From an uncultured Gemmatimonadales bacterium (lineage in GTDB: Bacteria > Gemmatimonadota > Gemmatimonadetes > Gemmatimonadales > GWC2-71-9): a DNA stretch of 64,000 nucleotides. The translations under genes were made by a program, and so were the position numbers. The notes beneath the pieces were generated by a model. That model was not told the origin of the DNA and made no database searches. It worked only from the letters and a program-made list of their open reading frames with translations. Positions 1 through 64,000 of this stretch are shown piece after piece; position 1 is the first letter of the stretch, and every line of letters starts with the position of its first letter. The DNA lies in contig CAWGED010000004.1 of the NCBI GenBank assembly GCA_963821525.1, forward strand, positions 128,001 through 192,000, given 5' to 3'.

Positions 1-80
1 ATGCCACCGCCGCCACCCCGGTATCGGTGACCTACCTTCCTTGACGCCGTTCGGGATGGCCTTATCCGCTGGAGGTAACC

Positions 81-563
81 GTGGGACCGAAGGTGCTGCA
101 GCTCAACGTCAAGCCAAGAACATCCGGCGAGTACGGCCTGCCCAAGCAGCCGGTTCCCGAGCTACGGATAACGGCGACTGGGGCCGAGGGGGACTACAAT
201 CATTATCGTGCCACCACGCTGAAAGGCGATCCAGATCAGGCTATCCTGCTGGTCACTCAGGAAATCCTGTCTCAGCTTCGGACCGAAGGGTGGCCAGTGG
301 AGCCCGGTCACCTCGGAGAGAACATCACCCTCGACCAGGTACCCGAATCAGAATTGAGACCGGGCACCCGGGTCAGAGTGGAGGAAGTCCTTCTCGAGGT
401 CACCAAGCCCTGCGATCCCTGCACCGAGCTGCATTCCCTGCCCTACGTCGGCGCCCGACGCGGTCCGGAATTCGTGCGGACCCTGGTCAACCGGCGCGGG
501 TGGTATGCCCGGGTCCTCATCCCCGGTGTGGTGAGGGTCGATGCACCGGTTCAGATCCTTTGA
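81..563 (+). CDS. MOSC-domain protein (YiiM-like)
   Basis: GENIT, LRPGTRVRV, EVTKPCDPC and RGWYARVLIPG motifs; GGAGG RBS before GTG. Confidence 0.85.
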   Translation: MGPKVLQLNVKPRTSGEYGLPKQPVPELRITATGAEGDYNHYRATTLKGDPDQAILLVTQEILSQLRTEGWPVEPGHLGENITLDQVPESELRPGTRVRVEEVLLEVTKPCDPCTELHSLPYVGARRGPEFVRTLVNRRGWYARVLIPGVVRVDAPVQIL

Positions 564-677
564 AGCCAGCAGCGCATCCAGGAGTGACCTGAATCCGAGG
601 CTGTGTTTGGCCCATGTAGAGGACGTAGATTGAGGGGACCGCCCGCTCGTCCAGCCCACAAGCTCCCGGAGGACCCA

Positions 678-1109
678 ATGAAAGGGCCCAGCTCTCACCT
701 GCACGTGCTCATCCTGGGACTCGCGCTCGCCGCCTTCGTCTCGTGTAAAGGGGGAGAAAAGGTTGGGCAGACCGACGCCCCGGCATCGAAGCCCGCTCCG
801 GCTCCGACTCCGGCTCCGGCGGCCGCGGCCACCGCAACCACGACCGCTGAGGCGACCACCGCGGAGCCCAAGAACAAGGTCGCACCTGCCGAGGCGGTGG
901 ATGCGACCGTGAGGCCAGCCGTCGACACGGGGCAAAAGGGACCCAGCGGGGAAGCAGCGCTGTTAGGCAAGCCTGCGCCCACAGCAAAGGGTCCAGTCAT
1001 ACCCGTGGGCGCAACAGCCGAATGCAACGACAGCAGCTATTCCATGAGTCACGACAAATCCATGACCTGCAAGGGACATAGCGGGGTCAGGCACTGGCTC
1101 AAGCCGTGA
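678..1109 (+). CDS. Lipoprotein with Ala/Pro linker and C-terminal DUF3761-like domain
   Basis: GGAGG RBS, lipobox FVSC, C-terminal GATAEC.D.SYS...TC.GH.GV.HWL. Confidence 0.7.
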   Translation: MKGPSSHLHVLILGLALAAFVSCKGGEKVGQTDAPASKPAPAPTPAPAAAATATTTAEATTAEPKNKVAPAEAVDATVRPAVDTGQKGPSGEAALLGKPAPTAKGPVIPVGATAECNDSSYSMSHDKSMTCKGHSGVRHWLKP

Positions 1110-1148
1110 GCCGTCTCAAGCAGGAGTGATCCCGGAGAGGCTGACGCG

Positions 1149-2214
1149 ATGAGTCCGCTGTTGATCTCCTGGCTCCTCGCGGCAGCTCCGGTGGTAGTCC
1201 AGGCCGACAGCCTCAAGTTCCCCCTCGGTCTCGCCACAGGCCCCGACCAAGCTCTCTACGTTTCCGAGCGCGATGGCCACCGGGTGGTCCGAATCGATCC
1301 GACCAGCGGCGGTATGCGGGTCGTCGCCGGTACCGGGGTTCCAGGCTTTTCGGGAGACGGGGGTCCCGCCACCAGCGCGCAGCTTCGCTGTCCCGACTCC
1401 ATTGATTTTGACGACGCCGGGAATCTTTACATCGCCGACCGCTGCAACGAGCGGTTGAGGGTAGTCGAAGCGGGCACGGGCATCATCCGCACCGTCGCAG
1501 GAAATGGTGCTCGTGGCCGATCTCCCGATGGTCCGGCCCTATCGCTCTCGCTAATGGGCCCGTTCTTCCTAGAGAGCGCATCCCGCGACACGCTGCTCTT
1601 CACCGACACCGACGCGAACCTGGTACGACAGGTCGATCTCCGCTCCGGTCGGGTTTCCACCTTGGCTGGAACCGGTGAGCGCGGCTTCAGCGGGGACGGC
1701 GGCCCCGCCCTTTCTGCCCGGCTCACTCGCCCGCACATCGCGTTCAGGGCCCGCAACGGCGATCTCATCATCGGAGACAGCTTTAATCAGCGCATTCGCC
1801 GAGTGGACCATACGACCGGCGTAATTCGTACGATAGCCGGCAATGGCACCGAAGGTTTTGTGGCCGATGGAACCCCGGCTCTCGAAGCCCCGTTCAAGTA
1901 TTTCGGCGCGATGATCGAGCTGGAGAACGGAGACCTGGTCTTCGATGAATGGGCCGGACACGTGTTGGCTGCGGCTTGATCAGCGGGAGCAGCGTATTCG
2001 AGTGCTCGCGGGAACCCAGGACAGCACGGCGACAGATGCCGAAGGGTCCGACCCACTCAAGACCAGATTCGGATTACTCGGCGGGATGGTCAGAGATTCG
2101 GTGGGACGCTACTACGTGGTGGAACCCGAGCCCGGCCGGGTCACTCGCATCGATCTGGAGAAACGGCGGGTCGAGACGGTCGTCGGACCGCGTCGGGGAA
2201 CCCTGCCACAATAG
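1149..2214 (+). CDS. Secreted NHL-repeat beta-propeller protein (frameshift near 1960)
   Basis: Repeated VAGTG..GFSGDGGPA, LYIAD and N.RIRRVD motifs; continues in ORF 1945-2214. Confidence 0.8.
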
Positions 2215-2288
2215 GAGGATGCGGCGCGGAGAGTCCGCGGGCTCCCTCGCACCTGACTCCGAAGGAATCCAGCGCACACTTGTCCTTC

Positions 2289-2605
2289 CTACTCGAATCG
2301 CTCTAACACCGCGGCACGGTGGTCTTTTGTGATTCGCACACGGCCGCCCCCACCGGGAACCAGTGGATCGGGAAACAGCGTTATCACAACTCCCGCCGAA
2401 TCTCGGTCGAACGCATGAACAACTAAAGTGTGGCGCTCGCCGGAGGTACGTCCGCTTGGAACGTGGCAACCGCCAAAGTTACTGCCTCTAAGCTGTCTGC
2501 AGGAGCTGGCGCGCTCGTTTGAGTGCGAGGACCTCCGCACGCACATACGCCGATTGGCGAACCTGTGATTACGAGGAGCACGGAAGTCATAGACTTGGCC
2601 ATCAT
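2289..2605 (-). CDS. Small hypothetical lipoprotein (probable frameshift near 2425)
   Basis: AGAGGGG RBS, signal-like N-terminus ending VCACG; second frame continues VVHAFDRDSAGVVITLF. Confidence 0.4.
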
Positions 2606-2695
2606 GTTGGAACCCCTCTGCTGCAGGTTGGATGGCACCTAGCGACATCACGACCGCTGGCGGAGCAGACTAATCATCTCTGCGTTTATCTGCGT

Positions 2696-4009
2696 TCATC
2701 TGCGGCCCGATGGCGGATTCGCGCTTCCTCCGCCAGTCTCCGCAATCACCTCGTCCCCCGCCCTTCGCCCCGACTGCAGCGCACCCTCCATTGTGGCATT
2801 GAGTCCGTCGCCGCAGGTCGCCTCACCGGCGAAGAACAGCGTCTGCTCCACCGGTTCTGCCAGGACACGGTGAGCCTCGACTCCACCTACTGCGACGTAA
2901 GTGTAGGCCCCCAGAGTGAAAGGATCGCGATTCCAGTCGTGGGTCAGACAGGTGACGGCCTTCTTCTCGATCACCTCGCGCGGCATGGCGAGAGCGGCGC
3001 TCAGTGAAGTGAGGGCCAGATCAGCGAGTGCGCCGTCATTCGCGTTGCCGAGTTGAGCCGCTTTGGGTCCTCCAGCCCAACCGATCAGTACCGGAACGTC
3101 TTCTAGAGAGGGCATCCACCAGGTGGGGATAGGCTGATCGGGAGCCTGCACGAACAGCATGCCGCGCAGCGGCTTGATCTCCCGCCAGAATGGTTCACTG
3201 AAACGGAATGCCAGCTTCATCACCGGACCCATCTCGATCTGGCCGAGGGCCTCCCTCTTGTCGAGAATTTCAGGAATGATCCGCAGCCCGGCCGCGGAGT
3301 CCGGCAGCTTCAGGATGGGAAGCGGCACGGTTACGATCACCGATGTCGCTCTCAGGGTGCCGGCGGAAGTGGCAATTTCTACTTCACCGCGTCGCCATCG
3401 CAGCTCGCGCGCCACCGTCTCCAGGCGTATGGGACAGCGCCCCTCGAGCTCTCTTGCGATCGCCTCCACCGATCGATCCAGTCCCTCCGGCACCCGTACA
3501 TCCGACTCCGTCACTTCGTCGTTCGCCTCCGCCTCGAGCAGCCAGCGGATGCTGAGCCGCGCCGGATCGGCGGCGTGAAAGCCCTGCACATAGGAGATCA
3601 ACGAAGCCCGCGCATCAGCCCACGCGGGCTCGCTGCAACACTCGGCGAGTGCCGCAGCCAGGGAACGGTCGGGGGCTTTGAGAGATCGCAGCTGCTGGAA
3701 CAGCCGACCGGCCCCCCGCGAAGGATCGCCGAGGCCCTCCCAGCGCCCGCCGCGACGAATCATGAAGAGGCCTTCGGAGCGCACCGGCTTACTGCCGCTC
3801 CGGAGGACGAGGTCATGCATGGCTCCATGATCCGCCAGCCACTCGGGGCCCAATTCGATCGCGCCGGAAACACCGGAATCTCTCCGGGTCCACACTCGTC
3901 CGCCGATGCGATTCCGCGCCTCGATCACGGTGACCGAACGGCCTGCTTCGACCAGTCGCGCGGCGGCGGCGAGGCCGGCCAGTCCGGCACCAATGACGAC
4001 AGTTTCCAT
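2696..4009 (-). CDS. Flavin-containing amine oxidase family protein
   Basis: VIGAGLAGLAAA, EARNRIGGRV and FFAGEAT...TMEGALQSG motifs. Confidence 0.9.
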   Translation of the reverse strand: METVVIGAGLAGLAAAARLVEAGRSVTVIEARNRIGGRVWTRRDSGVSGAIELGPEWLADHGAMHDLVLRSGSKPVRSEGLFMIRRGGRWEGLGDPSRGAGRLFQQLRSLKAPDRSLAAALAECCSEPAWADARASLISYVQGFHAADPARLSIRWLLEAEANDEVTESDVRVPEGLDRSVEAIARELEGRCPIRLETVARELRWRRGEVEIATSAGTLRATSVIVTVPLPILKLPDSAAGLRIIPEILDKREALGQIEMGPVMKLAFRFSEPFWREIKPLRGMLFVQAPDQPIPTWWMPSLEDVPVLIGWAGGPKAAQLGNANDGALADLALTSLSAALAMPREVIEKKAVTCLTHDWNRDPFTLGAYTYVAVGGVEAHRVLAEPVEQTLFFAGEATCGDGLNATMEGALQSGRRAGDEVIAETGGGSANPPSGRR

Positions 4010-4136
4010 GAAAGGGAGAATAATGTGTATCCTGATGCAGTCCGAACCGGGGCGCGGCAATCTCTGAAACCTCCGCTCCCACTCCTGCCGTCAGCCTTGG
4101 AGACCCGCGACACACCTTAGCCCGGAGACGCTCCTG

Positions 4137-6005
4137 ATGACGGCTGGCTATCCGACCTCTCCTGTTGCTGCGCTCGCCATTGTGGGATTGCTCGCCTGCG
4201 GTGGCTCGTCCATGACCTCGGACGCGGTAATGTTCCGGGAAAATCCCGAGCATACCGGCATTTCAAACGCGAGGTTCTTCGCGGGACAGGGTGGTCTTCG
4301 CTGGCAGGTACAGACCGATGGGGCAGTGCGCTCTTCGCCCGCGGTTTCGGGAGACCGGATCTATGTGGGCAGCGGAGACGGAGGTCTCTACGCGCTTGAT
4401 CGGCAGACCGGAAGACAGCTCTGGCGATTCCAGGCGGGCGGCGCGGTCTACGCCTCGCCGGCGGTGACAGGCGGAGTTGTCGTGTGCGCCAATCTCGAGG
4501 GACGAGTCTTCGCGGTTGAACAATCCTCCGGCAAACTCCGCTGGTCCTTTAACAGCGGCCCTGCACTTCCCTTCAACACGAACCCCGCTGGAGGCTGGGA
4601 CAATCTCGCCTCGTCCCCGGTCGTGGTCGGAACGACCGTGGTTATCGGCACGCCGGACGGCTTGATTCGCGCCGTCGACCTCTCCAGCGGAAAGTCGCTC
4701 TGGCAGGTAAAGACCGGCGGTCGAGTCCGCGCCACTCCGGCCGTGAAAGACGGCCTCGTCGTGGTCGGCTCGTTCGACGGCCGAGTGTACGCCGTGGACC
4801 TGATGACCGGCGCCGAGCGATGGGTACACCGGACCATCGGCGACACGCTGGACTCGTCGAAATTCGGTTACGACCGGAGGGCGGTGCAAAGCTCGGCCGC
4901 GATCGCCGACGGGATGGTACTGGTAGGCTCGCGGGACGGTGGACTCTACGGCCTCGACGCCGCGACCGGCGAGCGACGCTGGCGGGTCACCCACAACGGT
5001 TCCTGGGTCCTCGGATCGCCCGCGGTGCGCGATGGCCGCGTCTACATCGGAAGCTCGGACGGACATTTCTTCCAGGCCGTGGAGCTGACGACAGGCCGTG
5101 AGCTCTGGCGGCTCCAGACCGAAGCCAACGTGCTGTCCTCTCCCCTGCTGGTGGGAGATGCGCTGGTCGTCGGGACCTATCGGACCGATGCTACCTGGGG
5201 CGATCTCATCGCGCTCAATCCGGAGACGGGGACCGTCCGCTGGCGTCTTCGTATGGACGGCACGGTCATGTCGTCGCCCGCAGCGGCCGACGGCGAGTTA
5301 TACGTGGGGACCGACGCCGGGAGCATCGTCGCCGTCAGCGAGGCATCTCCTCTGGTCCCCAGGATGGCGGTGTTCTACGACGCCAGACTCGCGAAGGACG
5401 CCTCGGTACCGGGAGCGGCGCTGACCGTGGCTTACTTCGCCGACCTCGGTTACCAGCCTCTCGACGCCGATTCACTGCCGGCATTCCTCTCGGCCCGCAT
5501 CGCCGACAGCGTTCCCAGCGCGGTCGTATTTGCCCTGGATGTCGTGCCCCACGCGGCCGAACCCATCGCGGCGGACACCGTGCTGATCCGTCGCTACCTC
5601 AATGCCGGTGGCAAGATCGTGTGGCTGGGATCTCCCATGGGGTCGGTATTTCGGGACTCGAGCGGAGCCCTCACCCAGGACGCCTTCCATCGCACCGAGA
5701 AGATCCTGGGCGTTCCCACCAAGTCCGTGGACTACAACGAGTATTCGGCTCAACCAACGGAGACCGGTCGCAGCTGGGGTCTGACTCACTGGTTCCGCGG
5801 AGATTATCCGATCGATACCACCGCCGTCTCCCACGCGCTGGCCGTCGATGAGTCGGGCCAGGCCACGGCCTGGGTCCAGGTCTACCGGCCCGACCGGCCA
5901 GGGTCTGGCTACGTGCAGTTGTGGGGCTTCGGGGCCACGGTCGAGCGGCTTCCCTACATCAGGGCGGTAGCCGAGTACGGCTTGCTCCGGGCCGCTGCTC
6001 CATAG
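4137..6005 (+). CDS. PQQ-like (BamB-type) beta-propeller lipoprotein with extra C-terminal domain
   Basis: Lipobox LLAC; many SSPAV...YVGS.DG.LYALD..TG..LW repeats. Confidence 0.85.
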   Translation: MTAGYPTSPVAALAIVGLLACGGSSMTSDAVMFRENPEHTGISNARFFAGQGGLRWQVQTDGAVRSSPAVSGDRIYVGSGDGGLYALDRQTGRQLWRFQAGGAVYASPAVTGGVVVCANLEGRVFAVEQSSGKLRWSFNSGPALPFNTNPAGGWDNLASSPVVVGTTVVIGTPDGLIRAVDLSSGKSLWQVKTGGRVRATPAVKDGLVVVGSFDGRVYAVDLMTGAERWVHRTIGDTLDSSKFGYDRRAVQSSAAIADGMVLVGSRDGGLYGLDAATGERRWRVTHNGSWVLGSPAVRDGRVYIGSSDGHFFQAVELTTGRELWRLQTEANVLSSPLLVGDALVVGTYRTDATWGDLIALNPETGTVRWRLRMDGTVMSSPAAADGELYVGTDAGSIVAVSEASPLVPRMAVFYDARLAKDASVPGAALTVAYFADLGYQPLDADSLPAFLSARIADSVPSAVVFALDVVPHAAEPIAADTVLIRRYLNAGGKIVWLGSPMGSVFRDSSGALTQDAFHRTEKILGVPTKSVDYNEYSAQPTETGRSWGLTHWFRGDYPIDTTAVSHALAVDESGQATAWVQVYRPDRPGSGYVQLWGFGATVERLPYIRAVAEYGLLRAAAP

Positions 6006-6127
6006 CTCCAGCGCAGCTGCGTCACCACCTTCCTTCGATTTCATCATCGCCCCACGCTTGCGCAGTGCGCCATGCCGGTGCAACGTGGGCGGGCAAGCCT
6101 TACGCACGCTCATTATCAGGAGGTCCA

Positions 6128-6514
6128 ATGTCTCGAGTCACCGGCCTGGGAGGCATTTTTTTCAAGGCGAAGGATCCCGACAGCCTGCGAAACTGGTATA
6201 GCAAGCACCTCGAGCTTCCGATCGAGGATTGGGGAGGCATGAGCTTTCGCTGGCGGGAGACCGACCAGCCGGAGCGGGAGGGGACAACGGTGTGGAGTGT
6301 TTTCCCGGCCAGCTCGAAATACTTCGATCCCAGTGCGTCGCCTTTTATGATCAACTACCGTGTCGCGAACCTTGCCCAGGTACTCGAGCAACTACGGAGC
6401 GAAGGCTGTCAGGTAGACGACAAGATGGACGAGTCCGAGTTCGGCAAATTTGGCTGGGTGATGGATCCCGAGGGAAACCGGATCGAGCTCTGGGAGCCAC
6501 CACCCGGGAAGTAA
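6128..6514 (+). CDS. VOC/glyoxalase family protein
   Basis: RVTGLGGIFFK, MINYRV and DPEGNRIELWEP; AGGAGG RBS. Confidence 0.9.
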   Translation: MSRVTGLGGIFFKAKDPDSLRNWYSKHLELPIEDWGGMSFRWRETDQPEREGTTVWSVFPASSKYFDPSASPFMINYRVANLAQVLEQLRSEGCQVDDKMDESEFGKFGWVMDPEGNRIELWEPPPGK

Positions 6515-6535
6515 GCTGGATAAGGGTGAGGTGCA

Positions 6536-7090
6536 ATGAACGAGCTGCCTGCGTTCCGAACGGCCCGCCTCCAGCTGCGTCCCATGGCCGTCGCCGACGC
6601 GCCGCGGGTTGAAGAGCTGGTGAGCGATCCCGAGGTCGCATTGACGACGGCAACCATCCCGCATCCCTATCCCAAGGGAGCGGCGGTGGATTGGATCGAG
6701 CGGCATAGCAAAGGACCGGATTTTGGAGGCGAAGCCGTCTGGGCCATCGTCCATCCACAGCTCGGCCTGGTCGGTGCCATGGGCTTGCGGGTGGACTCGC
6801 AGCAGTCCCGCGCCGAGATGGGTTATTGGATCGGGAAGCCGTATTGGGGACAGGGATTCGCCACCGAAGCCGGCGCCGCCTTGTTGCGCTACGGCTTCGA
6901 GACTCTGGGCCTGAATCGAATCTTCGCGCACCACATGCGGAGAAATCCGGCTTCCGGGCGGGTCATGCAGAAGCTGCGCATGCGTTACGAAGGCTCGCTC
7001 CGCCAGCATTTCCGACGCAATGATCGCTTTGAGGACCTTGAGTGTTACGGAATTCTTGCAGAGGAGTACTCACCGGAGAAAGTGAAATGA
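6536..7090 (+). CDS. GNAT N-acetyltransferase (RimJ/RimL-like)
   Basis: TARLQLRP, EMGYWIG..YWGQGFATEA, NPASGRVMQKL. Confidence 0.9.
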   Translation: MNELPAFRTARLQLRPMAVADAPRVEELVSDPEVALTTATIPHPYPKGAAVDWIERHSKGPDFGGEAVWAIVHPQLGLVGAMGLRVDSQQSRAEMGYWIGKPYWGQGFATEAGAALLRYGFETLGLNRIFAHHMRRNPASGRVMQKLRMRYEGSLRQHFRRNDRFEDLECYGILAEEYSPEKVK

Positions 7091-7482
7091 ACAGCGTAAC
7101 CGGTATGGTGCGCCGCCTGCTTCGGGCCGAAGGGTTCGCGGTCCTGGTGGCGAGTCTTTTTCTCTACCACCGCCTCGAGGCCAGCTGGCTGCGATTCCTT
7201 CTGCTCTTCCTGGTTCCGGATCTCTCCTTTGCCGGATACCTGCGCGGCACCCGAGTCGGCGCCTATGTCTACGATGCCGCGCACAGCTACGTGTTACCGA
7301 TCGCGCTCGGTTTGATCGGGATCATGCTGGATAGCTCGCGGTTACCCGAGCTCGCGATGATCTGGACCGCGCATATCGGATTCGACCGACTCCTCGGGTA
7401 TGGTCTCAAGTACCCTTCCTCGTTCCGGGAGACCCATCTTGGCCTGATCGGTCGAGAAAGTCCCTCCCCGTCCGTTCCCTGA
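7087..7482 (+). CDS. DUF4260 membrane protein
   Basis: LR.EG, FLVPDLS..GY and AHIGFDRLLGYGLKY...F..THLG. Confidence 0.85.
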   Translation: MNSVTGMVRRLLRAEGFAVLVASLFLYHRLEASWLRFLLLFLVPDLSFAGYLRGTRVGAYVYDAAHSYVLPIALGLIGIMLDSSRLPELAMIWTAHIGFDRLLGYGLKYPSSFRETHLGLIGRESPSPSVP

Positions 7483-7514
7483 CGCGGAAAACTCTGCCGG
7501 ATTAAGATGCCCTG

Positions 7515-7739
7515 ATGCGAAAACTCCTGGGGATTCTGGGTCTGGTGGCGTGCGCGCAGGTGGCGGCTGCCTGCCAGAGCAAGACCACTGCGGGCACTGG
7601 TCGCACCGAGCATGAGCGCGACAGCGTGATCGGGCAGTCCAAGCTGCCCGGCGCTCCTGTGGTGCAGAAGGCCTTGGACGTCGCCGACTCTTCGCGAAAT
7701 CGCGTCGCGCAGGAAGATTCGGCGGCCGCGGCGCCCTGA
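7515..7739 (+). CDS. Small hypothetical lipoprotein
   Basis: Signal peptide with AAAC lipobox; RDSVIGQSKLPGA core. Confidence 0.6.
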   Translation: MRKLLGILGLVACAQVAAACQSKTTAGTGRTEHERDSVIGQSKLPGAPVVQKALDVADSSRNRVAQEDSAAAAP

Positions 7740-7747
7740 ATTCTGAT

Positions 7748-8140
7748 TCAGGTGCCGCCGAGAGCCGTGAGCAGGACCGCCCACGCAGTAACTGCACCTG
7801 TGACCAGACCGATGATCATCCCAGTGCCGAAGTTGTTGTTGCTGTCCGTCGGCTTCAGGCGGAAGGAGTCAATCTCGGCCTGGGCGATCGAGACCCGGCA
7901 ACTGTCACAGATCGGATAGCGGTCGGTCCGCACGCCGGAAACCGAGTCAGCACCGACGACTACGTGGCGCAGCGTGATCGGAGTCGGGCCGGTCCAGACC
8001 TGCACCACCTTCCTGGCGTCGAGCGCTGCCGGAGCGGGGCGCGGAATGAGACTCCACCCGGCGCAACCGGGAACGGATAGGCAGGCCAGAACGAGGACGA
8101 GAAACCAGACACGGGCGTGCGCGGCAGTGACAGTCGGCAT
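7748..8140 (-). CDS. Hypothetical lipoprotein with C-terminal hydrophobic anchor
   Basis: Hydrophobic N-terminus VPGC, internal CDSC, Gly-rich C-terminal TM segment. Confidence 0.5.
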   Translation of the reverse strand: MPTVTAAHARVWFLVLVLACLSVPGCAGWSLIPRPAPAALDARKVVQVWTGPTPITLRHVVVGADSVSGVRTDRYPICDSCRVSIAQAEIDSFRLKPTDSNNNFGTGMIIGLVTGAVTAWAVLLTALGGT

Positions 8141-8284
8141 CGGGCCTCGCAAGGTGATTGCCAACGAAGGCGGAGCGACTCGCTTCTGAGTGTTACCTGA
8201 GTCTGATAAACGACGTTGACCTGGCGGTGAGTCCACACAGGAGGCGGCTACTGCCACCCCACCATCCCTGCCGGAGCGTTTTTT

Positions 8285-8311
8285 CAATCTGCAATCTGCA
8301 ATCTGCAATCT
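8285..8311. repeat. Heptamer tandem repeat (CAATCTG) x ~4
   Basis: Direct reading. Confidence 0.85.
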
Positions 8312-8327
8312 TCAAATCGAGGACCTG

Positions 8328-8507
8328 ATGCCGCTCGAGATGCGGGACCACTGCGAGAAGTGCCAGGCCGCACTGACTCACGAAGACCTGGCCTTCATCT
8401 GCAGCTATGAGTGTACGTTCTGCGCCGGCTGTGCCATCGGCATGGCCCAGCGCTGCCCCAACTGCTCGGGGGAGTTGGTGCGGAGGCCAAGGCGGTCGGG
8501 GGAATGA
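8328..8507 (+). CDS. DUF1272 Cys-rich small protein (59 aa, absent from the ORF track)
   Basis: Manual translation MPLEMRDHCEKC...AFICSYECTFCAGC...CPNCSGELVRRPRR; GAGG RBS. Confidence 0.9.
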   Translation: MPLEMRDHCEKCQAALTHEDLAFICSYECTFCAGCAIGMAQRCPNCSGELVRRPRRSGE

Positions 8508-8515
8508 GAGTGAAA

Positions 8516-8612
8516 GGACTGAGGACTGAGGACTGAGGGCTGAGTAGTTCCGAGTTCCGAGTAGGGAACTTATAGCTTACGGCTTACGGCTTATGGCTTA
8601 GGACTTACGGCT
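8516..8612. repeat. Composite heptamer arrays (GGACTGA)n, (AGTTCCG)n, (CTTAYGG)n between convergent genes
   Basis: Direct reading. Confidence 0.85.
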
Positions 8613-9156
8613 TGCGGCCGCCTACTGATTGCCGGATCCGCTCAATCTGTCTCCGGTGTACCAGGTCGTGAGCCGCGGTCAGCGCGCGAAGTCGGCGGGC
8701 GCTTTCGCGGCCCCGCTCGGTATGAATGCCCACCCGATCCAGTTCTCCCTCACTGAGTTGACGGTAAAGCCTGAGATTTCGCCCGCGGAGCGCCTCGAGT
8801 TCCCGGAGTAGATCCTCGATCTCGGTCTCCCGATAGCGGAGACGCGCGGCCCATCGGTCCTGGTCGTAGCCCTGAATGACCGGCTCGTCTTCCGCGACAA
8901 TGGCCCGCAACCGATAGCTGTTGACCAGCTCCTGGTCTACGAGATGGCTTACCACCTCGAGGATGGACCATTTTCCCGGCGCCTCGGGCTCCAGCAGATC
9001 CTTACCCGACAACCCGCCGACAAGCCGCCGCACCTCGCCAAGTAATTCACCCTGAACGGCGAGCGGGTTCTGATCCCCCAGCAATTGAAGCAGGGCAGCG
9101 ATGTATGCGGCGGCATCGGCACCCGCCGTGCCCACCGGATTGGAAAAGACGGACAT
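8605..9156 (-). CDS. DinB family protein
   Basis: PEAPGKWSILEVVSHL.D.E, YDQDRWA, AHDLVHRRQI; GGAGG RBS. Confidence 0.85.
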   Translation of the reverse strand: MSVFSNPVGTAGADAAAYIAALLQLLGDQNPLAVQGELLGEVRRLVGGLSGKDLLEPEAPGKWSILEVVSHLVDQELVNSYRLRAIVAEDEPVIQGYDQDRWAARLRYRETEIEDLLRELEALRGRNLRLYRQLSEGELDRVGIHTERGRESARRLRALTAAHDLVHRRQIERIRQSVGGRKP

Positions 9157-9190
9157 CTGACCTCCCTCGATACCCCCACACCAACGCCAA

Positions 9191-9222
9191 ACTAGGTACT
9201 CGGTACTAGGTACTCGGCACTC
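9191..9222. repeat. Heptamer repeat (ACTMGGT)n
   Basis: Direct reading; same unit at 25216-25316. Confidence 0.8.
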
Positions 9223-10936
9223 ACTCCTTACTGTCGCTGTCAAACACTTCCCGCCCCTCAAAAAACGTCCTCAACACTTTCACCGTGTGAATCTGATTGG
9301 ATGGCACCTCAAACAGGTTCCGGTCCAGCACGATGAAATCCGCCGATTTGCCGACCTCGAGCGAGCCACGCTCCCGCTCCTGATGGTTGGCGAACGCCCC
9401 GTTGATCGTGTAGGCCGCCAGCATCCGCTCCAGGTCTACCCGCTCTTCCGGAATCCAGGATGGGCCTCCGGTCGAGTCCGTGGTATGGCGCGTGATCGCC
9501 ACCTCGATCGCATCGAGGGGATTGAGGGAGCTCACGCTCCAGTCGCTGCCGCCCACCACCACGGCACCGCTGTTCATGACACTGCCGATGGGATAGAGCC
9601 AGCGGGATCGCGCCTTGCCCAGAGCCGGCTCGGTCAGCTCGGTGATGTACTCGTCGGGCTGGGCCCAGAAGGCCTGGAAACTTGCCACCACGCCGAGCTC
9701 GCGGAATCGCGGAATGTCGGTCGAGTCGATCAGCTCGAGGTGCGCGATGATGTGCCGCGCATCGTGAAACCCGTTCTGGTTCGCCGCGTTCTCGAACGCA
9801 TCGAGGGTTTCCCGGATCGCGCCATCGCCGATGGCGTGCACGTGGACCTGAAACCCCGCACGATCCAGGGCCGCGACCAGCGCATTCAGGGAATCGGGCT
9901 GGTAGTTGAGGCTGCCTCGATCGCCCGGCCGGTCGAGATACGGAGCGAGCAACGCTGCGGTCTTCGCTTCGATTACCCCGTCGGCGAAGATCTTCATCGT
10001 CCCGATCTGCAGATGCGGGCTCTCGAGCTGCTCCTTCAGCGTCTGGAGCCGGCGTACTTCGGCATCAGGAGACTCCGCATGGCTCGACACCGCCGCCACG
10101 ATCTCCGCGGTCAGCTCGCCTCGCCGTTCCAGCTCGGCGTACGCCTGCAGGTAATCCGGATCGGCGTTCGCTTCGGACAGTGCCACGATCCCGAGCCTGT
10201 TGGCCTCGGCAATCGCCCGCTTCGCGGCCTCCACCTCCTGGCCCATGGTGTAGCCGGGAAGCACCGCTGTCGCCAAGTCCACCGCGCTTTCCCGCAGCGT
10301 ACCGCTCGGCTCGCCCGTGGCGTCCCGTTCGATCCGGCCCCCCGGCGGGTCTTTGGTGTCCCGCTTGATCCCCGCGACCGCGAGCGCCTTCGAGTTGAGC
10401 CAGGCCGAGTGTCCGTCCGCCGCCCAGAAGAAGGCGGGCCGGTCAGGTACGATCCGGTCGAGCACCGCCTTGTTGGGATTGGCCTCAGGGAAAAGGGGCA
10501 GCTGCCAGCCATTGCCACGAAGCCAGCCGGTATCGGGATGAGCGGCGATGTAGTCCCGAATGATCCGCTCCGCCTCCTCGGGAGTCTTCACATCGTAGAG
10601 ATTGCACTCTCCCAATTCGAGGCCGGCAGCGAGAGGATGAACATGGTTGTCGTGAAAGCCTGGCAAGACCATCCGGCCCGGTAGATCGAGCACCTTGGTG
10701 TGAGGCCCGATAAATGACGCGACGCCACTGTCCGTCCCAACGTAGATCAACCTGCCCTCTCGCACGGCCAGCGCCTCGGCCCAGCTTCGCACCGGGGCGA
10801 CTCGGTAGATCTGCGCTCCCCTCACCACCAGATCGGCGACATTGTGCGGAGGCCAGCGCCGCACCGAACAGGAGATGCCCGTCAGGAGGAGAAAGCCGAG
10901 GACCGCACAGAGCGTGTGGCGGGAGGCAGAGCGCAT
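9221..10936 (-). CDS. Amidohydrolase 3 family (YtcJ-like), secreted or lipoprotein
   Basis: PGFHDNHVH, KIFADG, HVHAIGD, GSDW and GSLEVGKSADF motifs. Confidence 0.9.
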   Translation of the reverse strand: MRSASRHTLCAVLGFLLLTGISCSVRRWPPHNVADLVVRGAQIYRVAPVRSWAEALAVREGRLIYVGTDSGVASFIGPHTKVLDLPGRMVLPGFHDNHVHPLAAGLELGECNLYDVKTPEEAERIIRDYIAAHPDTGWLRGNGWQLPLFPEANPNKAVLDRIVPDRPAFFWAADGHSAWLNSKALAVAGIKRDTKDPPGGRIERDATGEPSGTLRESAVDLATAVLPGYTMGQEVEAAKRAIAEANRLGIVALSEANADPDYLQAYAELERRGELTAEIVAAVSSHAESPDAEVRRLQTLKEQLESPHLQIGTMKIFADGVIEAKTAALLAPYLDRPGDRGSLNYQPDSLNALVAALDRAGFQVHVHAIGDGAIRETLDAFENAANQNGFHDARHIIAHLELIDSTDIPRFRELGVVASFQAFWAQPDEYITELTEPALGKARSRWLYPIGSVMNSGAVVVGGSDWSVSSLNPLDAIEVAITRHTTDSTGGPSWIPEERVDLERMLAAYTINGAFANHQERERGSLEVGKSADFIVLDRNLFEVPSNQIHTVKVLRTFFEGREVFDSDSKE

Positions 10937-11035
10937 TAGTGGTAGTTGTTGTTTTGGATTGACTCGAGTCCTTGAATCGTTGACCCTGTCCCAAGCGGGC
11001 GTCCTCACCGCCGCCTAATTCCTGTCCCCTTCTCT

Positions 11036-11108
11036 CCCCGTTCTCCCGTTCTCCCGTTCTCCCGTTCTCCGTTCACCGTCTCACCCGCTCACCGCTCACC
11101 GTTCACCG
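11036..11108. repeat. Octamer/heptamer array (TTCTCCCG)n grading into (YTCACCG)n
   Basis: Direct reading; overlaps the stop codon of the adjacent minus-strand gene. Confidence 0.8.
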
Positions 11109-12727
11109 CCCATTTCCGAATCCCGCTCACCCACGAATAGGGATCGATCACCACTCCGTCGAGCCGGTGGGAGACCGCAGCCACATTGGTCGGTGCGTAG
11201 AGGAAGAGAGCCGGCGCATCATCGTTGATCCGCTCCATCGCCTCTCGCCAGGCGGTGCGCGCCTCGGGAAGCGAACGAACCGCGAGCGCCCGGGTAAACA
11301 ACGAGTCGAACCCGGTGCTTCGGTAACCCCCGTAATTCAGGACGCCGATCCCGGCAGCGGTCCACTGGTCGGCCAGGCCACGGGGACTCGGTTCGTCGAG
11401 ATAGGCCCCGATATATGCATCGAATTTTCCCTCGGCCAATCGCTTCTGGAACACCGGAAACTCGACGGCTGCGACCGAAACCTGGGCGCCCACTTTTCTC
11501 CATGCTTCCTGCAGAGCCACCGCGGCGTTCTTGCGGGTGACGCTCGTCGCCGGTACCAGGATTTCGAAGCGCAAGAGGCCGGCCCGCCTTGCGACGGCTC
11601 CCGTCGGCTCCACGCACCCACCCTGCCGAGTCGAGCTCCCGTCCCGCGGCGGCGGTGTCGAACGGAAGCGCCCGGATTCCGTCGTCCCAGATCCAGAGGA
11701 GTTGGGACATCGGCCCCGGTGGGGCCTTGCTGTCCGGACCGAAGATCGCCTTGGCGATGGCACTTCGATCCACCGCCATGTTGAGCGCCCGCCGAACCGC
11801 CCGGTCTTCGAGAACTTCGCCACCTGTTGCCGAGCCGCCGGGCCGCCGAGCCGCCGAGACGCGATACCCCACAAACCCATAGGCCGCCGACGGGTACCGT
11901 ACCGCCGAGAGCGACGTGTCTCCCTCGACCCGCGCAACCCGGTCGGGAGAGCCCACCGTCTCCATCAAGTCGGCTTCGTGACTCAACACTGCGTTCAGCG
12001 CGGCATCCGGGTCCGGGGCGAATCGCCAAACCAAACGCCGGATGGCGGGGAGAGGGGTCTGAGTGGAGTCGGCCTCGAGCGTGAGCGACTGTCCGTGCTC
12101 CCACCGGGCGATGCGATACGGTCCGCTCCCGACCAGGTGAACAAGACTACTGTCGTTGATCCACTCAGAGCGTTGAATCTCGGCCCAGATGTGCGCCGGA
12201 ATGATGCGAACGTGCCAGGTCGCGTCCAGCAGCTGCTCCGGATAGCTCCGGCTGAACCGGACCAGCACCGTGGAGCTGTCGGGGGCTTCGGCATGGAGCG
12301 ATCCGCGAATCTGCTCGCCCGCAGCGGTCTCCAGTGTCGAATCGGCGTAGGCATCGAACGAAAACACCACGTCGTTCGCGGTCACCGGCCGGCCGTCATG
12401 CCAGCGCGCCTCTGGGCGGAGGTGAAACCGCAAGGTCAGCGAGTCTACCCGCTCCCAGCTTTTCGCCAAGCGCGGCTCGTATCCCATCGAGTCGAGCGGC
12501 GCCTTGCCCGGCTTGAGGTCCGCCAGCCGCTCGAAGACCTGATCGCTGATGTCCCGCCCGACCGTTTCACCGACCAGCGGAGGCAGAAGAGCCGAAGGCT
12601 CGCCGGTCGCGGCGATGACGACGGTATCACAATTGACGCATGGCGCCTTCTCCCGGCAGGCGCCGAGGAGAATCCCCAAGACGCCAAGGAAAATCTCCGA
12701 GCCGCCGAGGCAGCGACTCAACCTCAC
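11089..12727 (-). CDS. Peptide/nickel ABC transporter substrate-binding lipoprotein, family 5 (frameshift near 11580)
   Basis: LGAC lipobox, PRLAKSW, WHDGRPVTANDVVFS, GSGPY, VRRAL..AVDR; C-terminus in ORF 11089-11937. Confidence 0.85.
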
Positions 12728-13263
12728 TTCGCCTCGCTCAGATACTTGGCTTTGATGACGTTGAGGTGATGCCGCTCGTGTCCCAGGATGATGAAGGCGA
12801 GGGCGCGAACCGAGATCGGCTTCCCGCTCGCCGTCCCAGTCAGTGCCAGCGTCTCGGCATCCATGCTCCGAAACAGGGTGATGGTCCCCGACCGCACGGA
12901 AGCCAGCTCGGCGCCGACGTCAGCCAACGTCCGGCCGTCGAATCCGGCCACGGCGGCATAGTCATTCTCGTCGAAGGACGCCAGCGGCGTCTTGTCATGC
13001 CGGGCGATCCGCAGGGCGCGATAGGCAAAGATCCGCTCGCTGTCGGCGATGTGTCCGATGACGTCACGGATGCTCCACTTTCCCGGCGCATATCGAAACC
13101 CGGCGCGGGACTCCGGAATCGTGGCGAGGAGTGCCGAGGTTGACTTGGCCTGCGCCTCCAGTTGGCGCATCACATCCTCCCGCGCCACGGGGTCGATGTA
13201 GGCGGCGTAATGCGGGTCGTACTCGGTCGGCGCGGGGGATTGGATCATCGTAGAGGTGGTCAT
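12724..13263 (-). CDS. DinB family protein
   Basis: YAPGKWSIRDVIGHIADSERIFAYRALRIAR, GHERHH. Confidence 0.9.
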   Translation of the reverse strand: MTTSTMIQSPAPTEYDPHYAAYIDPVAREDVMRQLEAQAKSTSALLATIPESRAGFRYAPGKWSIRDVIGHIADSERIFAYRALRIARHDKTPLASFDENDYAAVAGFDGRTLADVGAELASVRSGTITLFRSMDAETLALTGTASGKPISVRALAFIILGHERHHLNVIKAKYLSEAK

Positions 13264-13376
13264 CGGTTCGCTCCCGGAAAAGTGCAGCACGCAAGCTAGC
13301 TGAGGCTATCGGTTCTGGCACGTCCCGACAGCCGGCGCTATAGCCGGACGAGAAGGCGCCAGTACATTTCCCGCCC

Positions 13377-14252
13377 ATGTCCCGCAGCTTTGCCCGCGGC
13401 ATTCAGTCCGCCCAGCTCGGCCTACTGGTCAACACCGTCCTCGCGGTGACCAAGCTGGTCGCCGGCATCGTGGGCAACGCGTACGTCCTGATCGCCGATG
13501 CGGTCGAGTCCACCGCCGACATCTTCTCCTCGTTGGTCGTCGTGAAAGGGCTCAGAATCGCCGGGCGCGAGGCCGACGAGGAGTATCCCTTCGGTTATGG
13601 TAAGGCGGAATCTCTGGCCGCGGCGGTCGTTTCAATGCTGCTGATCGGTGCCGCCATCGGGATTGCGGTGGAGGCCGTCCGGGAGATTTTGACTCCCCAT
13701 CACACCCCGGCGCCCTTCACCCTCGCTGTTCTTGTCGGAGTCATCATCATCAAGGAGATCCTCTTCCGCCGGGTGAGCCGGGTCGGAGAGGAAGTCGCCA
13801 GTACCGCCGTCGCCGCCGACGCCTGGCATCACCGGAGCGATGCCCTCACCTCGCTGGCAGCGTTTATAGGTATCAGTGTAGCTCTGATCGGCGGGCCCGG
13901 TTGGGAAGCCGCCGACGACTGGGCCGCTCTCGCGGCCTCAGCGGTCATTCTCTTCAATGGCATCCGGCTGCTCCGTCCCGCCGTGAACGATCTCATGGAT
14001 CGCAGCCCCGGCGGAGAGCTGCTCGCGCGGATCAGCGCCGCGGCCACCGGCACCTCGGATGTCCGCGCCATCGAAAAACTGAAGGTCCGCAAAGCAGGCC
14101 TGGGATACTACGTGGACCTTCATGTGCAAACCGACCCTGCCATGCCGCTGCACGACGCTCACATCCTGAGCGGCCGGGTGAAGACCGCGATTCGAGAAGC
14201 GGTGCCGGAGGTGCTCGGTGTATTGATTCATATGGAACCCCACCAAGGGTAG
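13377..14252 (+). CDS. Cation diffusion facilitator transporter (FieF-like)
   Basis: LIADAVES..D, YPFGYGKAE, ADAWHHRSD, IHMEP. Confidence 0.9.
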   Translation: MSRSFARGIQSAQLGLLVNTVLAVTKLVAGIVGNAYVLIADAVESTADIFSSLVVVKGLRIAGREADEEYPFGYGKAESLAAAVVSMLLIGAAIGIAVEAVREILTPHHTPAPFTLAVLVGVIIIKEILFRRVSRVGEEVASTAVAADAWHHRSDALTSLAAFIGISVALIGGPGWEAADDWAALAASAVILFNGIRLLRPAVNDLMDRSPGGELLARISAAATGTSDVRAIEKLKVRKAGLGYYVDLHVQTDPAMPLHDAHILSGRVKTAIREAVPEVLGVLIHMEPHQG

Positions 14253-14282
14253 TCGCGGCCGTTGTCTTATTCGGCCCCTCCC

Positions 14283-14378
14283 TGTAACATTTCGTTGCAG
14301 CCAGATCGTTTCGATTAAGCATAAATGCTTGACGGTGTGTTGTAATACCTTGTCATATAAGAAGTTATAAACACCGTC
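14283..14378. promoter_or_regulatory. Candidate enhancer palindromes and IHF-like AT-rich element
   Basis: TGTAAC-N5-GTTGCA (14283-99), AAGCAT-AA-ATGCTT (14317-30), and GACGGTGT...ACACCGTC flanking TAAtaccTTG. Confidence 0.5.
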
Positions 14379-14382
14379 TCCA

Positions 14383-14398
14383 GGGCACCCCGATTGCC
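14383..14398 (+). promoter_or_regulatory. sigma54 (-24/-12) promoter
   Basis: GGGCACcccgaTTGCC, with GG-N10-GC spacing exact, upstream of an operon encoding a sigma54 activator. Confidence 0.75.
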
Positions 14399-14448
14399 AT
14401 CCCTACAGGCGACCACTCGCTCGATCGACCTGTAATGGGAGCTATCCA

Positions 14449-15282
14449 ATGTCCAGCAGATCCATCTCTGCCCTTGCCGTCCTTACCGCCGCGGGGATGC
14501 TCGCCTGTAGTGAAGGGACGGGCCCAGGCAATAAACCGCAGATCAGCTTCAACGTCGCCACCTCATCGGGGCCGGCCGCGAATCTCCAATCGGTCTCCGA
14601 TACTGTGGTTGGGGGCGCCAATACTCTCGTCCTTGATCAGGTCGAGCTGGTGCTCCGCGACATCCGTTTCAAGAGACTCAACGACGATGTGTGCGAAGGT
14701 GACAGTGATCAGAGCGGGGACATCGCGGTCCGTCCCATGTCTCACGACGATGGCGGGAACGGCGATGATGGCAATGAGGACGCCTGCGAGACCGTCAACG
14801 CAGGTCCGTTCCTTCTCGATCTCCCGCTCGGATCCGGAGTCGAGCAGGTCTTCAGCGTCGCGGTGGACACCGGCACCTTCGATGAGCTACGGATCAGACT
14901 GCACAAGCCCGAAGACAACGGGCTCGATCCGGCCGACGCCGCCTTCCTGGCCGCGCACCCCGATTTTGCCGGCATTAGCATCCGTGCGACCGGCACCTGG
15001 AATGGAAATCCCTTCACCTTTACCAGCGATCTCGACGCCGACCAGGAAATGCGGCTGGATCCGCCGCTCGTCGTGACCGACGCTGGTGCCAATGTGGACG
15101 TCACACTGAAGGTGGACGTGACGACCTGGTTCGCAGATGGGGCCGGCGGGCTGGTCGATCCCACGACCGCGGGCCAGGGTGGACAGAACGAAAACCTGGT
15201 GCGCGACAACATTCAGCACTCCTTCGATGCCTTCCAGGACGAGGATCACGACGGTCAAGACGACGGGGGGAGCCACGACTGA
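14449..15282 (+). CDS. Acidic lipoprotein of unknown function (possibly DUF4382-like)
   Basis: GGGAG RBS, lipobox MLAC, beta-rich body, C-terminal DEDHDG. Confidence 0.75.
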   Translation: MSSRSISALAVLTAAGMLACSEGTGPGNKPQISFNVATSSGPAANLQSVSDTVVGGANTLVLDQVELVLRDIRFKRLNDDVCEGDSDQSGDIAVRPMSHDDGGNGDDGNEDACETVNAGPFLLDLPLGSGVEQVFSVAVDTGTFDELRIRLHKPEDNGLDPADAAFLAAHPDFAGISIRATGTWNGNPFTFTSDLDADQEMRLDPPLVVTDAGANVDVTLKVDVTTWFADGAGGLVDPTTAGQGGQNENLVRDNIQHSFDAFQDEDHDGQDDGGSHD

Positions 15283-16619
15283 CCCAGCCTGACTGGTGGT
15301 TAGCTGCGGTACGGCTTTCCGACAGCTTTCGCACCACGATCGGTGATCTGGCCGGTGACCTTGGTGCCGAGCTCCTCGAGTGGAGCCGGGACGGGGCCAC
15401 CGGCCTGCCGCCGCAGGCGTCGGCAGGGCTGGTCCTGGCTGGAGGAGTGGAAAACGACGCGTTGGATTGGCTGGCCACGCTGAGTCCCTTGCCGATCCCG
15501 TTCTACGTGATCGGTGCATCGGGGGATCATCGAATCGCGGTCGCAGCACTGCAGCGCGGGGCCCGGGATTATTTCGCACTGCCGGACGATCTGGGCCTGC
15601 TGCGGCGTTCGCTGGAACGGGAACGAACCGAATCGAGAGGACGACGCGCCGCCGATCGCTTCGCGGAGGACGAACGGGAGTCATCAGGATTCGGCGCCAT
15701 CATCGGGCGCAGTCCCGCACTCCGGCAGATCATCGAACAGGCCCGGCGGGTGGCGCAGCATCGAGACGTTACGGTGTTGATCGGTGGAGAAACCGGCACC
15801 GGAAAGGAGCTGCTGGCCCGGGCGTTGCACTATCACAGCCCGCGAGCCGCGGCTCCCTTTGTCGAAATCAATTGCGCGGCGATTCCCGCAAACCTGCTGG
15901 AGAGCGAGCTCTTCGGCCACGAGCGGGGCGCCTTCACCGGAGCAGTCGCAGCCAAGCCGGGTCTGCTCGAGCTGGCCCACGGGGGCACGGTCTTCCTGGA
16001 CGAGATCGGAGCCCTGCCGCTCGAGCTGCAGCCCAAGTTGCTGAGGGCGCTCGAGACCCGTGAGATCCGCCGGGTGGGAGGCCAAAGCTCGCGTAAGGTT
16101 GATGTCCGGATCATCGGGGCGAGCCACGTGGATCTCCCCGCGGCGGTCGCCCGCGGCGAGTTCCGCGAGGACCTCTTCTACCGGCTCAACGTGGTGGCCC
16201 TGCTGCTTCCGCCGCTGCGAGCGAGAGAAGGTGACGTCGAGCTGCTCGCCGAGATGTTTATTACCCGGCTCGCGGCGCAATACGCGCTCCCGCCGGCACC
16301 GCTCGACCTGGAGACTCGGAGCCGGCTCCGGGCGCACCCCTGGCCCGGCAACGTAAGAGAGCTGCGCAACGTGATCGAGCGGGCCCTGGTGCTTTCGACT
16401 CCCGGTCGTCTGGAGCTGGAGGACCTGGGGGCGAGCCGGATAATTCCCGAGTCCGGAGGAGAGCTGCCGTTTCCGGCTCCGCTCCGCACGATTACTCAGG
16501 CGGCCGTCGAGCGGATGCTGCGGCTGGCGCATGGAAACAAGAGCGAGGCGGCGCGACGCCTGGGGATTTCCCGGCCCCGTCTGCAACGCATCATCGATGG
16601 TCTGGGCGAGGACGAATGA
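15279..16619 (+). CDS. sigma54-dependent transcriptional activator (degenerate REC - AAA+ - Fis HTH)
   Basis: GETGTGKE, ESELFGHERGAFTGA, FLDEIG, WPGNVREL, NKSEAARRLGISR; frame open back to CTG 15279 (the track starts it at 15447). Confidence 0.9.
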   Translation: MTQPDWWLAAVRLSDSFRTTIGDLAGDLGAELLEWSRDGATGLPPQASAGLVLAGGVENDALDWLATLSPLPIPFYVIGASGDHRIAVAALQRGARDYFALPDDLGLLRRSLERERTESRGRRAADRFAEDERESSGFGAIIGRSPALRQIIEQARRVAQHRDVTVLIGGETGTGKELLARALHYHSPRAAAPFVEINCAAIPANLLESELFGHERGAFTGAVAAKPGLLELAHGGTVFLDEIGALPLELQPKLLRALETREIRRVGGQSSRKVDVRIIGASHVDLPAAVARGEFREDLFYRLNVVALLLPPLRAREGDVELLAEMFITRLAAQYALPPAPLDLETRSRLRAHPWPGNVRELRNVIERALVLSTPGRLELEDLGASRIIPESGGELPFPAPLRTITQAAVERMLRLAHGNKSEAARRLGISRPRLQRIIDGLGEDE

Positions 16620-16654
16620 GCCAGCTCAGTCCGAACCCATAAAGGGGACGAAGC

Positions 16655-17284
16655 ATGAAACCGATTGCCTATCTGTCGCCGACGATGGCCGCTGCTCTCC
16701 TGATCGGGTGCAGCAGTTCCACCGACAGCGGGGGCAGCACCACCAAGCCACCCTCGGAACTGAACTTTCTCACGCTGGCGCCCACCGCCCCCGCGCTGTG
16801 CAGCAACAGCGTGACCTTCGACGCCACCAAAGGCGTCGACGTGGAGGCGGCACTCCAGTTTCCGGAGCCCGGTGAGCCCGCCGACTGTTCGGGGGGAACC
16901 GAAGACTTCGTCCGCCTCCGCATCGACAAAGAGAGCTTGCTCGAGCTGCCCGACGGCACGCCGCTCAACGACGGTGACGTAGTCACCATCACCATGACCT
17001 GGGTCGGCGGAGACAGCATCATGGTCCAGCTCGAACCGACCGGGCTCAAGTTCAACCCGGCAAAGCCGGCCGAGCTCAGGATCGAGTACGGCGAAGCCAG
17101 TGACGACCTGAATCACAACGGCACGGTGGACTCCGAGGACACGGCAATCGAGCAGGAACTCGCGCTCTGGCGCCAGGCCACTCTGGCCGATCCGTTCGTC
17201 CTCATCGGCTCCATCAAGCTGGAAGATACGAACGAGTTCGAGGCCGAGTTGAACGGCTTCAGCCGGTACGCCATCGCGTACTGA
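16655..17284 (+). CDS. Lipoprotein of unknown function with EF-hand-like loop
   Basis: Lipobox LIGC; LEPTGLKF..PAELRI.Y; DLNHNGTVDSED; ends GFSRYAIAY. Confidence 0.75.
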   Translation: MKPIAYLSPTMAAALLIGCSSSTDSGGSTTKPPSELNFLTLAPTAPALCSNSVTFDATKGVDVEAALQFPEPGEPADCSGGTEDFVRLRIDKESLLELPDGTPLNDGDVVTITMTWVGGDSIMVQLEPTGLKFNPAKPAELRIEYGEASDDLNHNGTVDSEDTAIEQELALWRQATLADPFVLIGSIKLEDTNEFEAELNGFSRYAIAY

Positions 17285-17306
17285 TGAACCGAAACCAGGA
17301 TCATTG

Positions 17307-18293
17307 ATGCCCGGCCCGGCCGAAACTTCCGATCCCACCCGCCAGCTCCGCGAGATGGTGGAAACGGGACGTTTCCGCGAAGCCCTGCAGGAGCATCAGG
17401 CCATGCGGGACCCGGCAATCCGCCATCGTCCCGAGGCCGAATTGCTCGCGGCGACCGCCGCGACCAGGCTCGGCGAATTCGCCGAGGGTGTGGCATTGGC
17501 TGAATCTGCCTTCCAGAGGTTCCGCTCCAGGGCCGACACCGATGGCCGCATGCGCGCGATGAATCTGCTGGGCGCCATCGCCTTCGAGCAGGGCCGCCTG
17601 GAAGAGGCCACCCGGGCATTCAGCGAAGTGCTCGAACTGGCCCGGCAGCTCGACGATACCCTGATGGCCGCCCACGCCTCCAACAATCTCGCTTCCGTCG
17701 CGCACTTGAGGGGGGAGCCGGAGACCTCGCTCAGTCTGTACCGTGTGGCTCTGCTCGGCTACCAACGCCTGGGCGACCGGCGCGGCACCGCGCAGACCTA
17801 CCACAATCTTGGTCTCTCCTTCAGGCAGAGCGCGGACTGGCTCGACGCGGAGAGCGCCGCTTTGCAGGCCGTCCGGCACGCGACTCAGGTGGGGGAGGGC
17901 TCCTTGATCGCGCTCGCAGTCTCGGGCCGCGCCGAGACTCATCTGGAGCGCGGCGAGCTCGAGCTGGCGGCCCGCGAGCTGGAGCGCGCGACGGCCCTCG
18001 CGAATCAGGCCGGGGACGAAATCGGGCTGCTCGAGATCAGCCGCCTCAATGCCATGCTCGCCCTCGCCTCGGGGAATGCCTCCTCCGCCTTCGAGCTCGC
18101 CGAGGCCGCCCGGAGGAAGGCCGAGTCGCTTCAGAGCTTGCAGCTCGAGGGTGAATGCACAGCAGTGGCGGCGCTGGCTTGCCGGCAGCTGGGGAGGGAG
18201 AGCGACGCGGTCGTTCGACGAGAATACGCCTTGGCCATCTTCGGCCGTCTGGGCGCCAAGTGGCATGCGCAGGAGTTGGAGCGTCGCTGGTAG
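17307..18293 (+). CDS. Tetratricopeptide-repeat protein (MalT-like TPR)
   Basis: Repeated A.N.LG..A...G...EA helical pattern. Confidence 0.8.
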   Translation: MPGPAETSDPTRQLREMVETGRFREALQEHQAMRDPAIRHRPEAELLAATAATRLGEFAEGVALAESAFQRFRSRADTDGRMRAMNLLGAIAFEQGRLEEATRAFSEVLELARQLDDTLMAAHASNNLASVAHLRGEPETSLSLYRVALLGYQRLGDRRGTAQTYHNLGLSFRQSADWLDAESAALQAVRHATQVGEGSLIALAVSGRAETHLERGELELAARELERATALANQAGDEIGLLEISRLNAMLALASGNASSAFELAEAARRKAESLQSLQLEGECTAVAALACRQLGRESDAVVRREYALAIFGRLGAKWHAQELERRW

Positions 18294-18408
18294 CCAGAAC
18301 TCGATTTCAGGGTCGTGCTCGCGTCTTCGCGATGACGATCCGTCGCGAATCGCGCCGATATTTGAAAGGGGGGGCCCCCACGGACTACTCCCAGAGCGCC
18401 GCGATCGA

Positions 18409-19047
18409 TCAGTCCTTCCAGATGTACATCATCAGATACCCCACCGTCGCCACCCCGATCGAAGCCATCGCGAATTTCTTGTGGTCGGTCCAGCCGCCCC
18501 GTTGTCCCTCGGCGATGCGCTGGTCGATGTCTTCGATGCTGGGTGCGATCGCCGCCGAGTAGGCGAAGCCCGCGTCGGCGAGCAGCATCAGGGCGCCGTG
18601 CACCGTACGCCGGGTCTTGCCTGCAGGATCTCCCTTCGACTCCGCGAGATTCCACACTCCCGTCACGGTGTTCACCAGAAAGACCCCGCCCAGCATCATC
18701 GAAACGGGCCGGTGGATGTCCTGCGCCCATGAAGGCGCTTCGCTGCCCTTGTGAAGGATGGATTCGCCGCTCAGGTACTGGGCCAGCAGGAGCGGGCCCG
18801 TCGCGTAACTGGTGAACTTGTGGATGTCGGCCCGCACCTCGTAGCCGTGACTGTAGTCGATTGATTTCGGCCGTTTTTTTGCCGAATCGGGAAGGACGAT
18901 CAGAATCGACTGCCCCGCGCTGGCGGCCTGAGTCGCCCAGACGTGCGGAGGAGGCAGCTTCACGGTAGAGTCGGCGGCCGGAGTGGAGTCCCGCGCCGGT
19001 ACCAGCGCGACCAGCGCCTGGGCGAGCAGGCCGAGCGGCAGACTCAT
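18409..19047 (-). CDS. Membrane protein with four His-bearing hydrophobic segments
   Basis: Signal-like N-terminus; IHK, IHR, VHG and DHK each precede a hydrophobic helix. Confidence 0.7.
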   Translation of the reverse strand: MSLPLGLLAQALVALVPARDSTPAADSTVKLPPPHVWATQAASAGQSILIVLPDSAKKRPKSIDYSHGYEVRADIHKFTSYATGPLLLAQYLSGESILHKGSEAPSWAQDIHRPVSMMLGGVFLVNTVTGVWNLAESKGDPAGKTRRTVHGALMLLADAGFAYSAAIAPSIEDIDQRIAEGQRGGWTDHKKFAMASIGVATVGYLMMYIWKD

Positions 19048-19562
19048 TTGGGGAGGGTAAGTCGGGCCGCCGCCCAGCGCTCAGGCTCCTTGTCGCTCCG
19101 GATCAGGACTCCCAGGTCCACCGCGATGAGCTTGCCTTTCCTGCTCACGGCGTAGCGGTCCATGTTGCGGGTCGCCTTGCCGCTCATGAAGGTGCCGTCG
19201 GGCTGATACTTCGATTTGTGCTTGGGGCACTGGAACCGGGAATCGTCACCCAGCCAGCGGAGCGCGGTATTCTGGTGCGGGCAGGAGAGCGCGAAGGCAT
19301 ACACCGCTCCCGCGTAGCGGACCAGGATGACCTCGTTGTCCTTGTCGATAACCGCGCCGTCGGCAGGAGGAACCGCATAGCTGCGTTCGTTGCCCCAGAT
19401 GCGAATGGCTGCCCCGGCCCGGATGGGAATCGCCAGCGCATCGAGCGGTGCCGCCGCGATCGTCACCAGGGCGGCTGCCACCGTTGCCAGCGAATCCTTG
19501 AGGAAATCCCGCCGCCCTTCGGGAGGGCAGCCGTCGCACCACGAAGAAGCGAAGTCGCTCAT
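19044..19562 (-). CDS. Rieske [2Fe-2S] protein with Tat-like signal
   Basis: RRDFLK; CPHQ...FQCPKHKSKY..DG. Confidence 0.9.
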   Translation of the reverse strand: MSDFASSWCDGCPPEGRRDFLKDSLATVAAALVTIAAAPLDALAIPIRAGAAIRIWGNERSYAVPPADGAVIDKDNEVILVRYAGAVYAFALSCPHQNTALRWLGDDSRFQCPKHKSKYQPDGTFMSGKATRNMDRYAVSRKGKLIAVDLGVLIRSDKEPERWAAARLTLPK

Positions 19563-20056
19563 GCGATGCTGAGCAGAGTGCCCGCAAGTAACACGGCAAA
19601 CCACAGGACGAGACTCGCCGTCGCCGCGAGCTGGAGTCTGCCCCAGAGCCTCGGCGCAATGCCACCGTCGCGCCGCAGGTGCTGCGAGATTCGGGTCATG
19701 AACCACCCATTGATGAGCAGGAGAAGCAGCAAACTCATCTTGAGCCAGAACCAGGGAGATCGCGCCAGGTTGTCGAGATCGGCCGCCAACATCAGCACAC
19801 CGCTGATGCTGGTTACGGCCAGCGCGGCGATCACCGTGCGATGCGCCCCAGAGATGTCGTCGATCCGCCGCAGCCGGCCAGAACCGGCCTGCCGGCAAGC
19901 CTGAAGGACGCCCCGGTCGGCTGTTACGGCCGACCCTCCTGCGACCATCATGCCGCCAAAGTGTCCAAAAGCTATAAGGGCTTGGGTAATGGTGCTGTCG
20001 TTATAGAATGATGCCCAAGGTGCTGCCGCAGCAGCGAGATGTCCCAAGATAGACAT
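19559..20056 (-). CDS. Four-TM membrane protein (DUF2214/DUF6644-like)
   Basis: GHFGG, SGVLML, FWLKMSLL.LLLING, SLVLWF. Confidence 0.7.
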   Translation of the reverse strand: MSILGHLAAAAAPWASFYNDSTITQALIAFGHFGGMMVAGGSAVTADRGVLQACRQAGSGRLRRIDDISGAHRTVIAALAVTSISGVLMLAADLDNLARSPWFWLKMSLLLLLLINGWFMTRISQHLRRDGGIAPRLWGRLQLAATASLVLWFAVLLAGTLLSIA

Positions 20057-20132
20057 GCGCGCCTCTCCCTGGCATAACTGCTTAATTGGACAGGATTTTG
20101 ACAGAAGCTACTGACGTGGGAGACGGGCAGAC

Positions 20133-20148
20133 TGTGAGCTAGATCACA
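20133..20148. promoter_or_regulatory. CRP/FNR-family binding site 1
   Basis: TGTGA-gctaga-TCACA. Confidence 0.8.
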
Positions 20149-20168
20149 TATTCTGACGGATGTCGAAT

Positions 20169-20184
20169 TGTGACCTAGATCACA
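20169..20184. promoter_or_regulatory. CRP/FNR-family binding site 2
   Basis: TGTGA-cctaga-TCACA. Confidence 0.8.
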
Positions 20185-20199
20185 GATTGAGGAGGGATT

Positions 20200-20535
20200 T
20201 TAGGCCGGTTCCACCACGACTGCGGTGCCGTAACACAGGACTTCCGTGGTCCCCTGCATGACTTCCGCCGCGTCATACCGGACCCCGATAACCGCATTGG
20301 CGCCCAGCTCTTCGGCGTGTTGAACCATGATCTGAAAGGCCTCTTCCCGGGCGTGCTCGCAGAGCTCGGTGAAGAGCGAGATGTTCCCGCCCACCAGCGT
20401 CTGCAGCGTTGCCCCGATGGTCCCGAAGACCGACCGGGAACGCACGGTGATCCCCCGGACCACCCCGAAATTCTGGATGATCCGGTAGCCGTCGAGCTGG
20501 AAGGCGGTGGTGGTGAAGGTCAAGCTCAACGCCAC
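20200..20535 (-). CDS. ybjQ: YbjQ/UPF0145 family protein (start uncertain)
   Basis: GVVRGITVRSR, AREEAF..M...AEELGANAVIGVRYD, EVLCYGTAV. Confidence 0.85.
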   Translation of the reverse strand: MALSLTFTTTAFQLDGYRIIQNFGVVRGITVRSRSVFGTIGATLQTLVGGNISLFTELCEHAREEAFQIMVQHAEELGANAVIGVRYDAAEVMQGTTEVLCYGTAVVVEPA

Positions 20536-20603
20536 CTGGCCACCCCGCGCTCTGATTGCCTTCGGATTTTCACCTCCCACTTGTCACCTCCCAAGTTGCC
20601 GCC

Positions 20604-22654
20604 TCACTCGTCCCCATTCTCCTTCCCATCCCTCTTGTTCTCCGACGCCACCTTGGCCGACACCTCGGGTGGGGCCTCCGCATATCCGTGATGCTCGAGA
20701 TGGAAGGTGCCGCGGCCATGGGTAATCGAGTGCAGCGTCGTCGCGTACTTGTAAAGCTCCGCTTCGGGCACGATCGCCTTGATCCGGGTGAGCCGACCCT
20801 CGGTATCGGTCCCCAGAATCTGGCCGCGCCGTGAACTGAGATCGCCCATCACGTCGCCCAGGATTTCTGCCGGGGTCCAGACCGTGACGTCCAGCAGCGG
20901 CTCCAGCAGCACTGGCCGGCACCTCGGTGCGACGTTCCTGAAGGCGAGGATGCCCGCCATCTTGAACGACATTTCGTTCGAGTCGACGTCGTGGTACGAC
21001 CCGTCGTAGCATTCGGCCTGGAAATCCACCATCGGATAGCCGGCCACGACGCCACGCACCGCCGATTCCTGAATCCCGCGATCCACCGCCGGGATGTAGT
21101 GGTTGGGAATGACCCCCCCCACGATGCTGTCGACGAACTTGTAGCCGCTCCCGCGGGGCAGCGGGGAGAAACGGATCCAGCAGTCACCGTATTGTCCGCG
21201 CCCGCCGCTCTGTTTCTTGTGCTTGCCCTGACCCTCGCCTTTTCCCTTGAGCGTCTCCCGATACGCCACCCGCGGCCGGGCCAGCTCGGCGTGAACGCCG
21301 AACTTCCGTTGCAGCCGGCCCAGGAGGATCTCGAAGTGGCGCTCTCCCATCCCGTGAATCAGCGTCTGCCCCAGCTCCGAGCTGTACTCGAAGTGGAAGG
21401 TCGGATCTTCCTCGTGGAGCTTGTGGAGTCCCGCGGCGAGCTTGTCCTCTTCGCCCCGCTGCTTCACGACGACGGCGGAGGTCGCCACGGCCTCGGGAAA
21501 CGGGATTGGAGGCAACCGCAGGGCAGACTCCCGGCGACAGAAGGTGTCGTTGGTGTGGGTGTCGCGGAGCTTCGCCACGGATCCGATGTCTCCCGCCGCA
21601 AGCTCGGCAACCTCGAACCGTTCCTTGCCCTGCTGCACCGAGAGGTGATTGAGCTTCTCGGCCACGTCGTGCTCCGCGTTCCACACCTCGTCCCCGTTCC
21701 GGAGCGTGCCGGCGTAGAGCCGAAAGAGGGTGACATCGCCGACGTGCGGCTCGGAAATGGTCTTGAAGACGTGCCCGATCAGCGGGCCCTCGGCCGGGGC
21801 TGGAATCTCGGCCGGCGAGGGCAGCAGCTCGACCATCTTGTTCAGCAGGGCGCGCATGCCGTAGGTCAGCTCCGCGCTGCCGCAGAAGAGCGGCACGATC
21901 TCGCCCCGCAGCATCGCCTGCTTCATGCGCCGAGTACTTCCTCCCGCGGGATTTCCTCTCCGCCCAGGTAGCGCTCGAGCAGGGCGTCGTCGCTGGAGGC
22001 GACAGCCTCGATCAGCTGCTGGTCGTAGTGGGAGAACTGCTCCTTGTATTCCTCGGGGAGCGGCGATTCGTCGTACTCGCCGGTCTTGGTGCCCTTCTTG
22101 TAGATGTGGGTCTTTCCCGAAAACAGGTTCACGACTCCGTGGAACTCCGGACCCTCGCCCAACGGGATCTCGACCGGAACCACCTTGGGGGAGAGATGGT
22201 CCTTGATGTCGTGGAAGACCCGCTCGAAATTGGCGTGCTCCTTGTCCATCTGGGACACGAAGATGATCCGGGGCAGGTGCAGCCGGTCGCAGACTTCCCA
22301 GACCTTCTCGGTTCCCACCTCGACGCCGCCGGTGGCGCTGATCACCACCACGGCCGAATCCGCGGTGTGGAGCCCGGTGACCGCCTCGCCGAAGAAATCC
22401 AGGTATCCGGGAGTGTCAATCAGGTTGAGCTTCGCATCCATCCACTCGGCATAGGCTACGCCGAGGCCGATGGAGTGCTTGCGTTCGATTTCGTCGGGGG
22501 TGTAGTCGGTGAGCGTCGTACCGTCTTTGATCGAACCGTGGCGCCGGCTGGAGCCGGAGACGAAGGCGAGAGCATCAACCAGGGTGGTTTTGCCGCTCGC
22601 GCCGTGGCCGACGAAGGCCACGTTTCGGATGGCGTTCGAGCCATAGACCTTCAT
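20604..22654 (-). CDS. fusA: Elongation factor G-like GTPase (EF-G2 type; frameshift near 21925)
   Basis: GHGASGKTT, NLIDTPG, GMGERH, HKKQSGGRGQYG, DGSYHDVDS, LLEP. Confidence 0.9.
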
Positions 22655-22687
22655 AGGTCTGGGCCTCCTTCTGTTAGTGGAAAGGGG

Positions 22688-22716
22688 ATACTGCGGACGC
22701 GGGAGGGAGTTGTCAA
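22688..22716 (-). promoter_or_regulatory. Candidate sigma70 promoter of the EF-G-like gene
   Basis: TTGACA-N17-CAGTAT on the minus strand. Confidence 0.45.
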
Positions 22717-22719
22717 ATG

Positions 22720-22809
22720 CGTGGGTCGTGGGCCTTGGGTCGTGAGTCTTGGGCAGATCCTCTGCGCGTCCAACCGTCTCTGACTCATGACCCACGACCC
22801 ATGACCCAC
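22720..22809. repeat. Inverted pair of heptamer arrays (CGTGGGT)n ... (YGACCCA)n
   Basis: Direct reading; the arms are complementary. Confidence 0.8.
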
Positions 22810-22884
22810 CTCGCGTCGAATTGGTACCATCCCGTCAACAAATGGTGGCGACCCGGGACCACCTTGGTCCTATGCGTGGCCACC

Positions 22885-23202
22885 ATGCAGTTCGTCGCCG
22901 AGAGAATCCTCCCTGCCTATCTGGATGCGCTGGACCGTGCCCTGGAGGACGCGGTGGCTCGGCTGCCCGAGGGCGCCCTGAGAGCTACTCTGATGCGGCT
23001 TCGTCGTCGGAGTGGGCGGGAGGGAGCGTGGGACCGTTTCGGGGCGTTACACCGGCTCGCCATCCTCGGCGAGGCTCAGGGCTGGCTTCGTCCGGAGGAA
23101 GCCATCGTCATCAGGAAACTGGCCTACCGCGTGGCCTTCCTCACAATGAGGGCTGACACTAGCCGTCAGCCGTCAGCCTTCAGCGATGGGGAACACCGCT
23201 AG
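22885..23202 (+). CDS. Small all-helical hypothetical protein (possibly four-helix-bundle-like)
   Basis: Open frame fills the gap; amphipathic pattern; start uncertain. Confidence 0.45.
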   Translation: MQFVAERILPAYLDALDRALEDAVARLPEGALRATLMRLRRRSGREGAWDRFGALHRLAILGEAQGWLRPEEAIVIRKLAYRVAFLTMRADTSRQPSAFSDGEHR

Positions 23203-23310
23203 CCCTAAGGCTTATGGCTTACGGCTTACGCCTTACGGCTTACGGCTTACGGCTTACGGCTAACAGCTAACAGCTAACAGCTAACGGCTGACGGCTGACC
23301 GCTGACGGCT
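23159..23310. repeat. 15-unit drifting heptamer array with an upstream inverted arm
   Basis: CCTAAGG, CTTATGG, CTTACGG-type x6, CTAACAG x3, CTAACGG, CTGACGG-type x3; upstream (AGCCGTC)n is complementary. Confidence 0.9.
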
Positions 23311-25208
23311 CATCTGTACCCCGCCGCCTGAAGCCCGAACAACTCCGAGTAGAGGCCCTTGGTATCCAACAGCTCAGCGTGGGTCCCCTGCTCCACCAGC
23401 TCGCCGTCCTTGAGCACCAGGATACGATCCGCCATGCGGACCGTGCTGAAACGGTGGCTGATCAGCACCGCCATGCGGCCATGGGTCAGCTCGGAGAAGC
23501 GGAGGAAGACCTGGTATTCGGCGCGCGCATCGAGGGCGGCCGTGGGCTCGTCGAGGATCAGGAGCTGGGCATCTCGCAGGTAGGCACGGGCCAGGGCCAG
23601 CTTTTGCCATTCGCCCCCCGAGAGGTCGGCCCCGCCTTCGAACCGCTTCCCCAGTAACTGCTCATATCCGTCCTTGAAGCGGGCGATCACGCTGTCGGCC
23701 AGACTCCTGCTTGCCGCCACCTCGAGCGCCGGTTGGTCGTCCCGCCGGCCTATGTCGCCGACGGCGATGTTCTCCCGGATGGGAAAGTCGTAGCGGACGA
23801 AGTCCTGAAAAATCACGCCGACATTGCGTCTCAGGCTCTCGATGTCGTATTCCCGCAGATCTCGACCGTCGAGCAGGATGCGTCCTTCGCTGGGGTCGTA
23901 GAGGCGAGCGAGGAGTTTGGCGAGGGTGGTCTTGCCCGCACCGTTCTCTCCCACCAGGGCCAGTCGCTCGCCGGGCTTGAGCACGAAGTTGAGTCCCCGT
24001 ACGGCCCAACGCTCCGAGCCGGGGTAGCGGAACCCGATATTCTCGAACTGGAACCCGAGCCGAATGGGAGATGGTACCACGACCGCGCCAGGCGTACGGC
24101 GGATCCGGGGCTCGAGATCGAAGAACGAGAACAGATCTTCCAGATAGAGCGCCTGCTCGAAGAGCTGGGCCAGCGACAGCAGAAACCGCTGGATCAAGTC
24201 CCGGCTCTGCCGGAAGGAAGCGGCGAGGAAGGTCAGCACCCCAAGGGTAAAGGGCCCGGCGGGCGACTGATGCCGGGTTACGGTGAGATAGATGATCGCG
24301 ACATACGCCCCGTAGTACCCGACCGAGCCGACCAGGGCGAGAAGTGAGGAGACCACCGCGCGGCGAATCGCCAGTTGGCGGTTGGCCTCGTAGAACTCGT
24401 CGGAGAGCTGGGCGTACTGCCCTACCAGATAGTCGGAGAGGCCAAAAAGCTTCACTTCCTTGGCGGAGACATCGCTGGCGCCTATGTAGCGCAGGTAGTC
24501 GAGCTGGCGTCGTTCCTGGGTCCAGGAAAAGAGCAGCGAGTAGCCGAGCGCGGCGTAACGAGTCTCGCCGAGGAACGAAGGCAGAACTGCGAGGGCGAGG
24601 AGCAACAGCAGCCAGGGGACGTAGACCGTGATCGCAATGGCCAGCGATACGAGGGTGATCAGGTCCTGGAGGCTGGCGAGTATGCCGGTAAAGAGGCCGA
24701 TCCGCCCTACCGTCTGCCGGCGAGCTCGCTCCAGCTTGTCGTACACCTCGGCGTCCTCCAGCTGCTGGAGATCGAGTGATGCCGCGTGCTGCATCAGTTG
24801 AACGCTGGTGCGGTTGGCGAACAGGTCGCCCAGCAGACTCTCCAGGAGGGACGAGGTACGGGCAAGGATTTCGCCCACGATTGCGATGCCGAACTCGACA
24901 GCCACGAGCAGGAGCAGGTGCCGGTAGGCCTGAATGTCTGAGGCGGCGACTCCCGGCTCCCCCAACACGCGTACTACTTCATCGATGATGAGCTTCCCGA
25001 TCCATAGCGTCGCGATTGGAATCCCCGCCCGGAGCGCCCGGAGCCCCACAATGAGGACGCTGTAGAGGCGGTTGGTCTCCCAAACCAGCCGGAAGAATTC
25101 CGGGAGATGGCGGGTGGCTCGCATCCGCTCCCGCCAACTCGGTGCTTCCTGGATGAGCTTGGGCGGGCGGCGGGGCCGGTTGCTGGCAGGGCCTCCGGGG
25201 AAGGTCAT
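23310..25208 (-). CDS. ABC exporter, fused permease/ATPase
   Basis: GENGAGKTT, LSGGEWQK, LILDEPT, ISHRFSTV. Confidence 0.95.
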   Translation of the reverse strand: MTFPGGPASNRPRRPPKLIQEAPSWRERMRATRHLPEFFRLVWETNRLYSVLIVGLRALRAGIPIATLWIGKLIIDEVVRVLGEPGVAASDIQAYRHLLLLVAVEFGIAIVGEILARTSSLLESLLGDLFANRTSVQLMQHAASLDLQQLEDAEVYDKLERARRQTVGRIGLFTGILASLQDLITLVSLAIAITVYVPWLLLLLALAVLPSFLGETRYAALGYSLLFSWTQERRQLDYLRYIGASDVSAKEVKLFGLSDYLVGQYAQLSDEFYEANRQLAIRRAVVSSLLALVGSVGYYGAYVAIIYLTVTRHQSPAGPFTLGVLTFLAASFRQSRDLIQRFLLSLAQLFEQALYLEDLFSFFDLEPRIRRTPGAVVVPSPIRLGFQFENIGFRYPGSERWAVRGLNFVLKPGERLALVGENGAGKTTLAKLLARLYDPSEGRILLDGRDLREYDIESLRRNVGVIFQDFVRYDFPIRENIAVGDIGRRDDQPALEVAASRSLADSVIARFKDGYEQLLGKRFEGGADLSGGEWQKLALARAYLRDAQLLILDEPTAALDARAEYQVFLRFSELTHGRMAVLISHRFSTVRMADRILVLKDGELVEQGTHAELLDTKGLYSELFGLQAAGYR

Positions 25209-25215
25209 GATAGAA

Positions 25216-25316
25216 AGTACCTAGTACCGAGTACCGAGTACCTAGTCATCCGGCTAGGCCCACTGCAGAGAGTGGATCGAGCCTCTCGGTACTAGGTACT
25301 AGGTACTCGGTACTAG
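25216..25316. repeat. Inverted pair of (AGTACCK)n / (ACTMGGT)n heptamer arrays between divergent genes
   Basis: About 26-bp complementary arms with one mismatch. Confidence 0.85.
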
Positions 25317-25324
25317 ATTGGGAT

Positions 25325-26026
25325 ATGCCCACAGCATTAATCACCGGCGCCACCGAAGGAATCGGTCGCGCGATTTGTTTTTGCCTGGGGAAGGCCGGCT
25401 ACAAGATCGCCGCCTGCGCCAGGACTCCCTCACGGCTTCGTGCTCTCAAGGATGGTCTCGAAGAGGCAGGCATCTCCGTCGCCGTCCACCCGGCGGATGT
25501 CGGAGTCGAAGCCGACGTGAAGACCGCCGTATCGATGCTGGTCAAGGAACTGGGAACGATCGATGTCCTGGTAAACAATGCCGGCGTCGCACTGCTCAAG
25601 CCGTTCGAACAGCTGACGGTCGAAGACTGGGATACCACAATGGCGACCAACCTGCGGAGCCTCTACCTGATGACCCGCGAGGTGCTGCCCGCCATGCGCG
25701 CGGGTAAACGGGGCGCCATTGTCAACATCGCGAGCCTGGCCGGCCGCAACGGCTTTGTCGGCGGGTCCGCCTACACTGCCTCCAAGCATGCCGTACTCGG
25801 CTTCGCAAAATCGCTGATGCTGGAGGTACGGAAGGACAACGTTCGCGTGATCACTATCTGCCCCGGCTCGGTCGATACCTCGCTCATCCGAACCCAGGGG
25901 ATGCTGTCACCCAACATCGACCGCATTCTCCAGCCCGAGGACATTGCCGACACCGTTCTGGCGGCCCTGGCCCTGCCGGAGCGCGCTCTGGTGTCGGAGC
26001 TGGATGTGCGGCCCACTAATCCGTAG
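25325..26026 (+). CDS. SDR family oxidoreductase
   Basis: TGATEGIG, NNAG, YTASK. Confidence 0.95.
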   Translation: MPTALITGATEGIGRAICFCLGKAGYKIAACARTPSRLRALKDGLEEAGISVAVHPADVGVEADVKTAVSMLVKELGTIDVLVNNAGVALLKPFEQLTVEDWDTTMATNLRSLYLMTREVLPAMRAGKRGAIVNIASLAGRNGFVGGSAYTASKHAVLGFAKSLMLEVRKDNVRVITICPGSVDTSLIRTQGMLSPNIDRILQPEDIADTVLAALALPERALVSELDVRPTNP

Positions 26027-26030
26027 TGGG

Positions 26031-26124
26031 GAGTCTGGAGTCGTTAGTCGAAAGTCCAGAGTCGGCGGTCACTGATACCCTCTCGACCCTCGACTCTAGA
26101 CTCTAGACTCCGGACTATCGACTC
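26031..26124. repeat. Inverted pair of degenerate heptamer arrays (AGTCNNN)n / (GACTCTA)n
   Basis: Direct reading; related units at about 26350-26372. Confidence 0.7.
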
Positions 26125-26328
26125 ATGCACCCGATCCTCATCGCCACCTGCATCTGCCGCCAAATGCCCTTCGCCAAGCTTCTCCCGTTGGCGAGGGAGC
26201 ACGGATGGACCCTTCAGGACGTGATGCGGGAAACCGGGTGCGGCGACGGCTGTGGCCTCTGTCGCCCCTACCTGAGGAGAATGCTCAGAACGGGTGAGAC
26301 TCAGTTTACGGAGCTGCTGACCGAGTAG
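26125..26328 (+). CDS. BFD-like [2Fe-2S] small protein
   Basis: CIC...TGCGDGCGLCRPYL. Confidence 0.8.
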   Translation: MHPILIATCICRQMPFAKLLPLAREHGWTLQDVMRETGCGDGCGLCRPYLRRMLRTGETQFTELLTE

Positions 26329-26395
26329 CCGGGTAGAACAATCCTCCCACGACCGACCATCGACTATCGACCCCTCGCCCCATAACATTGAGTCC

Positions 26396-27973
26396 ATGAC
26401 CCTCCCTGGGGGGCCTACTCCCCCCAAGTCCATCTGGCAGCGCCTCTACAGCACCCGACCGATCACCGCCGCAGCCGTGATCATTGGATGGGTCGGGGTC
26501 TACCTCATCTACCAACAACACTGGACCGGTATTCTCCTCTGCCTCGTGGCCAGTGCCCTGGCACTCATCGCACTGAGACGGGGGCGACGGATCGCGCTGG
26601 AGCAGCGGCGACGGCTTCAACTCGCCCTGGACCGAGCCGCCGCACGCAATCGCGAGCTGGAGGGCCTGCGCCACCTTGCCGCAACCCTTCTTGGATCGAG
26701 CGACGACGTCAACTACCTCTTCCGCGAAATTGCCAAGGCGGCGACCCAGCTGCTTGAAGCCGAAGGCAGCGTGATCACCCTCGTGGTCGAAGAGGGGCGC
26801 TTCCTCAAGGCGGTCGCGACCGACGGGTTCCTGGAAGGCGCCGCCGGCATCCTGATCCCGGCGGACCATTCGTTGACCGGCTGGGTCGTCACCCACGACC
26901 AAGCGCTCCTGAGCGATGACATGCAGGCCGATCCGAGGAGTTACGACGTGGAGGGGTTGACCTCCCGGATGAAAAGCGCGGCGATCGTCCCGCTCCGGTC
27001 GAGCGGCCTCGCGATCGGAACCGTGAGCGTACACAACCGCCGCGACGGCCGCCCCTTCGGCGAGAACGACCTGGAGCTGCTCAAGACCCTGGGAGACCAG
27101 GTCGTCGTCGGAGTGGATCGAGCCCAGATGCTGGACGAGGCTCGCCGCAACCATAGCGCCTTGGAGGACAAGAACCGGGAGCTGCAGCGATCAACCGACC
27201 TGAAGAGCCAGTTCCTCGCCAATATGTCTCACGAGCTCCGCACCCCGCTAAATGCCATCAACGGTTTTTCCGATTTGATGCTGACCGAGGAGATGGGGCC
27301 GATCAACGAGCTGCAGCGGGAGTTCCTCGCCTCCATTCTCCGCAACGGCAAACATCTTCTCGGCCTGATCAACTCGGTGCTGGATCTCTCCAAGATCGAA
27401 GCCGGCCGGATGACGCTGAACCTCGCACCGACTGATTTGCACGCGGCAATCCAGGGAGTAGTGACCGACACGGCCCCCCTCCGCACCAGCAAGGACCAGG
27501 AAGTCCGGGTGGAGGCCGGATCGACGCCGGTGACGATCCTTGCCGACGGCACGAGGCTGAGGCAGATCCTCTTCAACCTGCTCTCCAACGCTTCGAAGTT
27601 CACCCCGGACAGGGGCAGCGTCAGCATTTCCGCCGTCTCCACCCGGGCGCCCCTCCCCATTTCCACTGACAATGACGAGAAACCCCGCCTGGTATCCCGT
27701 GAGGCGGTGTGGGTGTCGGTGAGCGATACCGGAATAGGGATCAAGCCGGAAGACATGCCCAGGCTGTTCCACGAATTCAGCCAGGTGGATACGTCACACA
27801 GCCGGGCTCAGCAGGGTACCGGACTGGGATTGGTGCTATCGAAAAAATTTGTCGAGATGCACGGAGGCACGATCGGTGCCGAGTCGGTTTACGGGCGGGG
27901 GACTACCCTGTGGTTCATCCTGCCGGTGGAAGGCCCGCTGCATCGGACGGGGACGAGGGTCGCAGGAGACTGA
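26396..27973 (+). CDS. Membrane GAF sensor histidine kinase
   Basis: Two TM segments, GAF, ANMSHELRTPL, NLLSNASKFT, DTGIGI, GTGLGL. Confidence 0.95.
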   Translation: MTLPGGPTPPKSIWQRLYSTRPITAAAVIIGWVGVYLIYQQHWTGILLCLVASALALIALRRGRRIALEQRRRLQLALDRAAARNRELEGLRHLAATLLGSSDDVNYLFREIAKAATQLLEAEGSVITLVVEEGRFLKAVATDGFLEGAAGILIPADHSLTGWVVTHDQALLSDDMQADPRSYDVEGLTSRMKSAAIVPLRSSGLAIGTVSVHNRRDGRPFGENDLELLKTLGDQVVVGVDRAQMLDEARRNHSALEDKNRELQRSTDLKSQFLANMSHELRTPLNAINGFSDLMLTEEMGPINELQREFLASILRNGKHLLGLINSVLDLSKIEAGRMTLNLAPTDLHAAIQGVVTDTAPLRTSKDQEVRVEAGSTPVTILADGTRLRQILFNLLSNASKFTPDRGSVSISAVSTRAPLPISTDNDEKPRLVSREAVWVSVSDTGIGIKPEDMPRLFHEFSQVDTSHSRAQQGTGLGLVLSKKFVEMHGGTIGAESVYGRGTTLWFILPVEGPLHRTGTRVAGD

Positions 27974-28940
27974 CCAGCGCCCTTCGCACGTAGACCGGCA
28001 CCATATCCTTGCGCCAGCCGATCGTGAAATCGGTGTTGTCGAGCGGCTTGGCTCTTCGCGCGGCAGCAGTGGCGGCAGCAGTGATGGATTCGTCGGTGAG
28101 CGACTGACCGACCAGCACCTTCTCCGCTTCCTCGCTCTCCATCGGCCAGGATCCCACGGCACCAACCACAATCCGCGCCGCACGGACCAGACCCTGGGGA
28201 TCGAGATCCACCCACGCGGCGACCCCCAATACCGGAAAATCGAAGGCACCCCGGCGCCTGAGCTTCTGATAGTCTGCGCGAGAGGTCCCCAGCGCGGGCA
28301 CCTCGATCCGGACTAGCAACTCGTCCGGCTGTTTGGTGAGAAACTCTATCCCGTCGTTCCGGTAGAGCGAAGCCGCGGGAATCGAGCGGCTTCCTTTGGG
28401 TCCCATCATCGTCACGCTGGCGCCGAGTGCGACCATCACCGGAGCGAGATCGCTCGATTGCACCGCCCAGCAGCGGGGACTCGAAGGAGCCACCCAGCAG
28501 ATCTTGCCGTCCTTCTTCATGCAGAAGTCGATCGCGCGCCGCCACTCGTAGGTCTGGTCGTAGTAATTGCAGCGCGTGTCGAGCAGCAGATTCCCGCCCA
28601 CAGTACCCATGTTTTGCAGGATGGGCGTCGAGATCGTGGCTGCGGCACGAGACAAGACGGGCCACTCCTGCCGCATCAGCGGATGGTGAATCAGCCGAGT
28701 CAGCGTCACAGCCGACCCGATTCTCAGCTGCCCTTCCGCTCCCCGGTCCAGCAGACCCAACTCTGGCACTCGACGGATGTCGATGACATGACGCGGCGTC
28801 TGTTGCAGCCGCTTCATGTTGGGGTAGAGGTCAGTTCCTCCGGCGACGTAAGACGCGTCCAGCCCGTGAGCGGTCTTGATGCGAACCGCCTCGTCTACCG
28901 TGGCGGGGAAGCTGGGCGCGAAAGCGGGCAGGCGCAGCAT
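27915..28940 (-). CDS. Xanthine dehydrogenase family FAD subunit with [4Fe-4S] insertion (HcrB-like)
   Basis: AGGTDL, GTVGGN, DTRCNYYDQ..WR..C.KKDG.IC......RC, AFDFP. Confidence 0.9.
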   Translation of the reverse strand: MLRLPAFAPSFPATVDEAVRIKTAHGLDASYVAGGTDLYPNMKRLQQTPRHVIDIRRVPELGLLDRGAEGQLRIGSAVTLTRLIHHPLMRQEWPVLSRAAATISTPILQNMGTVGGNLLLDTRCNYYDQTYEWRRAIDFCMKKDGKICWVAPSSPRCWAVQSSDLAPVMVALGASVTMMGPKGSRSIPAASLYRNDGIEFLTKQPDELLVRIEVPALGTSRADYQKLRRRGAFDFPVLGVAAWVDLDPQGLVRAARIVVGAVGSWPMESEEAEKVLVGQSLTDESITAAATAAARRAKPLDNTDFTIGWRKDMVPVYVRRALVSLLRPSSPSDAAGLPPAG

Positions 28941-28942
28941 GA

Positions 28943-31387
28943 TCAGGCCGTGGGCACAGCGGTGGAACGCGGCGTCGCCTTACCGTCGCCACCCTCGGCC
29001 GGTGTGCGCACGCAGACCGGCTCCGGCCAGATGATGTGCGGAGTCGAGCTGGGGCCGAACCGCGGCTCGGCTCCCTTGGCCTTGGCCTGCAGCGCCTTGT
29101 ACACCTTGGGCGGGCTCATCGGCACTTCGTCGACCCTGACCCCGACCGCATCGTAGATCGCGTTGGCCACGGCGGGCATGATCGGCAGCAACGGGCCCTG
29201 ACCCGCTTCCTTTGCCCCAAAGGGACCGTTGGCATCAGGTCCCTCGACCAGATAAGTGATCACGTCGGGCATTTCCCAGGTCGTGGGACTCTTGTATTCC
29301 AGCATCGAGGGGAACTTGTGCACCACATTGCGGTTCTCGCGGTACACCATCTCCTCCATCAACGCCTCACCCAGACCCATGTAAACGCTGCCCTCGACCT
29401 GCCCCATGACCAGCACCGGGTTGATGCTGCGGCCGATGTCGTGCGCAATCCAGATAGTAGGAACCCGCACGATACCGGTCTCGGGATCTACTTCGACTTC
29501 GGCGACAGCAGCCGAATAGCTGTACGCCGCGGACGGGCCGACACCGGCGCCACGGTATTTCCCGGGCGGCTTGGGTGGTGCGTAACTCCCGACCGAACCG
29601 ATCGTCCCGAAGCGGGACTCCGCCACGACCACTGCCTCGGCGAAGCTCAGGCCCGGTTCGGGATTCTCTACGTCAAACACCCTGCCTTTGACGAACACGA
29701 TGCGCTCCGGACTCGCGTTCAGCTTCGCCGCCACCGCCTCCGCGATTTGCGCACGGGCTCGCTCGGCCGCTTGAATCGCCGCTTGCCCCGTCATCAGCGT
29801 GACTCGCGACGAGTAGCTGCCGAGGTCGACCGGGGTGAGATCGGTATCGGCGGTGACGACGGCGATGTCGGCCGGTTCAATGCCCAGGATCTCCGCGACG
29901 ATCAATGCGAGGACGGTATCTGAGCCCTGACCGATTTCGGTGGACCCGCAGAAGACCGTCACCCCGCCGCCTCGATCGCATTTGATCTGCACCCCGGAAT
30001 GGGGCATCTCGTTCCAGTAGATCGCCACACCGGCGCCCGTGATGTAGGAGGAACAGGCCAGCCCGATGCCGCGGCCATAGGGCAGCTTGCCGTAACGCTC
30101 CTTCCACCGTGAGCCGGCGACGACTTTCTCGATACACTCGCCCAGCCCGATCGTACCGACACGGAGCCAGTTCGCGGTGATTGTGTTCGGCTTCACCAGG
30201 TGTTTGAGCCGCATCTCCGCGGGGTCGAGCTTCAACTCCTCCGCGATCTTGTCGAGCTGAACCTCCAGCGCGAAGCGTGGCTGCGGAGTGCCGTGACCCC
30301 GCTTGGGACCGCAGGGAGGCTTGTTGGTGAACGCCCGGGCGCCTTTGAACCGGTAGGATGGGATTTCGTAGGTGACGGTCTGCAAGGCGCCGGTGTAGTA
30401 GGTACTCGCGACGCCATAGGAGCCGTAGGCACCACCATCCAGATACGATTCGAAATCCATCGCGGTGATGGCGCCTAGCTTCGTCACTCCGGTCCGGATC
30501 TTCATGAGGACCGGGTGCCGTCCCCGATGACAGTAGAACACCTCTTCCCGCGTGAGGCAGATCTTGACCGGGCGCCCGGTCATCATGGCCAGCTTCGCGA
30601 CCACGATCTCGTGATTGAAGGGATCGCTCTTCCCGCCGAACCCTCCGCCGTTCGGGGTCGCGATCACGCGAATCCGGCTGGGCGGCAACTCCAGCACCTT
30701 TGCCAGCGCCCGATGCACGTAGTGCGGGCACTGGGTCGAGCTCCAGACGGTCACCTTTCCCGCGGCCGAGAACTCCGCCACGGCGGCGTGCTGCTCCATC
30801 GGGAGGTGAGTGTTGCCTTCGTAGAAGAAGAGATCCTCCCGGATCAGGTCGGCCGCCGCGAAGCCGCCTTCCAGGTCGCCAAACTCGAGATTGACCTGCT
30901 TGTGCAGGTTGCCGCTGTCTGCGTAATCGTGAAGCTGGGGGGCCGGAGTTGTTACGGCGTCATCCACCGATCCAATGGTGGTCAGCGGCTCGTAGGTGAC
31001 CTCGATCAGCCGGCAGGCTTCCGCGGCAATGTCTTCGTCCCGCGCCGCGACCGCTGCGACCGGGTCGCCGATGAAGCGGACCACATCGGGACAGAGGGCG
31101 TGCTCGTCCTGGCTGACCGGAAGCACTCCGAACGGAATGGGAAAATCGGCGCCGGTAACCACGGCGTGGACGCCGGGCAGGGCCGCCGCGCGGGAGGTAT
31201 CGATCCGCACGACGCGCGCATGCGGATGAGGACTCCGCAGCAGCTTGCACCAGAGCATCCGGGGAAGGATCAGATCATCGGCGAAGCGGGTCTGGCCCGT
31301 CACCTTGGCCACGCCGTCAATCCGCGGATGCGGTGTGCCTACGACCTGGAAGTCGCGGTCCTTGCCGTCCTTCCGATCAGTGGCCAT
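28943..31387 (-). CDS. Xanthine dehydrogenase family molybdopterin subunit (HcrA-like)
   Basis: KVTG, LRSPHPHA, GGGFGGK, RGHGTPQ, EIGQG, GSYSSR, GQVEG, GPFGAKE. Confidence 0.92.
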   Translation of the reverse strand: MATDRKDGKDRDFQVVGTPHPRIDGVAKVTGQTRFADDLILPRMLWCKLLRSPHPHARVVRIDTSRAAALPGVHAVVTGADFPIPFGVLPVSQDEHALCPDVVRFIGDPVAAVAARDEDIAAEACRLIEVTYEPLTTIGSVDDAVTTPAPQLHDYADSGNLHKQVNLEFGDLEGGFAAADLIREDLFFYEGNTHLPMEQHAAVAEFSAAGKVTVWSSTQCPHYVHRALAKVLELPPSRIRVIATPNGGGFGGKSDPFNHEIVVAKLAMMTGRPVKICLTREEVFYCHRGRHPVLMKIRTGVTKLGAITAMDFESYLDGGAYGSYGVASTYYTGALQTVTYEIPSYRFKGARAFTNKPPCGPKRGHGTPQPRFALEVQLDKIAEELKLDPAEMRLKHLVKPNTITANWLRVGTIGLGECIEKVVAGSRWKERYGKLPYGRGIGLACSSYITGAGVAIYWNEMPHSGVQIKCDRGGGVTVFCGSTEIGQGSDTVLALIVAEILGIEPADIAVVTADTDLTPVDLGSYSSRVTLMTGQAAIQAAERARAQIAEAVAAKLNASPERIVFVKGRVFDVENPEPGLSFAEAVVVAESRFGTIGSVGSYAPPKPPGKYRGAGVGPSAAYSYSAAVAEVEVDPETGIVRVPTIWIAHDIGRSINPVLVMGQVEGSVYMGLGEALMEEMVYRENRNVVHKFPSMLEYKSPTTWEMPDVITYLVEGPDANGPFGAKEAGQGPLLPIMPAVANAIYDAVGVRVDEVPMSPPKVYKALQAKAKGAEPRFGPSSTPHIIWPEPVCVRTPAEGGDGKATPRSTAVPTA

Positions 31388-31922
31388 ACAGACTCTCGCG
31401 CGTCGGTTCCGCGGCTTCGCCGCGCATGCGGGCAGCTGCCAGCTCCACCGCCTCGTAGATTTTCACGTATCCGGTGCAGCGGCAGAGATTGCCGCCCAGC
31501 GCAGAAACGATCTCCGGCCGAGCCGGGGCCGGGTTCTCCTCGAGGAGTGCCTTCGCGGTCAGCAGAATCCCCGGGGTGCAGTAACCACACTGCGCCGCAC
31601 CCAACTCGGCGAACGCCTGCTGCAACGGGTGAAGCTCCGCGCCTGCCGCAAGACCTTCCACCGTGGTGACCGACCGATTCTCGCAGGCCACTCCCAGCTC
31701 GAGGCAGGAGAGGATGGGAACACCGTCGACTAAGACGGTGCAGGTCCCGCATTCGCCGAGCTCACATCCGTGCTTGGTGCCGGTGAGTTGTAAGTCTTCG
31801 CGAAGCACTTCAAGGAGAGTCTTCTGGGGGGCGACGAGACATTCAACCCGCTCTCCGTTCACCTCGAGGGAGAGTGGAGATTTTGGTAAAGATGGGGTAA
31901 GCGTCACCAAAGGATTTCCCAT
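31377..31922 (-). CDS. Xanthine dehydrogenase family 2x[2Fe-2S] subunit (HcrC/CoxS-like)
   Basis: GCELGECGTC, QCGYCTPG, GNLCRCTGY. Confidence 0.95.
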   Translation of the reverse strand: MGNPLVTLTPSLPKSPLSLEVNGERVECLVAPQKTLLEVLREDLQLTGTKHGCELGECGTCTVLVDGVPILSCLELGVACENRSVTTVEGLAAGAELHPLQQAFAELGAAQCGYCTPGILLTAKALLEENPAPARPEIVSALGGNLCRCTGYVKIYEAVELAAARMRGEAAEPTRESLYGH

Positions 31923-31939
31923 CGAGCCTCGCTGTCTGA

Positions 31940-32012
31940 CTCCTGGTCCGCCTCGTCCGTCTTGTTCGCCCTGTCCGCCCAACCGCCATGCCGCCCGACC
32001 GCCTTCCCGCCC
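31940..32012. repeat. Degenerate 9-mer and 8-mer tandem repeats with CCGCC cores
   Basis: Direct reading. Confidence 0.55.
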
Positions 32013-32015
32013 GAA

Positions 32016-32333
32016 TTACAACGGCTTCAATTTCGCCAGCACCTCCGCCACCACTCCCGCAGGAACCCTGCATGCCAGCTCCGCCTGTCGAGCTTCCCAA
32101 TCGGCGCTTCGCAGGTGATCGGCCAGGACCACGCCCCGAACCGGCAGGTCGTCGGGCAAGGCGACCTCGAAGGGATAGCCCTTCGCCGAAGGGGCGATCG
32201 CGCACATGAGAGCCAGTCGCGCCCTGCTGTTGTAGTGCGCCGGCGAGACCACGAGCGCGGCGCGGCGCGCGACCTTCTGCCCGTTATCAGGCTCGACCGT
32301 CACCCACACTACATCGCCTCGGTCCGGCGTCAC
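32016..32333 (-). CDS. mazF: PemK/MazF family toxin (active-site motifs degenerate)
   Basis: PDRGDVVWV, ALVVSP..YN, KGYPFEV, GVVLAD.LRS.DW.AR. Confidence 0.85.
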   Translation of the reverse strand: MTPDRGDVVWVTVEPDNGQKVARRAALVVSPAHYNSRARLALMCAIAPSAKGYPFEVALPDDLPVRGVVLADHLRSADWEARQAELACRVPAGVVAEVLAKLKPL

Positions 32334-32569
32334 ACGACCTCACGCCCGACCGGCTTACCCCAGTCGGTTTCACCGTGACGGTTCTCTGGCGTGATCTGAT
32401 CGGCCAACTCCTCGAGCCCATACTCCCGGCCTAGGGGAGTCAGGACGATGCGACCGCCGGAGACACTGATATCAACCTCAGACCCCTCGGCCAAGCCCGT
32501 TTCCAGACTGAACGCCTTGGGGATTCTGATTCCCAAACTATTACCCCACTTCGAGATACGTGCGCGCAT
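32330..32569 (-). CDS. mazE: AbrB/MazE family antitoxin
   Basis: ISKWGNSLGIRIPK...ITPENRHGETDWGKPVGREV; GTGA overlap with the toxin. Confidence 0.92.
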   Translation of the reverse strand: MRARISKWGNSLGIRIPKAFSLETGLAEGSEVDISVSGGRIVLTPLGREYGLEELADQITPENRHGETDWGKPVGREVV

Positions 32570-32584
32570 CAGATGCGACCATGT

Positions 32585-32626
32585 TGTATATACATTGAAG
32601 ATACGGACAATGAATGAGTCGGTCAA
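32585..32626 (-). promoter_or_regulatory. mazEF promoter and palindromic operator
   Basis: TTGACC-N17-TATCTT followed by the TGTATATACA palindrome. Confidence 0.75.
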
Positions 32627-32650
32627 GTTGTATCGTGCGTTTTCTCGAAC

Positions 32651-32679
32651 TGGACGCGATCCCGCCACCATTCTAGCTT
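32651..32679 (+). promoter_or_regulatory. Candidate promoter for the metal-uptake island (near-leaderless)
   Basis: TGGACG-N17-TAGCTT, 8 nt before ATG 32688, no SD. Confidence 0.5.
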
Positions 32680-32687
32680 CGATCCCC

Positions 32688-33029
32688 ATGCGAGCTTCTA
32701 GTCGCCGCCGCTCGGCGCTCACCCTGCTGGTCGTGGTCCTCCTCGGGGGGATCATCATGCCGGGTGTGGATGCCATACTGTTCCACGGACGCGGCGCCGG
32801 CACAACCTTCGGAGCCCGCCTCGAAGCCACCAGTAGCGGTGAGCATGCAGTTCAGTGTCCCCAGGCCGACCAGCTTCGCAGCGGTCGCGCCCTCGCCGCG
32901 ACTCCGCCTCAGACCAACACCGCGCCTCCGATTGGAATCGCGGTCATCGTTTGCAACACTCCTCTCCTGCTCTCCACTCCGGTCCATACTCCGGTACTCC
33001 CTCGCGCACCGCCGTCGCTCCTCGCCTGA
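32688..33029 (+). CDS. RAPP-motif leader/arrest peptide 1 (DUF2946/CruR-like, 113 aa)
   Basis: Basic then hydrophobic N-terminus, DAILFH, HAVQC, Pro-rich linker, LPRAPPSLLA*; paralogue at 36411. Confidence 0.75.
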   Translation: MRASSRRRSALTLLVVVLLGGIIMPGVDAILFHGRGAGTTFGARLEATSSGEHAVQCPQADQLRSGRALAATPPQTNTAPPIGIAVIVCNTPLLLSTPVHTPVLPRAPPSLLA

Positions 33030-33103
33030 TCAGCTCATTTCCCGATAACTGATTAACCAGTCCGGTCACGGCTTCTTTCGGCCGGATCTTGCTCTGGAGT
33101 TCT

Positions 33104-34468
33104 ATGACAGACCGCTCACGTTGTGCGGTCCTCCTGTTCGTCCTCCTCATGGCGAGGTGGAGGGATCGCCAAACGCGCAGGTTCCCGATTCCGCTCTCGG
33201 CGCAGTCCACGCGCTGAACGCGCGGCTCGACTCTCTGGAGGCGGGGACCTGTCCCACGGGACCGGCGGTTCAAATCCCGGTCCACCCTACTGGTGCACCG
33301 GGAGCAGACAGTCTTGCATCAGCCCTCGACCAATTGAATCAGCGCGTCGAGAAGCTCGTAGCCCAACGTTGCCTGGGAGCCGCACCCGATACCACAACCG
33401 ACGACCTCGCGGCGTTGCGGGCGGCCGCCGACTCCGCCGCAGGACGGCCGGTTTCGGCGCCGAAGGACACCACGGCCGCCGGCGGCACCGAGTTCATTGG
33501 GCGCCAGCGCAACGGCTCAGCCATGAATCCGGAAATCAGCGCCACGGGGGACATTCGGCTCATCGGGGAGGACGGCACCGAGCATTTCAAGGCGACAGGC
33601 GCGGGAATTCGAGGTGGGGCTGCAGTCCACTCTGGATCCCTACTCAACCGCCAAGGTCTTCCTGACCTTCGAAGACGATCACGTCGGAGCGGAGGAAGGC
33701 TATCTGTACTGGACCGGTCTGCCCGGGCGGATCAGGGCGGACGTGGGACTCTTCCGGCAACAGGTCGGCGACCTCAATCGCTGGCACCTCCATGCGCTCC
33801 CCGAATCGGAGTACCCGCTGGTCTATCGCCGCTATTTCGGCGACGACGGATTATCGGGCGTAGGCCTCTCGCTCTACACCGCCCTCCCGGTTTCCCTGGC
33901 ACACGGCACCCACGAGATTTGGTTCCAGGGAACTTCGGCCGAGAGCGATCCGCTCTTCGGAAGCGACCACCACACCACCCTCTTAGGCCGGCTCCAGAAC
34001 TTCTGGCAACTGAGCCGGAGCACCTATGGGCAGATCGGATTCACGGCATTCGGGGGAGACAACTCCGACAGCGCGCTTACCAGCCGGGTACTGGGCCTCG
34101 ATGCCCGGCTGACCTGGCGTCCACCCAATGCCGGCACCCGGCAGGACCTTACCCTGAGAGCCGAAGGCTATCAGTTCCATTCCACCGAGGCGGGTCTCAC
34201 ACAGACTCGTTACGGTGGCTTTATTGACGCGGCGTTCCGGGTTAGCCAGCGCTGGATCCTCGGCGCCCGTTACGACTACGTCGAAACACCGCGGGGCCCT
34301 GATACGAATGAATGGGGAATAGCACCCGCCATTACCTGGTGGCAGAGTGAGTTCGTGTATCTCCGGCTGGAAGGGCAGCATCTCGACAACAGCGTCAACG
34401 GCACCGACAACCGGGTTCTGCTCCAGGCGGTGTTCGCCATGGGCCCCCACAAGCATGAGACCTACTGA
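33104..34468 (+). CDS. Outer-membrane beta-barrel metal-uptake porin-like protein (frameshifts near 33160 and 33605)
   Basis: TGGAG RBS, signal peptide, coiled coil, MNPEISA.GD, G.LN.WH.HALP, WWQSEF..LRL, C-terminal GPHKHETY. Confidence 0.75.
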
Positions 34469-34469
34469 T

Positions 34470-35557
34470 ATGATTCTCGCCCTTCTCGCCATCGCTACCG
34501 GCATCTTCGCCGAGCCGCCCAGTCATTATCCTGCCGAGCCACCGAGCCGCCGAGCCGCCGAGCCGCCGAGCCGTCCTGCCGCCGCGCCGCTCAAGATCGT
34601 CACCAGCCTCACGACCTACGGCGCCATCGCGCGGGAGATCGCCGGCGACCGCGGCACCGTCACCTCCATCGCCCAGGGCGACGAAGACCCGCACTTCGTG
34701 CAGCCCAAGCCGAGCTTCGTGGCGCTGCTCCGCGACGCGGACCTCTTCGTCACCACCGGGCTCGACCTCGAGCTCTGGGTTCCCGCCCTCCTCGACCGGG
34801 CCAACAACCGAAAGGTCTTGGAGGGGGGCCGGGGTACGTCGCGGCCTACACCGGCATCACGCTGCTCGAGGTCCCGACCAGTTGAATCGGGCGCAGGGGG
34901 ACATTCACGCCGACGGCAATCCCCACATTCACACCGATCCGCTGAATGGGATCATCATCGCGCGGAACATCCTCACCGGCTTGACCCGGGTCTCGCCGGG
35001 AGATGCCGGCTACTTCACCGATCGGGAGAAGGATTTCGAGAAGCGGGTTCTCGAGGCCACCATGGGGCAGGAGCTGGTCGGCATCCTGACTCCCGCCACC
35101 GCGTTCGACCTGCTCAAGACCGACAAGCTGTTCGACTTCATCGGTCGCACCAAGTATCAGGGCAAGCCGCTCGCGGATCAGCTCGGCGGCTGGCTCAAGC
35201 AGGGTGAGGTGTTCCGGGGGAAGGAAATGGCCTGCTACCACAAGGAGTGGGCCTATTTCAGCAACCGCTTCCAAGGTCACCTGCGCCACATACATCGAGG
35301 CCAAGCCGGGCATCCCGCCGACCCCGAAGCACGTGGAGGAGGTCATCGCGCTCGATGAAGGAGCGGAAGATTCCGGTGCTCTTCGCGTCCAACTACTTCA
35401 ACCGCTCGCAGATCGAGCAGGTGGCGGACAAGACCGGCGCCAAGGCAGTGATCGTGCCGGAGAACACCCACGGCGCGCCGGGCATCGAGACCTACTTTGA
35501 CCTCATCAACGCCTGGGTCTCCGGCCTCGGCTCGAGCCTACAACGGAGGGCGTCTGA
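34470..35557 (+). CDS. Metal ABC substrate-binding protein (ZnuA/TroA cluster; several frameshifts)
   Basis: EDPHFV.PKPS, GDIHADGNPH..TDP, YHKEW.YF, IEAKPGIPPT.KH. Confidence 0.85.
34510..34572. repeat. Octamer (GCCGAGCC)n array inside the coding sequence
   Basis: Direct reading; encodes AEPPS..AEPPSRRAAEPPSRP. Confidence 0.8.
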
Positions 35558-36403
35558 TGCTCGACCAGTTGTGCACACTCTGGCTGCCGCCGCTGGTGGC
35601 CTGCATGGTCATCGTGGCGATCCATTCGTATCTCGGACTCCATGTCATCGCGCGCGAGGTCATCTTCGTGGACCTCTCGCTGGCGCAGATGGCGGCGCTG
35701 GGATCCACCATTGCCATTTTCGCCGGCGCCGATCCCGATTCGACTCGCAGCTTCGCCTATGCCCTGGGCTTTACCACGCTGGGTGCCGCGCTGTTCGCGC
35801 TGACCCGCACCGGCAATCACGGGCGGGTGCCTCAGGAGGCGATCATCGGCATCGTGTTCGTCGTTGCCTCCGCAGCCGCCATTCTGGTGGCCGACCGGTC
35901 GCCGCGGGGCGGCGAGGCAATCAAGGACATCCTGGTGGGGAGCCTGCTCTGGGTGGGCTGGCCGGCGATCGGCCGACTGGCGGTGGTCTATCTCCTCGTC
36001 GGGCTCTTTCACTGGGTCCTGCGGAAGCGGTTCCTCACCATTTCCTTCGAGCCGGAGGTCGCGATCGCCAAGGGGTGGAACCTGAGCTGTGGGATTTCCT
36101 GTTCTATCTCTCGTTCGGCCTGGTGATCACCTTCTCGGTGCCGATCGTCGGAGTGCTGCTGGTCTTCTCCTTCCTGGTGGTCCCGGCGGCGATCGCATTT
36201 CAGTTTGCCCACGGCAGGGGGCGCTGGCGATTCTCTCCTGGCTGGCCGGTGTGATTTCCTCGGCGGGCGGGCTCTGGCTCTCGTTCCGTTACGATCTGCC
36301 TACCGGCCCGGTAGTGGTCTGCGTGTTTGGTCTCCTGCTCCTGCTTGCCTACACGGCTCGAAAGGTCATGGGGGTCGAGAGTAAGAGAGCGGTTCCAGCG
36401 TGA
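35557..36403 (+). CDS. Metal ABC transporter permease (ZnuB/ABC-3; frameshifts near 36085 and 36220)
   Basis: YLGLHVIAREVIFVDLSLAQ.AALG, EAIIGIV, GVLLVFSFLVVPA, DLPTGP. Confidence 0.88.
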
Positions 36404-36410
36404 GTTCGTG

Positions 36411-36752
36411 ATGCGTCGGCTGCAAGTTGGGTTTCAGGCGCTGTGTGCCGCCATTCTTCTGGTGGCGGGCAGTGCCTTGCCGACGTACGACGCTATTTGC
36501 TATCACGGCGCTCGCTTCCCGGATCGTGGACAGGTCCGGATCGAGGCGGCCACCGGTGGTACCGCGCACCTCCTGACCTGTGCCCTTGGGCGCCAGTTCC
36601 AGCGCTCGAGGGCAGTGCTTCCACATTCCGCACCAACACGGTGGTTGCCTCGGACGGCGCCTATCACGCCGCTCCCTCCGCCGCCGGTCGCTCCCCCTGC
36701 GCCGGCTCCTACCCTTCAACGATCGCGCGCCCCTCCAGTCCCCATCGCCTGA
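36411..36752 (+). CDS. RAPP-motif leader/arrest peptide 2 (DUF2946/CruR-like, 113 aa)
   Basis: Hydrophobic N-terminus, DAICYH, HLLTC, Pro-rich linker, RSRAPPVPIA*. Confidence 0.75.
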   Translation: MRRLQVGFQALCAAILLVAGSALPTYDAICYHGARFPDRGQVRIEAATGGTAHLLTCALGRQFQRSRAVLPHSAPTRWLPRTAPITPLPPPPVAPPAPAPTLQRSRAPPVPIA

Positions 36753-36797
36753 TCTCCTGGTGATCAGCTGATATCGCCGCTTTCCGGTCCTGCCGGG

Positions 36798-36828
36798 GAG
36801 ACGGCCTTCTTGGACATGGGAGGGTCTC
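36798..36828 (+). promoter_or_regulatory. RBS-sequestering hairpin ahead of the TonB-dependent receptor gene
   Basis: GAGAC/GTCTC and CCTTCT/GGGAGG pairing buries the SD immediately before ATG 36829. Confidence 0.65.
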
Positions 36829-39084
36829 ATGCATTGGTTTTTTCTAGCGGTCACTGTGCTGTCCGCGGGCGACGGCCCCGCCGTCTCTGCACCCACACCA
36901 GTTGCGCCGCGCAGTCTCATGGGACGGGTTACGACCAAATCCGGTCAGCCGGTCCTCGATGCCCGGGTGCTGGTTGTTGAGCTGCGTCATTCGGTCCAGA
37001 CCGATCCGGATGGGCGGTACAAGATTCCGAACCTGAATCCCGGCAGCTATACCGTCTCCTTCTCGCAGATCGGCTATGCCCCGGAAACCCGCCGGATCAC
37101 TCTGGGGGACAGCGATCTGACGCTCGACGTTTCACTAAAAGAGTCGCTAGTCGAATTGCCGCCAATTCAGGTCACAGCGACGCCCAGCGCAACCGAACCT
37201 CTGACCTCCCCGCAGCCTACGGCGGTGGTCGAAGGCGAGGATCTTCAGCGCGCACAAGCCTCAAGCTTGGGCGAGACGCTCAATCAAGTGGCGGGTGTCC
37301 ACAGCCTCAGCACCGGAGTCGGGATTGGGAAACCGGTGATTCGCGGGCTCACCTCGAACCGGGTCCTGATTCTGGATGACGGCCAGCGACTCGAGACGCA
37401 GCAGTGGGGCGATGAGCACGGTCCCAACCTGGAAACGGCTGGCGCAGAGCGGATCGAGGTGATTCGCGGGCCGGCCAGTGTGCTGTACGGCTCCGACGCA
37501 TTGGGCGGCGTCGTCAACGTGATTCAGCCCCCTCTTCCCGTAGCCACAGAGGGCCATGGGCCAGTTGAGGCGCAATTGAGCGCCTCATACGGAAGCAACA
37601 ACCGGCAACCCAATGGCGCGCTCAGCATCGCCGGAGCGAAGGGCGGCTTCGGATTCCGAGGAACGATCAGCGGGCGGCAGAGCGAAGACCTTCAGACTGC
37701 GAACTACGAGTTGTGGAACAGCGGCAACGAAGCCGTCGGCGGGAGCGGAACGGTGGGGTATCGCGGGTCCTGGGGGTCCGTTGCCGGCACGATTTCGCAG
37801 CGAAACGAAAAGATCGAGCTGACCGACGAAGATCCCTTGGCGACACCGCTTCAGCGGATCGCCACGACCCGAGGGAGGGTGAACCTCACCTTGCCGATCT
37901 CCGGGGCACGGCTGGAGCTGGCGGGCGGTTACGAACGCAACCGGCGGCGGGAATTCGAAGACAAGTTCACCTCCGACGTTGCGCTTGGCCTGCTGTCCCA
38001 GAATTACACCCTGGACGCCCGCTATTACCACGCTCCCTGGGGGTCAGTGCACGGCATCCTCGGCGTCTCGGGTGGCCACCTCGCGTTCGACAAGTTTGGT
38101 GAGGAGACGCTCATTCCCAACAACCGTACCAACACCATCGGGGTCTACGGATTCGAGCAGGTCACCCTGGGTCGCTGGGATCTTTCGGTCGGTCTCCGCT
38201 ACGACTATCGCCACCTTGATGTAGATGAGGACGCCGTGATAGCTGTGACCGCTCAGACCAGGAACTGGAATGCCTTGACGGGCAACTTGGGAGCACTATA
38301 TCGCCTGGCCGATCCGGTTGCGCTGGTACTGAACGTGGGACGCGGATTTCGCGCCCCGTCGAGTTTCGATCTGTTCTCCAACGGAGTGCACGAGGGAACC
38401 GTGGCCTTCGAGCGTGGAAACCCGAATCTCAACACGGAAAAGTCGCTCAATACCGATCTCGCCCTGCGGGTGCAGACCGCCAATGTGGCCCTAGAGCTGG
38501 GTGGGTTTCTGAATCTGATTCAGGATTACATCTACAGCGTCCCCACTGGAGCTACCGATCCCGCGTCGGGCTTTCAGATCTATGACGTGACCCAGGGCGA
38601 TGCGCGACTCACCGGGCTCGAGGCGGCGGCGCAGTATCACCCCACCGCATGGCTGCACTTGCAGGGAACCGCCGACTACGTCTACGGGACGAATACATCC
38701 ACCGGCAATGCTCTGCCGGCCATGCCACCATTCCGCGCTACCTACAGCGTGCGGCTCGAGAGCCGGCGGCAGGGTTTCCTGCATGTGCCCTATCTTTCGG
38801 TCGGCGGCGAAAGTAACGCGCAGCAATCACGGCAGGATCCCGCGGAAGCCGTGTTCTACAGCCAAGCCTTCGGCGGCCAAGGCTACCAATCGGAAGCCTA
38901 TACTTTGATCAATGCTGGGACGGGATTCGGTCTCGCTGCTGGTGCGAACGATGTGCATTTCGATTTCACGGTCCGCAACGTCTTCGACAAGGCTTACGCC
39001 GACTATTTGAGTCGCATCAAGACCAATGCGCTGAATCCGGGCATGGGCCGGAGCTTTGTCATGCAGGTGAGTACCGCGTTCTGA
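36829..39084 (+). CDS. TonB-dependent receptor with N-terminal carboxypeptidase-regulatory-like domain
   Basis: KPVIRG, QQWGDEHG, IEVIRGPASVLYGSDALGGVVN, GFRAP, NGVHEG, C-terminal F. Confidence 0.95.
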   Translation: MHWFFLAVTVLSAGDGPAVSAPTPVAPRSLMGRVTTKSGQPVLDARVLVVELRHSVQTDPDGRYKIPNLNPGSYTVSFSQIGYAPETRRITLGDSDLTLDVSLKESLVELPPIQVTATPSATEPLTSPQPTAVVEGEDLQRAQASSLGETLNQVAGVHSLSTGVGIGKPVIRGLTSNRVLILDDGQRLETQQWGDEHGPNLETAGAERIEVIRGPASVLYGSDALGGVVNVIQPPLPVATEGHGPVEAQLSASYGSNNRQPNGALSIAGAKGGFGFRGTISGRQSEDLQTANYELWNSGNEAVGGSGTVGYRGSWGSVAGTISQRNEKIELTDEDPLATPLQRIATTRGRVNLTLPISGARLELAGGYERNRRREFEDKFTSDVALGLLSQNYTLDARYYHAPWGSVHGILGVSGGHLAFDKFGEETLIPNNRTNTIGVYGFEQVTLGRWDLSVGLRYDYRHLDVDEDAVIAVTAQTRNWNALTGNLGALYRLADPVALVLNVGRGFRAPSSFDLFSNGVHEGTVAFERGNPNLNTEKSLNTDLALRVQTANVALELGGFLNLIQDYIYSVPTGATDPASGFQIYDVTQGDARLTGLEAAAQYHPTAWLHLQGTADYVYGTNTSTGNALPAMPPFRATYSVRLESRRQGFLHVPYLSVGGESNAQQSRQDPAEAVFYSQAFGGQGYQSEAYTLINAGTGFGLAAGANDVHFDFTVRNVFDKAYADYLSRIKTNALNPGMGRSFVMQVSTAF

Positions 39085-39090
39085 CGGATG

Positions 39091-39118
39091 AGGGCGGGGC
39101 ACTGCTGTGCCCCGCCCT
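39091..39118 (+). terminator. Perfect 12-bp hairpin after the receptor gene (terminator or mRNA stabiliser)
   Basis: AGGGCGGGGCAC-tgct-GTGCCCCGCCCT; weak U-tract. Confidence 0.65.
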
Positions 39119-39165
39119 ATTCCACTAAATTCACCCCCTCACCCTTTTCGTACAGGAGTTTGCCC

Positions 39166-39549
39166 GTGTCGGTTCGTTCTGGTCTTCTGGCTTCACTCGC
39201 TGCGGCCTCGCTCGTTTCTGTCGCTGCCGCGATGCACACTCACCTGGTCAAAGCCGAGCCTACCGTGGATGGCACGATCACGGAGGCCCCCAAGCAGGTT
39301 CGCCTCTGGTTCAACGAGCGGCCCGAGGTGGCGCTTTCCTCCGCCGCGCTGCTCTCCAGCGATAGCGCACCGGTTGCCCGGATCACTCTGGGGAAGACGG
39401 ACGATTCCTTGAGTGTCGCGGGTTCGATCCCGGTGAGCCTCGCCCCCGGCGGATACATCGTGGTCTGGAAGACTGGTTCTGCAGATGGTCACCCGGTACG
39501 CGGGTCCTACAAGTTCACTTACTCCGCTCCGACTGGCGCCAGTAATTGA
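39166..39549 (+). CDS. copC: Copper resistance protein CopC
   Basis: AGGAG RBS, signal then HTHLVKAEP, LWFNE, SADGHPVRG. Confidence 0.9.
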   Translation: MSVRSGLLASLAAASLVSVAAAMHTHLVKAEPTVDGTITEAPKQVRLWFNERPEVALSSAALLSSDSAPVARITLGKTDDSLSVAGSIPVSLAPGGYIVVWKTGSADGHPVRGSYKFTYSAPTGASN

Positions 39550-39550
39550 C

Positions 39551-40505
39551 GTGGACCATCAGGTCGCCGCTCTTCCGCTCGACCTCTACGCCCTGGCCCG
39601 CTGGATCGCGTACACCGCGACCATGGTCACGATCGGTGGCGGCGTCTGTGCCTGGCTGCTCGGGAGAATCCCCGAACGCGATGGTAGGAGTAACCTAGCC
39701 CTCGACGCAGCCCGCGAGACAACTTGGGGGCTGGCACTTGCGGCGCCGATCGTTCTGATCGGCGCCCATTTGCTTCGGCTCTACGGGCAGGCGCGGGCCT
39801 TCCTCGAACCGGCCGAGCCCATCACGTCCGACGGAGTCCATGCCATCGTCGCCGGTACCACGTGGGGGCGAGGCTGGATCGTTCAAATCTCCGCCGCGAT
39901 CGCTGCCGCCATCCTCCTCGCCGCGGCTCGCTGGCGAACTAATCGGAACGGACCCAAAGTCCCGGCGGAAGCCGTTGTGGCGGCGTTGCTGGTTGCGTTC
40001 GCCTCGCCGCTTACCGGACACGCGATGGAAAACCCCTGGGGTCGGGTCGCCGGTGTGTCGCTTCACGGGCTGCACCTTCTCGGCGCCGGAGTCTGGCTCG
40101 GCACTCTGTTTGTGCTCTTCATGGCGGGGTTTCGCGGCGTGCGCGAGGGTGGCGCCTTTGAAGGCACCGCACTGCTCGCCCGCCTGGTGCGGGCCTTCTC
40201 GCCCCTCGCCCTGAGTGGTGCCTCGGTCGTAGTGGGAGCCGGCGTGCTGCTCGGGGTGGCCTACGTGGGAAGCCTCGAGGCACTCTGGGGTACTACTTAT
40301 GGAAAGACGCTCTTGATCAAGATCGCGCTGCTCGCTGTCACCGCGGCGTTGGGCGCGTATCACTGGAAATCTCTCACGCCGCGGCTCGATTCCGTGCAAG
40401 GCGCTTCCGTCTTTCGCGGGTCCGCGGCCGTCGAGCTGACCCTGCGCGGCCCTCCTGCTCGGCGCTACCGCGGTCCTCGTTGCTCTGCCGGCCCCCAAAC
40501 TATGA
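39551..40505 (+). CDS. copD: CopD family copper uptake membrane protein (frameshift near 40445)
   Basis: LTGHA, LHLLGAGVWLGTL, TTYGKTLLIK; restored end ...LVALPAPKL* overlaps the next ATG. Confidence 0.85.
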
Positions 40506-41128
40506 CTACCGCAACAGCCTTCCGTTCGGTCGCCTTGCTTCTCGCACTCCTGGCTTGCGACCAGAAACCTCAGACCTTCAATCCGTCAGGACTCGCGGGA
40601 CCGTCGCTTGGCCAGGCGATTCCCAAGCCCGACTTCACGCTCACCGCGACCGACGGATCGCAGTTCAATTTCCGCCAGCAGACCGAGGGCAAGATCGCGC
40701 TGCTCTTCTTCGGCTATACCCATTGCCCGGATGTCTGTCCGGTTCACCTCGCGAACATCGCCGCGGCACTCCACACCCTCGATCCCGAGGTCCAGCGGAA
40801 GGTGGAAGTCGTATTCGTCACCACCGATCCCGACCGCGATACGCCGGAGGTCATCCGCGCCTGGCTCGACAAGTTCGACCCGAAATTCGTCGGTCTCCGG
40901 GGCACTCTGGACGAGGTGAACGCAATCCAGCGGGGACTCAAATTGGGTGAAGCGTCGCGGGAGCCGCAGCTGGCGCCGGGGGACACGGGCTACAGCGTTG
41001 GCCACGCCGCGATCGTGCTGGCCTTCACACCCGATGACTCGGCGCACGTGGTCTATCCCTTCGGGGTGCGCCAGTCCGACTGGGCGAAGGACCTGGAACT
41101 CCTGGCCAAGATGACGGGACCCGCGTGA
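40502..41128 (+). CDS. SCO1/SenC copper chaperone lipoprotein
   Basis: LLAC lipobox, FFGYTHCPDVCP, DPDRDT, YSVGH. Confidence 0.92.
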   Translation: MTTATAFRSVALLLALLACDQKPQTFNPSGLAGPSLGQAIPKPDFTLTATDGSQFNFRQQTEGKIALLFFGYTHCPDVCPVHLANIAAALHTLDPEVQRKVEVVFVTTDPDRDTPEVIRAWLDKFDPKFVGLRGTLDEVNAIQRGLKLGEASREPQLAPGDTGYSVGHAAIVLAFTPDDSAHVVYPFGVRQSDWAKDLELLAKMTGPA

Positions 41129-41575
41129 TTCGACGCCTGCTCGCCGGCGGTGCTCCTCGTCTGTTGGAGCTGCGGCAAGCCGGCACCGCCGACCCTTAAT
41201 GCAGAGTTCGGCAACATCCGCATCACAGGCGGGTTCGCGTATTCCCCGATCACCCAGGAATCCGGTGCGGCCTACTTCACGATCCGCAACACCGGCGACA
41301 AACCGGATACACTCGTGTCGGCCCAGTCTCCGATCGCAAAGTCGGCGATGATTCACGGAACGATGCAGTCCGAAGGCGCCGCCGGGATGGCGAGGATCGA
41401 ACGGCTTCCCATCCCTCCCGGTGAAGAGGTGACCCTCAAGCCTGGCGGGACGCATCTGATGCTCGAACAGCTCAGCCGACTTCCCAAGCCCGGTGAGCGG
41501 ATGCCTGTCGTTCTCATCTTCAGTCGAGCGGGCACGGTCACCCTGGAACTTCCGGTCAGGGCCTACAACGAATGA
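41125..41575 (+). CDS. Copper chaperone PCu(A)C (N-terminal frameshift likely)
   Basis: AAYFTIRN, MIHGTM...GM, LKPGGTHLML. Confidence 0.9.
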
Positions 41576-42411
41576 CATGGTGGTGCTCGGCTACCGGCCA
41601 GCCTTGGACCTGGGCCTGGAAGGCCTATCCCGGCGTGTGGCTGTTCGTGGCACTGCTCGCCGTCCTGTACCTGCGTGGCATCCGCCGAGCCGACCGAGCC
41701 TGCGCGAGCCGCCGAGCCGCCCTCTACTACTTCGCCGGCCTCCTCACCGTCTGGCTCGCGCTCGACTGGCCGATCGGCCCGCTGGGTACCGGCTACCTGA
41801 TCAGCTTCCACACCGTCAGCTACATCCTCCTGAGCCTCATTGCCCCACCTCTCCTTCTGGCCGGCATTCCCAGCGAGGTGATGCTGCGTGCCGCTCAGGC
41901 GCCTCGTGCGGGCCGGTTGCTCAGAATCCTGACCCGGCCGCTCATCGCGCTTGCGCTGTTCAATGCGATCCTCATCGGCACCCACATTCCGGATGTAGTC
42001 GATGGGCTGATGAGGTCCCAGCTCGGCGCCTTCGCCATCGACCTGGCGTGGTTCCTCGGCGGGATCGTTCTCTGGTGGGCGATCATGGCTCCCCCGCCGG
42101 TGTGCCGCCTGAATCGCCCTATGAAGATGGGATACCTCTTCGCTGCGACACTTCCACCGATTCTCCCGGCGGCCTTCCTCACCTTCGCCGATTACCCGCT
42201 CTACGCGGTGTACGAGCTCGCCCCGCGGGCATTCGATCTCCCCGCCCACTCCGATCAGCAGATCGCGGGTCTCACCATGAAGATCATCGGCGACCTTCCC
42301 CTCTGGTTCGCCTTCGGGGTGATCTTCTTCCGCTGGGCTCGCGAGTCGGGCGGCTCCAATCCGGTACATCCAAGCGTGGCCCAGCAGAGCGCTACCGGTA
42401 GCGCCGCTTGA
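41572..42411 (+). CDS. Cytochrome c oxidase caa3 assembly factor (CtaG_caa3 family)
   Basis: DWPI..L..YL.S.H....LL...APPLLL.G, DQQIAGL.MK. Confidence 0.85.
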   Translation: MTWWCSATGQPWTWAWKAYPGVWLFVALLAVLYLRGIRRADRACASRRAALYYFAGLLTVWLALDWPIGPLGTGYLISFHTVSYILLSLIAPPLLLAGIPSEVMLRAAQAPRAGRLLRILTRPLIALALFNAILIGTHIPDVVDGLMRSQLGAFAIDLAWFLGGIVLWWAIMAPPPVCRLNRPMKMGYLFAATLPPILPAAFLTFADYPLYAVYELAPRAFDLPAHSDQQIAGLTMKIIGDLPLWFAFGVIFFRWARESGGSNPVHPSVAQQSATGSAA

Positions 42412-42998
42412 AGCTTCATCTGGTGCGGCACGGCCCCGCCCTCGACGCCGACGGGCGAGCGATGGGCCACACCGACGCTCCGTTGTCTCCCGAAGGGATC
42501 GAGCAGGTCGCGCGACTGGTCACGGCATGGCCGAGAACTCCGAGCCGAATCTGGTCGAGTGATCTTCGTCGCGCGCGGGAAACAGCCGAGCGGATTGGTC
42601 AGCGTTGGGATGTGGCGCCGGCAATCGATGCGCGGCTTCGCGAGATGAATTTCGGAGAATGGGATGGGCGCTTCTGGAATGCGCTCGAGCGGGAGGATCC
42701 CGACCGCCTCAAACACTGGATGGAGAGCTGGGTAACCGAACGAGTCCCCGGCGGCGAGTCTTTCACCCTCTTATCAGAGCGGGTTCGCGACTGGTACGCC
42801 CGATGCCTCGCCGACCCGGCTGAGGAAATCGTCGTTGTTGCCCACGCCGGGAGCATTCGAGCACTGCTCTGCAATCTGCTGGAGGTTCCGCTCTCGAAGG
42901 CGTTCGAGTTCCCGGTCGATCGACTACGAATCTCTACCGTCGAAATCGCCGAATCCGGGGCCCGGCTGCTGGCCTTGAACAGTCCGGAGGTTCTCTAG
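42408..42998 (+). CDS. Histidine phosphatase family protein (CobC-like)
   Basis: LVRHG, SSDLRRA, LREMNFGEWDG, PGGES, VAHAGSIR. Confidence 0.9.
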   Translation: MKLHLVRHGPALDADGRAMGHTDAPLSPEGIEQVARLVTAWPRTPSRIWSSDLRRARETAERIGQRWDVAPAIDARLREMNFGEWDGRFWNALEREDPDRLKHWMESWVTERVPGGESFTLLSERVRDWYARCLADPAEEIVVVAHAGSIRALLCNLLEVPLSKAFEFPVDRLRISTVEIAESGARLLALNSPEVL

Positions 42999-43007
42999 GG
43001 AGCCGAG

Positions 43008-44864
43008 CTAGGCCAGCAGATCTGCGGGCCTTGCTCTGATGACTCGCAGCGCCGGCTCCAATGCGCCGACAACAGTCGCCACCGTAAGCAGCGCGGTGAA
43101 TTGCAGGACCAGCTTCCAGTCCCACACCGGCAGTCCTGGCACCAGGCCCGAGAGCATGTTCCAGAGGGACGGACCGAACCACATCCCGGTCCCGGCTCCG
43201 ACCAGGCTGACCAAGACCGCTCGCACAACCACGTACCCGATCACGCTCCGGGCTCGCGCGCCAACCGCCCGGCGCAATCCCAACTCCGCGTGCAGCGACC
43301 GCACCCAGAGTCGCATCAAGGCATAGGTGCCGGTCAATGCGATGAGAAGCGCGATCCATCCCTCGACCCCGAACCATCGGCCGAACCAGCGGAGCGGTCG
43401 GGCTTCTGCGGCGAGCAGCTCCGATTCCTCCTGGCTGGCGATGCTGCCGGGTGGGACTCCCAATTCGTCCTCAACCGCAGAGGCAATGACCCGAGTTCCG
43501 CCGGGATTCACCGAGTCGCGAACCAGCAAGTCGACCTGTGGAACGGGGTGCTGCAGGAGACTGAGATAGACGGTGTACTCTGGTTGTAGCGCGGCTCCGA
43601 AACCCGTCGGCGCTGGATCGTCCACGATGCCGACCACGGTATACCATTCCGATCGCTTCAAACCCACCATCAACTGACGGCCAATCGCCTCGCCGCGCTG
43701 AAAATGGCGGGCCGCGAGGGCCCGGTTCACCACGGCGACCCGTGGTGCGTCCCAACGATCCTCCGAACCGATGCTCCGGCCGGCGACCATCTTCACGCCG
43801 AGTGCGCGGAAGGTGTCGGCGCTGACCATTTCGTGAGTTGCCAGGACCTGGTGCCACGGCACCATGAGCGTGCCGAACGGGCAAAGCCCGCAGTCGGTAG
43901 TGATTCCCGCCACCGTGCCCAGACCGGCAATAGACCCCGGGCTGCTGAGACTGATCACCGAGTGCTGGGAGTCGGTCGAGAGCCTTTGAAGCAAGGCTTC
44001 GAGACGTGACGCTTGCTCAGCCGGTGATGCGCTCGGCACGGTGACCTGATACACCTCACCGTCGCGATGGTCCAAAGTCGCCGGATTCAGCATGGTGCTG
44101 GCGTGGCTGGCGACGAGCGCGCCGGCGGTGAGGACGGTCAGGCTGATGCCGAGTTGGATCGCCGGCACCAACAGAGGCAGGGGATGCGCCTCCGCCTGGG
44201 TGAGACGGGTGCGCCGGGCGAACACCAGAGGAAGAATTCCGGCAAGCACCAGCACCGCGCTCACGAGCGAAAGGCTGAGCGGAATCATGGCCGGATCTCC
44301 GGGGCCCATCGGGCCGTGCCACCCACGAGCAGCCAGACCGGCCGCAACTCCACCAGCGGCGCCGCCGAGCACGAGCACAACCGCAGCCACCAATCCAGCC
44401 TCGAGCAAGGCGGACGCCAGAACGCCCCGTCGCGAGGCGCCGACCGAACGCCGTACGGCGAGCTCCGGAGCACGCTCCGCAGCCCGCGCAGCGGAGAGCG
44501 TCAGCATGGTGAGTGCGGCGGCGGCAAGGGCGGCCGCAGCCGTCCCCAGCAGAAGCCGGAACAACTGCGTCAGGGCCACCAGTTGTCCCTCCGCCGGTGT
44601 CCGCGCATCCGGGTTCCAGGGCATCCCGAGATCGGCTCCCCGTACGCTGGAGAACGAGAGCCGTGTACTGTCGCCACCTGGAATCCAGAGCGAGGTCACC
44701 GGGAGTAGCGCGATCAGGATCACGACTCCGGTCGCGGCGAGTAACAGTGCGGTGCCTCGGTACATCCGAAGCGCCGCGAGCGCCGGAGAAACCACCCGGA
44801 TCAGTCTTCCCCGTCTATGCATCATGGAGCCGATCGCTGCCTCTCGTTGAGCTCCGGTGGTCAC
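43008..44864 (-). CDS. MacB/FtsX-type ABC permease with duplicated FtsX domains (start uncertain)
   Basis: ELAVRRSVGA and ELGLRRAVGA; VAVVNRALA.R.F..GEAIG. Confidence 0.8.
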   Translation of the reverse strand: MTTGAQREAAIGSMMHRRGRLIRVVSPALAALRMYRGTALLLAATGVVILIALLPVTSLWIPGGDSTRLSFSSVRGADLGMPWNPDARTPAEGQLVALTQLFRLLLGTAAAALAAAALTMLTLSAARAAERAPELAVRRSVGASRRGVLASALLEAGLVAAVVLVLGGAAGGVAAGLAARGWHGPMGPGDPAMIPLSLSLVSAVLVLAGILPLVFARRTRLTQAEAHPLPLLVPAIQLGISLTVLTAGALVASHASTMLNPATLDHRDGEVYQVTVPSASPAEQASRLEALLQRLSTDSQHSVISLSSPGSIAGLGTVAGITTDCGLCPFGTLMVPWHQVLATHEMVSADTFRALGVKMVAGRSIGSEDRWDAPRVAVVNRALAARHFQRGEAIGRQLMVGLKRSEWYTVVGIVDDPAPTGFGAALQPEYTVYLSLLQHPVPQVDLLVRDSVNPGGTRVIASAVEDELGVPPGSIASQEESELLAAEARPLRWFGRWFGVEGWIALLIALTGTYALMRLWVRSLHAELGLRRAVGARARSVIGYVVVRAVLVSLVGAGTGMWFGPSLWNMLSGLVPGLPVWDWKLVLQFTALLTVATVVGALEPALRVIRARPADLLA

Positions 44865-44873
44865 CCCGATGAG

Positions 44874-45281
44874 TTACTGGGCGGACGACGACGCTGGCTG
44901 CATCAGCAGGCGAGTGAGCTTCCACTGGCCTTCCGGTGTCCGGCGCCAGCGCGCTACGTACCGGCCACCAAATTTTGCCGGTGGCTGATCCTGCAGCCTG
45001 GCCACCTGGGAGAAAGATCCCCATTGGTAGGCTGTCGTCCCGAAGACCTCGACATCGTCACTCACCGTGGAAGCCGAATCCACCACGACCTTGCCGTCAT
45101 CACCGTCCTCGGTGTACATCGCGGCGATTGAATCCGACGCTACCGCTTTGATCAGAGCAGTGTAGTGCTCCATCGCGGCGGCGACTGCCCGACTTGCCGC
45201 GGGATCTCCAGAGCTGGTCCGTCCAACCGTACAGGCCGATGCAAGCAGGACGAGAGTACCGGCAGCTCGGTGACGATTCAT
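44874..45281 (-). CDS. NTF2/DUF4440-like lipoprotein
   Basis: ASAC lipobox, IAAMYTEDG, GRY..RWRR..EGQWK. Confidence 0.7.
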   Translation of the reverse strand: MNRHRAAGTLVLLASACTVGRTSSGDPAASRAVAAAMEHYTALIKAVASDSIAAMYTEDGDDGKVVVDSASTVSDDVEVFGTTAYQWGSFSQVARLQDQPPAKFGGRYVARWRRTPEGQWKLTRLLMQPASSSAQ

Positions 45282-45367
45282 GGGGATTCCGCTGCGTCGG
45301 AGTGCGGAGAGAACCTCAGGTCAACCTACACTCGCCGAGCCGCCTGGGAAGCGACCCGCCGTTTCAA

Positions 45368-46963
45368 TCAGAACGTGGACCGCTTCCATCCCGGGACGAA
45401 GAGCGGAGTGCTCGCCACCCGGCGAGCGACCTCGAAGTGTGGCGCCACCAGGTCGGCAAGCTGTTGGGCGACAGCGAGGTCGGTCCGACCGAATGTGGTC
45501 CCCGGAGAGGTCATTGCCATAGCGCCGATGATCGTTCCGCCTACCCGGAGTGGAACCACCAGCACCGACAACGGCGGGGAGTCTTGCGAGCTCACCAGGT
45601 ATGGAATCTCTCCCCGCACGACCCGCGCGACACCGGTACCTTCGATCGGTTCCTGCGGAAGGTCTGCCAACGGAGTGGCTTGACCCGGTTTCACTACAGC
45701 CACACGGCCCTCGTTGGAGAGCCTCACCGCGAACTCGATCGCGTTGACCGGCAGGAGCTCCGAAGCCGATTTCACAAAGCGCCTCGTCGCTTCGCCAAGT
45801 AACGGCGTAGTCGCCAGCTCCTCGGCGATCCGGCTCAGATGCATCGGGATGTGGCGGAGCATGTCGAATTGTCCCCGGAGAACCTGGTGTTGCCAGTCCA
45901 TCACGAAGACATCGACCCGCGGCGCTATCAGCGCTCCGATCGTGTCGAGCAACATCAGGTCGCTCTCCTCGTAGAGACCCGGCCCGGCACTTCCGATGAG
46001 CAAGCAACCGACCGGCCGCTCGACGACCCGCAGCTGCACTCCGATCAGCGACCGAGCCTTCTCCTCACCCCCGGCAACGCGGGCCAGCTCCGGCATCGGA
46101 CCCCGCGAATCGGACGCACCATCGCGCACCAGAACCTGGCCGATACCGCCGAACAGCCGATTCGGATCAAACGCGTCGAGAGAGACAACCAGGCTGGGAT
46201 CGGCCCAAAGCGGGCCGTGACCATGGAGGCCGAGGCGGTAGTGCTGGTCTCCCGTCGAATTGCCGATGATCAGCTCGATACCGTCGTGCGGGAGTACGTG
46301 CTGGATCGCGAAGGAAACCGCGAGCATGAAATCTCGAGGCGTGCCTGCGCCCGTGGTGGCTTCCGCGAGAGCGCGGTAGAGTGCGTTGAGTTCCTGGGCC
46401 TCCTGCTCCTCCCCGCGTAGGGGAGGGGTCGCCGCCTGAGCCCTGATCGTCTCGACTTCAGAATCGCTTGAGGCATCGGCCGCGACGGGCTCCTCGACTG
46501 CTTCAGAGGAATGACCCGCCCGGGAGTAGCGCGCCAGCATCGGCGCCATCGCCTCCGCCGCCGATTCGACCACCGCTACTTCCCTCATCCCGTAGAGGTC
46601 GGGCCGGAAGCCCGCGATCAACAGCAGCCCCACGTCATTGGGGCCGTGACGAATCGGGCGACAGACCACCGAGCCGTAGCGTGCCGACTGAACCCGGTCT
46701 TCGATCCGGGCCAGCTCGTGCGGATCGAGGAATGGATTGGGATGTGGAACTCGCAGATCGTCCGCGGCCAGCTCTTCAGGCGCGATCAGCGACGGCTCTC
46801 CGCTCGGCGAGTATACCCACAGAGCGAAGAGGTCGTGCGGAAGCTCGAACTGCAGCGCGTCAGACACGGCCTCATACCACGTCCGCAGCGCCTCCAGGTC
46901 GGGGACCCGGTTGCGGCTGTGAAGGATCGGGAAGAGGAAGGCAAAGTCCGCGTCTTGGGACAT
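45368..46963 (-). CDS. Multi-GAF-domain protein with no evident output domain
   Basis: Three segments with S....P/L.....G.L......Y/F...D......A GAF pattern. Confidence 0.7.
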   Translation of the reverse strand: MSQDADFAFLFPILHSRNRVPDLEALRTWYEAVSDALQFELPHDLFALWVYSPSGEPSLIAPEELAADDLRVPHPNPFLDPHELARIEDRVQSARYGSVVCRPIRHGPNDVGLLLIAGFRPDLYGMREVAVVESAAEAMAPMLARYSRAGHSSEAVEEPVAADASSDSEVETIRAQAATPPLRGEEQEAQELNALYRALAEATTGAGTPRDFMLAVSFAIQHVLPHDGIELIIGNSTGDQHYRLGLHGHGPLWADPSLVVSLDAFDPNRLFGGIGQVLVRDGASDSRGPMPELARVAGGEEKARSLIGVQLRVVERPVGCLLIGSAGPGLYEESDLMLLDTIGALIAPRVDVFVMDWQHQVLRGQFDMLRHIPMHLSRIAEELATTPLLGEATRRFVKSASELLPVNAIEFAVRLSNEGRVAVVKPGQATPLADLPQEPIEGTGVARVVRGEIPYLVSSQDSPPLSVLVVPLRVGGTIIGAMAMTSPGTTFGRTDLAVAQQLADLVAPHFEVARRVASTPLFVPGWKRSTF

Positions 46964-46976
46964 AGGCCCTTAAAGG

Positions 46977-46992
46977 TGCAGGACTTGTGCCC
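46977..46992 (-). promoter_or_regulatory. Candidate sigma54 promoter of the multi-GAF gene
   Basis: GGGCACaagtcCTGCA on the minus strand, GG-N10-GC. Confidence 0.5.
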
Positions 46993-47267
46993 CCCATCGC
47001 CATCCCGGAAGTCGATTCGGCCGAAGGTGCCAATCTGCCTCAGACGACGCAACCACAGGGCCCCGTTGTGCCGGTGGTCCCGATACCATAAGTCATGGGG
47101 TGCATTCAAGTTACGGCATCCGGCCGGGACGCTATCCCCCGGCAGCTCCAAGTATCTGCCACCCTGGCGGCCCGCACCATGACCCCACACCCAGGCTGCC
47201 CTGCGTGACTCTTCTGCAGGCAGGACCCGTATTCTACGCCAGTCCCAACTAGCACTCGCGAGGTTCC

Positions 47268-48410
47268 ATGTTCCGCCGATTCGTCCCGGCAGCAATCGGG
47301 CTGCTCGCCGTAGCTCCCGTACAAGGGCATGCGCAGGACAGCCTGCTCGCGATTCGTGCCGGCCATCTGGTGGACGTCCAGCAGGGCACTCTGAAAGGAG
47401 AGACGCTCATCCTGATCAAGGGCGAGCGGATCGTTCAAGTGAGCCCGGGAGGGACACTCCCAGCTGGAGCCCGGGTAATCGATCTCTCGAAACTCACGGT
47501 CATGCCCGGGTTGATCGACGCCCACGTTCATCTCACGATTGGAACTCCCGACAGTACTGCGCTCGCGACGCTCCGTGCTGGTCTCACTACAGTCCAGGAC
47601 CTCGGCGCCCTCAATCATGCCAATCTCGATCTACGTAACGCGATCGACGGCGGCAAGACGATCGGCCCGCGCATTCACTCTGCCGGATCCTGGATCGGAG
47701 TGAAAGGCGGGATCTGTGACTTCGATGGACGGGGCGTCAGGGGGGAGAACGAATTCGCGGCGCGCACGCGGGAAGACATCGCCAACGGCGCCGACCTGAT
47801 CAAAGTCTGTGTCACCGGATGGCCGGCCGATGGCTACCGTTTTCCGGACTCGGTTGAGATCACCGAGGCCGAGTTGTCTGCGGTGGTGAGAGAGGCGAAA
47901 GCTGCGAACAAGAAGGTGATCGCCCATGCGATCGGACGCCGTGGAGCCTTCATGGCTGTCTCCGCCGGTGTCCAGGCCCTTGCTCACTCGGCATTTCTCG
48001 ACAGCACTACGATCGCAATGATGAAGGCTCGAGGGGTCTACCTGATTCCTACCCTTCTCTCATTCCAGGGCGACGGGCCGGCGTTGTTGGCACTTCAGAA
48101 AGAGATGCGAGTGATTCTGGCGAGCGGCATTCTCATCGCGATGGGGACCGACGCGGGGGTTACACCTCATGGCGGGAACGCAGCGGAGCTGGAGACGATG
48201 GTCGAAGCAGGAATGTCTCCTCTCGCCGCCATCCGCTCTGCCACCATCAGCGCCGCCGCACTCCTCGGCATGTCGGAGTCGATCGGGAGCGTCACTCGGG
48301 GGACGATGGCAGATCTGATCGCGGTCGAGGGTAACCCGCTGGAAGACGTGCGCACGCTCCAACACGTCCTTTTCGTCATGAAGGCAGGGCGGACCTACCT
48401 CACGCCTTAG
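47268..48410 (+). CDS. Secreted metal-dependent amidohydrolase (Xaa-Pro dipeptidase-like)
   Basis: [36 protein letters not shown]. Confidence 0.9.
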
Positions 48411-49530
48411 CCTCCTCGGCGCGCTGATCCCGAGACTGGAGCGCGGCCTGGTACTCCCGCGTGAGGCGAGCCATCATTTCGCCTCTCTTCGCGTAGAGGC
48501 GTTTGGGAGTCCGGGGCTTGTGCCGGGCAAGCGCGTAGCTGGTGAGGAGCGGTAGCGCGACCGAGTTGTCGAGATAGCAGACGACCGTCCCCGGCAGCAT
48601 CGTGGGATCGATCTTCCCCCAACTGACCGCTTCGGCCGGGGTGGCGCCGGACAACCCACCGGTATCAGGCCGCGCATCGGTCAGCTGCAGGAAGAAGTCG
48701 TGCCCCTTCTCGTCGATCCCCAGCACTTCCTGGATCTGTGGCTCGGTCTGCAGCAGGAAATTCTTGGGACTCCCACCGCCCACGATAAGCGCTCCACTCT
48801 TGCCGCCGGTGCGTTTGGCCTGGAGTACGATCGCAGCCGTCTCGTTTACGTCGGCGCTTACGTCGAACCGGAGCTGGCTGCCGGCCAGCGCCTGCTCTGC
48901 GACGTTCATCCCGATCGAGCTGTCGCCCGGAGAGCTGGTGTAGATCGGCACCTCCAGCGCGTGGGCCGTCGAGAGCACCGAGCGTCGCTGCAGGCCCAGC
49001 GCCTTCTCCCGCTCGCGCAGGTACCCGCCCAGCAGGTAGTGATACTCCGCCGTGCTCATGGAGCGCTGGAACTCCGCCCGAGCCGACACCTCGCGCACGA
49101 ATGCGTCGGTCGAGAGGAGCACTGAGTAGTCGAAAAAGATGTCGTAGATCCGCACGACGCCCTTGTCGCGCAGCTCCACGTCGTCGGCATGGGGGGTCCC
49201 CTGATGCATCGCGAGACCCAGCGCGAAGTGCGCGTCGTGATAGAGATTGGCGCCGGTGGAGATGATCCAGTCCACGAAGCCGGCCTCCATCAGCGGGATG
49301 AGACTGCTCATCCCGAGCCCCGCGGGGGTCATCGCCCCGGTAAGGCTCATCGCGACCGTGACCTCCGGCTCCAGCATCCGCTGGGTGAACAGGAGACAGC
49401 CTTCCCGAAGCCGGCCGGCGTTGTAGGCAAAGAAGGCGTTGTCGATCAGGTCGGCCACGGATTCATGGCCGGTGATTCCGGTCGGATCGATCCGGCGGCC
49501 GCGCAGGTACTGGGCGCTGGGTCGTGTCAT
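48400..49530 (-). CDS. Deoxyhypusine synthase family protein
   Basis: [36 protein letters not shown]. Confidence 0.92.
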
Positions 49531-49533
49531 CGC

Positions 49534-50287
49534 TTAGCCCACACGATTGGTAGTACCGTTTGGCCTTTGCCGCGGCGATGATGCGTACGACCTCGCGCGG
49601 ATCGTCGGTCACATGAAAGAGGGCGAGGTCGGTCTGGTCGATCTTCCCTTCGACCGCCATGGGAGACTTGAGCCATGCCACCAGCCCCTCCCAGTAAGCA
49701 GAGCCGAACAGCACGACCGGAAAGCTGCTGACCTTCCCGGTCTGGATCAGCGTCAGGGCCTCGAACAACTCGTCGAGCGTGCCGAACCCGCCTGGGAAGA
49801 CCAGAAAGGCCATCGAGTATTTCGCGAACATCATCTTCCGCACGAAGAAGAAGCGGAAGTACATGCTGCGCCGAACGTACTGGTTGGTGCCCTGCTCGTG
49901 CGGCAGTTCGATGTTGCACCCGATGGAGAGACCGTCTCCTTCGACGGCTCCCCGGTTGGCCGCTTCCATGATCCCGGGCCCGCCGCCGGTGATGATCGGG
50001 AAGCCTGCCTCGGCCAGCAGCCGGGCCGTTTCTACCGCCGCCGCATAGTGGGGATCGTTGATCGGTGTGCGGGCCGATCCGAAGATCGCCACCGCGTCCT
50101 GGACATCGCCCAGTTTTTCGAATCCCTCGACGAATTCCCCCATGATGCGGAGTACTCGCCAGGGATCGGTCTTCCGCAGCGCATCGGGCCGTTCCTGGAG
50201 TTGAGCGCTTTCCAGGATCTCTTCGTCCGCGGTGGGACCCCGAGGGCGATCGCGGTGCAGCAGACGGGGATCGAGCGGTTTACTCAC
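49534..50287 (-). CDS. LOG family (TIGR00730) nucleotide phosphoribohydrolase
   Basis: FGSART, TGGGPGIMEA, FFVRK, PGGFGTLDE; true stop probably TAA near 49534 (extra A). Confidence 0.9.
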
Positions 50288-51431
50288 GGGGCAGACACTC
50301 GAGCAGAGCCCGGTGGTCGTCGGGCGTGTTGTAAAAGTAGGGCGAGACCCGGACGTGACCGGGCCGCGAATCCACGATGAATCCCTGGGCCGCGAGCCGG
50401 CGCACGTCCTCCTCCGGCGCCTTCCGCGGGAACATCACGATCGCACTCCGTTCATCCGCCCGCGCGGCTACCCGGAGCATGAAGCCTCGAGCGCGCGCTT
50501 CGTTGATCAGATCTTCCGTCAACGCCTGCGTCACCTGACGAACCGCCGGCAGGCCGATTTCCCTTAGCACTTCCAGCCCGCCCAGCTGGGCATAGACGGC
50601 GGCCATACCCGGGGTCCCGTGTCGAAGCCCCGGGCGCCGGGGCGCCGCTCGAAATGCCGGACATCGAACCGGAACGGATCGCCGTGGGCAAACCACCCGG
50701 TCACTCGCGGGGTCAGCCGGCTCGTCAAATCGGGGCGCGCATAGAGGAACGCGATGCCGGACCCACCCAGGAGCCACTTGAGTCCGCCCGAACAATAGAA
50801 ATCGACGTCCGCCGCATGGACATCGACCGGCAGCTGTCCCGCCCCCTGATAGCCGTCGATCAGCACCAGCGCTCCCCGCCGGTGGGCGATCTCCGCGACC
50901 GCGGCAATGTCCTGAATGGCACCGCTGGTGAAGAACACGTGACTCGTCGCCACCAGCGCCGTGCGGTCATCGACGGCCCGCTCGATCAGCTCGAGCGGGA
51001 CGTGAGTGCCGTCGGGACTGTCTACCACCACTAACTCGACACCCTCGCTGCTGCTTGGCGAGCCACTGGTACGCGACGGTGGGGAAGTCGAGACTCGTTA
51101 CCACCACCTTGGGCCGGTCACGATACTCCAGGGACTCCCCGACCACGCCGAGCACCGATGAGAGCGACGGATGAAGCGAGATGTCCTCGGCCCTGGCGCC
51201 AACGACCCAGGCGTAGTCGGCGCGCAGCACTTCGAGCGCCGGCAACCACTGATCGTACCACGCCGACGCGCCCCGCTGCTCCCAGAGATCGAGATACTGG
51301 TTGACCCGCAGGCGGGAGCGCTTCGAAAGGGCGCCGAGTGAGCAGCTGTTGAGGTATCTCGCGTGGCCGAATACCGGGAATTCCTCGCGGTATCGCAGCA
51401 GCGCGTGCGCGGGAGCCGCAGCTACGGACAT
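50280..51431 (-). CDS. Class V PLP-dependent enzyme (kynureninase-like; frameshifts)
   Basis: REEFP, YLNSCSLG, DFPT, SHVFFTSG, DGYQ, GLKWLLGG, RVSPYFYN. Confidence 0.85.
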
Positions 51432-51490
51432 GGGCGGGGAATATACCGTCGGGCTCGGTGATTCGCCCGGCACGATGTATCTTTGCGCCC

Positions 51491-51758
51491 ATGGCGGCGC
51501 CGGATTCCTGGTGGTCCCTCATTCCGCGGCTGGCCGGTCGCGCCCTGCTCAATCCGCGAATCGCATGGGACCTGCTGCACGATGACGTGGGCCTTCCGGC
51601 GCCGCCGCTGGTGGGCCGCTCCGCCTTTCCTTCCCCTCCCCGATCGAACCTATCTCGAGTGGCGCATGCACACCGCCTACGGAGACGAACGCCGCGTCCC
51701 TCCCGTGGAGGACGTGATCAGGTTCGCTCGCTGGCGCCGAGAGATCCTCAAGCTGTGA
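51491..51758 (+). CDS. Small Trp/Arg-rich hypothetical protein (frameshift near 51580)
   Basis: WW..PPFLPLP...YL.WR..TAYG motif; GTGA overlap with ndh. Confidence 0.65.
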
Positions 51759-53049
51759 CGCACAGCCGCCTAAGTGTCGTGATCGTTGGCGCGGGCTTCG
51801 CCGGGCTGTATGCGGCCAAGGACCTGGGCAAGGCGCCGGTCAACGTCACCGTGGTGGACAGGCACAATCACCACCTCTTCCAGCCAATGCTCTACCAGGT
51901 GGCGACGGCGGGCCTTTCCGAGTCCGACATCGCCTCCCCCATCCGTTCGGTCCTTCGGCGCCAGACCAATACCCAGGTCCTGCTGGGTGAGGTCACGGAG
52001 GTGCGGCCAAACCAGCGTGAGATCGGCTTGGGCGATGGTAGTATTCTAAGCTACGACTACCTGATCCTTGGCGCCGGCGCCCGTCACTCGTATTTCGGCC
52101 GCGACGACTGGGAAATCCTGGCCCCCGGGCTCAAGAGCCTCGAAGACGCCGACGAGATTCGCCGCCGGGTGCTCCTGGCCTTCGAGCGAGCCGAGCGGGA
52201 GACCAGACGCCACCCGCCGTCATGCCCATCTCACCTTCGTCGTGGTCGGGGGCGGCGCCACCGGCGTGGAAGTTGCCGGAGCGCTCGCCGAGATCCGGTC
52301 CTACGCTCTGCGGCGAGACTTCCGCCGCATCGATCCACGAGAAGCGACGGTGATGCTGCTGGAGGGCGGGCCGCGGATTCTCCCGACCTATCCTCCGGAG
52401 CTGAGTCAGCGCGCCAAGGAGCAACTGCGGCGGCTCGGGGTCGAGGTGCGGGAGTCGATGTTGGTCACCGACGTACGCCCCGGCTTCGTGTCTGCCGCGG
52501 GCTGGACCATCCCGACGGGAACCGTGGTGTGGGCTGCCGGCAATGTCGCGAGCCCCTTACTGAAATCGCTCGACGTTCCACTCGATCGCCAGGGCCGAGT
52601 CCTGGTTGAGCCCGACTGCACCGCTCCGGGTCATCCCGAAATTTTTGTACTGGGTGACGCCGCGGCCTACGTTCACCAGGGAGAACAGACTCTGCCCGGT
52701 ATCGCTCCCGTCGCCATTCAGATGGGCCAGTACGCGGCCCGCACCATCCAGGGCGACCTCGCCGGTCGCCCCCGGGTGCACTTCTCCTATTGGGACAAGG
52801 GCCAGCTTGCCGTCATCGGCCGGGGACGCGCCGTGGCGGATCTGGGCCGGTTCAAGTTCGGTGGGTTCTTCGCGTGGCTGGTCTGGATTTTCGTCCACAT
52901 CTTCTTCCTGATCGGGTTCCGTAATCGTCTCCTCGTTCTCTTCGAGTGGGCCTGGGCCTACTTCACCTACGAGCGCGGCGCACGATTGATAACCGGAGCC
53001 TGGGTCGCCAGCCTTACAACTCCCTCCTTCACGCCCGAGCGACAAGTGA
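51755..53049 (+). CDS. ndh: Type II NADH:quinone oxidoreductase (frameshifts near 52205 and 53000)
   Basis: VIVGAGFAG, HLFQPMLYQVAT, VVGGGATGVE.AG, WAAG, LGDAA, W..VHI.FLIGFRNR. Confidence 0.9.
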
Positions 53050-54261
53050 ACCGTACGACCCGGCTGTTGATGCGGATAGGCCTTGCCTTGTCTTGCCTCG
53101 GCGGTACCCTCTCGGCCCAGACCAAGCCGTTTCAGCGCGCGCTGGTGCTGACCGGCGGGGGCTTCAAGTTCATGTACGAGTTCGGGGTCTACGACGCGTT
53201 GGTGGACCGGGGATGGAAGCCCGACGTGATCATCACGACCTGCGGCGCCGCGGTAGTGGGCGCGGTGATTCACGGCGTACCGGACCGGACCGAGCGGCTG
53301 GCCCTGTTACAGTCTCCCGCGATGCTCGAAGCGTTCCGCGCGTTCAAGCTCAAGCGCGGCGGATTTCGGGATATCGAACGACTCATTCGGAAGCTTTCGC
53401 GTTATCAGACCGGCTGGCAGACCAACAGCGACGTGGTGCCCGACCTCTTTTCCCTGGCGCTCTTCGACGACGATTCGATCCCGCTTCCGTTCTGGCACAA
53501 GCCATTCGCCGACCGGGCACCCGATGATCCTCATATCATCGTGGTCGGAGCGACCGCGGCCTTCTCACCTGACGACGTGGAGACCCCGCGCAGGGGACGC
53601 AAACTTTATCAGGAGACCTATTTCACCGACCCCGAGATCGCCAGGCTGATAGAGGGATTCAAATCCCCGATCGGCCGAGGCCTATCCCAACAGCGCGGTC
53701 TCCGTTGATACGAAGGTCTTTACCGACTTCTCGGTCGGCGATGCCGCCTCCATCTCCATCCGCGATCCCTTTCTCATGAAGCCCCTCCGCCGCGGAGATC
53801 AGTACTTCACCGGGGGGATCATCGACCTTTACCCGCTCGAGCTGGCCCGGCATCTGGCGTCCGAGGTCGTGATGACGTTCAATTCCGGTATGGTGGATTT
53901 CGAGCTGCTCGCGATCGACGTGACGCTGGGCTACAACATGAACGACCGGCTGCGGACCATCACGGGGCGGAGCGTGGACCACTGGGTGGACGCGACCGGG
54001 ATCAAGTCGCGGGATTTCACGCTCGATCCCAAATTGAAGCGCGGCTTCCCCAAGCTCTTTGAGCTGAAGGAGAATTACCCGCAGGATCAACCGCTGGTGA
54101 TGAGAGACAGCGAGGGCCGGCCCGGCAAGAAGTCGTACGTCGTCACCGCCGAGATGGAGTTTATGCGCCGCGCGCTGGTCGCCTATGATCGTGGATACGA
54201 CCGCGGGATTGAAGCCATTGCAGAGGTGACCCCGGGAAGCACAGCGCGTATCCGCTACTAA
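53046..54261 (+). CDS. Secreted patatin-like protein with atypical catalytic motifs (frameshift near 53680)
   Basis: Signal peptide; ALVLTGGG, PDVIITTCGAA, SIRDPFLM.P, YFTGGIIDLYP. Confidence 0.7.
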
Positions 54262-54303
54262 GGACGGTCGTAACTTCGAGAAGCCCCCCCGACACGCAGC
54301 CCA

Positions 54304-55261
54304 GTGATCGCCGGAATCCCCCGCGCAGCCTCCTACCCTTACCGCAGCCCAGGTCAAAACCGAAGCGAATTCGACTGGGATTCTCGGCTTGTGCCATCAC
54401 CTCGCTCGAGCCCCTGCCCCATAGCGAGGAGCTCGATCGGTGGCTGGCGAGCGGGAAGGCGGGGAACATGCGCTACCTCCATCGGCAGGCCAAAAAAGCG
54501 GAAGAATCCGCAGGTAACGGACAAGACCGCGAAGCGGGCAATAGTAGTACTTGATAGCTACTACTACGAATCGAGCCAAGGAGACCAATCGCCCACAAGT
54601 GGCGAGGTACGCCCGGGGAACAGACTACCACACCGTCACACGACGGCGATTGGAGCTTCTGGCAGATTTTCTCCGCCAGAATGGCGCTCAGACGGCCCGC
54701 GCCTACACAGACTCCGGCCCGCTCGCTGAACGAGAGCTCGCCCAACGAGCTGGGCTAGGCTGGATCGGCAAAAACACGATGCTCATCCGCCCAAACCAAG
54801 GGTCATGGATGTTCATCGGGACTGTTCTCACCGATCTCGAGCTTGAGATTGATTCCCCATTTGAGACCGACCACTGTGGGTCATGCACCAGGTGTCTCGA
54901 CGCTTGCCCGACTCAGGCCTTCGAGGCCCCGCGAGTCCTCGACGCGACGCGCTGCATCTCGTATCTCACCATCGAGCATCGGGGACCTATTCCAGCTGAC
55001 CTGATCGACCGGTTCGAAGGCTGGGCCTTCGGATGCGACATCTGCAATGAGGTCTGCCCCTGGAATGTCCGCTTCGCCACGGAGTCGAGAGTGCCGGAGT
55101 TCCGGCCGCGCGCAAGCCTCGACGGTGCCGCGCCCGACTTCTTCGATGAGCTGGATGAGCCGGCCTTTGCGGCAAGCTTCGGGGACACGCCCCTTCAGCG
55201 ACCAGGGCTCGAGCGTATGCGGCGCAACTGGCGGGCAGCCTGGACTTCTCTGAAACCCTGA
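54304..55261 (+). CDS. queG: tRNA epoxyqueuosine(34) reductase (N-terminal frameshifts, start uncertain)
   Basis: VARYARG.DYH, AGLGWIGKN, CGSCTRCLDACPT, CISYLTIE, GCDICNEVCPWN. Confidence 0.92.
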
Positions 55262-55267
55262 TGCCCG

Positions 55268-55630
55268 ATGCCGCCCACCCTCTACAGCGTGGCCATTTTC
55301 GTTACCGACATCGACCGGGCCAAGACCTTCTATCGGGATCACCTCGGGCTCACCCTCATCAAGGAGGGAAGCTTCGGCGCCGAGTTCTGCGAAGGAGAGA
55401 CCCGTCTCGGCGTTCATCCGGCAGTTCACCCCGACGCGCGAGCGATGGTGGGCCGCCACACGGGAGTGACTCTCAGAGTCTCCGGGCTCCTGCCCTATTG
55501 CGAGCGGTTGCACGAATGTGGAGTGCGCTTCGTGACCGAGCCGACCCGGCAATCGTTTGGCATCATGGCGATGATCACCGACCCGGACGGCAACGTGTTC
55601 GCCCTCTGGGATGAAACGGTGCCCGAGTGA
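55268..55630 (+). CDS. VOC/glyoxalase family protein
   Basis: VTDIDRAKTFYRD.LGL, DPDGN. Confidence 0.88.
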   Translation: MPPTLYSVAIFVTDIDRAKTFYRDHLGLTLIKEGSFGAEFCEGETRLGVHPAVHPDARAMVGRHTGVTLRVSGLLPYCERLHECGVRFVTEPTRQSFGIMAMITDPDGNVFALWDETVPE

Positions 55631-56403
55631 TGGAAGGCCTGATCACGACACTCGTCTCGATCTGGACCTGGACGGTCCTCGTCGCCTGCCTCGTGATCTG
55701 GCTGCCGATCATGACGCTGATGCGCGTCGTGCTGGCTCCGTTCGATCGAGGACTCTACTGGGTCGGACTCTTCTTCCGTCAGTGCGCCGTGATCGCCGCG
55801 ACACTGAACCCCTACTGGCGCTTTCGGACTGCCGGTAACAGGCCACCCGATCCCCGGCGCCCTTACGTCGTGGTTTCCAACCACGAATCCTTCGCCGACA
55901 TCCTCCTTATCAGCCACCTGCCTTGGGAAATGAAGTGGCTCTCGAAGGTGGAAATCATGCGCATCCCTGTCCTCGGCTGGGATATGTACCTGGCCGGCGA
56001 CATTCCGGTTGAGCGGGGAACGGCGCGGAGTGCGGTGAAAGCGATGCACCGATGCCAGGAAGTGCTCAAGAAGAAGGTGTCGGTGATCATCTTTCCGGAA
56101 GGAACCCGCTCGGCCAGCGGCGAGATGCTTCCCTTCAAGGACGGAGCCTTTCGCCTCGCGATCGATGCCGGCGTGCCGATCTTGCCTCTCGTGGTCTCCG
56201 GGACCGGCACCGCGCTCCGCAAGCACGACTGGCGAGTAGGAAAAGTGAATGCAGTGGTAACGGTGCTGGATCCGATCGAAACGACCGGCCTCACCCACAA
56301 GGATATCAAGCAGCTTCGGGACCGGGTCCGGGCCGTGATTGAAGCCGAGCGCGGTAAGGTTTCTCCGAAGGCTATTCCCGTCCCAGCTCAGCCGGAGACC
56401 TGA
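55627..56403 (+). CDS. plsC: 1-acyl-sn-glycerol-3-phosphate acyltransferase
   Basis: SNHESFAD, FPEGTRS, FKDGAF. Confidence 0.88.
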   Translation: MMEGLITTLVSIWTWTVLVACLVIWLPIMTLMRVVLAPFDRGLYWVGLFFRQCAVIAATLNPYWRFRTAGNRPPDPRRPYVVVSNHESFADILLISHLPWEMKWLSKVEIMRIPVLGWDMYLAGDIPVERGTARSAVKAMHRCQEVLKKKVSVIIFPEGTRSASGEMLPFKDGAFRLAIDAGVPILPLVVSGTGTALRKHDWRVGKVNAVVTVLDPIETTGLTHKDIKQLRDRVRAVIEAERGKVSPKAIPVPAQPET

Positions 56404-57279
56404 CTCTCCCCACCCCACCTGCCAGCACGAGCAGAGTCAACACGTAGGGAAGCATCAGGAAGAGCTGATAAGGGAGGTTCAACAGGATCGATTGGAAGAG
56501 AAACTGAAGCGCCATCGCCGCGCCGAAGAAGAGCGCCGCCGCTGCCACTCTGCCCGGCCGCCAACCACCCAGTACAACAATGGCGACCGCCATGAACCCC
56601 CGGCCCGCCGTCATCTTTTCCGCAAACGTTCCCACCTGGGCTAGCACCAGGCTCGCACCGGCAATGCCGGCGAACATGCCTCCCAGAACGAGGGCGACGA
56701 TCCGAATTCGCTTGACCCGTACCCCGGCGGCAGTAGCAGCTTCCACCGATTCTCCGGCCGCTCTGAGCGCCAGACCCCACCGAGTCCGAAACAACAGGAA
56801 CCAGAGCGCCGGCACGGCAGATATCCGAGGTAGGTTAGGATCGACTGCTCGAACAATGCCGGGCCGAGCAGAGGGATTCGATCAAGGCCCGGAATGGGAA
56901 TAACAGGAAAAGTCGGCAAACTGAGTCCCACGCCCGCGGAACCGTAGACCTCCCGGTAGATCGCTCCGGTTGCACCCACCGCACCAAGTGTGATTGCGGT
57001 GCCGCTGATGATCTGGTTCGCTCCTGCGGCTACGGCGATGAGCCCAAACCCGAGAGAAAGCATGGCTCCCGTCGCCGCGGCGGCGAACGTCCCCGCCCAG
57101 GGACCACCCGCGGTGGAGCCGATGGCTGCGGCGAGAGCACCGGCGAGCATCGCTCCTTCGATTCCCAGATTGATCACCCCGCCCCGCTCGGCCAGGGTCT
57201 CTCCCAGCGCAGCGAGAAGTAGCGGTGTCGCTACCCGGACTGCGCTAGTCAAGAATGAGACGAGAAGGTCCGCGTCCAT
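56372..57279 (-). CDS. Nucleoside/sugar ABC permease (NupC-like; frameshift near 56815)
   Basis: ATPLLLAALGE...ERGGVINLGIEG, GRGFMAVA, MLPYVLTL. Confidence 0.88.
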
Positions 57280-57282
57280 ATC

Positions 57283-58311
57283 TCAGAACCTCCCGTCGCT
57301 GCGCCGCCGCGCAAAGGCGTCGGACAACAGCACGACAATGATGATCACCGCCTCGATCAGGTAGACCAGGACCGCCGGGACACCGGCCTCCCGCTGAAGG
57401 CCTCCGGCACCCGCTTCCAGCGCCGCGAAGAGCAGGCCGGTTGCTATGGTGCCCAGGGGATCGAGGCGCGCGAGCAACGCCACGGCGATGCCGGTGAAGC
57501 CGTAACCCGGCGAGAGACTCTGAAACAGCGCGTAGGACACGCCCGACACCTCGATCCCCCCGGCGAGACCAGCGATCCCACCGGAGAGCAAGCAGGGCGG
57601 TGGCGATCATCTTCTTGGTGTCGATCCTGCCGGCGATACCGGCAGCGAGAGGTCCCGCGCCCGTGGCCCGGAGCTGGAAGCCCCATAAGGTGCGGCGATA
57701 GAGCGAGCCAGAGCACCAGAGCCAGGCTGATCGCAAGCAGCAGCCCCAAGTGCAGCCGGGTTCCCGGAATCTGCGGCAAGCGGGCGCTCGCTGCGATCGG
57801 ATCGCTCTGCGGATAGATCCGCTTGGTTTCCTGTAGCGGCCCCTGCACCATCCAGCTTACCAGCGCGTCGGCCACGAAATTCAGCAGCAGGGTGCTGATC
57901 ACCTCCAGCACGCCGAAGCGGACGCGGAGCAGCACGGGCACGGCGACCCATAAGACGCCGGCCAGGATCGAAGTGATCAGCAGGGCAGCGATAGCCAGAG
58001 GAGCCTGGCCACCCGTTCAGATGAAGACCCGCCCAGGTGGCCGCGATTGCCCCCGCGTAGAACTGGCCTTCGGCACCGATGTTGAGCGCACCGGCCCTGA
58101 AGGCCAGGCCGATGCCCAGTCCGATAACGATCAGGGGAATCGAACGGGGAAGTACGGCCGAGAGAATGGTATCCCACGAGCCGAATGCCCCCCGCCACAT
58201 GGCGCCCAGCGCGACGATCGGATCATGCCCGGTTGCAACCAGGGTGACAGCGAGAACCGCAATGCCGGCCGCGACGGCACTGATCAGCGGCAGGGATCGT
58301 TCAGCTCGCAC
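57283..58311 (-). CDS. Nucleoside/sugar ABC permease (NupB-like; several frameshifts)
   Basis: AFRAGALNIGAEGQ, EVISTLLLNF, GYGFTGIAVALL. Confidence 0.85.
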
Positions 58312-59765
58312 CCGGCACCTCGACCAGCATCCGTGCGCCGATCTCCTGGCGAGTAGCGCCCTCCGGGAGCTCGATCACCCGGCCTTCCCTGACTACGAGC
58401 ACGCGGTCCGCCAGCTCGACCACTTCATCGAGGTCGCTGGAATGGAAGAGCACAGCCACTCCACGCGTTCGCGGCTTCTCTGAGTCTTGCGTGAATCTCG
58501 GCGGTCGCCTTGATGTCGAGCCCGCGAGTCGGATTTTCCGCGACGAGGACCGTCGGTTGACGCTCCAACGCCGCCGCCAGAACCATCCGTTGCTGGTTAC
58601 CCCCACTGAGCGCGAGGCCGGAGTCCTCGGCCCTGGAGCCCGCACGGAGAACTCGCCGAGCAGATCCTGTGTGCGCCGCTCGACCGCTCCCCAGTCGAGC
58701 CACGGTCCCCGGACCCACGCACCGCTCTGGCCCTGACTCATCGCGAGGTTTTCGGCCAGAGTGAACTCACCGATCAAGGCTTCGCTGGTGCGATCCTCCG
58801 GCACGAACGACACCGGGGCGGAGACGTCGAGTTCTCCTCGTGACGGCCTGAGCAGTCCGGCGACAGCGCGGAGCAATTCCCGCTGTCCATTGCCTTCAAC
58901 CGCGGCGATTCCGACCACCTCACCCGACCGGGCGATGAAAGTGGCCTCCCGGAGCGGAGCCCCGCTCGGTCCCGACCGCTCTACCGCGAGCTCCCGGGCT
59001 CGCACCCGGACCTCGCCGGCTGGCAGCCGAACGGCTCGCCCGCTGCGGCGCCCACGCCGGGTCACCGATCATCAGGGCGGCGAGGCGAGCGGGTGGCTCC
59101 GCACTCGCCGGACCGGTGTGAACTACCTCTCCCCGCCGCAGAACCGTGACCCGGTCAGCGACCCGCGTGGCTTCATCGAGCTTGTGGGTGATGAGGACCG
59201 CCGACATCCCTCTGGACCGGAAGCTTTGTATCCGGGTGAGGAGCGACTCGGCTTCCGCGGGCGACAGGACAGAGGAGGGTTCGTCGAGCAGGAGAATCCG
59301 CGCGTCAGTTGCGAGCGCCTTGAGCACCTCGAGCCGCTGTTTGAGCACGGCGGGGAGGTCCTCCGCGCGGGCGGCGGGATCGATGGGGAGCCCGGTTCGC
59401 TCGCCAAGGTCCCGCACCCGCCGATATAGCGGTCCGGGTGAGACCGACCACCCGGCAGTCAATCCGATGTTTTCCGCTGCGGTTAGTGCGGGAACCGATG
59501 TGAAGTGCTGGTGCACCATGCCGATGCCCAGGTGGCGGGCATCGAGTGGTCCCCGGATCTGCTGCGGGTTCCCACGCACCAGGATCTGACCCGCATCCGG
59601 CCGAATCAGGCCAAATGCGATTCCCATGAGGGTGGATTTCCCCGCGCCATTCTCTCCCAACAGCGCATGGATCTCCCCCTCTTCCAGAATGAAATCGGCC
59701 CCGCGGAGAGCCTGCACGGGGCCGAAGTGTTTGGTTATTCCGCGAAGCTCGAGAACCGGAGCCAT
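58301..59765 (-). CDS. Nucleoside/sugar ABC ATPase with two NBDs (NupA-like; frameshifts)
   Basis: GENGAGKST, GMVHQHF, ITHKL, VEGNGQ, LSGGNQQ, PTRGLD. Confidence 0.9.
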
Positions 59766-59771
59766 GCGCGC

Positions 59772-60542
59772 TTACATCCCGGTGGGATGGTCATGAAATT
59801 CCCAACTCAAGCCGAATCGGGACGCAAGGTGAGCTGCGAGCGCTCTCACGCCAAGAGTTTCGGTCGCATAGTGACCCGCGTAGACAACGTTCAGCCCCCA
59901 TTCCATCGCATCGAAGTAGGTGTGGGCTGCCCCTTCCCCCGAGACCAGCGTGTCGCACCCGGCATCGCGGGCGGCGGCCATCATGCTCCCCCCACTTCCA
60001 GTCACAACGCCAACCTGAGCGGGTCGCTCCGGGCCGCCGGGTATCAGGCGCGCCGAGCCGCTCGCCCCGCCGACGGCGCGCTCCACCTCCGTGAGCAAGG
60101 CCGTCCGTGAGGGGACCGAGGTTTTCCCAGCGACACCCAACGCGATGCCTCGATAGTTGCCGAACCAGGTCAGGTCGCGGAGTCCCAAGGCACCGGCCAG
60201 CAGTGCATTGTTCCCCACCTCGGGATGGACATCGAGCGGAATATGGGCGGCGTAGAGCGCGATGTCGCGATCGAGCAGCGCCTTGAGCCGCCGATAGTGG
60301 CGGCCGGTGAGGCGGGGATTCCCATCCCAGAACAGCCCGTGGTGCACCACCAGCAGGCTGCCAGCTCCCGTGCCGTCGATCGTCTGCTGAGATGCATCAA
60401 CCGCCGCAACGATGCGCTGAATCGTTCCGCTGTTTTCTACCTGCAGGCCGTTCTGAGCATTGGGCTCGTCCGGCGTTTCCCGGACTCGGAGGTAGGTATC
60501 GAGATAGGCGGTGAGATCGGCAAGCCCGCCCTCCGTGCTCAC
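59772..60542 (-). CDS. Nif3/YbgI-like dinuclear metal-centre protein
   Basis: NGLQVE, VHHGLFW, HIPLDVHPEVGNN, AGHYATE. Confidence 0.92.
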   Translation of the reverse strand: MSTEGGLADLTAYLDTYLRVRETPDEPNAQNGLQVENSGTIQRIVAAVDASQQTIDGTGAGSLLVVHHGLFWDGNPRLTGRHYRRLKALLDRDIALYAAHIPLDVHPEVGNNALLAGALGLRDLTWFGNYRGIALGVAGKTSVPSRTALLTEVERAVGGASGSARLIPGGPERPAQVGVVTGSGGSMMAAARDAGCDTLVSGEGAAHTYFDAMEWGLNVVYAGHYATETLGVRALAAHLASRFGLSWEFHDHPTGM

Positions 60543-61535
60543 GGCGCGACCGAGTCCCGCGCCATGATGGAATCCGCCGCCGCCTTCAGTCGCTGCTTGA
60601 CGGTGGCTGGAACGGTCCCTTCGAGAGCAGGGTTGGGCTCGTACCGGATGACTCCGCTCTTGAGCCCGAACGATTCGACTCTGGGTGAAAAGGTCCCGCC
60701 GTGGACTTCACGGGCAACGGTCAGGAATGCCCTGGGCAGGTCGATGACCGCGGACCCCAAGACTCGCTCCGGCGCAAGCGCGTGCTGATCCTCGTTCGCG
60801 CCGAAGATGAAGGCGTTCGGGGATTGCTTCACAGCCTGGAAAACCCCGAGATGCGGCGGCGTCGGCGTTGTGATGGAACATGTCGGCGCCGGCGCGAATC
60901 AAAGCAATGGCCGCTTCACGACCCGCGGCGACGTCGTCGAAGGTGTTGAGGTAGGCGGAGCGGCTCACCACCGATGGCCGAATCGATTTGGCACCAGCCA
61001 CCCAGGCATTTTCCGCTTCTTTGATCGGCGGAAGCTCGATCCCGCCGACAAACCCGATGCTTCCGGTCTTGGTCATGCCGCCGGCCACAATCCCGGCGAG
61101 ATAGCTCGCCTCGTAGAGGCGGAAAATGAGCGGTGAAACGTTGCCGCTCACCCGCTCGCCCGAGGTCACGATGAACACGGTTTTCGGGTATTGGGCCGAA
61201 ACTCGTTCAGCCAGGCCTTGGAACTCGAAGCCGTGCGCGAAGACCAGATTGAATCCCTGGGCGGCGTAGGTCCGAAGCGCCTCCTCCTGTTCGGAAGGGG
61301 TCTTCGCTTCTACCTGGCTGATTCGAACGTGGAGGGAGTCCCTGATCTCTTGAAGGCCTCGGTAGGCACCGGAATTCCAGGCAGCATCGTCAATGGATCC
61401 CGGAGTGACCAGCCCGACCCGAAATTCGCCTGCGGATTTGGGCCCGGCACATCCGATTGCCAGAATGGTTGTGCCAAGCCACAATAGCGACACAATCGCA
61501 ACAGTGACGCTATGTAGTCTTGTACGCTGCGTCAC
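60539..61535 (-). CDS. BMP family ABC substrate-binding lipoprotein (frameshift near 60850; start uncertain)
   Basis: LAIGC lipobox, D.AWN...YRGL, HGFEF, ASYLAG..AG.MTKTG.IGFVGG. Confidence 0.88.
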
Positions 61536-61581
61536 TCTAAAGTAAGAAATAGGAATGATTTCCACAGAAAGCGACGACTTA

Positions 61582-62037
61582 TCAACGATTGTGGGAATCA
61601 CCGGAGAGAGCCCTGTCAGCTTCACTACCGCCAGTGTGACCGATATCCGTCATGAGCCCATCCGTGGCCGCCATGGAGAGCTGGCCATTCACCTTCCCAC
61701 CCTCGGCGATCAGGATGCGCTGGGTCATGATGTCACCGTTCACCACTGCACCACTCTGAATCTCGACTCGCTCCTCCGCGCGTACCGCGCCCTCGATTTC
61801 GCCCCCGATTACGGCTTCGCGTGTCAGGACATCTCCGTGGATGACCCCGCCCTTCGCAATAAGGATCTGACCGGCGGCCCGAACCGCGCCCCGAATTTCG
61901 CCCTCGACCTTGACCACTCCCTCACTTGCCACATCGCCCACTACCAGGGTGCCGGCGGCAATGATCGTCAGGCCGGCATTCTCGGAGCGGCGGCCTGCGG
62001 AGTCGGATGACCTCGAGGACCCGGAGAAGATCGCCAT
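61582..62037 (-). CDS. Bactofilin (polymer-forming cytoskeletal protein)
   Basis: TIIAAGT.V.GDV, VEGEIRG, GDI....I.IAEGG.VNG. Confidence 0.9.
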   Translation of the reverse strand: MAIFSGSSRSSDSAGRRSENAGLTIIAAGTLVVGDVASEGVVKVEGEIRGAVRAAGQILIAKGGVIHGDVLTREAVIGGEIEGAVRAEERVEIQSGAVVNGDIMTQRILIAEGGKVNGQLSMAATDGLMTDIGHTGGSEADRALSGDSHNR

Positions 62038-62828
62038 CAGCTTCCCTCCTTAACCAAAGTCGTTGGATCGAGCGACTGCCCGTTAAGGCGTATCTCGAAG
62101 TGAAGGTGAGGTGCGCTGGAGCGGCCGCTGTTACCGGAGAGCCCGATGACCTCACCCGCGCTCACCGGCCGCCCAGCCTGAACCGTCGTCCGGTCCAGGT
62201 GCCCGTACATGGACTGGTACCCCTCGGGATGTTGCAGGAGGACGAAAGTCCCGTACTCCGCGTCGGTCCCAGTGCGCAGCACGGTACCCCCGCCTGACGC
62301 ACGCACCATGGTCCCGATCGGTACTGCAATGTCAAGGCCGGGATGCTGCTCGTCCATGGTGCCGGTGCCGACCTGACCTCGAGTCACATACCCCGGATCG
62401 TCGAGAGGCCAGTGCCGCGGGACGCTGCTTCCCGTCTCGAAGCGAACCGGTCCATCCGGGATTCTGGCCCGGACCGGCGGCGCTACCGGGAGCGGCGTAG
62501 ATAGAGAAACTGGATCAGGGACGATGTCGGCGCCCAGCATCTGGCGAATCTTGGAGTACCGCTGTTCGGCCGAATCGAGGGCGGCAACCAACTCCCGGAT
62601 CCTCCCATTCTCCGTCTCGAGCCGGGCGATTTCATTCTCCAGGCCGGGAACCCTGGCCGCTGCGCGGAAAATGGGAAGATAGAACGCTGCGGCGAGAACC
62701 ACTCCGGTACCGACCACTGCGCAGACGAGCGCGAGCGAACGAAGCGCCCAGAGAGGAATGCGGATCGTGCGTGAGGTAAGCGCACCGTCCGGTTGCAGGA
62801 TGATCGTCAGCGAACGGCGCGGAGCCAC
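62037..62828 (-). CDS. M23 family peptidase with TM anchor and coiled coil
   Basis: HPGLD, YGHL, SGNSGRSSAPHLHFE. Confidence 0.92.
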   Translation of the reverse strand: MAPRRSLTIILQPDGALTSRTIRIPLWALRSLALVCAVVGTGVVLAAAFYLPIFRAAARVPGLENEIARLETENGRIRELVAALDSAEQRYSKIRQMLGADIVPDPVSLSTPLPVAPPVRARIPDGPVRFETGSSVPRHWPLDDPGYVTRGQVGTGTMDEQHPGLDIAVPIGTMVRASGGGTVLRTGTDAEYGTFVLLQHPEGYQSMYGHLDRTTVQAGRPVSAGEVIGLSGNSGRSSAPHLHFEIRLNGQSLDPTTLVKEGS

Positions 62829-63704
62829 TTAGCCCTCGAAGGGTCTTCCCAGCAGGAGCTCGAGCAGACGGGCGAGATCGTCGTTCGAGTAATAGCTGAG
62901 CGCGATGAGACCTCTCCCTTTGCGCCGCGCGGTCACCCGGATATCGGTTCCGAGGCGTTTCCGCAGCGCATCTTCCACCCGGCGATGCTCGGCCGAGGCC
63001 TCCTGTGGGCCGGTGGGCCGGCGAGCAGTCCGGGGAGCTCGTCCCTCGCGCACCCGGCTTTCGGTGTCGCGCACGGTCCAGCCGTTCGCCGCCGCATCCT
63101 TCGCCAGGCGACTCATCTGTGTGGTGTCGCTCACACCGAGCAATGCTCTCGCGTGGCCTTCCGACAGCCTTCCGTCTTCGAGCATTTCCCGCACATCGGC
63201 TGGTAGCCGTAGCAGGCGAAGCGCGTTCGCTACGGTGGAGCGGTCCTTCCCGACCAGCTCTCCGACGTCAGCAGGAGAAGCCTGAAACTCGTCGATAAGG
63301 CGCTGGTAACTCCGCGCCGTCTCGAAGGGAGAGAGGTTGTCCCGTTGGAGATTCTCGACCAGTGCCAGCGTGAGGAGTGTGCGATCGTCGGCTTCCTTGA
63401 TCACCGCGGGGATTCGCGGCCAGCCGAGTCGTTGGACCGCGCGCCAGCGACGCTCTCCCGCGATGAGCTGATATCCACCGGCATGGGCTCGCACGACCAC
63501 CGGCTGCAAGAGACCGGAGGTCTGGATCGACGTGACTAGTTCCTGCAGCGCTGCCTCGTCCACCTTCACGCGCGGCTGATACGGATTGGGTCGTATCGCG
63601 TCGACGGGCAGTTCCTGCAGTGCGGCCTCTGGCTCGGCCTGATGCCGAGCAACCGGTCCCAACAGGGCTTCCAGCCCCCGGCCGAGTCGCTTCGTCTCGC
63701 TCAT
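62829..63704 (-). CDS. parB: Chromosome partitioning protein ParB
   Basis: LGRGL.ALL, PNPYQPR, IAGERRWRA, ENLQR, KDRSTVAN.LRLL. Confidence 0.96.
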   Translation of the reverse strand: MSETKRLGRGLEALLGPVARHQAEPEAALQELPVDAIRPNPYQPRVKVDEAALQELVTSIQTSGLLQPVVVRAHAGGYQLIAGERRWRAVQRLGWPRIPAVIKEADDRTLLTLALVENLQRDNLSPFETARSYQRLIDEFQASPADVGELVGKDRSTVANALRLLRLPADVREMLEDGRLSEGHARALLGVSDTTQMSRLAKDAAANGWTVRDTESRVREGRAPRTARRPTGPQEASAEHRRVEDALRKRLGTDIRVTARRKGRGLIALSYYSNDDLARLLELLLGRPFEG

Positions 63705-64000
63705 TCGTTCACCTCACGCAGTGCAGGGCTCTCCGTCGGTGACAGTGCTTCGGTGCGGCGGACCAGCTCCTGTGCTGTCGCGAGGTAGCTCTTCGCGCCG
63801 ACCGATTGGATGTCGTACATGAGGATCGGCTTGCCGAAACTCGGCGCCTCGGCGAGCCGCACGTTACGAGGGATTACCGTCGGAAACATCTTGGCGCCGA
63901 AGTACTCCTTCGCATCGGCCGCCACCTGGCGACAGAGATTGATCCGCGAATCGTACATCGTGAGGAGCACGCCATCGATCGCGAGAGCGGGATTGAAATT
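63701..64000 (-). CDS. parA: Chromosome partitioning ATPase ParA (C-terminal part, truncated by the window)
   Basis: GVLLTMYD.R, IPRNVRLAEAPSFGKP. Confidence 0.93.
   Translation of the reverse strand, partial: NFNPALAIDGVLLTMYDSRINLCRQVAADAKEYFGAKMFPTVIPRNVRLAEAPSFGKPILMYDIQSVGAKSYLATAQELVRRTEALSPTESPALREVNE

Follow-up and report, generated by a model that had tools for sequence, protein, structure and literature searches.

Metal control through a ribosome-arrest peptide has, in the literature found and as far as the accessible parts of these papers go, been reported for copper only, by CruR (Bp2923; Roy et al. 2022, PMC9426467) and by CutF of Rhodobacter capsulatus (PMC9973294; bioRxiv 10.1101/2025.02.05.636593). 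CruR carries CXXC at residues 90-93 and RAPP at 139-142, i.e., its Cys-to-Arg distance is 49 residues, and its export signal is dispensable (PMC9426467); its arrest has been shown, with a toeprint (PMC12992588). According to the available text of the latter work, two motifs, RAPP and RGPP, have been shown to cause arrest in a wide range of contexts, and TonB receptors and PCu(A)C of various Gram-negatives are preceded by small RAPP proteins of secretory type; a survey of 29 CutF-like clusters, in its accessible part, includes Cys, His and mixed sites with efflux (OEP) and TonB neighbours (PMC9973294). The class of leaders considered here is already published in these reports on CruR, CutF and RAPP uORFs, including His-only and mixed Cys/His variants (PMC9973294) and RAPP uORFs before TonB receptors (PMC12992588). 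Our literature search found no paper on the one-Cys Gemmatimonadales branch described below, and Gemmatimonad* is not mentioned in the main text or in the searched supplementary files of PMC12992588.

The window analyzed (a 64,000-nt stretch of DNA from an uncultured Gemmatimonadales bacterium) contains two leaders of this branch. As judged from the accessible accounts of CruR, the leaders resemble it in being uORFs with an export signal and a Cys 49 residues before the RAPP Arg, in a RAPP located 1-5 residues from the end at a conserved spacing, in a C-rich 3' end and in their TonB receptor and copper chaperone neighbours. Unlike CruR, the one-Cys family lacks CXXC, has fixed D-x4-H and H-x3-C motifs, scores below the Pfam cut-off, has a median spacer of 74-106 nt as compared to 162 nt, and shows predicted anti-Shine-Dalgarno sequences in the stall codons, ZnuA-type or ZneA-like targets, apparently leaderless starts and tandem copies inside operons. 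CutF, in the text available, shares the exported leader, the short spacer and two features that are only predicted or proposed for the window family, a stem that masks the Shine-Dalgarno and periplasmic sensing, but has CxxxC, a PPP-type end and a Cu-induced stall where the window family has H-x3-C and a true RAPP; the branch may coincide with one of the 29 CutF-like clusters. Among the RAPP/RGPP uORFs described by Fujiwara et al. 2025 (PMC12992588), which include Streptomyces lividans SLIV_16130 and SLIV_18480, His/Cys are likewise proposed as metal sites, but nothing like the window's probable in-series twins, its porin-ZnuA target or its ligand set was found in the accessible part of that paper. 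SecM, ApdA and ApdP, in the accounts available, share the RAPP-class stall and a stalled ribosome that unmasks the Shine-Dalgarno of the next gene, but monitor Sec activity, control sec genes and have no metal site.

Twin leader ORFs and their locus

Leader 1 (113 aa; 32688..33029, + strand) comprises a hydrophobic helix, Asp28/His33, His53-x3-Cys57, a linker and RAPP (codons 33003-33014), and leader 2 (113 aa; 36411..36752, + strand) a helix, Asp27/His32, His53-x3-Cys57, a Pro-rich linker and RAPP (codons 36726-36737). The description of this pair in an earlier note on this DNA proved exact upon translation, i.e., P-x2-DAI-x-[FY]-HG and R-[LI]-EA are common to both ORFs, RAPP represents residues 106-109 and is followed by four residues, and the gaps to the next genes are 74 nt (leader 1 stop at 33029, porin-like ATG at 33104) and 76 nt (leader 2 stop at 36752, receptor ATG at 36829). 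The two proteins aligned at 31% over 55 aa (BLASTP, E 9e-7). Of 40,786 stop-to-stop segments of at least 60 aa in the whole genome, only 41 have a RAPP no more than 10 residues from the stop, and a genome search with the family profile gave matches at the places of leaders 1 and 2 only. Both leader ORFs are conserved and evolve under purifying selection, with leader pN/pS values of 0.15-0.34 in 5/5 close ortholog pairs (0.00-0.23 for residues 20-62). The N-terminal segments are hydrophobic (KD17 2.54 and 1.97) and are preceded by 4 and 2 basic residues, respectively, and an AlphaFold leader model (pTM 0.33) shows helices at 2-32 and 51-65 and no folded domain. Neither ORF gave a direct match to a Pfam or NCBIfam model, and the leader genes carry no existing family annotation.

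Leader 1 is followed by genes for a porin-like outer-membrane beta-barrel with an N-terminal helical part (33104..34468, + strand), a ZnuA-family metal-binding protein (34470..35555, approximate ends, + strand; PF01297 in three fragments) and an ABC-3 (ZnuB-type) permease (35557..36403, + strand; PF00950). In the window assembly all three genes are frameshifted by single-base indels; the porin-like gene (452 aa) and the permease (283-aa ORF) are intact in the related locus L001. Some contigs of relatives do not have the window's indels. The porin-like gene gave no Pfam or NCBIfam match, Porin_O_P occurs in 22% of the members of its nearest named Atlas cluster, and its predicted model (pLDDT 42.6, low confidence) has ~17 strands and weak beta-barrel matches only; a family name from this model was dropped as the model was too poor. 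In an intact ZnuA-like ortholog the third ligand position aligned with a His of streptococcal Lmb, which is a zinc binder. No ATPase gene was seen in the porin/ZnuA/permease unit.

Leader 2 starts 7 nt past the permease stop and precedes an intact class-A TonB-dependent receptor gene (751 aa; 36829..39084, + strand; PF00593, PF07715), behind which lie genes for CopC, CopD, SCO1/SenC, PCu(A)C, CtaG and a histidine phosphatase (39088..42998, + strand); a SCO1/SenC-CopD fusion in the window is caused only by a 1-nt indel near 40444. No NCBIfam model scored above its cut-off for the receptor, which reached 81.5 with the copper-receptor model (cut-off 472); its best match among solved structures was ZnuD (E 2.4e-23, as compared to 6.6e-14 for OprC). 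Compared to the closest relative, 46 indels in 17.2 kb and 74 in 18.4 kb were counted in the flanks and 29 in 12.4 kb in the locus; as the flank density is as high as that of the locus, these counts suggest that one of the two genomes, or both, contain assembly errors, and do not indicate decay of the locus.

In agreement with the claim of the earlier note that no metalloregulator gene lies nearby, Fur, CsoR, ArsR, MerR, DtxR and NikR gave no match in the window, the nearest regulator-type match being a weak HTH_5 about 39 kb from the locus. Elsewhere in the genome (81% complete) Fur, CsoR, ArsR, MerR and DtxR are present, and NikR was not found. The twins had also been proposed to act as separate checkpoints, which is doubtful: as leader 2 lacks a -10 box and starts 7 nt behind the permease, it is probably part of the operon that begins with leader 1, with both leaders on one transcript and acting in series.

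The leader family and its descent

A search for homologs with a single sequence retrieved 3 proteins only, and alignment-based searches were needed to obtain the family, which comprises 424 clusters at 50% identity in Gemmatimonadales. Matches above E 1e-5 were dropped as non-members on inspection, except L018 and L029, and the weak matches L090-L092, which represent CxxC or other forms, were retained when loci were counted. As the earlier note had anticipated, conserved RAPP leaders form a family with fixed spacing and Asp/His/His/Cys residues: among the best 150 of 424 representatives, Asp27 (150), His32 (150), His53 (149) and Cys57 (150) were near-invariant and the C-terminal motif was RAPP in 138 and RGPP in 3, although these counts are partly circular, as the search profile held the Asp/His/His/Cys/RAPP columns invariant. 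Columns outside the four metal-type residues were 24% identical. The distance from Cys57 to the RAPP Arg was 49 residues in 111 and 48 in 25 of 140 representatives, and 47-50 in all 140, i.e., the linker is unconserved in sequence and fixed in length. An extra Cys up to 12 residues (mostly 5 or 7) before Cys57 was found in 73/140 representatives, and 67 of 70 leaders have a hydrophobic N-terminal segment (KD17 of at least 1.6). One leader copy stands before each transporter, with up to three per locus, and a terminal in-frame RAPP was absent in 3 of 73 loci, i.e., L003:5959, L076:1631 and L061:6621 (long tail).

That the family is CxxC-less, as claimed earlier, stood (Cys at +3 in 0/140 representatives and in 1/67 loci, a sister-lineage bridge form); its apartness from DUF2946 did not. 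A check of DUF2946 scores found that neither window ORF matches PF11162 (gathering cut-off 23.7 bits), and 11 of 138 relatives matched at E<=0.01, all below the cut-off (best E 6.3e-4; 20.9 bits, one member). A comparison with hhalign of the family against 21 CxxC sister-lineage leaders (H-x3-C-x2-C; picked by PF11162, which 20/21 match) gave a probability of 97.35 and an E of 1.6e-11 over 114 columns, end to end, with Cys57 placed on the first Cys. The CruR-like spacing of 49, this end-to-end alignment and the sub-cut-off PF11162 matches indicate that the family is not apart from DUF2946; on sequence evidence it is a branch of the CruR/DUF2946 leaders in which the second Cys of CXXC was lost and His32, beside the helix, was fixed. 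D-x4-H is present in only 2/21 CxxC leaders. With the sensor region alone, 2/21 CxxC leaders scored above 10 bits (reversed maximum 2.6), a weak match, so that the case for homology depends on the helix, the spacing and RAPP. On a tree, the one-Cys form required 3 changes as compared to 12.4 after shuffling, the separating branch being supported at 88/94 and unstarred; six CxxC rows, one of them mis-cut, were left out of this tree, which does not establish a single origin. In this branch a putative ligand has been swapped naturally while the 49-residue register was kept, and hundreds of variants exist, along with intermediates that hold both His and CXXC.

Target genes and putative signals in the mRNA

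Profile matches had been expected upstream of metal transport genes, and the first downstream gene encoded an outer-membrane transporter in 72/72 loci with sequence: TonB receptors in 40, a porin before a ZnuA-type binder in 20 and the TolC of CzcA-type efflux in 12. None of these 72 genes was sec, yidC or dsb. Among loci with at least 5 kb downstream, the porin was followed by a ZnuA-type gene in 15/15 (three-His-type in 15/15) and TolC by CzcA in 7/7; 5/5 efflux pumps tested passed TIGR00914, and one pump compared with solved structures scored 783 bits with ZneA vs 528 with CusA. A copper-delivery unit followed the class-A receptor in 2/18 loci with at least 5 kb downstream, i.e., the copper cluster behind leader 2 is not typical of the family. 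CopA or CsoR came after 7/18 class-A and CsoR after 2/7 class-B receptors; class-B receptors have no relative among solved structures, and no motif for class-B membership was found in the accessible part of the CrtA paper (PMC12914433). Overall, the targets appear to lean to zinc.

Efflux leaders and receptor leaders occur together within one starred clade, and close paralogues stand before import and export genes in one genome. A separate clade of efflux leaders was rejected, as their 12 rows require at least 8 changes, and so was a distinct ligand set (extra Cys in 7/12, as compared to 6/18, 13/25 and 6/12 in other classes). DUF2946 genes near czrCBA are among the down-regulated genes in the available text of a Zur study (PMC4176598).

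Leader 1 is preceded by a putative sigma-70-type promoter (32651..32679, + strand; -35-like hexamer, 17-nt spacer, TAnnnT -10 box) whose -10 box ends 8 nt before the ATG, a layout shared by L001 and L061. This promoter was not called by the consensus scan, in which intrinsic terminators and promoters occurred at chance level. A TAnnnT box ending 6-10 nt before the start was found in 39/74 loci, as compared to 0-3 loci per bin in eight other 5-nt bins. As leader 1 has no Shine-Dalgarno, its mRNA is probably leaderless, and many family copies look leaderless; the accessible part of PMC10783764 holds nothing on leaderless genes in this phylum. A split of operon-first and mid-operon copies by upstream ORF length was dropped as too noisy.

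The tail codons of leader 1 contain an anti-Shine-Dalgarno (33017..33021, + strand) predicted to pair with GGAG at 33096-33099 (pair probability about 0.6); a ribosome arrested at RAPP would cover it, and shuffled sequences fold as well as this region (z 0.75). In leader 2 the Ala-Pro-Pro codons of RAPP (36731..36736, + strand) are predicted to pair with 36819-36824, before the receptor gene (pair probabilities 0.63-0.83; present in MFE and centroid structures, z -1.43). With the stalled footprint masked, opening the next RBS was on average 3.27 kcal/mol cheaper, as compared to 1.71 for synonymous recoding (real higher in 51/70) and 1.84 for swapped leaders (47/70), in tests that used script-picked start codons, some doubtful, and kin that are not independent. 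For efflux loci the effect (3.02) was not above the swap control (3.35), i.e., on average, stall codons are predicted to pair with the next RBS better than controls for importers, not for exporters. In the window the effect equalled the swap control for leader 1 (1.7 and 1.8) and was strong for leader 2. C exceeded G by >10% in the last 150 nt of 70/73 leaders vs 7% of genome windows, a richness confounded by proline codons; a Rho gene is present in the genome.

Proposed mechanism and its rivals

The leaders are likely to be cis-acting ribosome-arrest leaders of the CruR/CutF kind, in a one-Cys branch where a metal-released stall would open the importer in scarcity. The P site of the stalled ribosome would hold the first Pro of RAPP, as has been shown for CruR, and the N-terminal helix would enter Sec with the N-terminus inside, so that Asp27/His32 would be periplasmic; with ~50 residues of chain filling tunnel and translocon, His53/Cys57 would just come out next to these two residues. 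As long as no metal is bound, the stall would persist, the ribosome covering the anti-Shine-Dalgarno and the C-rich (rut-like) leader end, and the importer would be made. A divalent ion closing the putative four-residue site would pull the chain and release the stall, after which the hairpin would re-form and/or Rho would terminate. As the CruR export signal is dispensable, sensing may instead be cytoplasmic.

Since efflux operons are also headed by the family (12/72), a single logic in which metal releases the stall and the gene is turned off cannot explain them. We think it unlikely, if worth stating, that the CXXC copper leader became a zinc-type sensor by trading its second Cys for His and a portable, often leaderless cassette for importers and CzcCBA exporters, stacked in series; were this so, it would be the mRNA wiring downstream of the stall site, and not the peptide, that determines the sign of the response. 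The ligand swap and the import/export paralogues give standard in vitro translation and reporter systems a handle on the identity of the metal, on the side of the membrane where it is sensed and on the origin of the sign.

As to the metal, we give zinc or a similar divalent ion an even chance, copper a lesser but appreciable one and any other ion a small one. It is possible, though somewhat unlikely, that the same arrest mechanism responds to copper as in CruR/CutF and that the replacement of Cys by His does no more than adjust the affinity or the redox state. Such a ligand would agree with the CruR ancestry, with the CopC/CopD/SCO/PCuAC genes behind leader 2, with the CopA and CsoR genes after class-A and class-B receptors and with the frequent extra Cys before Cys57, and His-rich sites can bind Cu(II); against it stand the three-His-type ZnuA of 15/15 porin loci, the tested pump, which is ZneA-like and not CusA-like, the window receptor, with ZnuD as its best solved relative and a score far below the copper-receptor cut-off, and the rarity of copper-delivery genes in class-A loci.

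The remaining rivals do without metal-controlled arrest. A SecM-like monitor of export or envelope folding, in which translocon pull or thiol state frees the stall and tunes the outer-membrane protein load, would suit first targets that are all exported outer-membrane proteins, the hydrophobic N-terminal segment and a leader common to importers and exporters, but we judge it improbable given four near-invariant metal-type residues amid poorly conserved columns and a cargo of metal transport only, with no sec or dsb first gene. Very improbable is the view that the products of the ORFs function once made, as small periplasmic metal-binding proteins with a membrane anchor, and that RAPP is incidental: the anchor, the His/Cys cluster and the purifying selection are compatible with it, but a linker fixed in length and not in sequence, a copy before each transporter, a model lacking a folded domain and the replacement of RAPP mainly by RGPP argue against it, as does the codon bias at RAPP, whose first Pro codon is CCT in 30/71 leaders vs 52/484 linker prolines.

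The leader genes and the extent of their family

The ORFs at 32688-33029 (leader 1) and 36411-36752 (leader 2) were found to be as previously described, i.e., both encode 113 amino acids with His53-x3-Cys57 and RAPP at 106-109, and their stops lie 74 and 76 nt, respectively, before the next ATG. The two are 31% identical over 55 amino acids. RAPP near a stop is rare (41 of 40,786 segments in the whole genome), and the leaders represent real genes, as pN/pS was 0.15-0.34 in five close ortholog pairs. A 20-sequence profile matched 51 of the 201 genomes of the order (own family, 42/94; second family, 6/12; third family, 2/94); all leader homologs that carry names are from Gemmatimonadales, and in many genomes two or three copies are found 3-6 kb apart. 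We drew 73 distinct leaders from 100 loci. The profile search also matched 424 protein clusters at E ≤ 0.001. Of the best 150 of these, all carry Asp27, His32 and Cys57, 149 carry His53 and 141 end in RAPP or RGPP, although these conservation counts are partly circular, as the search profile favors those columns. The Cys-to-Arg distance was 47-50 in all 140 measurable representatives and exactly 49 in 111; the telling feature of the family is a linker without sequence conservation but with a fixed length.

In the present assembly, the porin-like, ZnuA-like and ABC-3 permease genes of the first unit are frameshifted, and a CopD-SCO fusion is likewise the product of a frameshift. The closest relative encodes porin, permease, CopD and SCO in intact ORFs of their own. 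Comparison with this relative showed the same indel density in the flanks as in the locus. The many split genes in 12900-61300 are explained by approx. 2-4 non-triplet indels per kb as compared to the closest relative.

Target genes and neighborhood

The earlier note had placed the leaders before metal transport genes, and the loci collected with a family profile agree with this, as the first downstream gene encodes an outer-membrane transporter in 72 of 72 loci (class-A TonB-dependent receptor, 27; porin-like protein, 20; class-B receptor, 13; TolC-like protein, 12). Among loci with at least 5 kb downstream, the porin is followed by a ZnuA-like gene in 15/15 and TolC by CzcA in 7/7; for class-A receptors, copper-delivery genes follow in 2/18 and CopA or CsoR in 7/18. 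The CusA/CzcA cut-off was passed by all five pumps tested, the single pump compared with solved structures was ZneA-like, and the nearest solved structure for the class-A receptor in the window (36829-39084) was, weakly, ZnuD. On the leader tree, target class changed 27 times as compared to 37 in shuffled data, and one starred clade combines five receptor leaders with three efflux leaders. Since targets switch often and this clade is mixed, the cassette is portable, with zinc-like and copper-like signals mixed.

The porin-like family (33104-34468 in the window; L001:2693-4048 in a relative with intact ORFs) is unannotated, has two Cys in an N-terminal helical pair and a His-rich C-terminus that is conserved, and its gene always precedes a ZnuA-type gene in the examined loci; it is a candidate TonB-independent metal porin. 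No ATPase gene adjoins the ZnuA/permease unit (34470-36403), here or in two relatives. One locus (L061, G253) carries three leaders in a run, located before a porin, before a class-A receptor and lipoprotein, and before a class-B receptor and the same copper cluster; its receptor preceding copCD differs from the receptor in the window. In loci L062, L064 and L068, a single genome region has one leader preceding CzcCBA and a paralogous one preceding an importer, and in L062 and L068 the second of these is located directly 3' of czcA. An unannotated 137-aa ORF with a signal-like start, located after czcA (L069:345-755, minus strand), may encode another small metal-related protein.

The absence of a nearby metalloregulator gene, also proposed previously, held for all six families searched within the window, five of which are present elsewhere in the genome. 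Divergent from leader 1 is a mazE-mazF type toxin-antitoxin pair (32016-32560, minus strand; PF04014, PF02452), and an AT-rich palindrome near 32582-32593 is probably part of its promoter. A xanthine dehydrogenase-type molybdenum hydroxylase with three subunits (FAD, Mo and 2Fe-2S) is encoded at 27915-31982 (minus strand).

Relation to CruR and DUF2946 leaders

CruR, published as a leader of the same class, carries its CXXC at residues 90-93 and its RAPP at 139-142, with a spacing that matters for regulation (PMC9426467); its first Cys is thus 49 residues before Arg, the same distance as in the one-Cys branch represented by leaders 1 and 2. The Pfam check proposed in the earlier note gave a divided result, as PF11162 (DUF2946) did not match leader 1 or leader 2 but weakly matched 6/20 and 11/138 of their relatives. 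Across the phylum, 57 of 301 genomes matched PF11162 (10 above cut-off), and 21 of the 30 PF11162 loci listed, mostly from sister families, contained CxxC leaders. Many CxxC leaders read D..HxE..H-x3-C-x2-C; their first Cys is located 47-50 residues before RAPP, and their targets are often those of the one-Cys branch. A profile from 20 of these 21 leaders plus that of locus L090 aligned with the one-Cys profile over 114 columns (probability 97%), placing Cys57 on the first CxxC Cys and a small residue opposite the second. D-x4-H was present in 150/150 one-Cys representatives as compared to 2/21 CxxC forms. We read this as the one-Cys branch having arisen by loss of the second Cys and fixation of His32. 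Common descent is likely, but not proven, because the sensor region alone gave weak scores between the two forms and the leader tree separated them only moderately. The one-Cys leaders fall outside DUF2946 in the strict sense (no CXXC, scores below cut-off); by analogy, they are predicted to work like CruR and CutF. Intermediate leaders with both D-x4-H and CxxC occur in L113 and L133, from the same genus as L092, where D-x4-H is combined with RGPP and an altered site. CxxC-RAPP leaders from a further family of the class (L108, L110, L117, L127) head an ABC ATPase gene, not an outer-membrane protein gene.

Published work describes CutF together with 29 clusters that have Cys, His or mixed sites and lie upstream of efflux and TonB genes (PMC9973294; bioRxiv 10.1101/2025.02.05.636593), as well as RAPP uORFs preceding TonB receptors across Gram-negative bacteria generally (PMC12992588). 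No publication on the one-Cys branch was found, though it could be listed in the logos or File S1 of PMC9973294, in one PMC12992588 file or in the bioRxiv supplements; a literature search on arrest peptides in Gemmatimonadota gave 0 hits, and "Gemmatimonad" was absent from the searched main texts and supplements. The variant is real and well conserved, but the earlier note overstated its interest, as the spacing, variants without CXXC and the underlying principle were already known. The remaining interest lies in the apparent exchange of a ligand, in targets that lean towards zinc and in the use of one sensor for both import and export.

Leader expression and a possible arrest mechanism

In 39 of 74 loci, the end of a TAnnnT box is located 6-10 nt upstream of the start, as compared to 0-3 loci in other bins. 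SDs are present in few leaders, so that leader 1 and many others look leaderless. Leader 2 lacks the box, and its start is 7 nt downstream of the permease stop; such a permease directly precedes 8 of the 27 class-A leaders. In the window, the receptor SD pairs with the RAPP codons for Ala-Pro-Pro in leader 2 (p 0.63-0.83), and the porin SD with tail codons of leader 1 (p about 0.6). Masking the stalled footprint eased RBS opening by 3.27 kcal/mol as compared to 1.71 and 1.84 in two controls (70 loci, with related genomes that are not independent and script-chosen start sites). This excess was present for importers and absent for the efflux class; the effect for leader 1 was at swap-control level. 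The first Pro codon of RAPP is CCT, which creates the SD complement, in 30/71 leaders (11% in linkers). CCC occurs at this position in only 1/71 leaders (33% in linkers), and the RAPP Arg is CGA in 19/71 (7% in linkers); this codon bias may reflect avoidance of frameshifting at the stalled codon or slow decoding.

In the scheme that we propose, the ribosome would stall at RAPP with the leader helix in Sec, and Asp/His beside the helix would meet His/Cys at the periplasmic mouth; His/Cys would be approx. 50 residues from the catalytic centre, a chain length that would span tunnel and translocon. Metal would close this site and release the stall, after which the importer RBS would be masked again or Rho would terminate. 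For the same peptide to serve exporters, either the wiring of the mRNA might be inverted or metal might strengthen the stall, as it does for CutF. The predicted leader model showed two helices and no defined site. Overall, it is highly probable that the leaders are metal-responsive arrest leaders, and the particular scheme of a metal-released stall with importer RBS re-masking or Rho is a reasonably probable version; a zinc-like ion has an even chance of being the ligand, and copper is a tentative candidate. A Rho route for downstream control is also open. The genome encodes a second, divergent Rho-like gene (G000:C8:261938-263047), which scores below the TIGR00767 cut-off.

Follow-up and report, generated by a model that had tools for sequence, protein, structure and literature searches.

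In an uncultured Gemmatimonadales bacterium, a ribosome stalled at the RAPP motif of a short leader ORF probably covers codons that otherwise hide the ribosome-binding site (RBS) of the TonB-dependent receptor gene downstream, permitting receptor translation. The locus lies in a 64,000-nucleotide stretch of contig CAWGED010000004.1 that was analysed as a whole (hereafter, the window). We establish here that the last leader codons are complementary to the receptor Shine-Dalgarno (SD) region, that this complementarity co-varies among relatives, and that an HxxxC motif and RAPP occur together at fixed spacing. The fold and the drop in opening cost under a masked footprint are predicted by RNA folding. 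By analogy with known arrest peptides, we infer that the ribosome stalls when Pro-Pro occupies the P and A sites and that metal binding by HxxxC frees it.

The leader (Table 1) consists of a hydrophobic signal-like N-terminus, D27, the HxxxC motif (which reads HLLTC), a Pro-rich linker, RAPP and a four-residue tail. The N-terminus is basic and then hydrophobic in the leader and its relatives, and may be a Sec signal peptide. An ORF of the RAPP type precedes 123 of the 134 receptor loci that have upstream DNA. Among 65 aligned leaders no variation occurs at C57, R106, P108 or P109, and hardly any at D27, H53 or A107. Of the 70 representatives, 68 carry HxxxC, 46-49 residues ahead of the RAPP arginine, and seven carry CxxC. 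The HxxxC region is a putative metal binder. From the toeprinting of CruR (PMC12992588), the ribosome is predicted to stall with the proline codon at 36732-36734 in the P site.

A leader homologue with 79% identity belongs to a Gemmatimonadales bacterium according to NCBI. The leader-family profile matches 136 of 251 genomes of the phylum and retrieves two real leaders in the source genome, both inside the window; a genome-wide list of RAPP or RGPP sequences before a stop codon (359 six-frame matches) was discarded as too unspecific. The window leader did not match PF11162 (DUF2946) at E ≤ 0.1 or 1, nor did anything else genome-wide, and 14 of its 65 relatives matched this model weakly (best E 0.0012); two of the 65 matched the CzcI model, also weakly. 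The leader is DUF2946-like, and a member neither by profile nor by CxxC. It does have one feature of the CruR family, RAPP four residues from the C-terminus at a fixed spacing from the putative metal motif. It also has three of the properties by which CutF-like leaders are recognized in PMC9973294: a length of 113 aa (<150), Pro-Pro at residues 108-109 (at most 15 residues from the C-terminus), and a same-strand neighbour that begins 76 nt after the stop codon (<1000). Rfam returned no match at E ≤ 1 over 32300-37200, and no σ70-type promoter was found within 36200-36950. In two RNA runs, compared as contigs only, word shares were 0.12 and 0.07, and one 171-nt piece was identical to the leader.

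Table 1. Features of the leader-receptor locus (window coordinates; folding energies are predicted, in kcal/mol)
Feature	Position	Strand	Remarks
Leader ORF, 113 aa	36411..36752	+	start codon inferred; ends ...RSRAPPVPIA*
HxxxC motif (H53-C57), putative metal site	36567..36581	+	48 residues before Arg of RAPP
RAPP codons CGC GCC CCT CCA	36726..36737	+	
Anti-SD strand CCCTCC-A-GTCC, CCCTCCAGTCC	36731..36741	+	third base of an Ala codon, the Pro-Pro-Val codons and the opening base of the next Pro codon
Enclosed hairpin 1	36744..36772	+	-10.2; spans leader stop codon
Enclosed hairpin 2	36776..36805	+	-20.8, p about 1.0; contains GAGAC
Helix 3' strand GGACATGGGAGGG	36812..36824	+	contains SD GGAGG 36819-36823; receptor ATG at 36829
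Weak SD/AUG hairpin CATGGGA/TCTCATG	36815..36831	+	-6.5; predicted only with long helix open
TonB-dependent receptor, 751 aa	36829..39084	+	carboxypeptidase-regulatory-like domain, plug, barrel

The first-pass annotation of this DNA had proposed that the RAPP codons are complementary to the SD region with two bulges. The coordinates were verified, and both strands were paired in the minimum-energy fold of all five fold windows that contain them. The GUCC/GGAC part had a pairing probability of 0.98 in all five; for the CCCUCC/GGAGGG part, three folds gave about 0.87, the whole-leader fold 0.77 and a 107-nt fold 0.62, the predicted range for folds of at least 160 nt being 0.77-0.98. The long helix is predicted to contribute -15.2 kcal/mol beyond the two enclosed hairpins and to close a three-way junction, and two registers are allowed, one with two bulges (-45.1) and one with a 1x3 internal loop (-46.2). 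The SD strand is complementary to the 3' end of the genome's own 16S rRNA, UCACCUCCUUU, and CCCTCCAGTCC is unchanged in all four close relatives aligned. Taken alone, the match at this locus is not significant, since synonymous recoding of RAPPVPIA* equals the pairing about half the time (p = 0.51) and 9 of 315 other 24-nt leader windows pair equally well or better.

It had also been suggested that a local GAGAC/GTCTC hairpin buries the SD. The hairpin formed by GAGAC (36798-36802) and GTCTC (36824-36828) has a predicted energy of -12.9 in isolation; in the folds, its probability did not exceed 0.023 in four folding states and 0.022 in four close relatives, because its bases are held by the -20.8 hairpin at 36776-36805. 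The folds thus do not predict the GAGAC hairpin. Only when the 5' strand was masked did its inner CCUUCU/GGGAGG part (0.42) and a CAUGGGA/UCUCAUG hairpin (0.56), the latter absent from the earlier annotation, appear. In an inverse switch, opening of the long helix would free this second hairpin as a terminator or SD block, and stalling would turn the receptor off. One terminator-like match is indeed present at 36815-36831, but shuffled sequences yield 0.8 such matches, the hairpin is worth only -6.5 and it is altered in three close relatives; we consider the inverse switch extremely improbable.

Proline codons are C-rich, and any GGAGG might pair with them by chance. The value of p = 0.51 at the window locus (L001) and the finding that 42 of 70 representatives have a CTCC in the 24-nt window upstream of RAPP would agree with such a reading, which was weighed against the whole family. 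The receptor loci numbered 149, from which 15 without upstream DNA and 11 without a RAPP leader were subtracted. The resulting 123 leaders comprised 108 distinct ones; one of these (L017, with WAPP and 33% identity) was removed, leaving 107, and the start of another (L036) was moved by hand. The 107 distinct loci correspond to 70 clusters at 70% identity, each with one representative.

Across the 70 clusters, the 24 nt beginning with the Arg codon paired with the -24..-1 region of their own receptor gene at -16.9 kcal/mol and with swapped regions at -13.9 kcal/mol (z = -9.2). Two upstream 24-nt control windows gave z values of -0.9 and +0.4 in the same clusters, and other targets gave -1.1, -0.7 and -2.0. 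Counted from the Arg codon, the cognate signal was strongest in windows 0-18 and 12-30. On the receptor tree, 34 disjoint sister pairs were untied, and in 27-29 of them (five draws; sign p from 4e-5 to 8e-4) the cognate pairing was the stronger; both flanking controls were null in this comparison. Real codons outdid synonymous recodings in 61 of 70 representatives with leader codon usage and in 55 of 70 with receptor usage. CCT encodes the first proline in 51 of 70, whereas its background share is 9% in leaders and 6% in receptors, and among other Pro-Pro pairs of the leaders it is found in 7 of 48. The 24 nt before RAPP have no cognate preference, and nine off-gene matches from a pattern scan described below gave no signal (z = -0.3). 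Thus, for the family the chance reading is largely refuted, and we hold it to be very unlikely overall.

The strand said to be masked was that of the RAPP codons themselves. What is conserved is wider than this: the partner of the SD core lies on the RAPP/Pro-Pro codons in only 24 of 70 representatives; 23 have it on the tail or the stop codon, and in the other 23 the SD core does not pair with the footprint, its partner being elsewhere, ambiguous or absent. For the RAPP codons alone the sister-pair result was inconsistent (p 0.02-0.26), and for Pro-Pro plus two codons it was consistent (p 0.001-0.02). Since the partner falls on either Pro-Pro or the tail and the RAPP-only result is unstable, the conserved feature is an anti-SD inside the presumed stalled footprint, and the window locus is of the Pro-Pro type. 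Taken column by column, covariation at the Pro-Pro register is weak, with p 0.02-0.03 (uncorrected) in 2 of 15 columns. CCT is still common (14 of 23) where the tail serves as the anti-SD, which leaves room for a different cause behind some of the codon bias, and a compensation of non-CCT loci by a CTCC in the tail was not significant (11 of 19 versus 17 of 51, p = 0.10). In a large clade ending in RAPP-x-Leu-Ser-stop (L035, L051, L052, L070, L128 and relatives), CTCTCCTGA pairs with CAGGAGAG over up to 12 contiguous base pairs, and the peptide tail of this clade may be fixed by RNA pairing.

The stall was mimicked by a 27-nt mask at the predicted stall position, and the cost of opening 36813-36831 was computed. 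In the window the predicted cost falls from 15.9 kcal/mol in the free RNA to 9.3 kcal/mol with the footprint masked; for 40 ordinary GGAG genes of the genome the median is 8.4, and 2 of the 40 reach 15.9. The minimum is obtained with the P site at 36729-36747. Among the 107 loci, footprint-SD pairing of at least 4 bp was present in 77 full folds, and under the stall mask the opening cost fell by over 1 kcal in 71 loci, compared with 14 for a mask placed 12 codons upstream. The proposed shift of the folding equilibrium by a RAPP-stalled ribosome is supported by this predicted drop, except that the SD does not become bare: in the stalled state it is predicted to keep weak local hairpins. The proposed translational coupling would be a gating of initiation at a distance of 76 nt and not a stop-start arrangement. 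Cognate-versus-swapped pairing, sister pairs, codon bias and the position-specific opening cost all support sequestration of the SD by a strand within the presumed stalled footprint.

A ribosome terminating at the leader stop is predicted to free the helix as well as a stalled one (median costs of 9.5 and 9.6 over the 107 loci); it follows that stalling would act by dwell time. The same equality suits a constitutive coupling in which the helix is real, any ribosome passing or terminating at the leader end opens it, and stalling and metal add little. So does the signal in DUF2946 leaders (below), which sits in the tail and stop (z = -6.7) and not in RAPP (z = -1.7). Against such coupling stand the near-invariance of RAPP and HxxxC at fixed spacing and the finding that RAPP hinders translation in published tests (PMC12992588), and the tail codons lie within the stalled footprint in any case. 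We give constitutive coupling little credence and retain a RAPP-stalled ribosome as the probable agent.

Replicate sets were assembled with downstream starts chosen by SD strength, some of which are probably wrong. A paralogue set of 111 loci was reduced by 17 duplicates and three loci without RAPP near the stop. Within it, the signal recurred in 22 paralogous leaders ahead of a porin-like gene (z = -4.1) and in 18 leaders belonging to another family (z = -3.4). Two groups were unsupportive: 25 further loci of the same family, with z = -2.2 beside a control of -2.4, and 14 distant loci (z = -1.8, pairing in 1 of 14 folds). The leader family also heads genes for outer-membrane efflux proteins (OEP, PF02321; 9 of 14 downstream proteins scanned, at L165, L179, L224, L225, L228, L232, L240, L245 and L258), so that it serves operons for import as well as for export.

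A pattern scan for CPxC...RAPP-xxx-TGA, limited to a fixed Arg codon, a three-residue tail and TGA, gave 120 matches, of which 59 were usable after removal of 25 off-frame matches, 28 without a downstream ORF and eight long ORFs. PF11162 was matched by 38 of the 59 at E ≤ 0.001 (35 above the cut-off), 34 of them non-redundant. These 34 DUF2946 leaders, mostly proteobacterial, gave z = -5.5 and paired over at least 4 bp in 20 folds. The 18 proteins scanned downstream included nine with a TonB plug, two PCuAC, two DUF1775 and five without a match. In eight of these leaders (L268, L270, L291, L296, L324, L326, L331 and L332) the stop region reads CCTGA or TCTGA, and its recurrent pairing partner is a TCAGG or TCAGA that lies in the SD region or immediately ahead of it. 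The 21 pattern loci without a Pfam match gave z = -3.4 (control -2.3); split by eye, 12 leader-like loci gave -3.2, the other nine being the off-gene matches mentioned above. That a codon-embedded anti-SD helix is the general output of CruR/DUF2946-type RAPP leaders across phyla, driven here by an HxxxC zinc sensor, is a serious possibility to which we would nevertheless commit only tentatively. If true, it would explain the long hairpin-rich spacers and the tails of 3-4 residues, and Rho termination would become a downstream consequence.

In an attenuation of the CruR type, the C-rich rut site would be protected by the stalled ribosome, and the helix would play a minor part or do no more than set a pause. 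This accords with the C-rich 3' third of the leader (C exceeds G across 36550-36807, peaking at C 0.55 and G 0.21 around 36670-36747), with a full-length rho gene above the family cut-off on contig C5 of the genome, and with the action of CruR through Rho (PMC9426467). A second Rho-like gene (G000:C8:261938-263047) lies below the cut-off (460 bits). A rut site, however, needs C-richness and not complementarity to the SD of its own gene, and the cognate-specific pairing is left unexplained; moreover, Rho attenuation and SD gating can work in series. We therefore regard Rho attenuation as the primary output as unlikely, and SD gating by the stalled footprint as the probable one.

As to the metal, the only solved relative of the receptor at E ≤ 1e-20 is ZnuD. 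No NCBIfam cut-off was reached among the 25 matches listed for the receptor, and a cluster look-up of four receptors found none. Directly 3' of the receptor, at 39088-42998, are copC, copD-SCO, PCuAC and ctaG genes and one for a CobC-like phosphatase. Copper as the default ligand was demoted, CopC being encoded downstream in 5 of the 66 loci with at least 600 nt (the copper cluster is rare among relatives) and an ABC-3 permease upstream in 22 of 107. Zinc is favoured because of the ZnuA/ABC-3 genes upstream and the receptor's likeness to ZnuD; it is most likely the metal sensed, with copper second.

The second leader of the family in the window (32688-33029, +; HAVQC, RAPPSLLA*) heads genes for a porin-like protein (ATG at 33104), a binding protein of the ZnuA type and a permease of the ABC-3 family, and in its predicted fold the SD pairs with an upstream CUCCGG and not with the footprint. 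Each of the porin-like, ZnuA-like and ABC-3 genes (33104-36403) is broken up among different reading frames, and a single ORF (39485-41128) joins copD to SCO; frameshifts or faults of assembly seem to be the cause. A small gene pair on the minus strand at 32016-32830, divergent from the window's first leader, is presumably of the MazE/MazF (PemK) type, and a palindrome, TGTATATACA, lies near 32586-32595.

The proposed course of events would be as follows. In the free RNA, the last leader codons would pair with the receptor RBS and close a three-way junction that hides it, the two stable hairpins bringing anti-SD and SD together over the 76 nt. A ribosome would stall at RAPP with Pro-Pro in the P and A sites, as CruR and other RAPP peptides suggest, and would cover the anti-SD codons, so that the receptor is translated. 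Binding of metal by the nascent HxxxC region would release the stall. Receptor synthesis would then be switched on when metal is short and off when there is enough, and Rho termination would be a possible consequence of an untranslated receptor gene. The codons would be under double selection, Pro-Pro written as CCU-CCN spelling an anti-SD.

CruR (Bp2923, DUF2946/PF11162) precedes the TonB receptor BfrG in Bordetella pertussis (PMC9426467). It shares with the window leader a small exported product, a Cys motif some 45 residues ahead of the RAPP near its C-terminus, a short tail, a long structured intergenic region and a TonB receptor downstream; it differs in having CxxC, in contrast to HxxxC and the lack of a PF11162 match in the window leader. 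CruR has been explained by Rho termination, the long spacing being called incompatible with translational coupling, and the searched text of that report holds no SD-sequestration model for it (PMC9426467). CruR is the sole studied RAPP metal leader that we found in the literature searched, and it is explained there by Rho alone. RAPP/RGPP uORFs before TonB receptors and copper genes are described as widespread in Gram-negative bacteria (PMC12992588) and share the class and genomic context of the window leader. As far as its searched text goes, that report does not settle if, or in what way, arrest controls the gene downstream, and 'stem-loop', 'Shine' and 'secondary structure' do not occur in its main text.

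SecM, uDF_RQH and CutF are established cases in which a stalled ribosome unmasks an SD, and the logic itself is textbook. In SecM-secA and uDF_RQH-secDF2 the stalled ribosome disrupts an SD-sequestering stem-loop (PMC7897499, PMC10987492); these leaders differ from the window leader in being secretion monitors with local stem-loops. For ApcA, ApdA and ApdP, the authors of PMC7897499 report that they found no hairpin of this SD-sequestering kind. In CutF-cutO of Rhodobacter capsulatus, a stalled ribosome unfolds a stem that hides the next SD, the leader senses metal and an anti-SD mutation relieves the block (PMC9973294, PMC8456105, bioRxiv 10.1101/2025.02.05.636593). CutF has CxxxC, a poly-Pro stall and a stem described within a 40-nt intergenic region, whereas the window anti-SD is inside the coding footprint and its helix is predicted to enclose two hairpins. 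Copper makes CutF stall, whereas metal would release the stall in the window leader. Computation alone finds here, as in the SecM/CutF type, an RNA stem that would sequester the downstream SD and overlap the stalled footprint. In the literature searched, mainly open-access main texts, we found no long-range helix between RAPP-footprint codons and a downstream SD; as predicted here, this codon-embedded helix is a variant of the SecM/CutF-type logic new to those texts. A covarying footprint-SD helix would provide a mutation-testable mechanism for control by arrest, to which spacers of 70-130 nt are no barrier.
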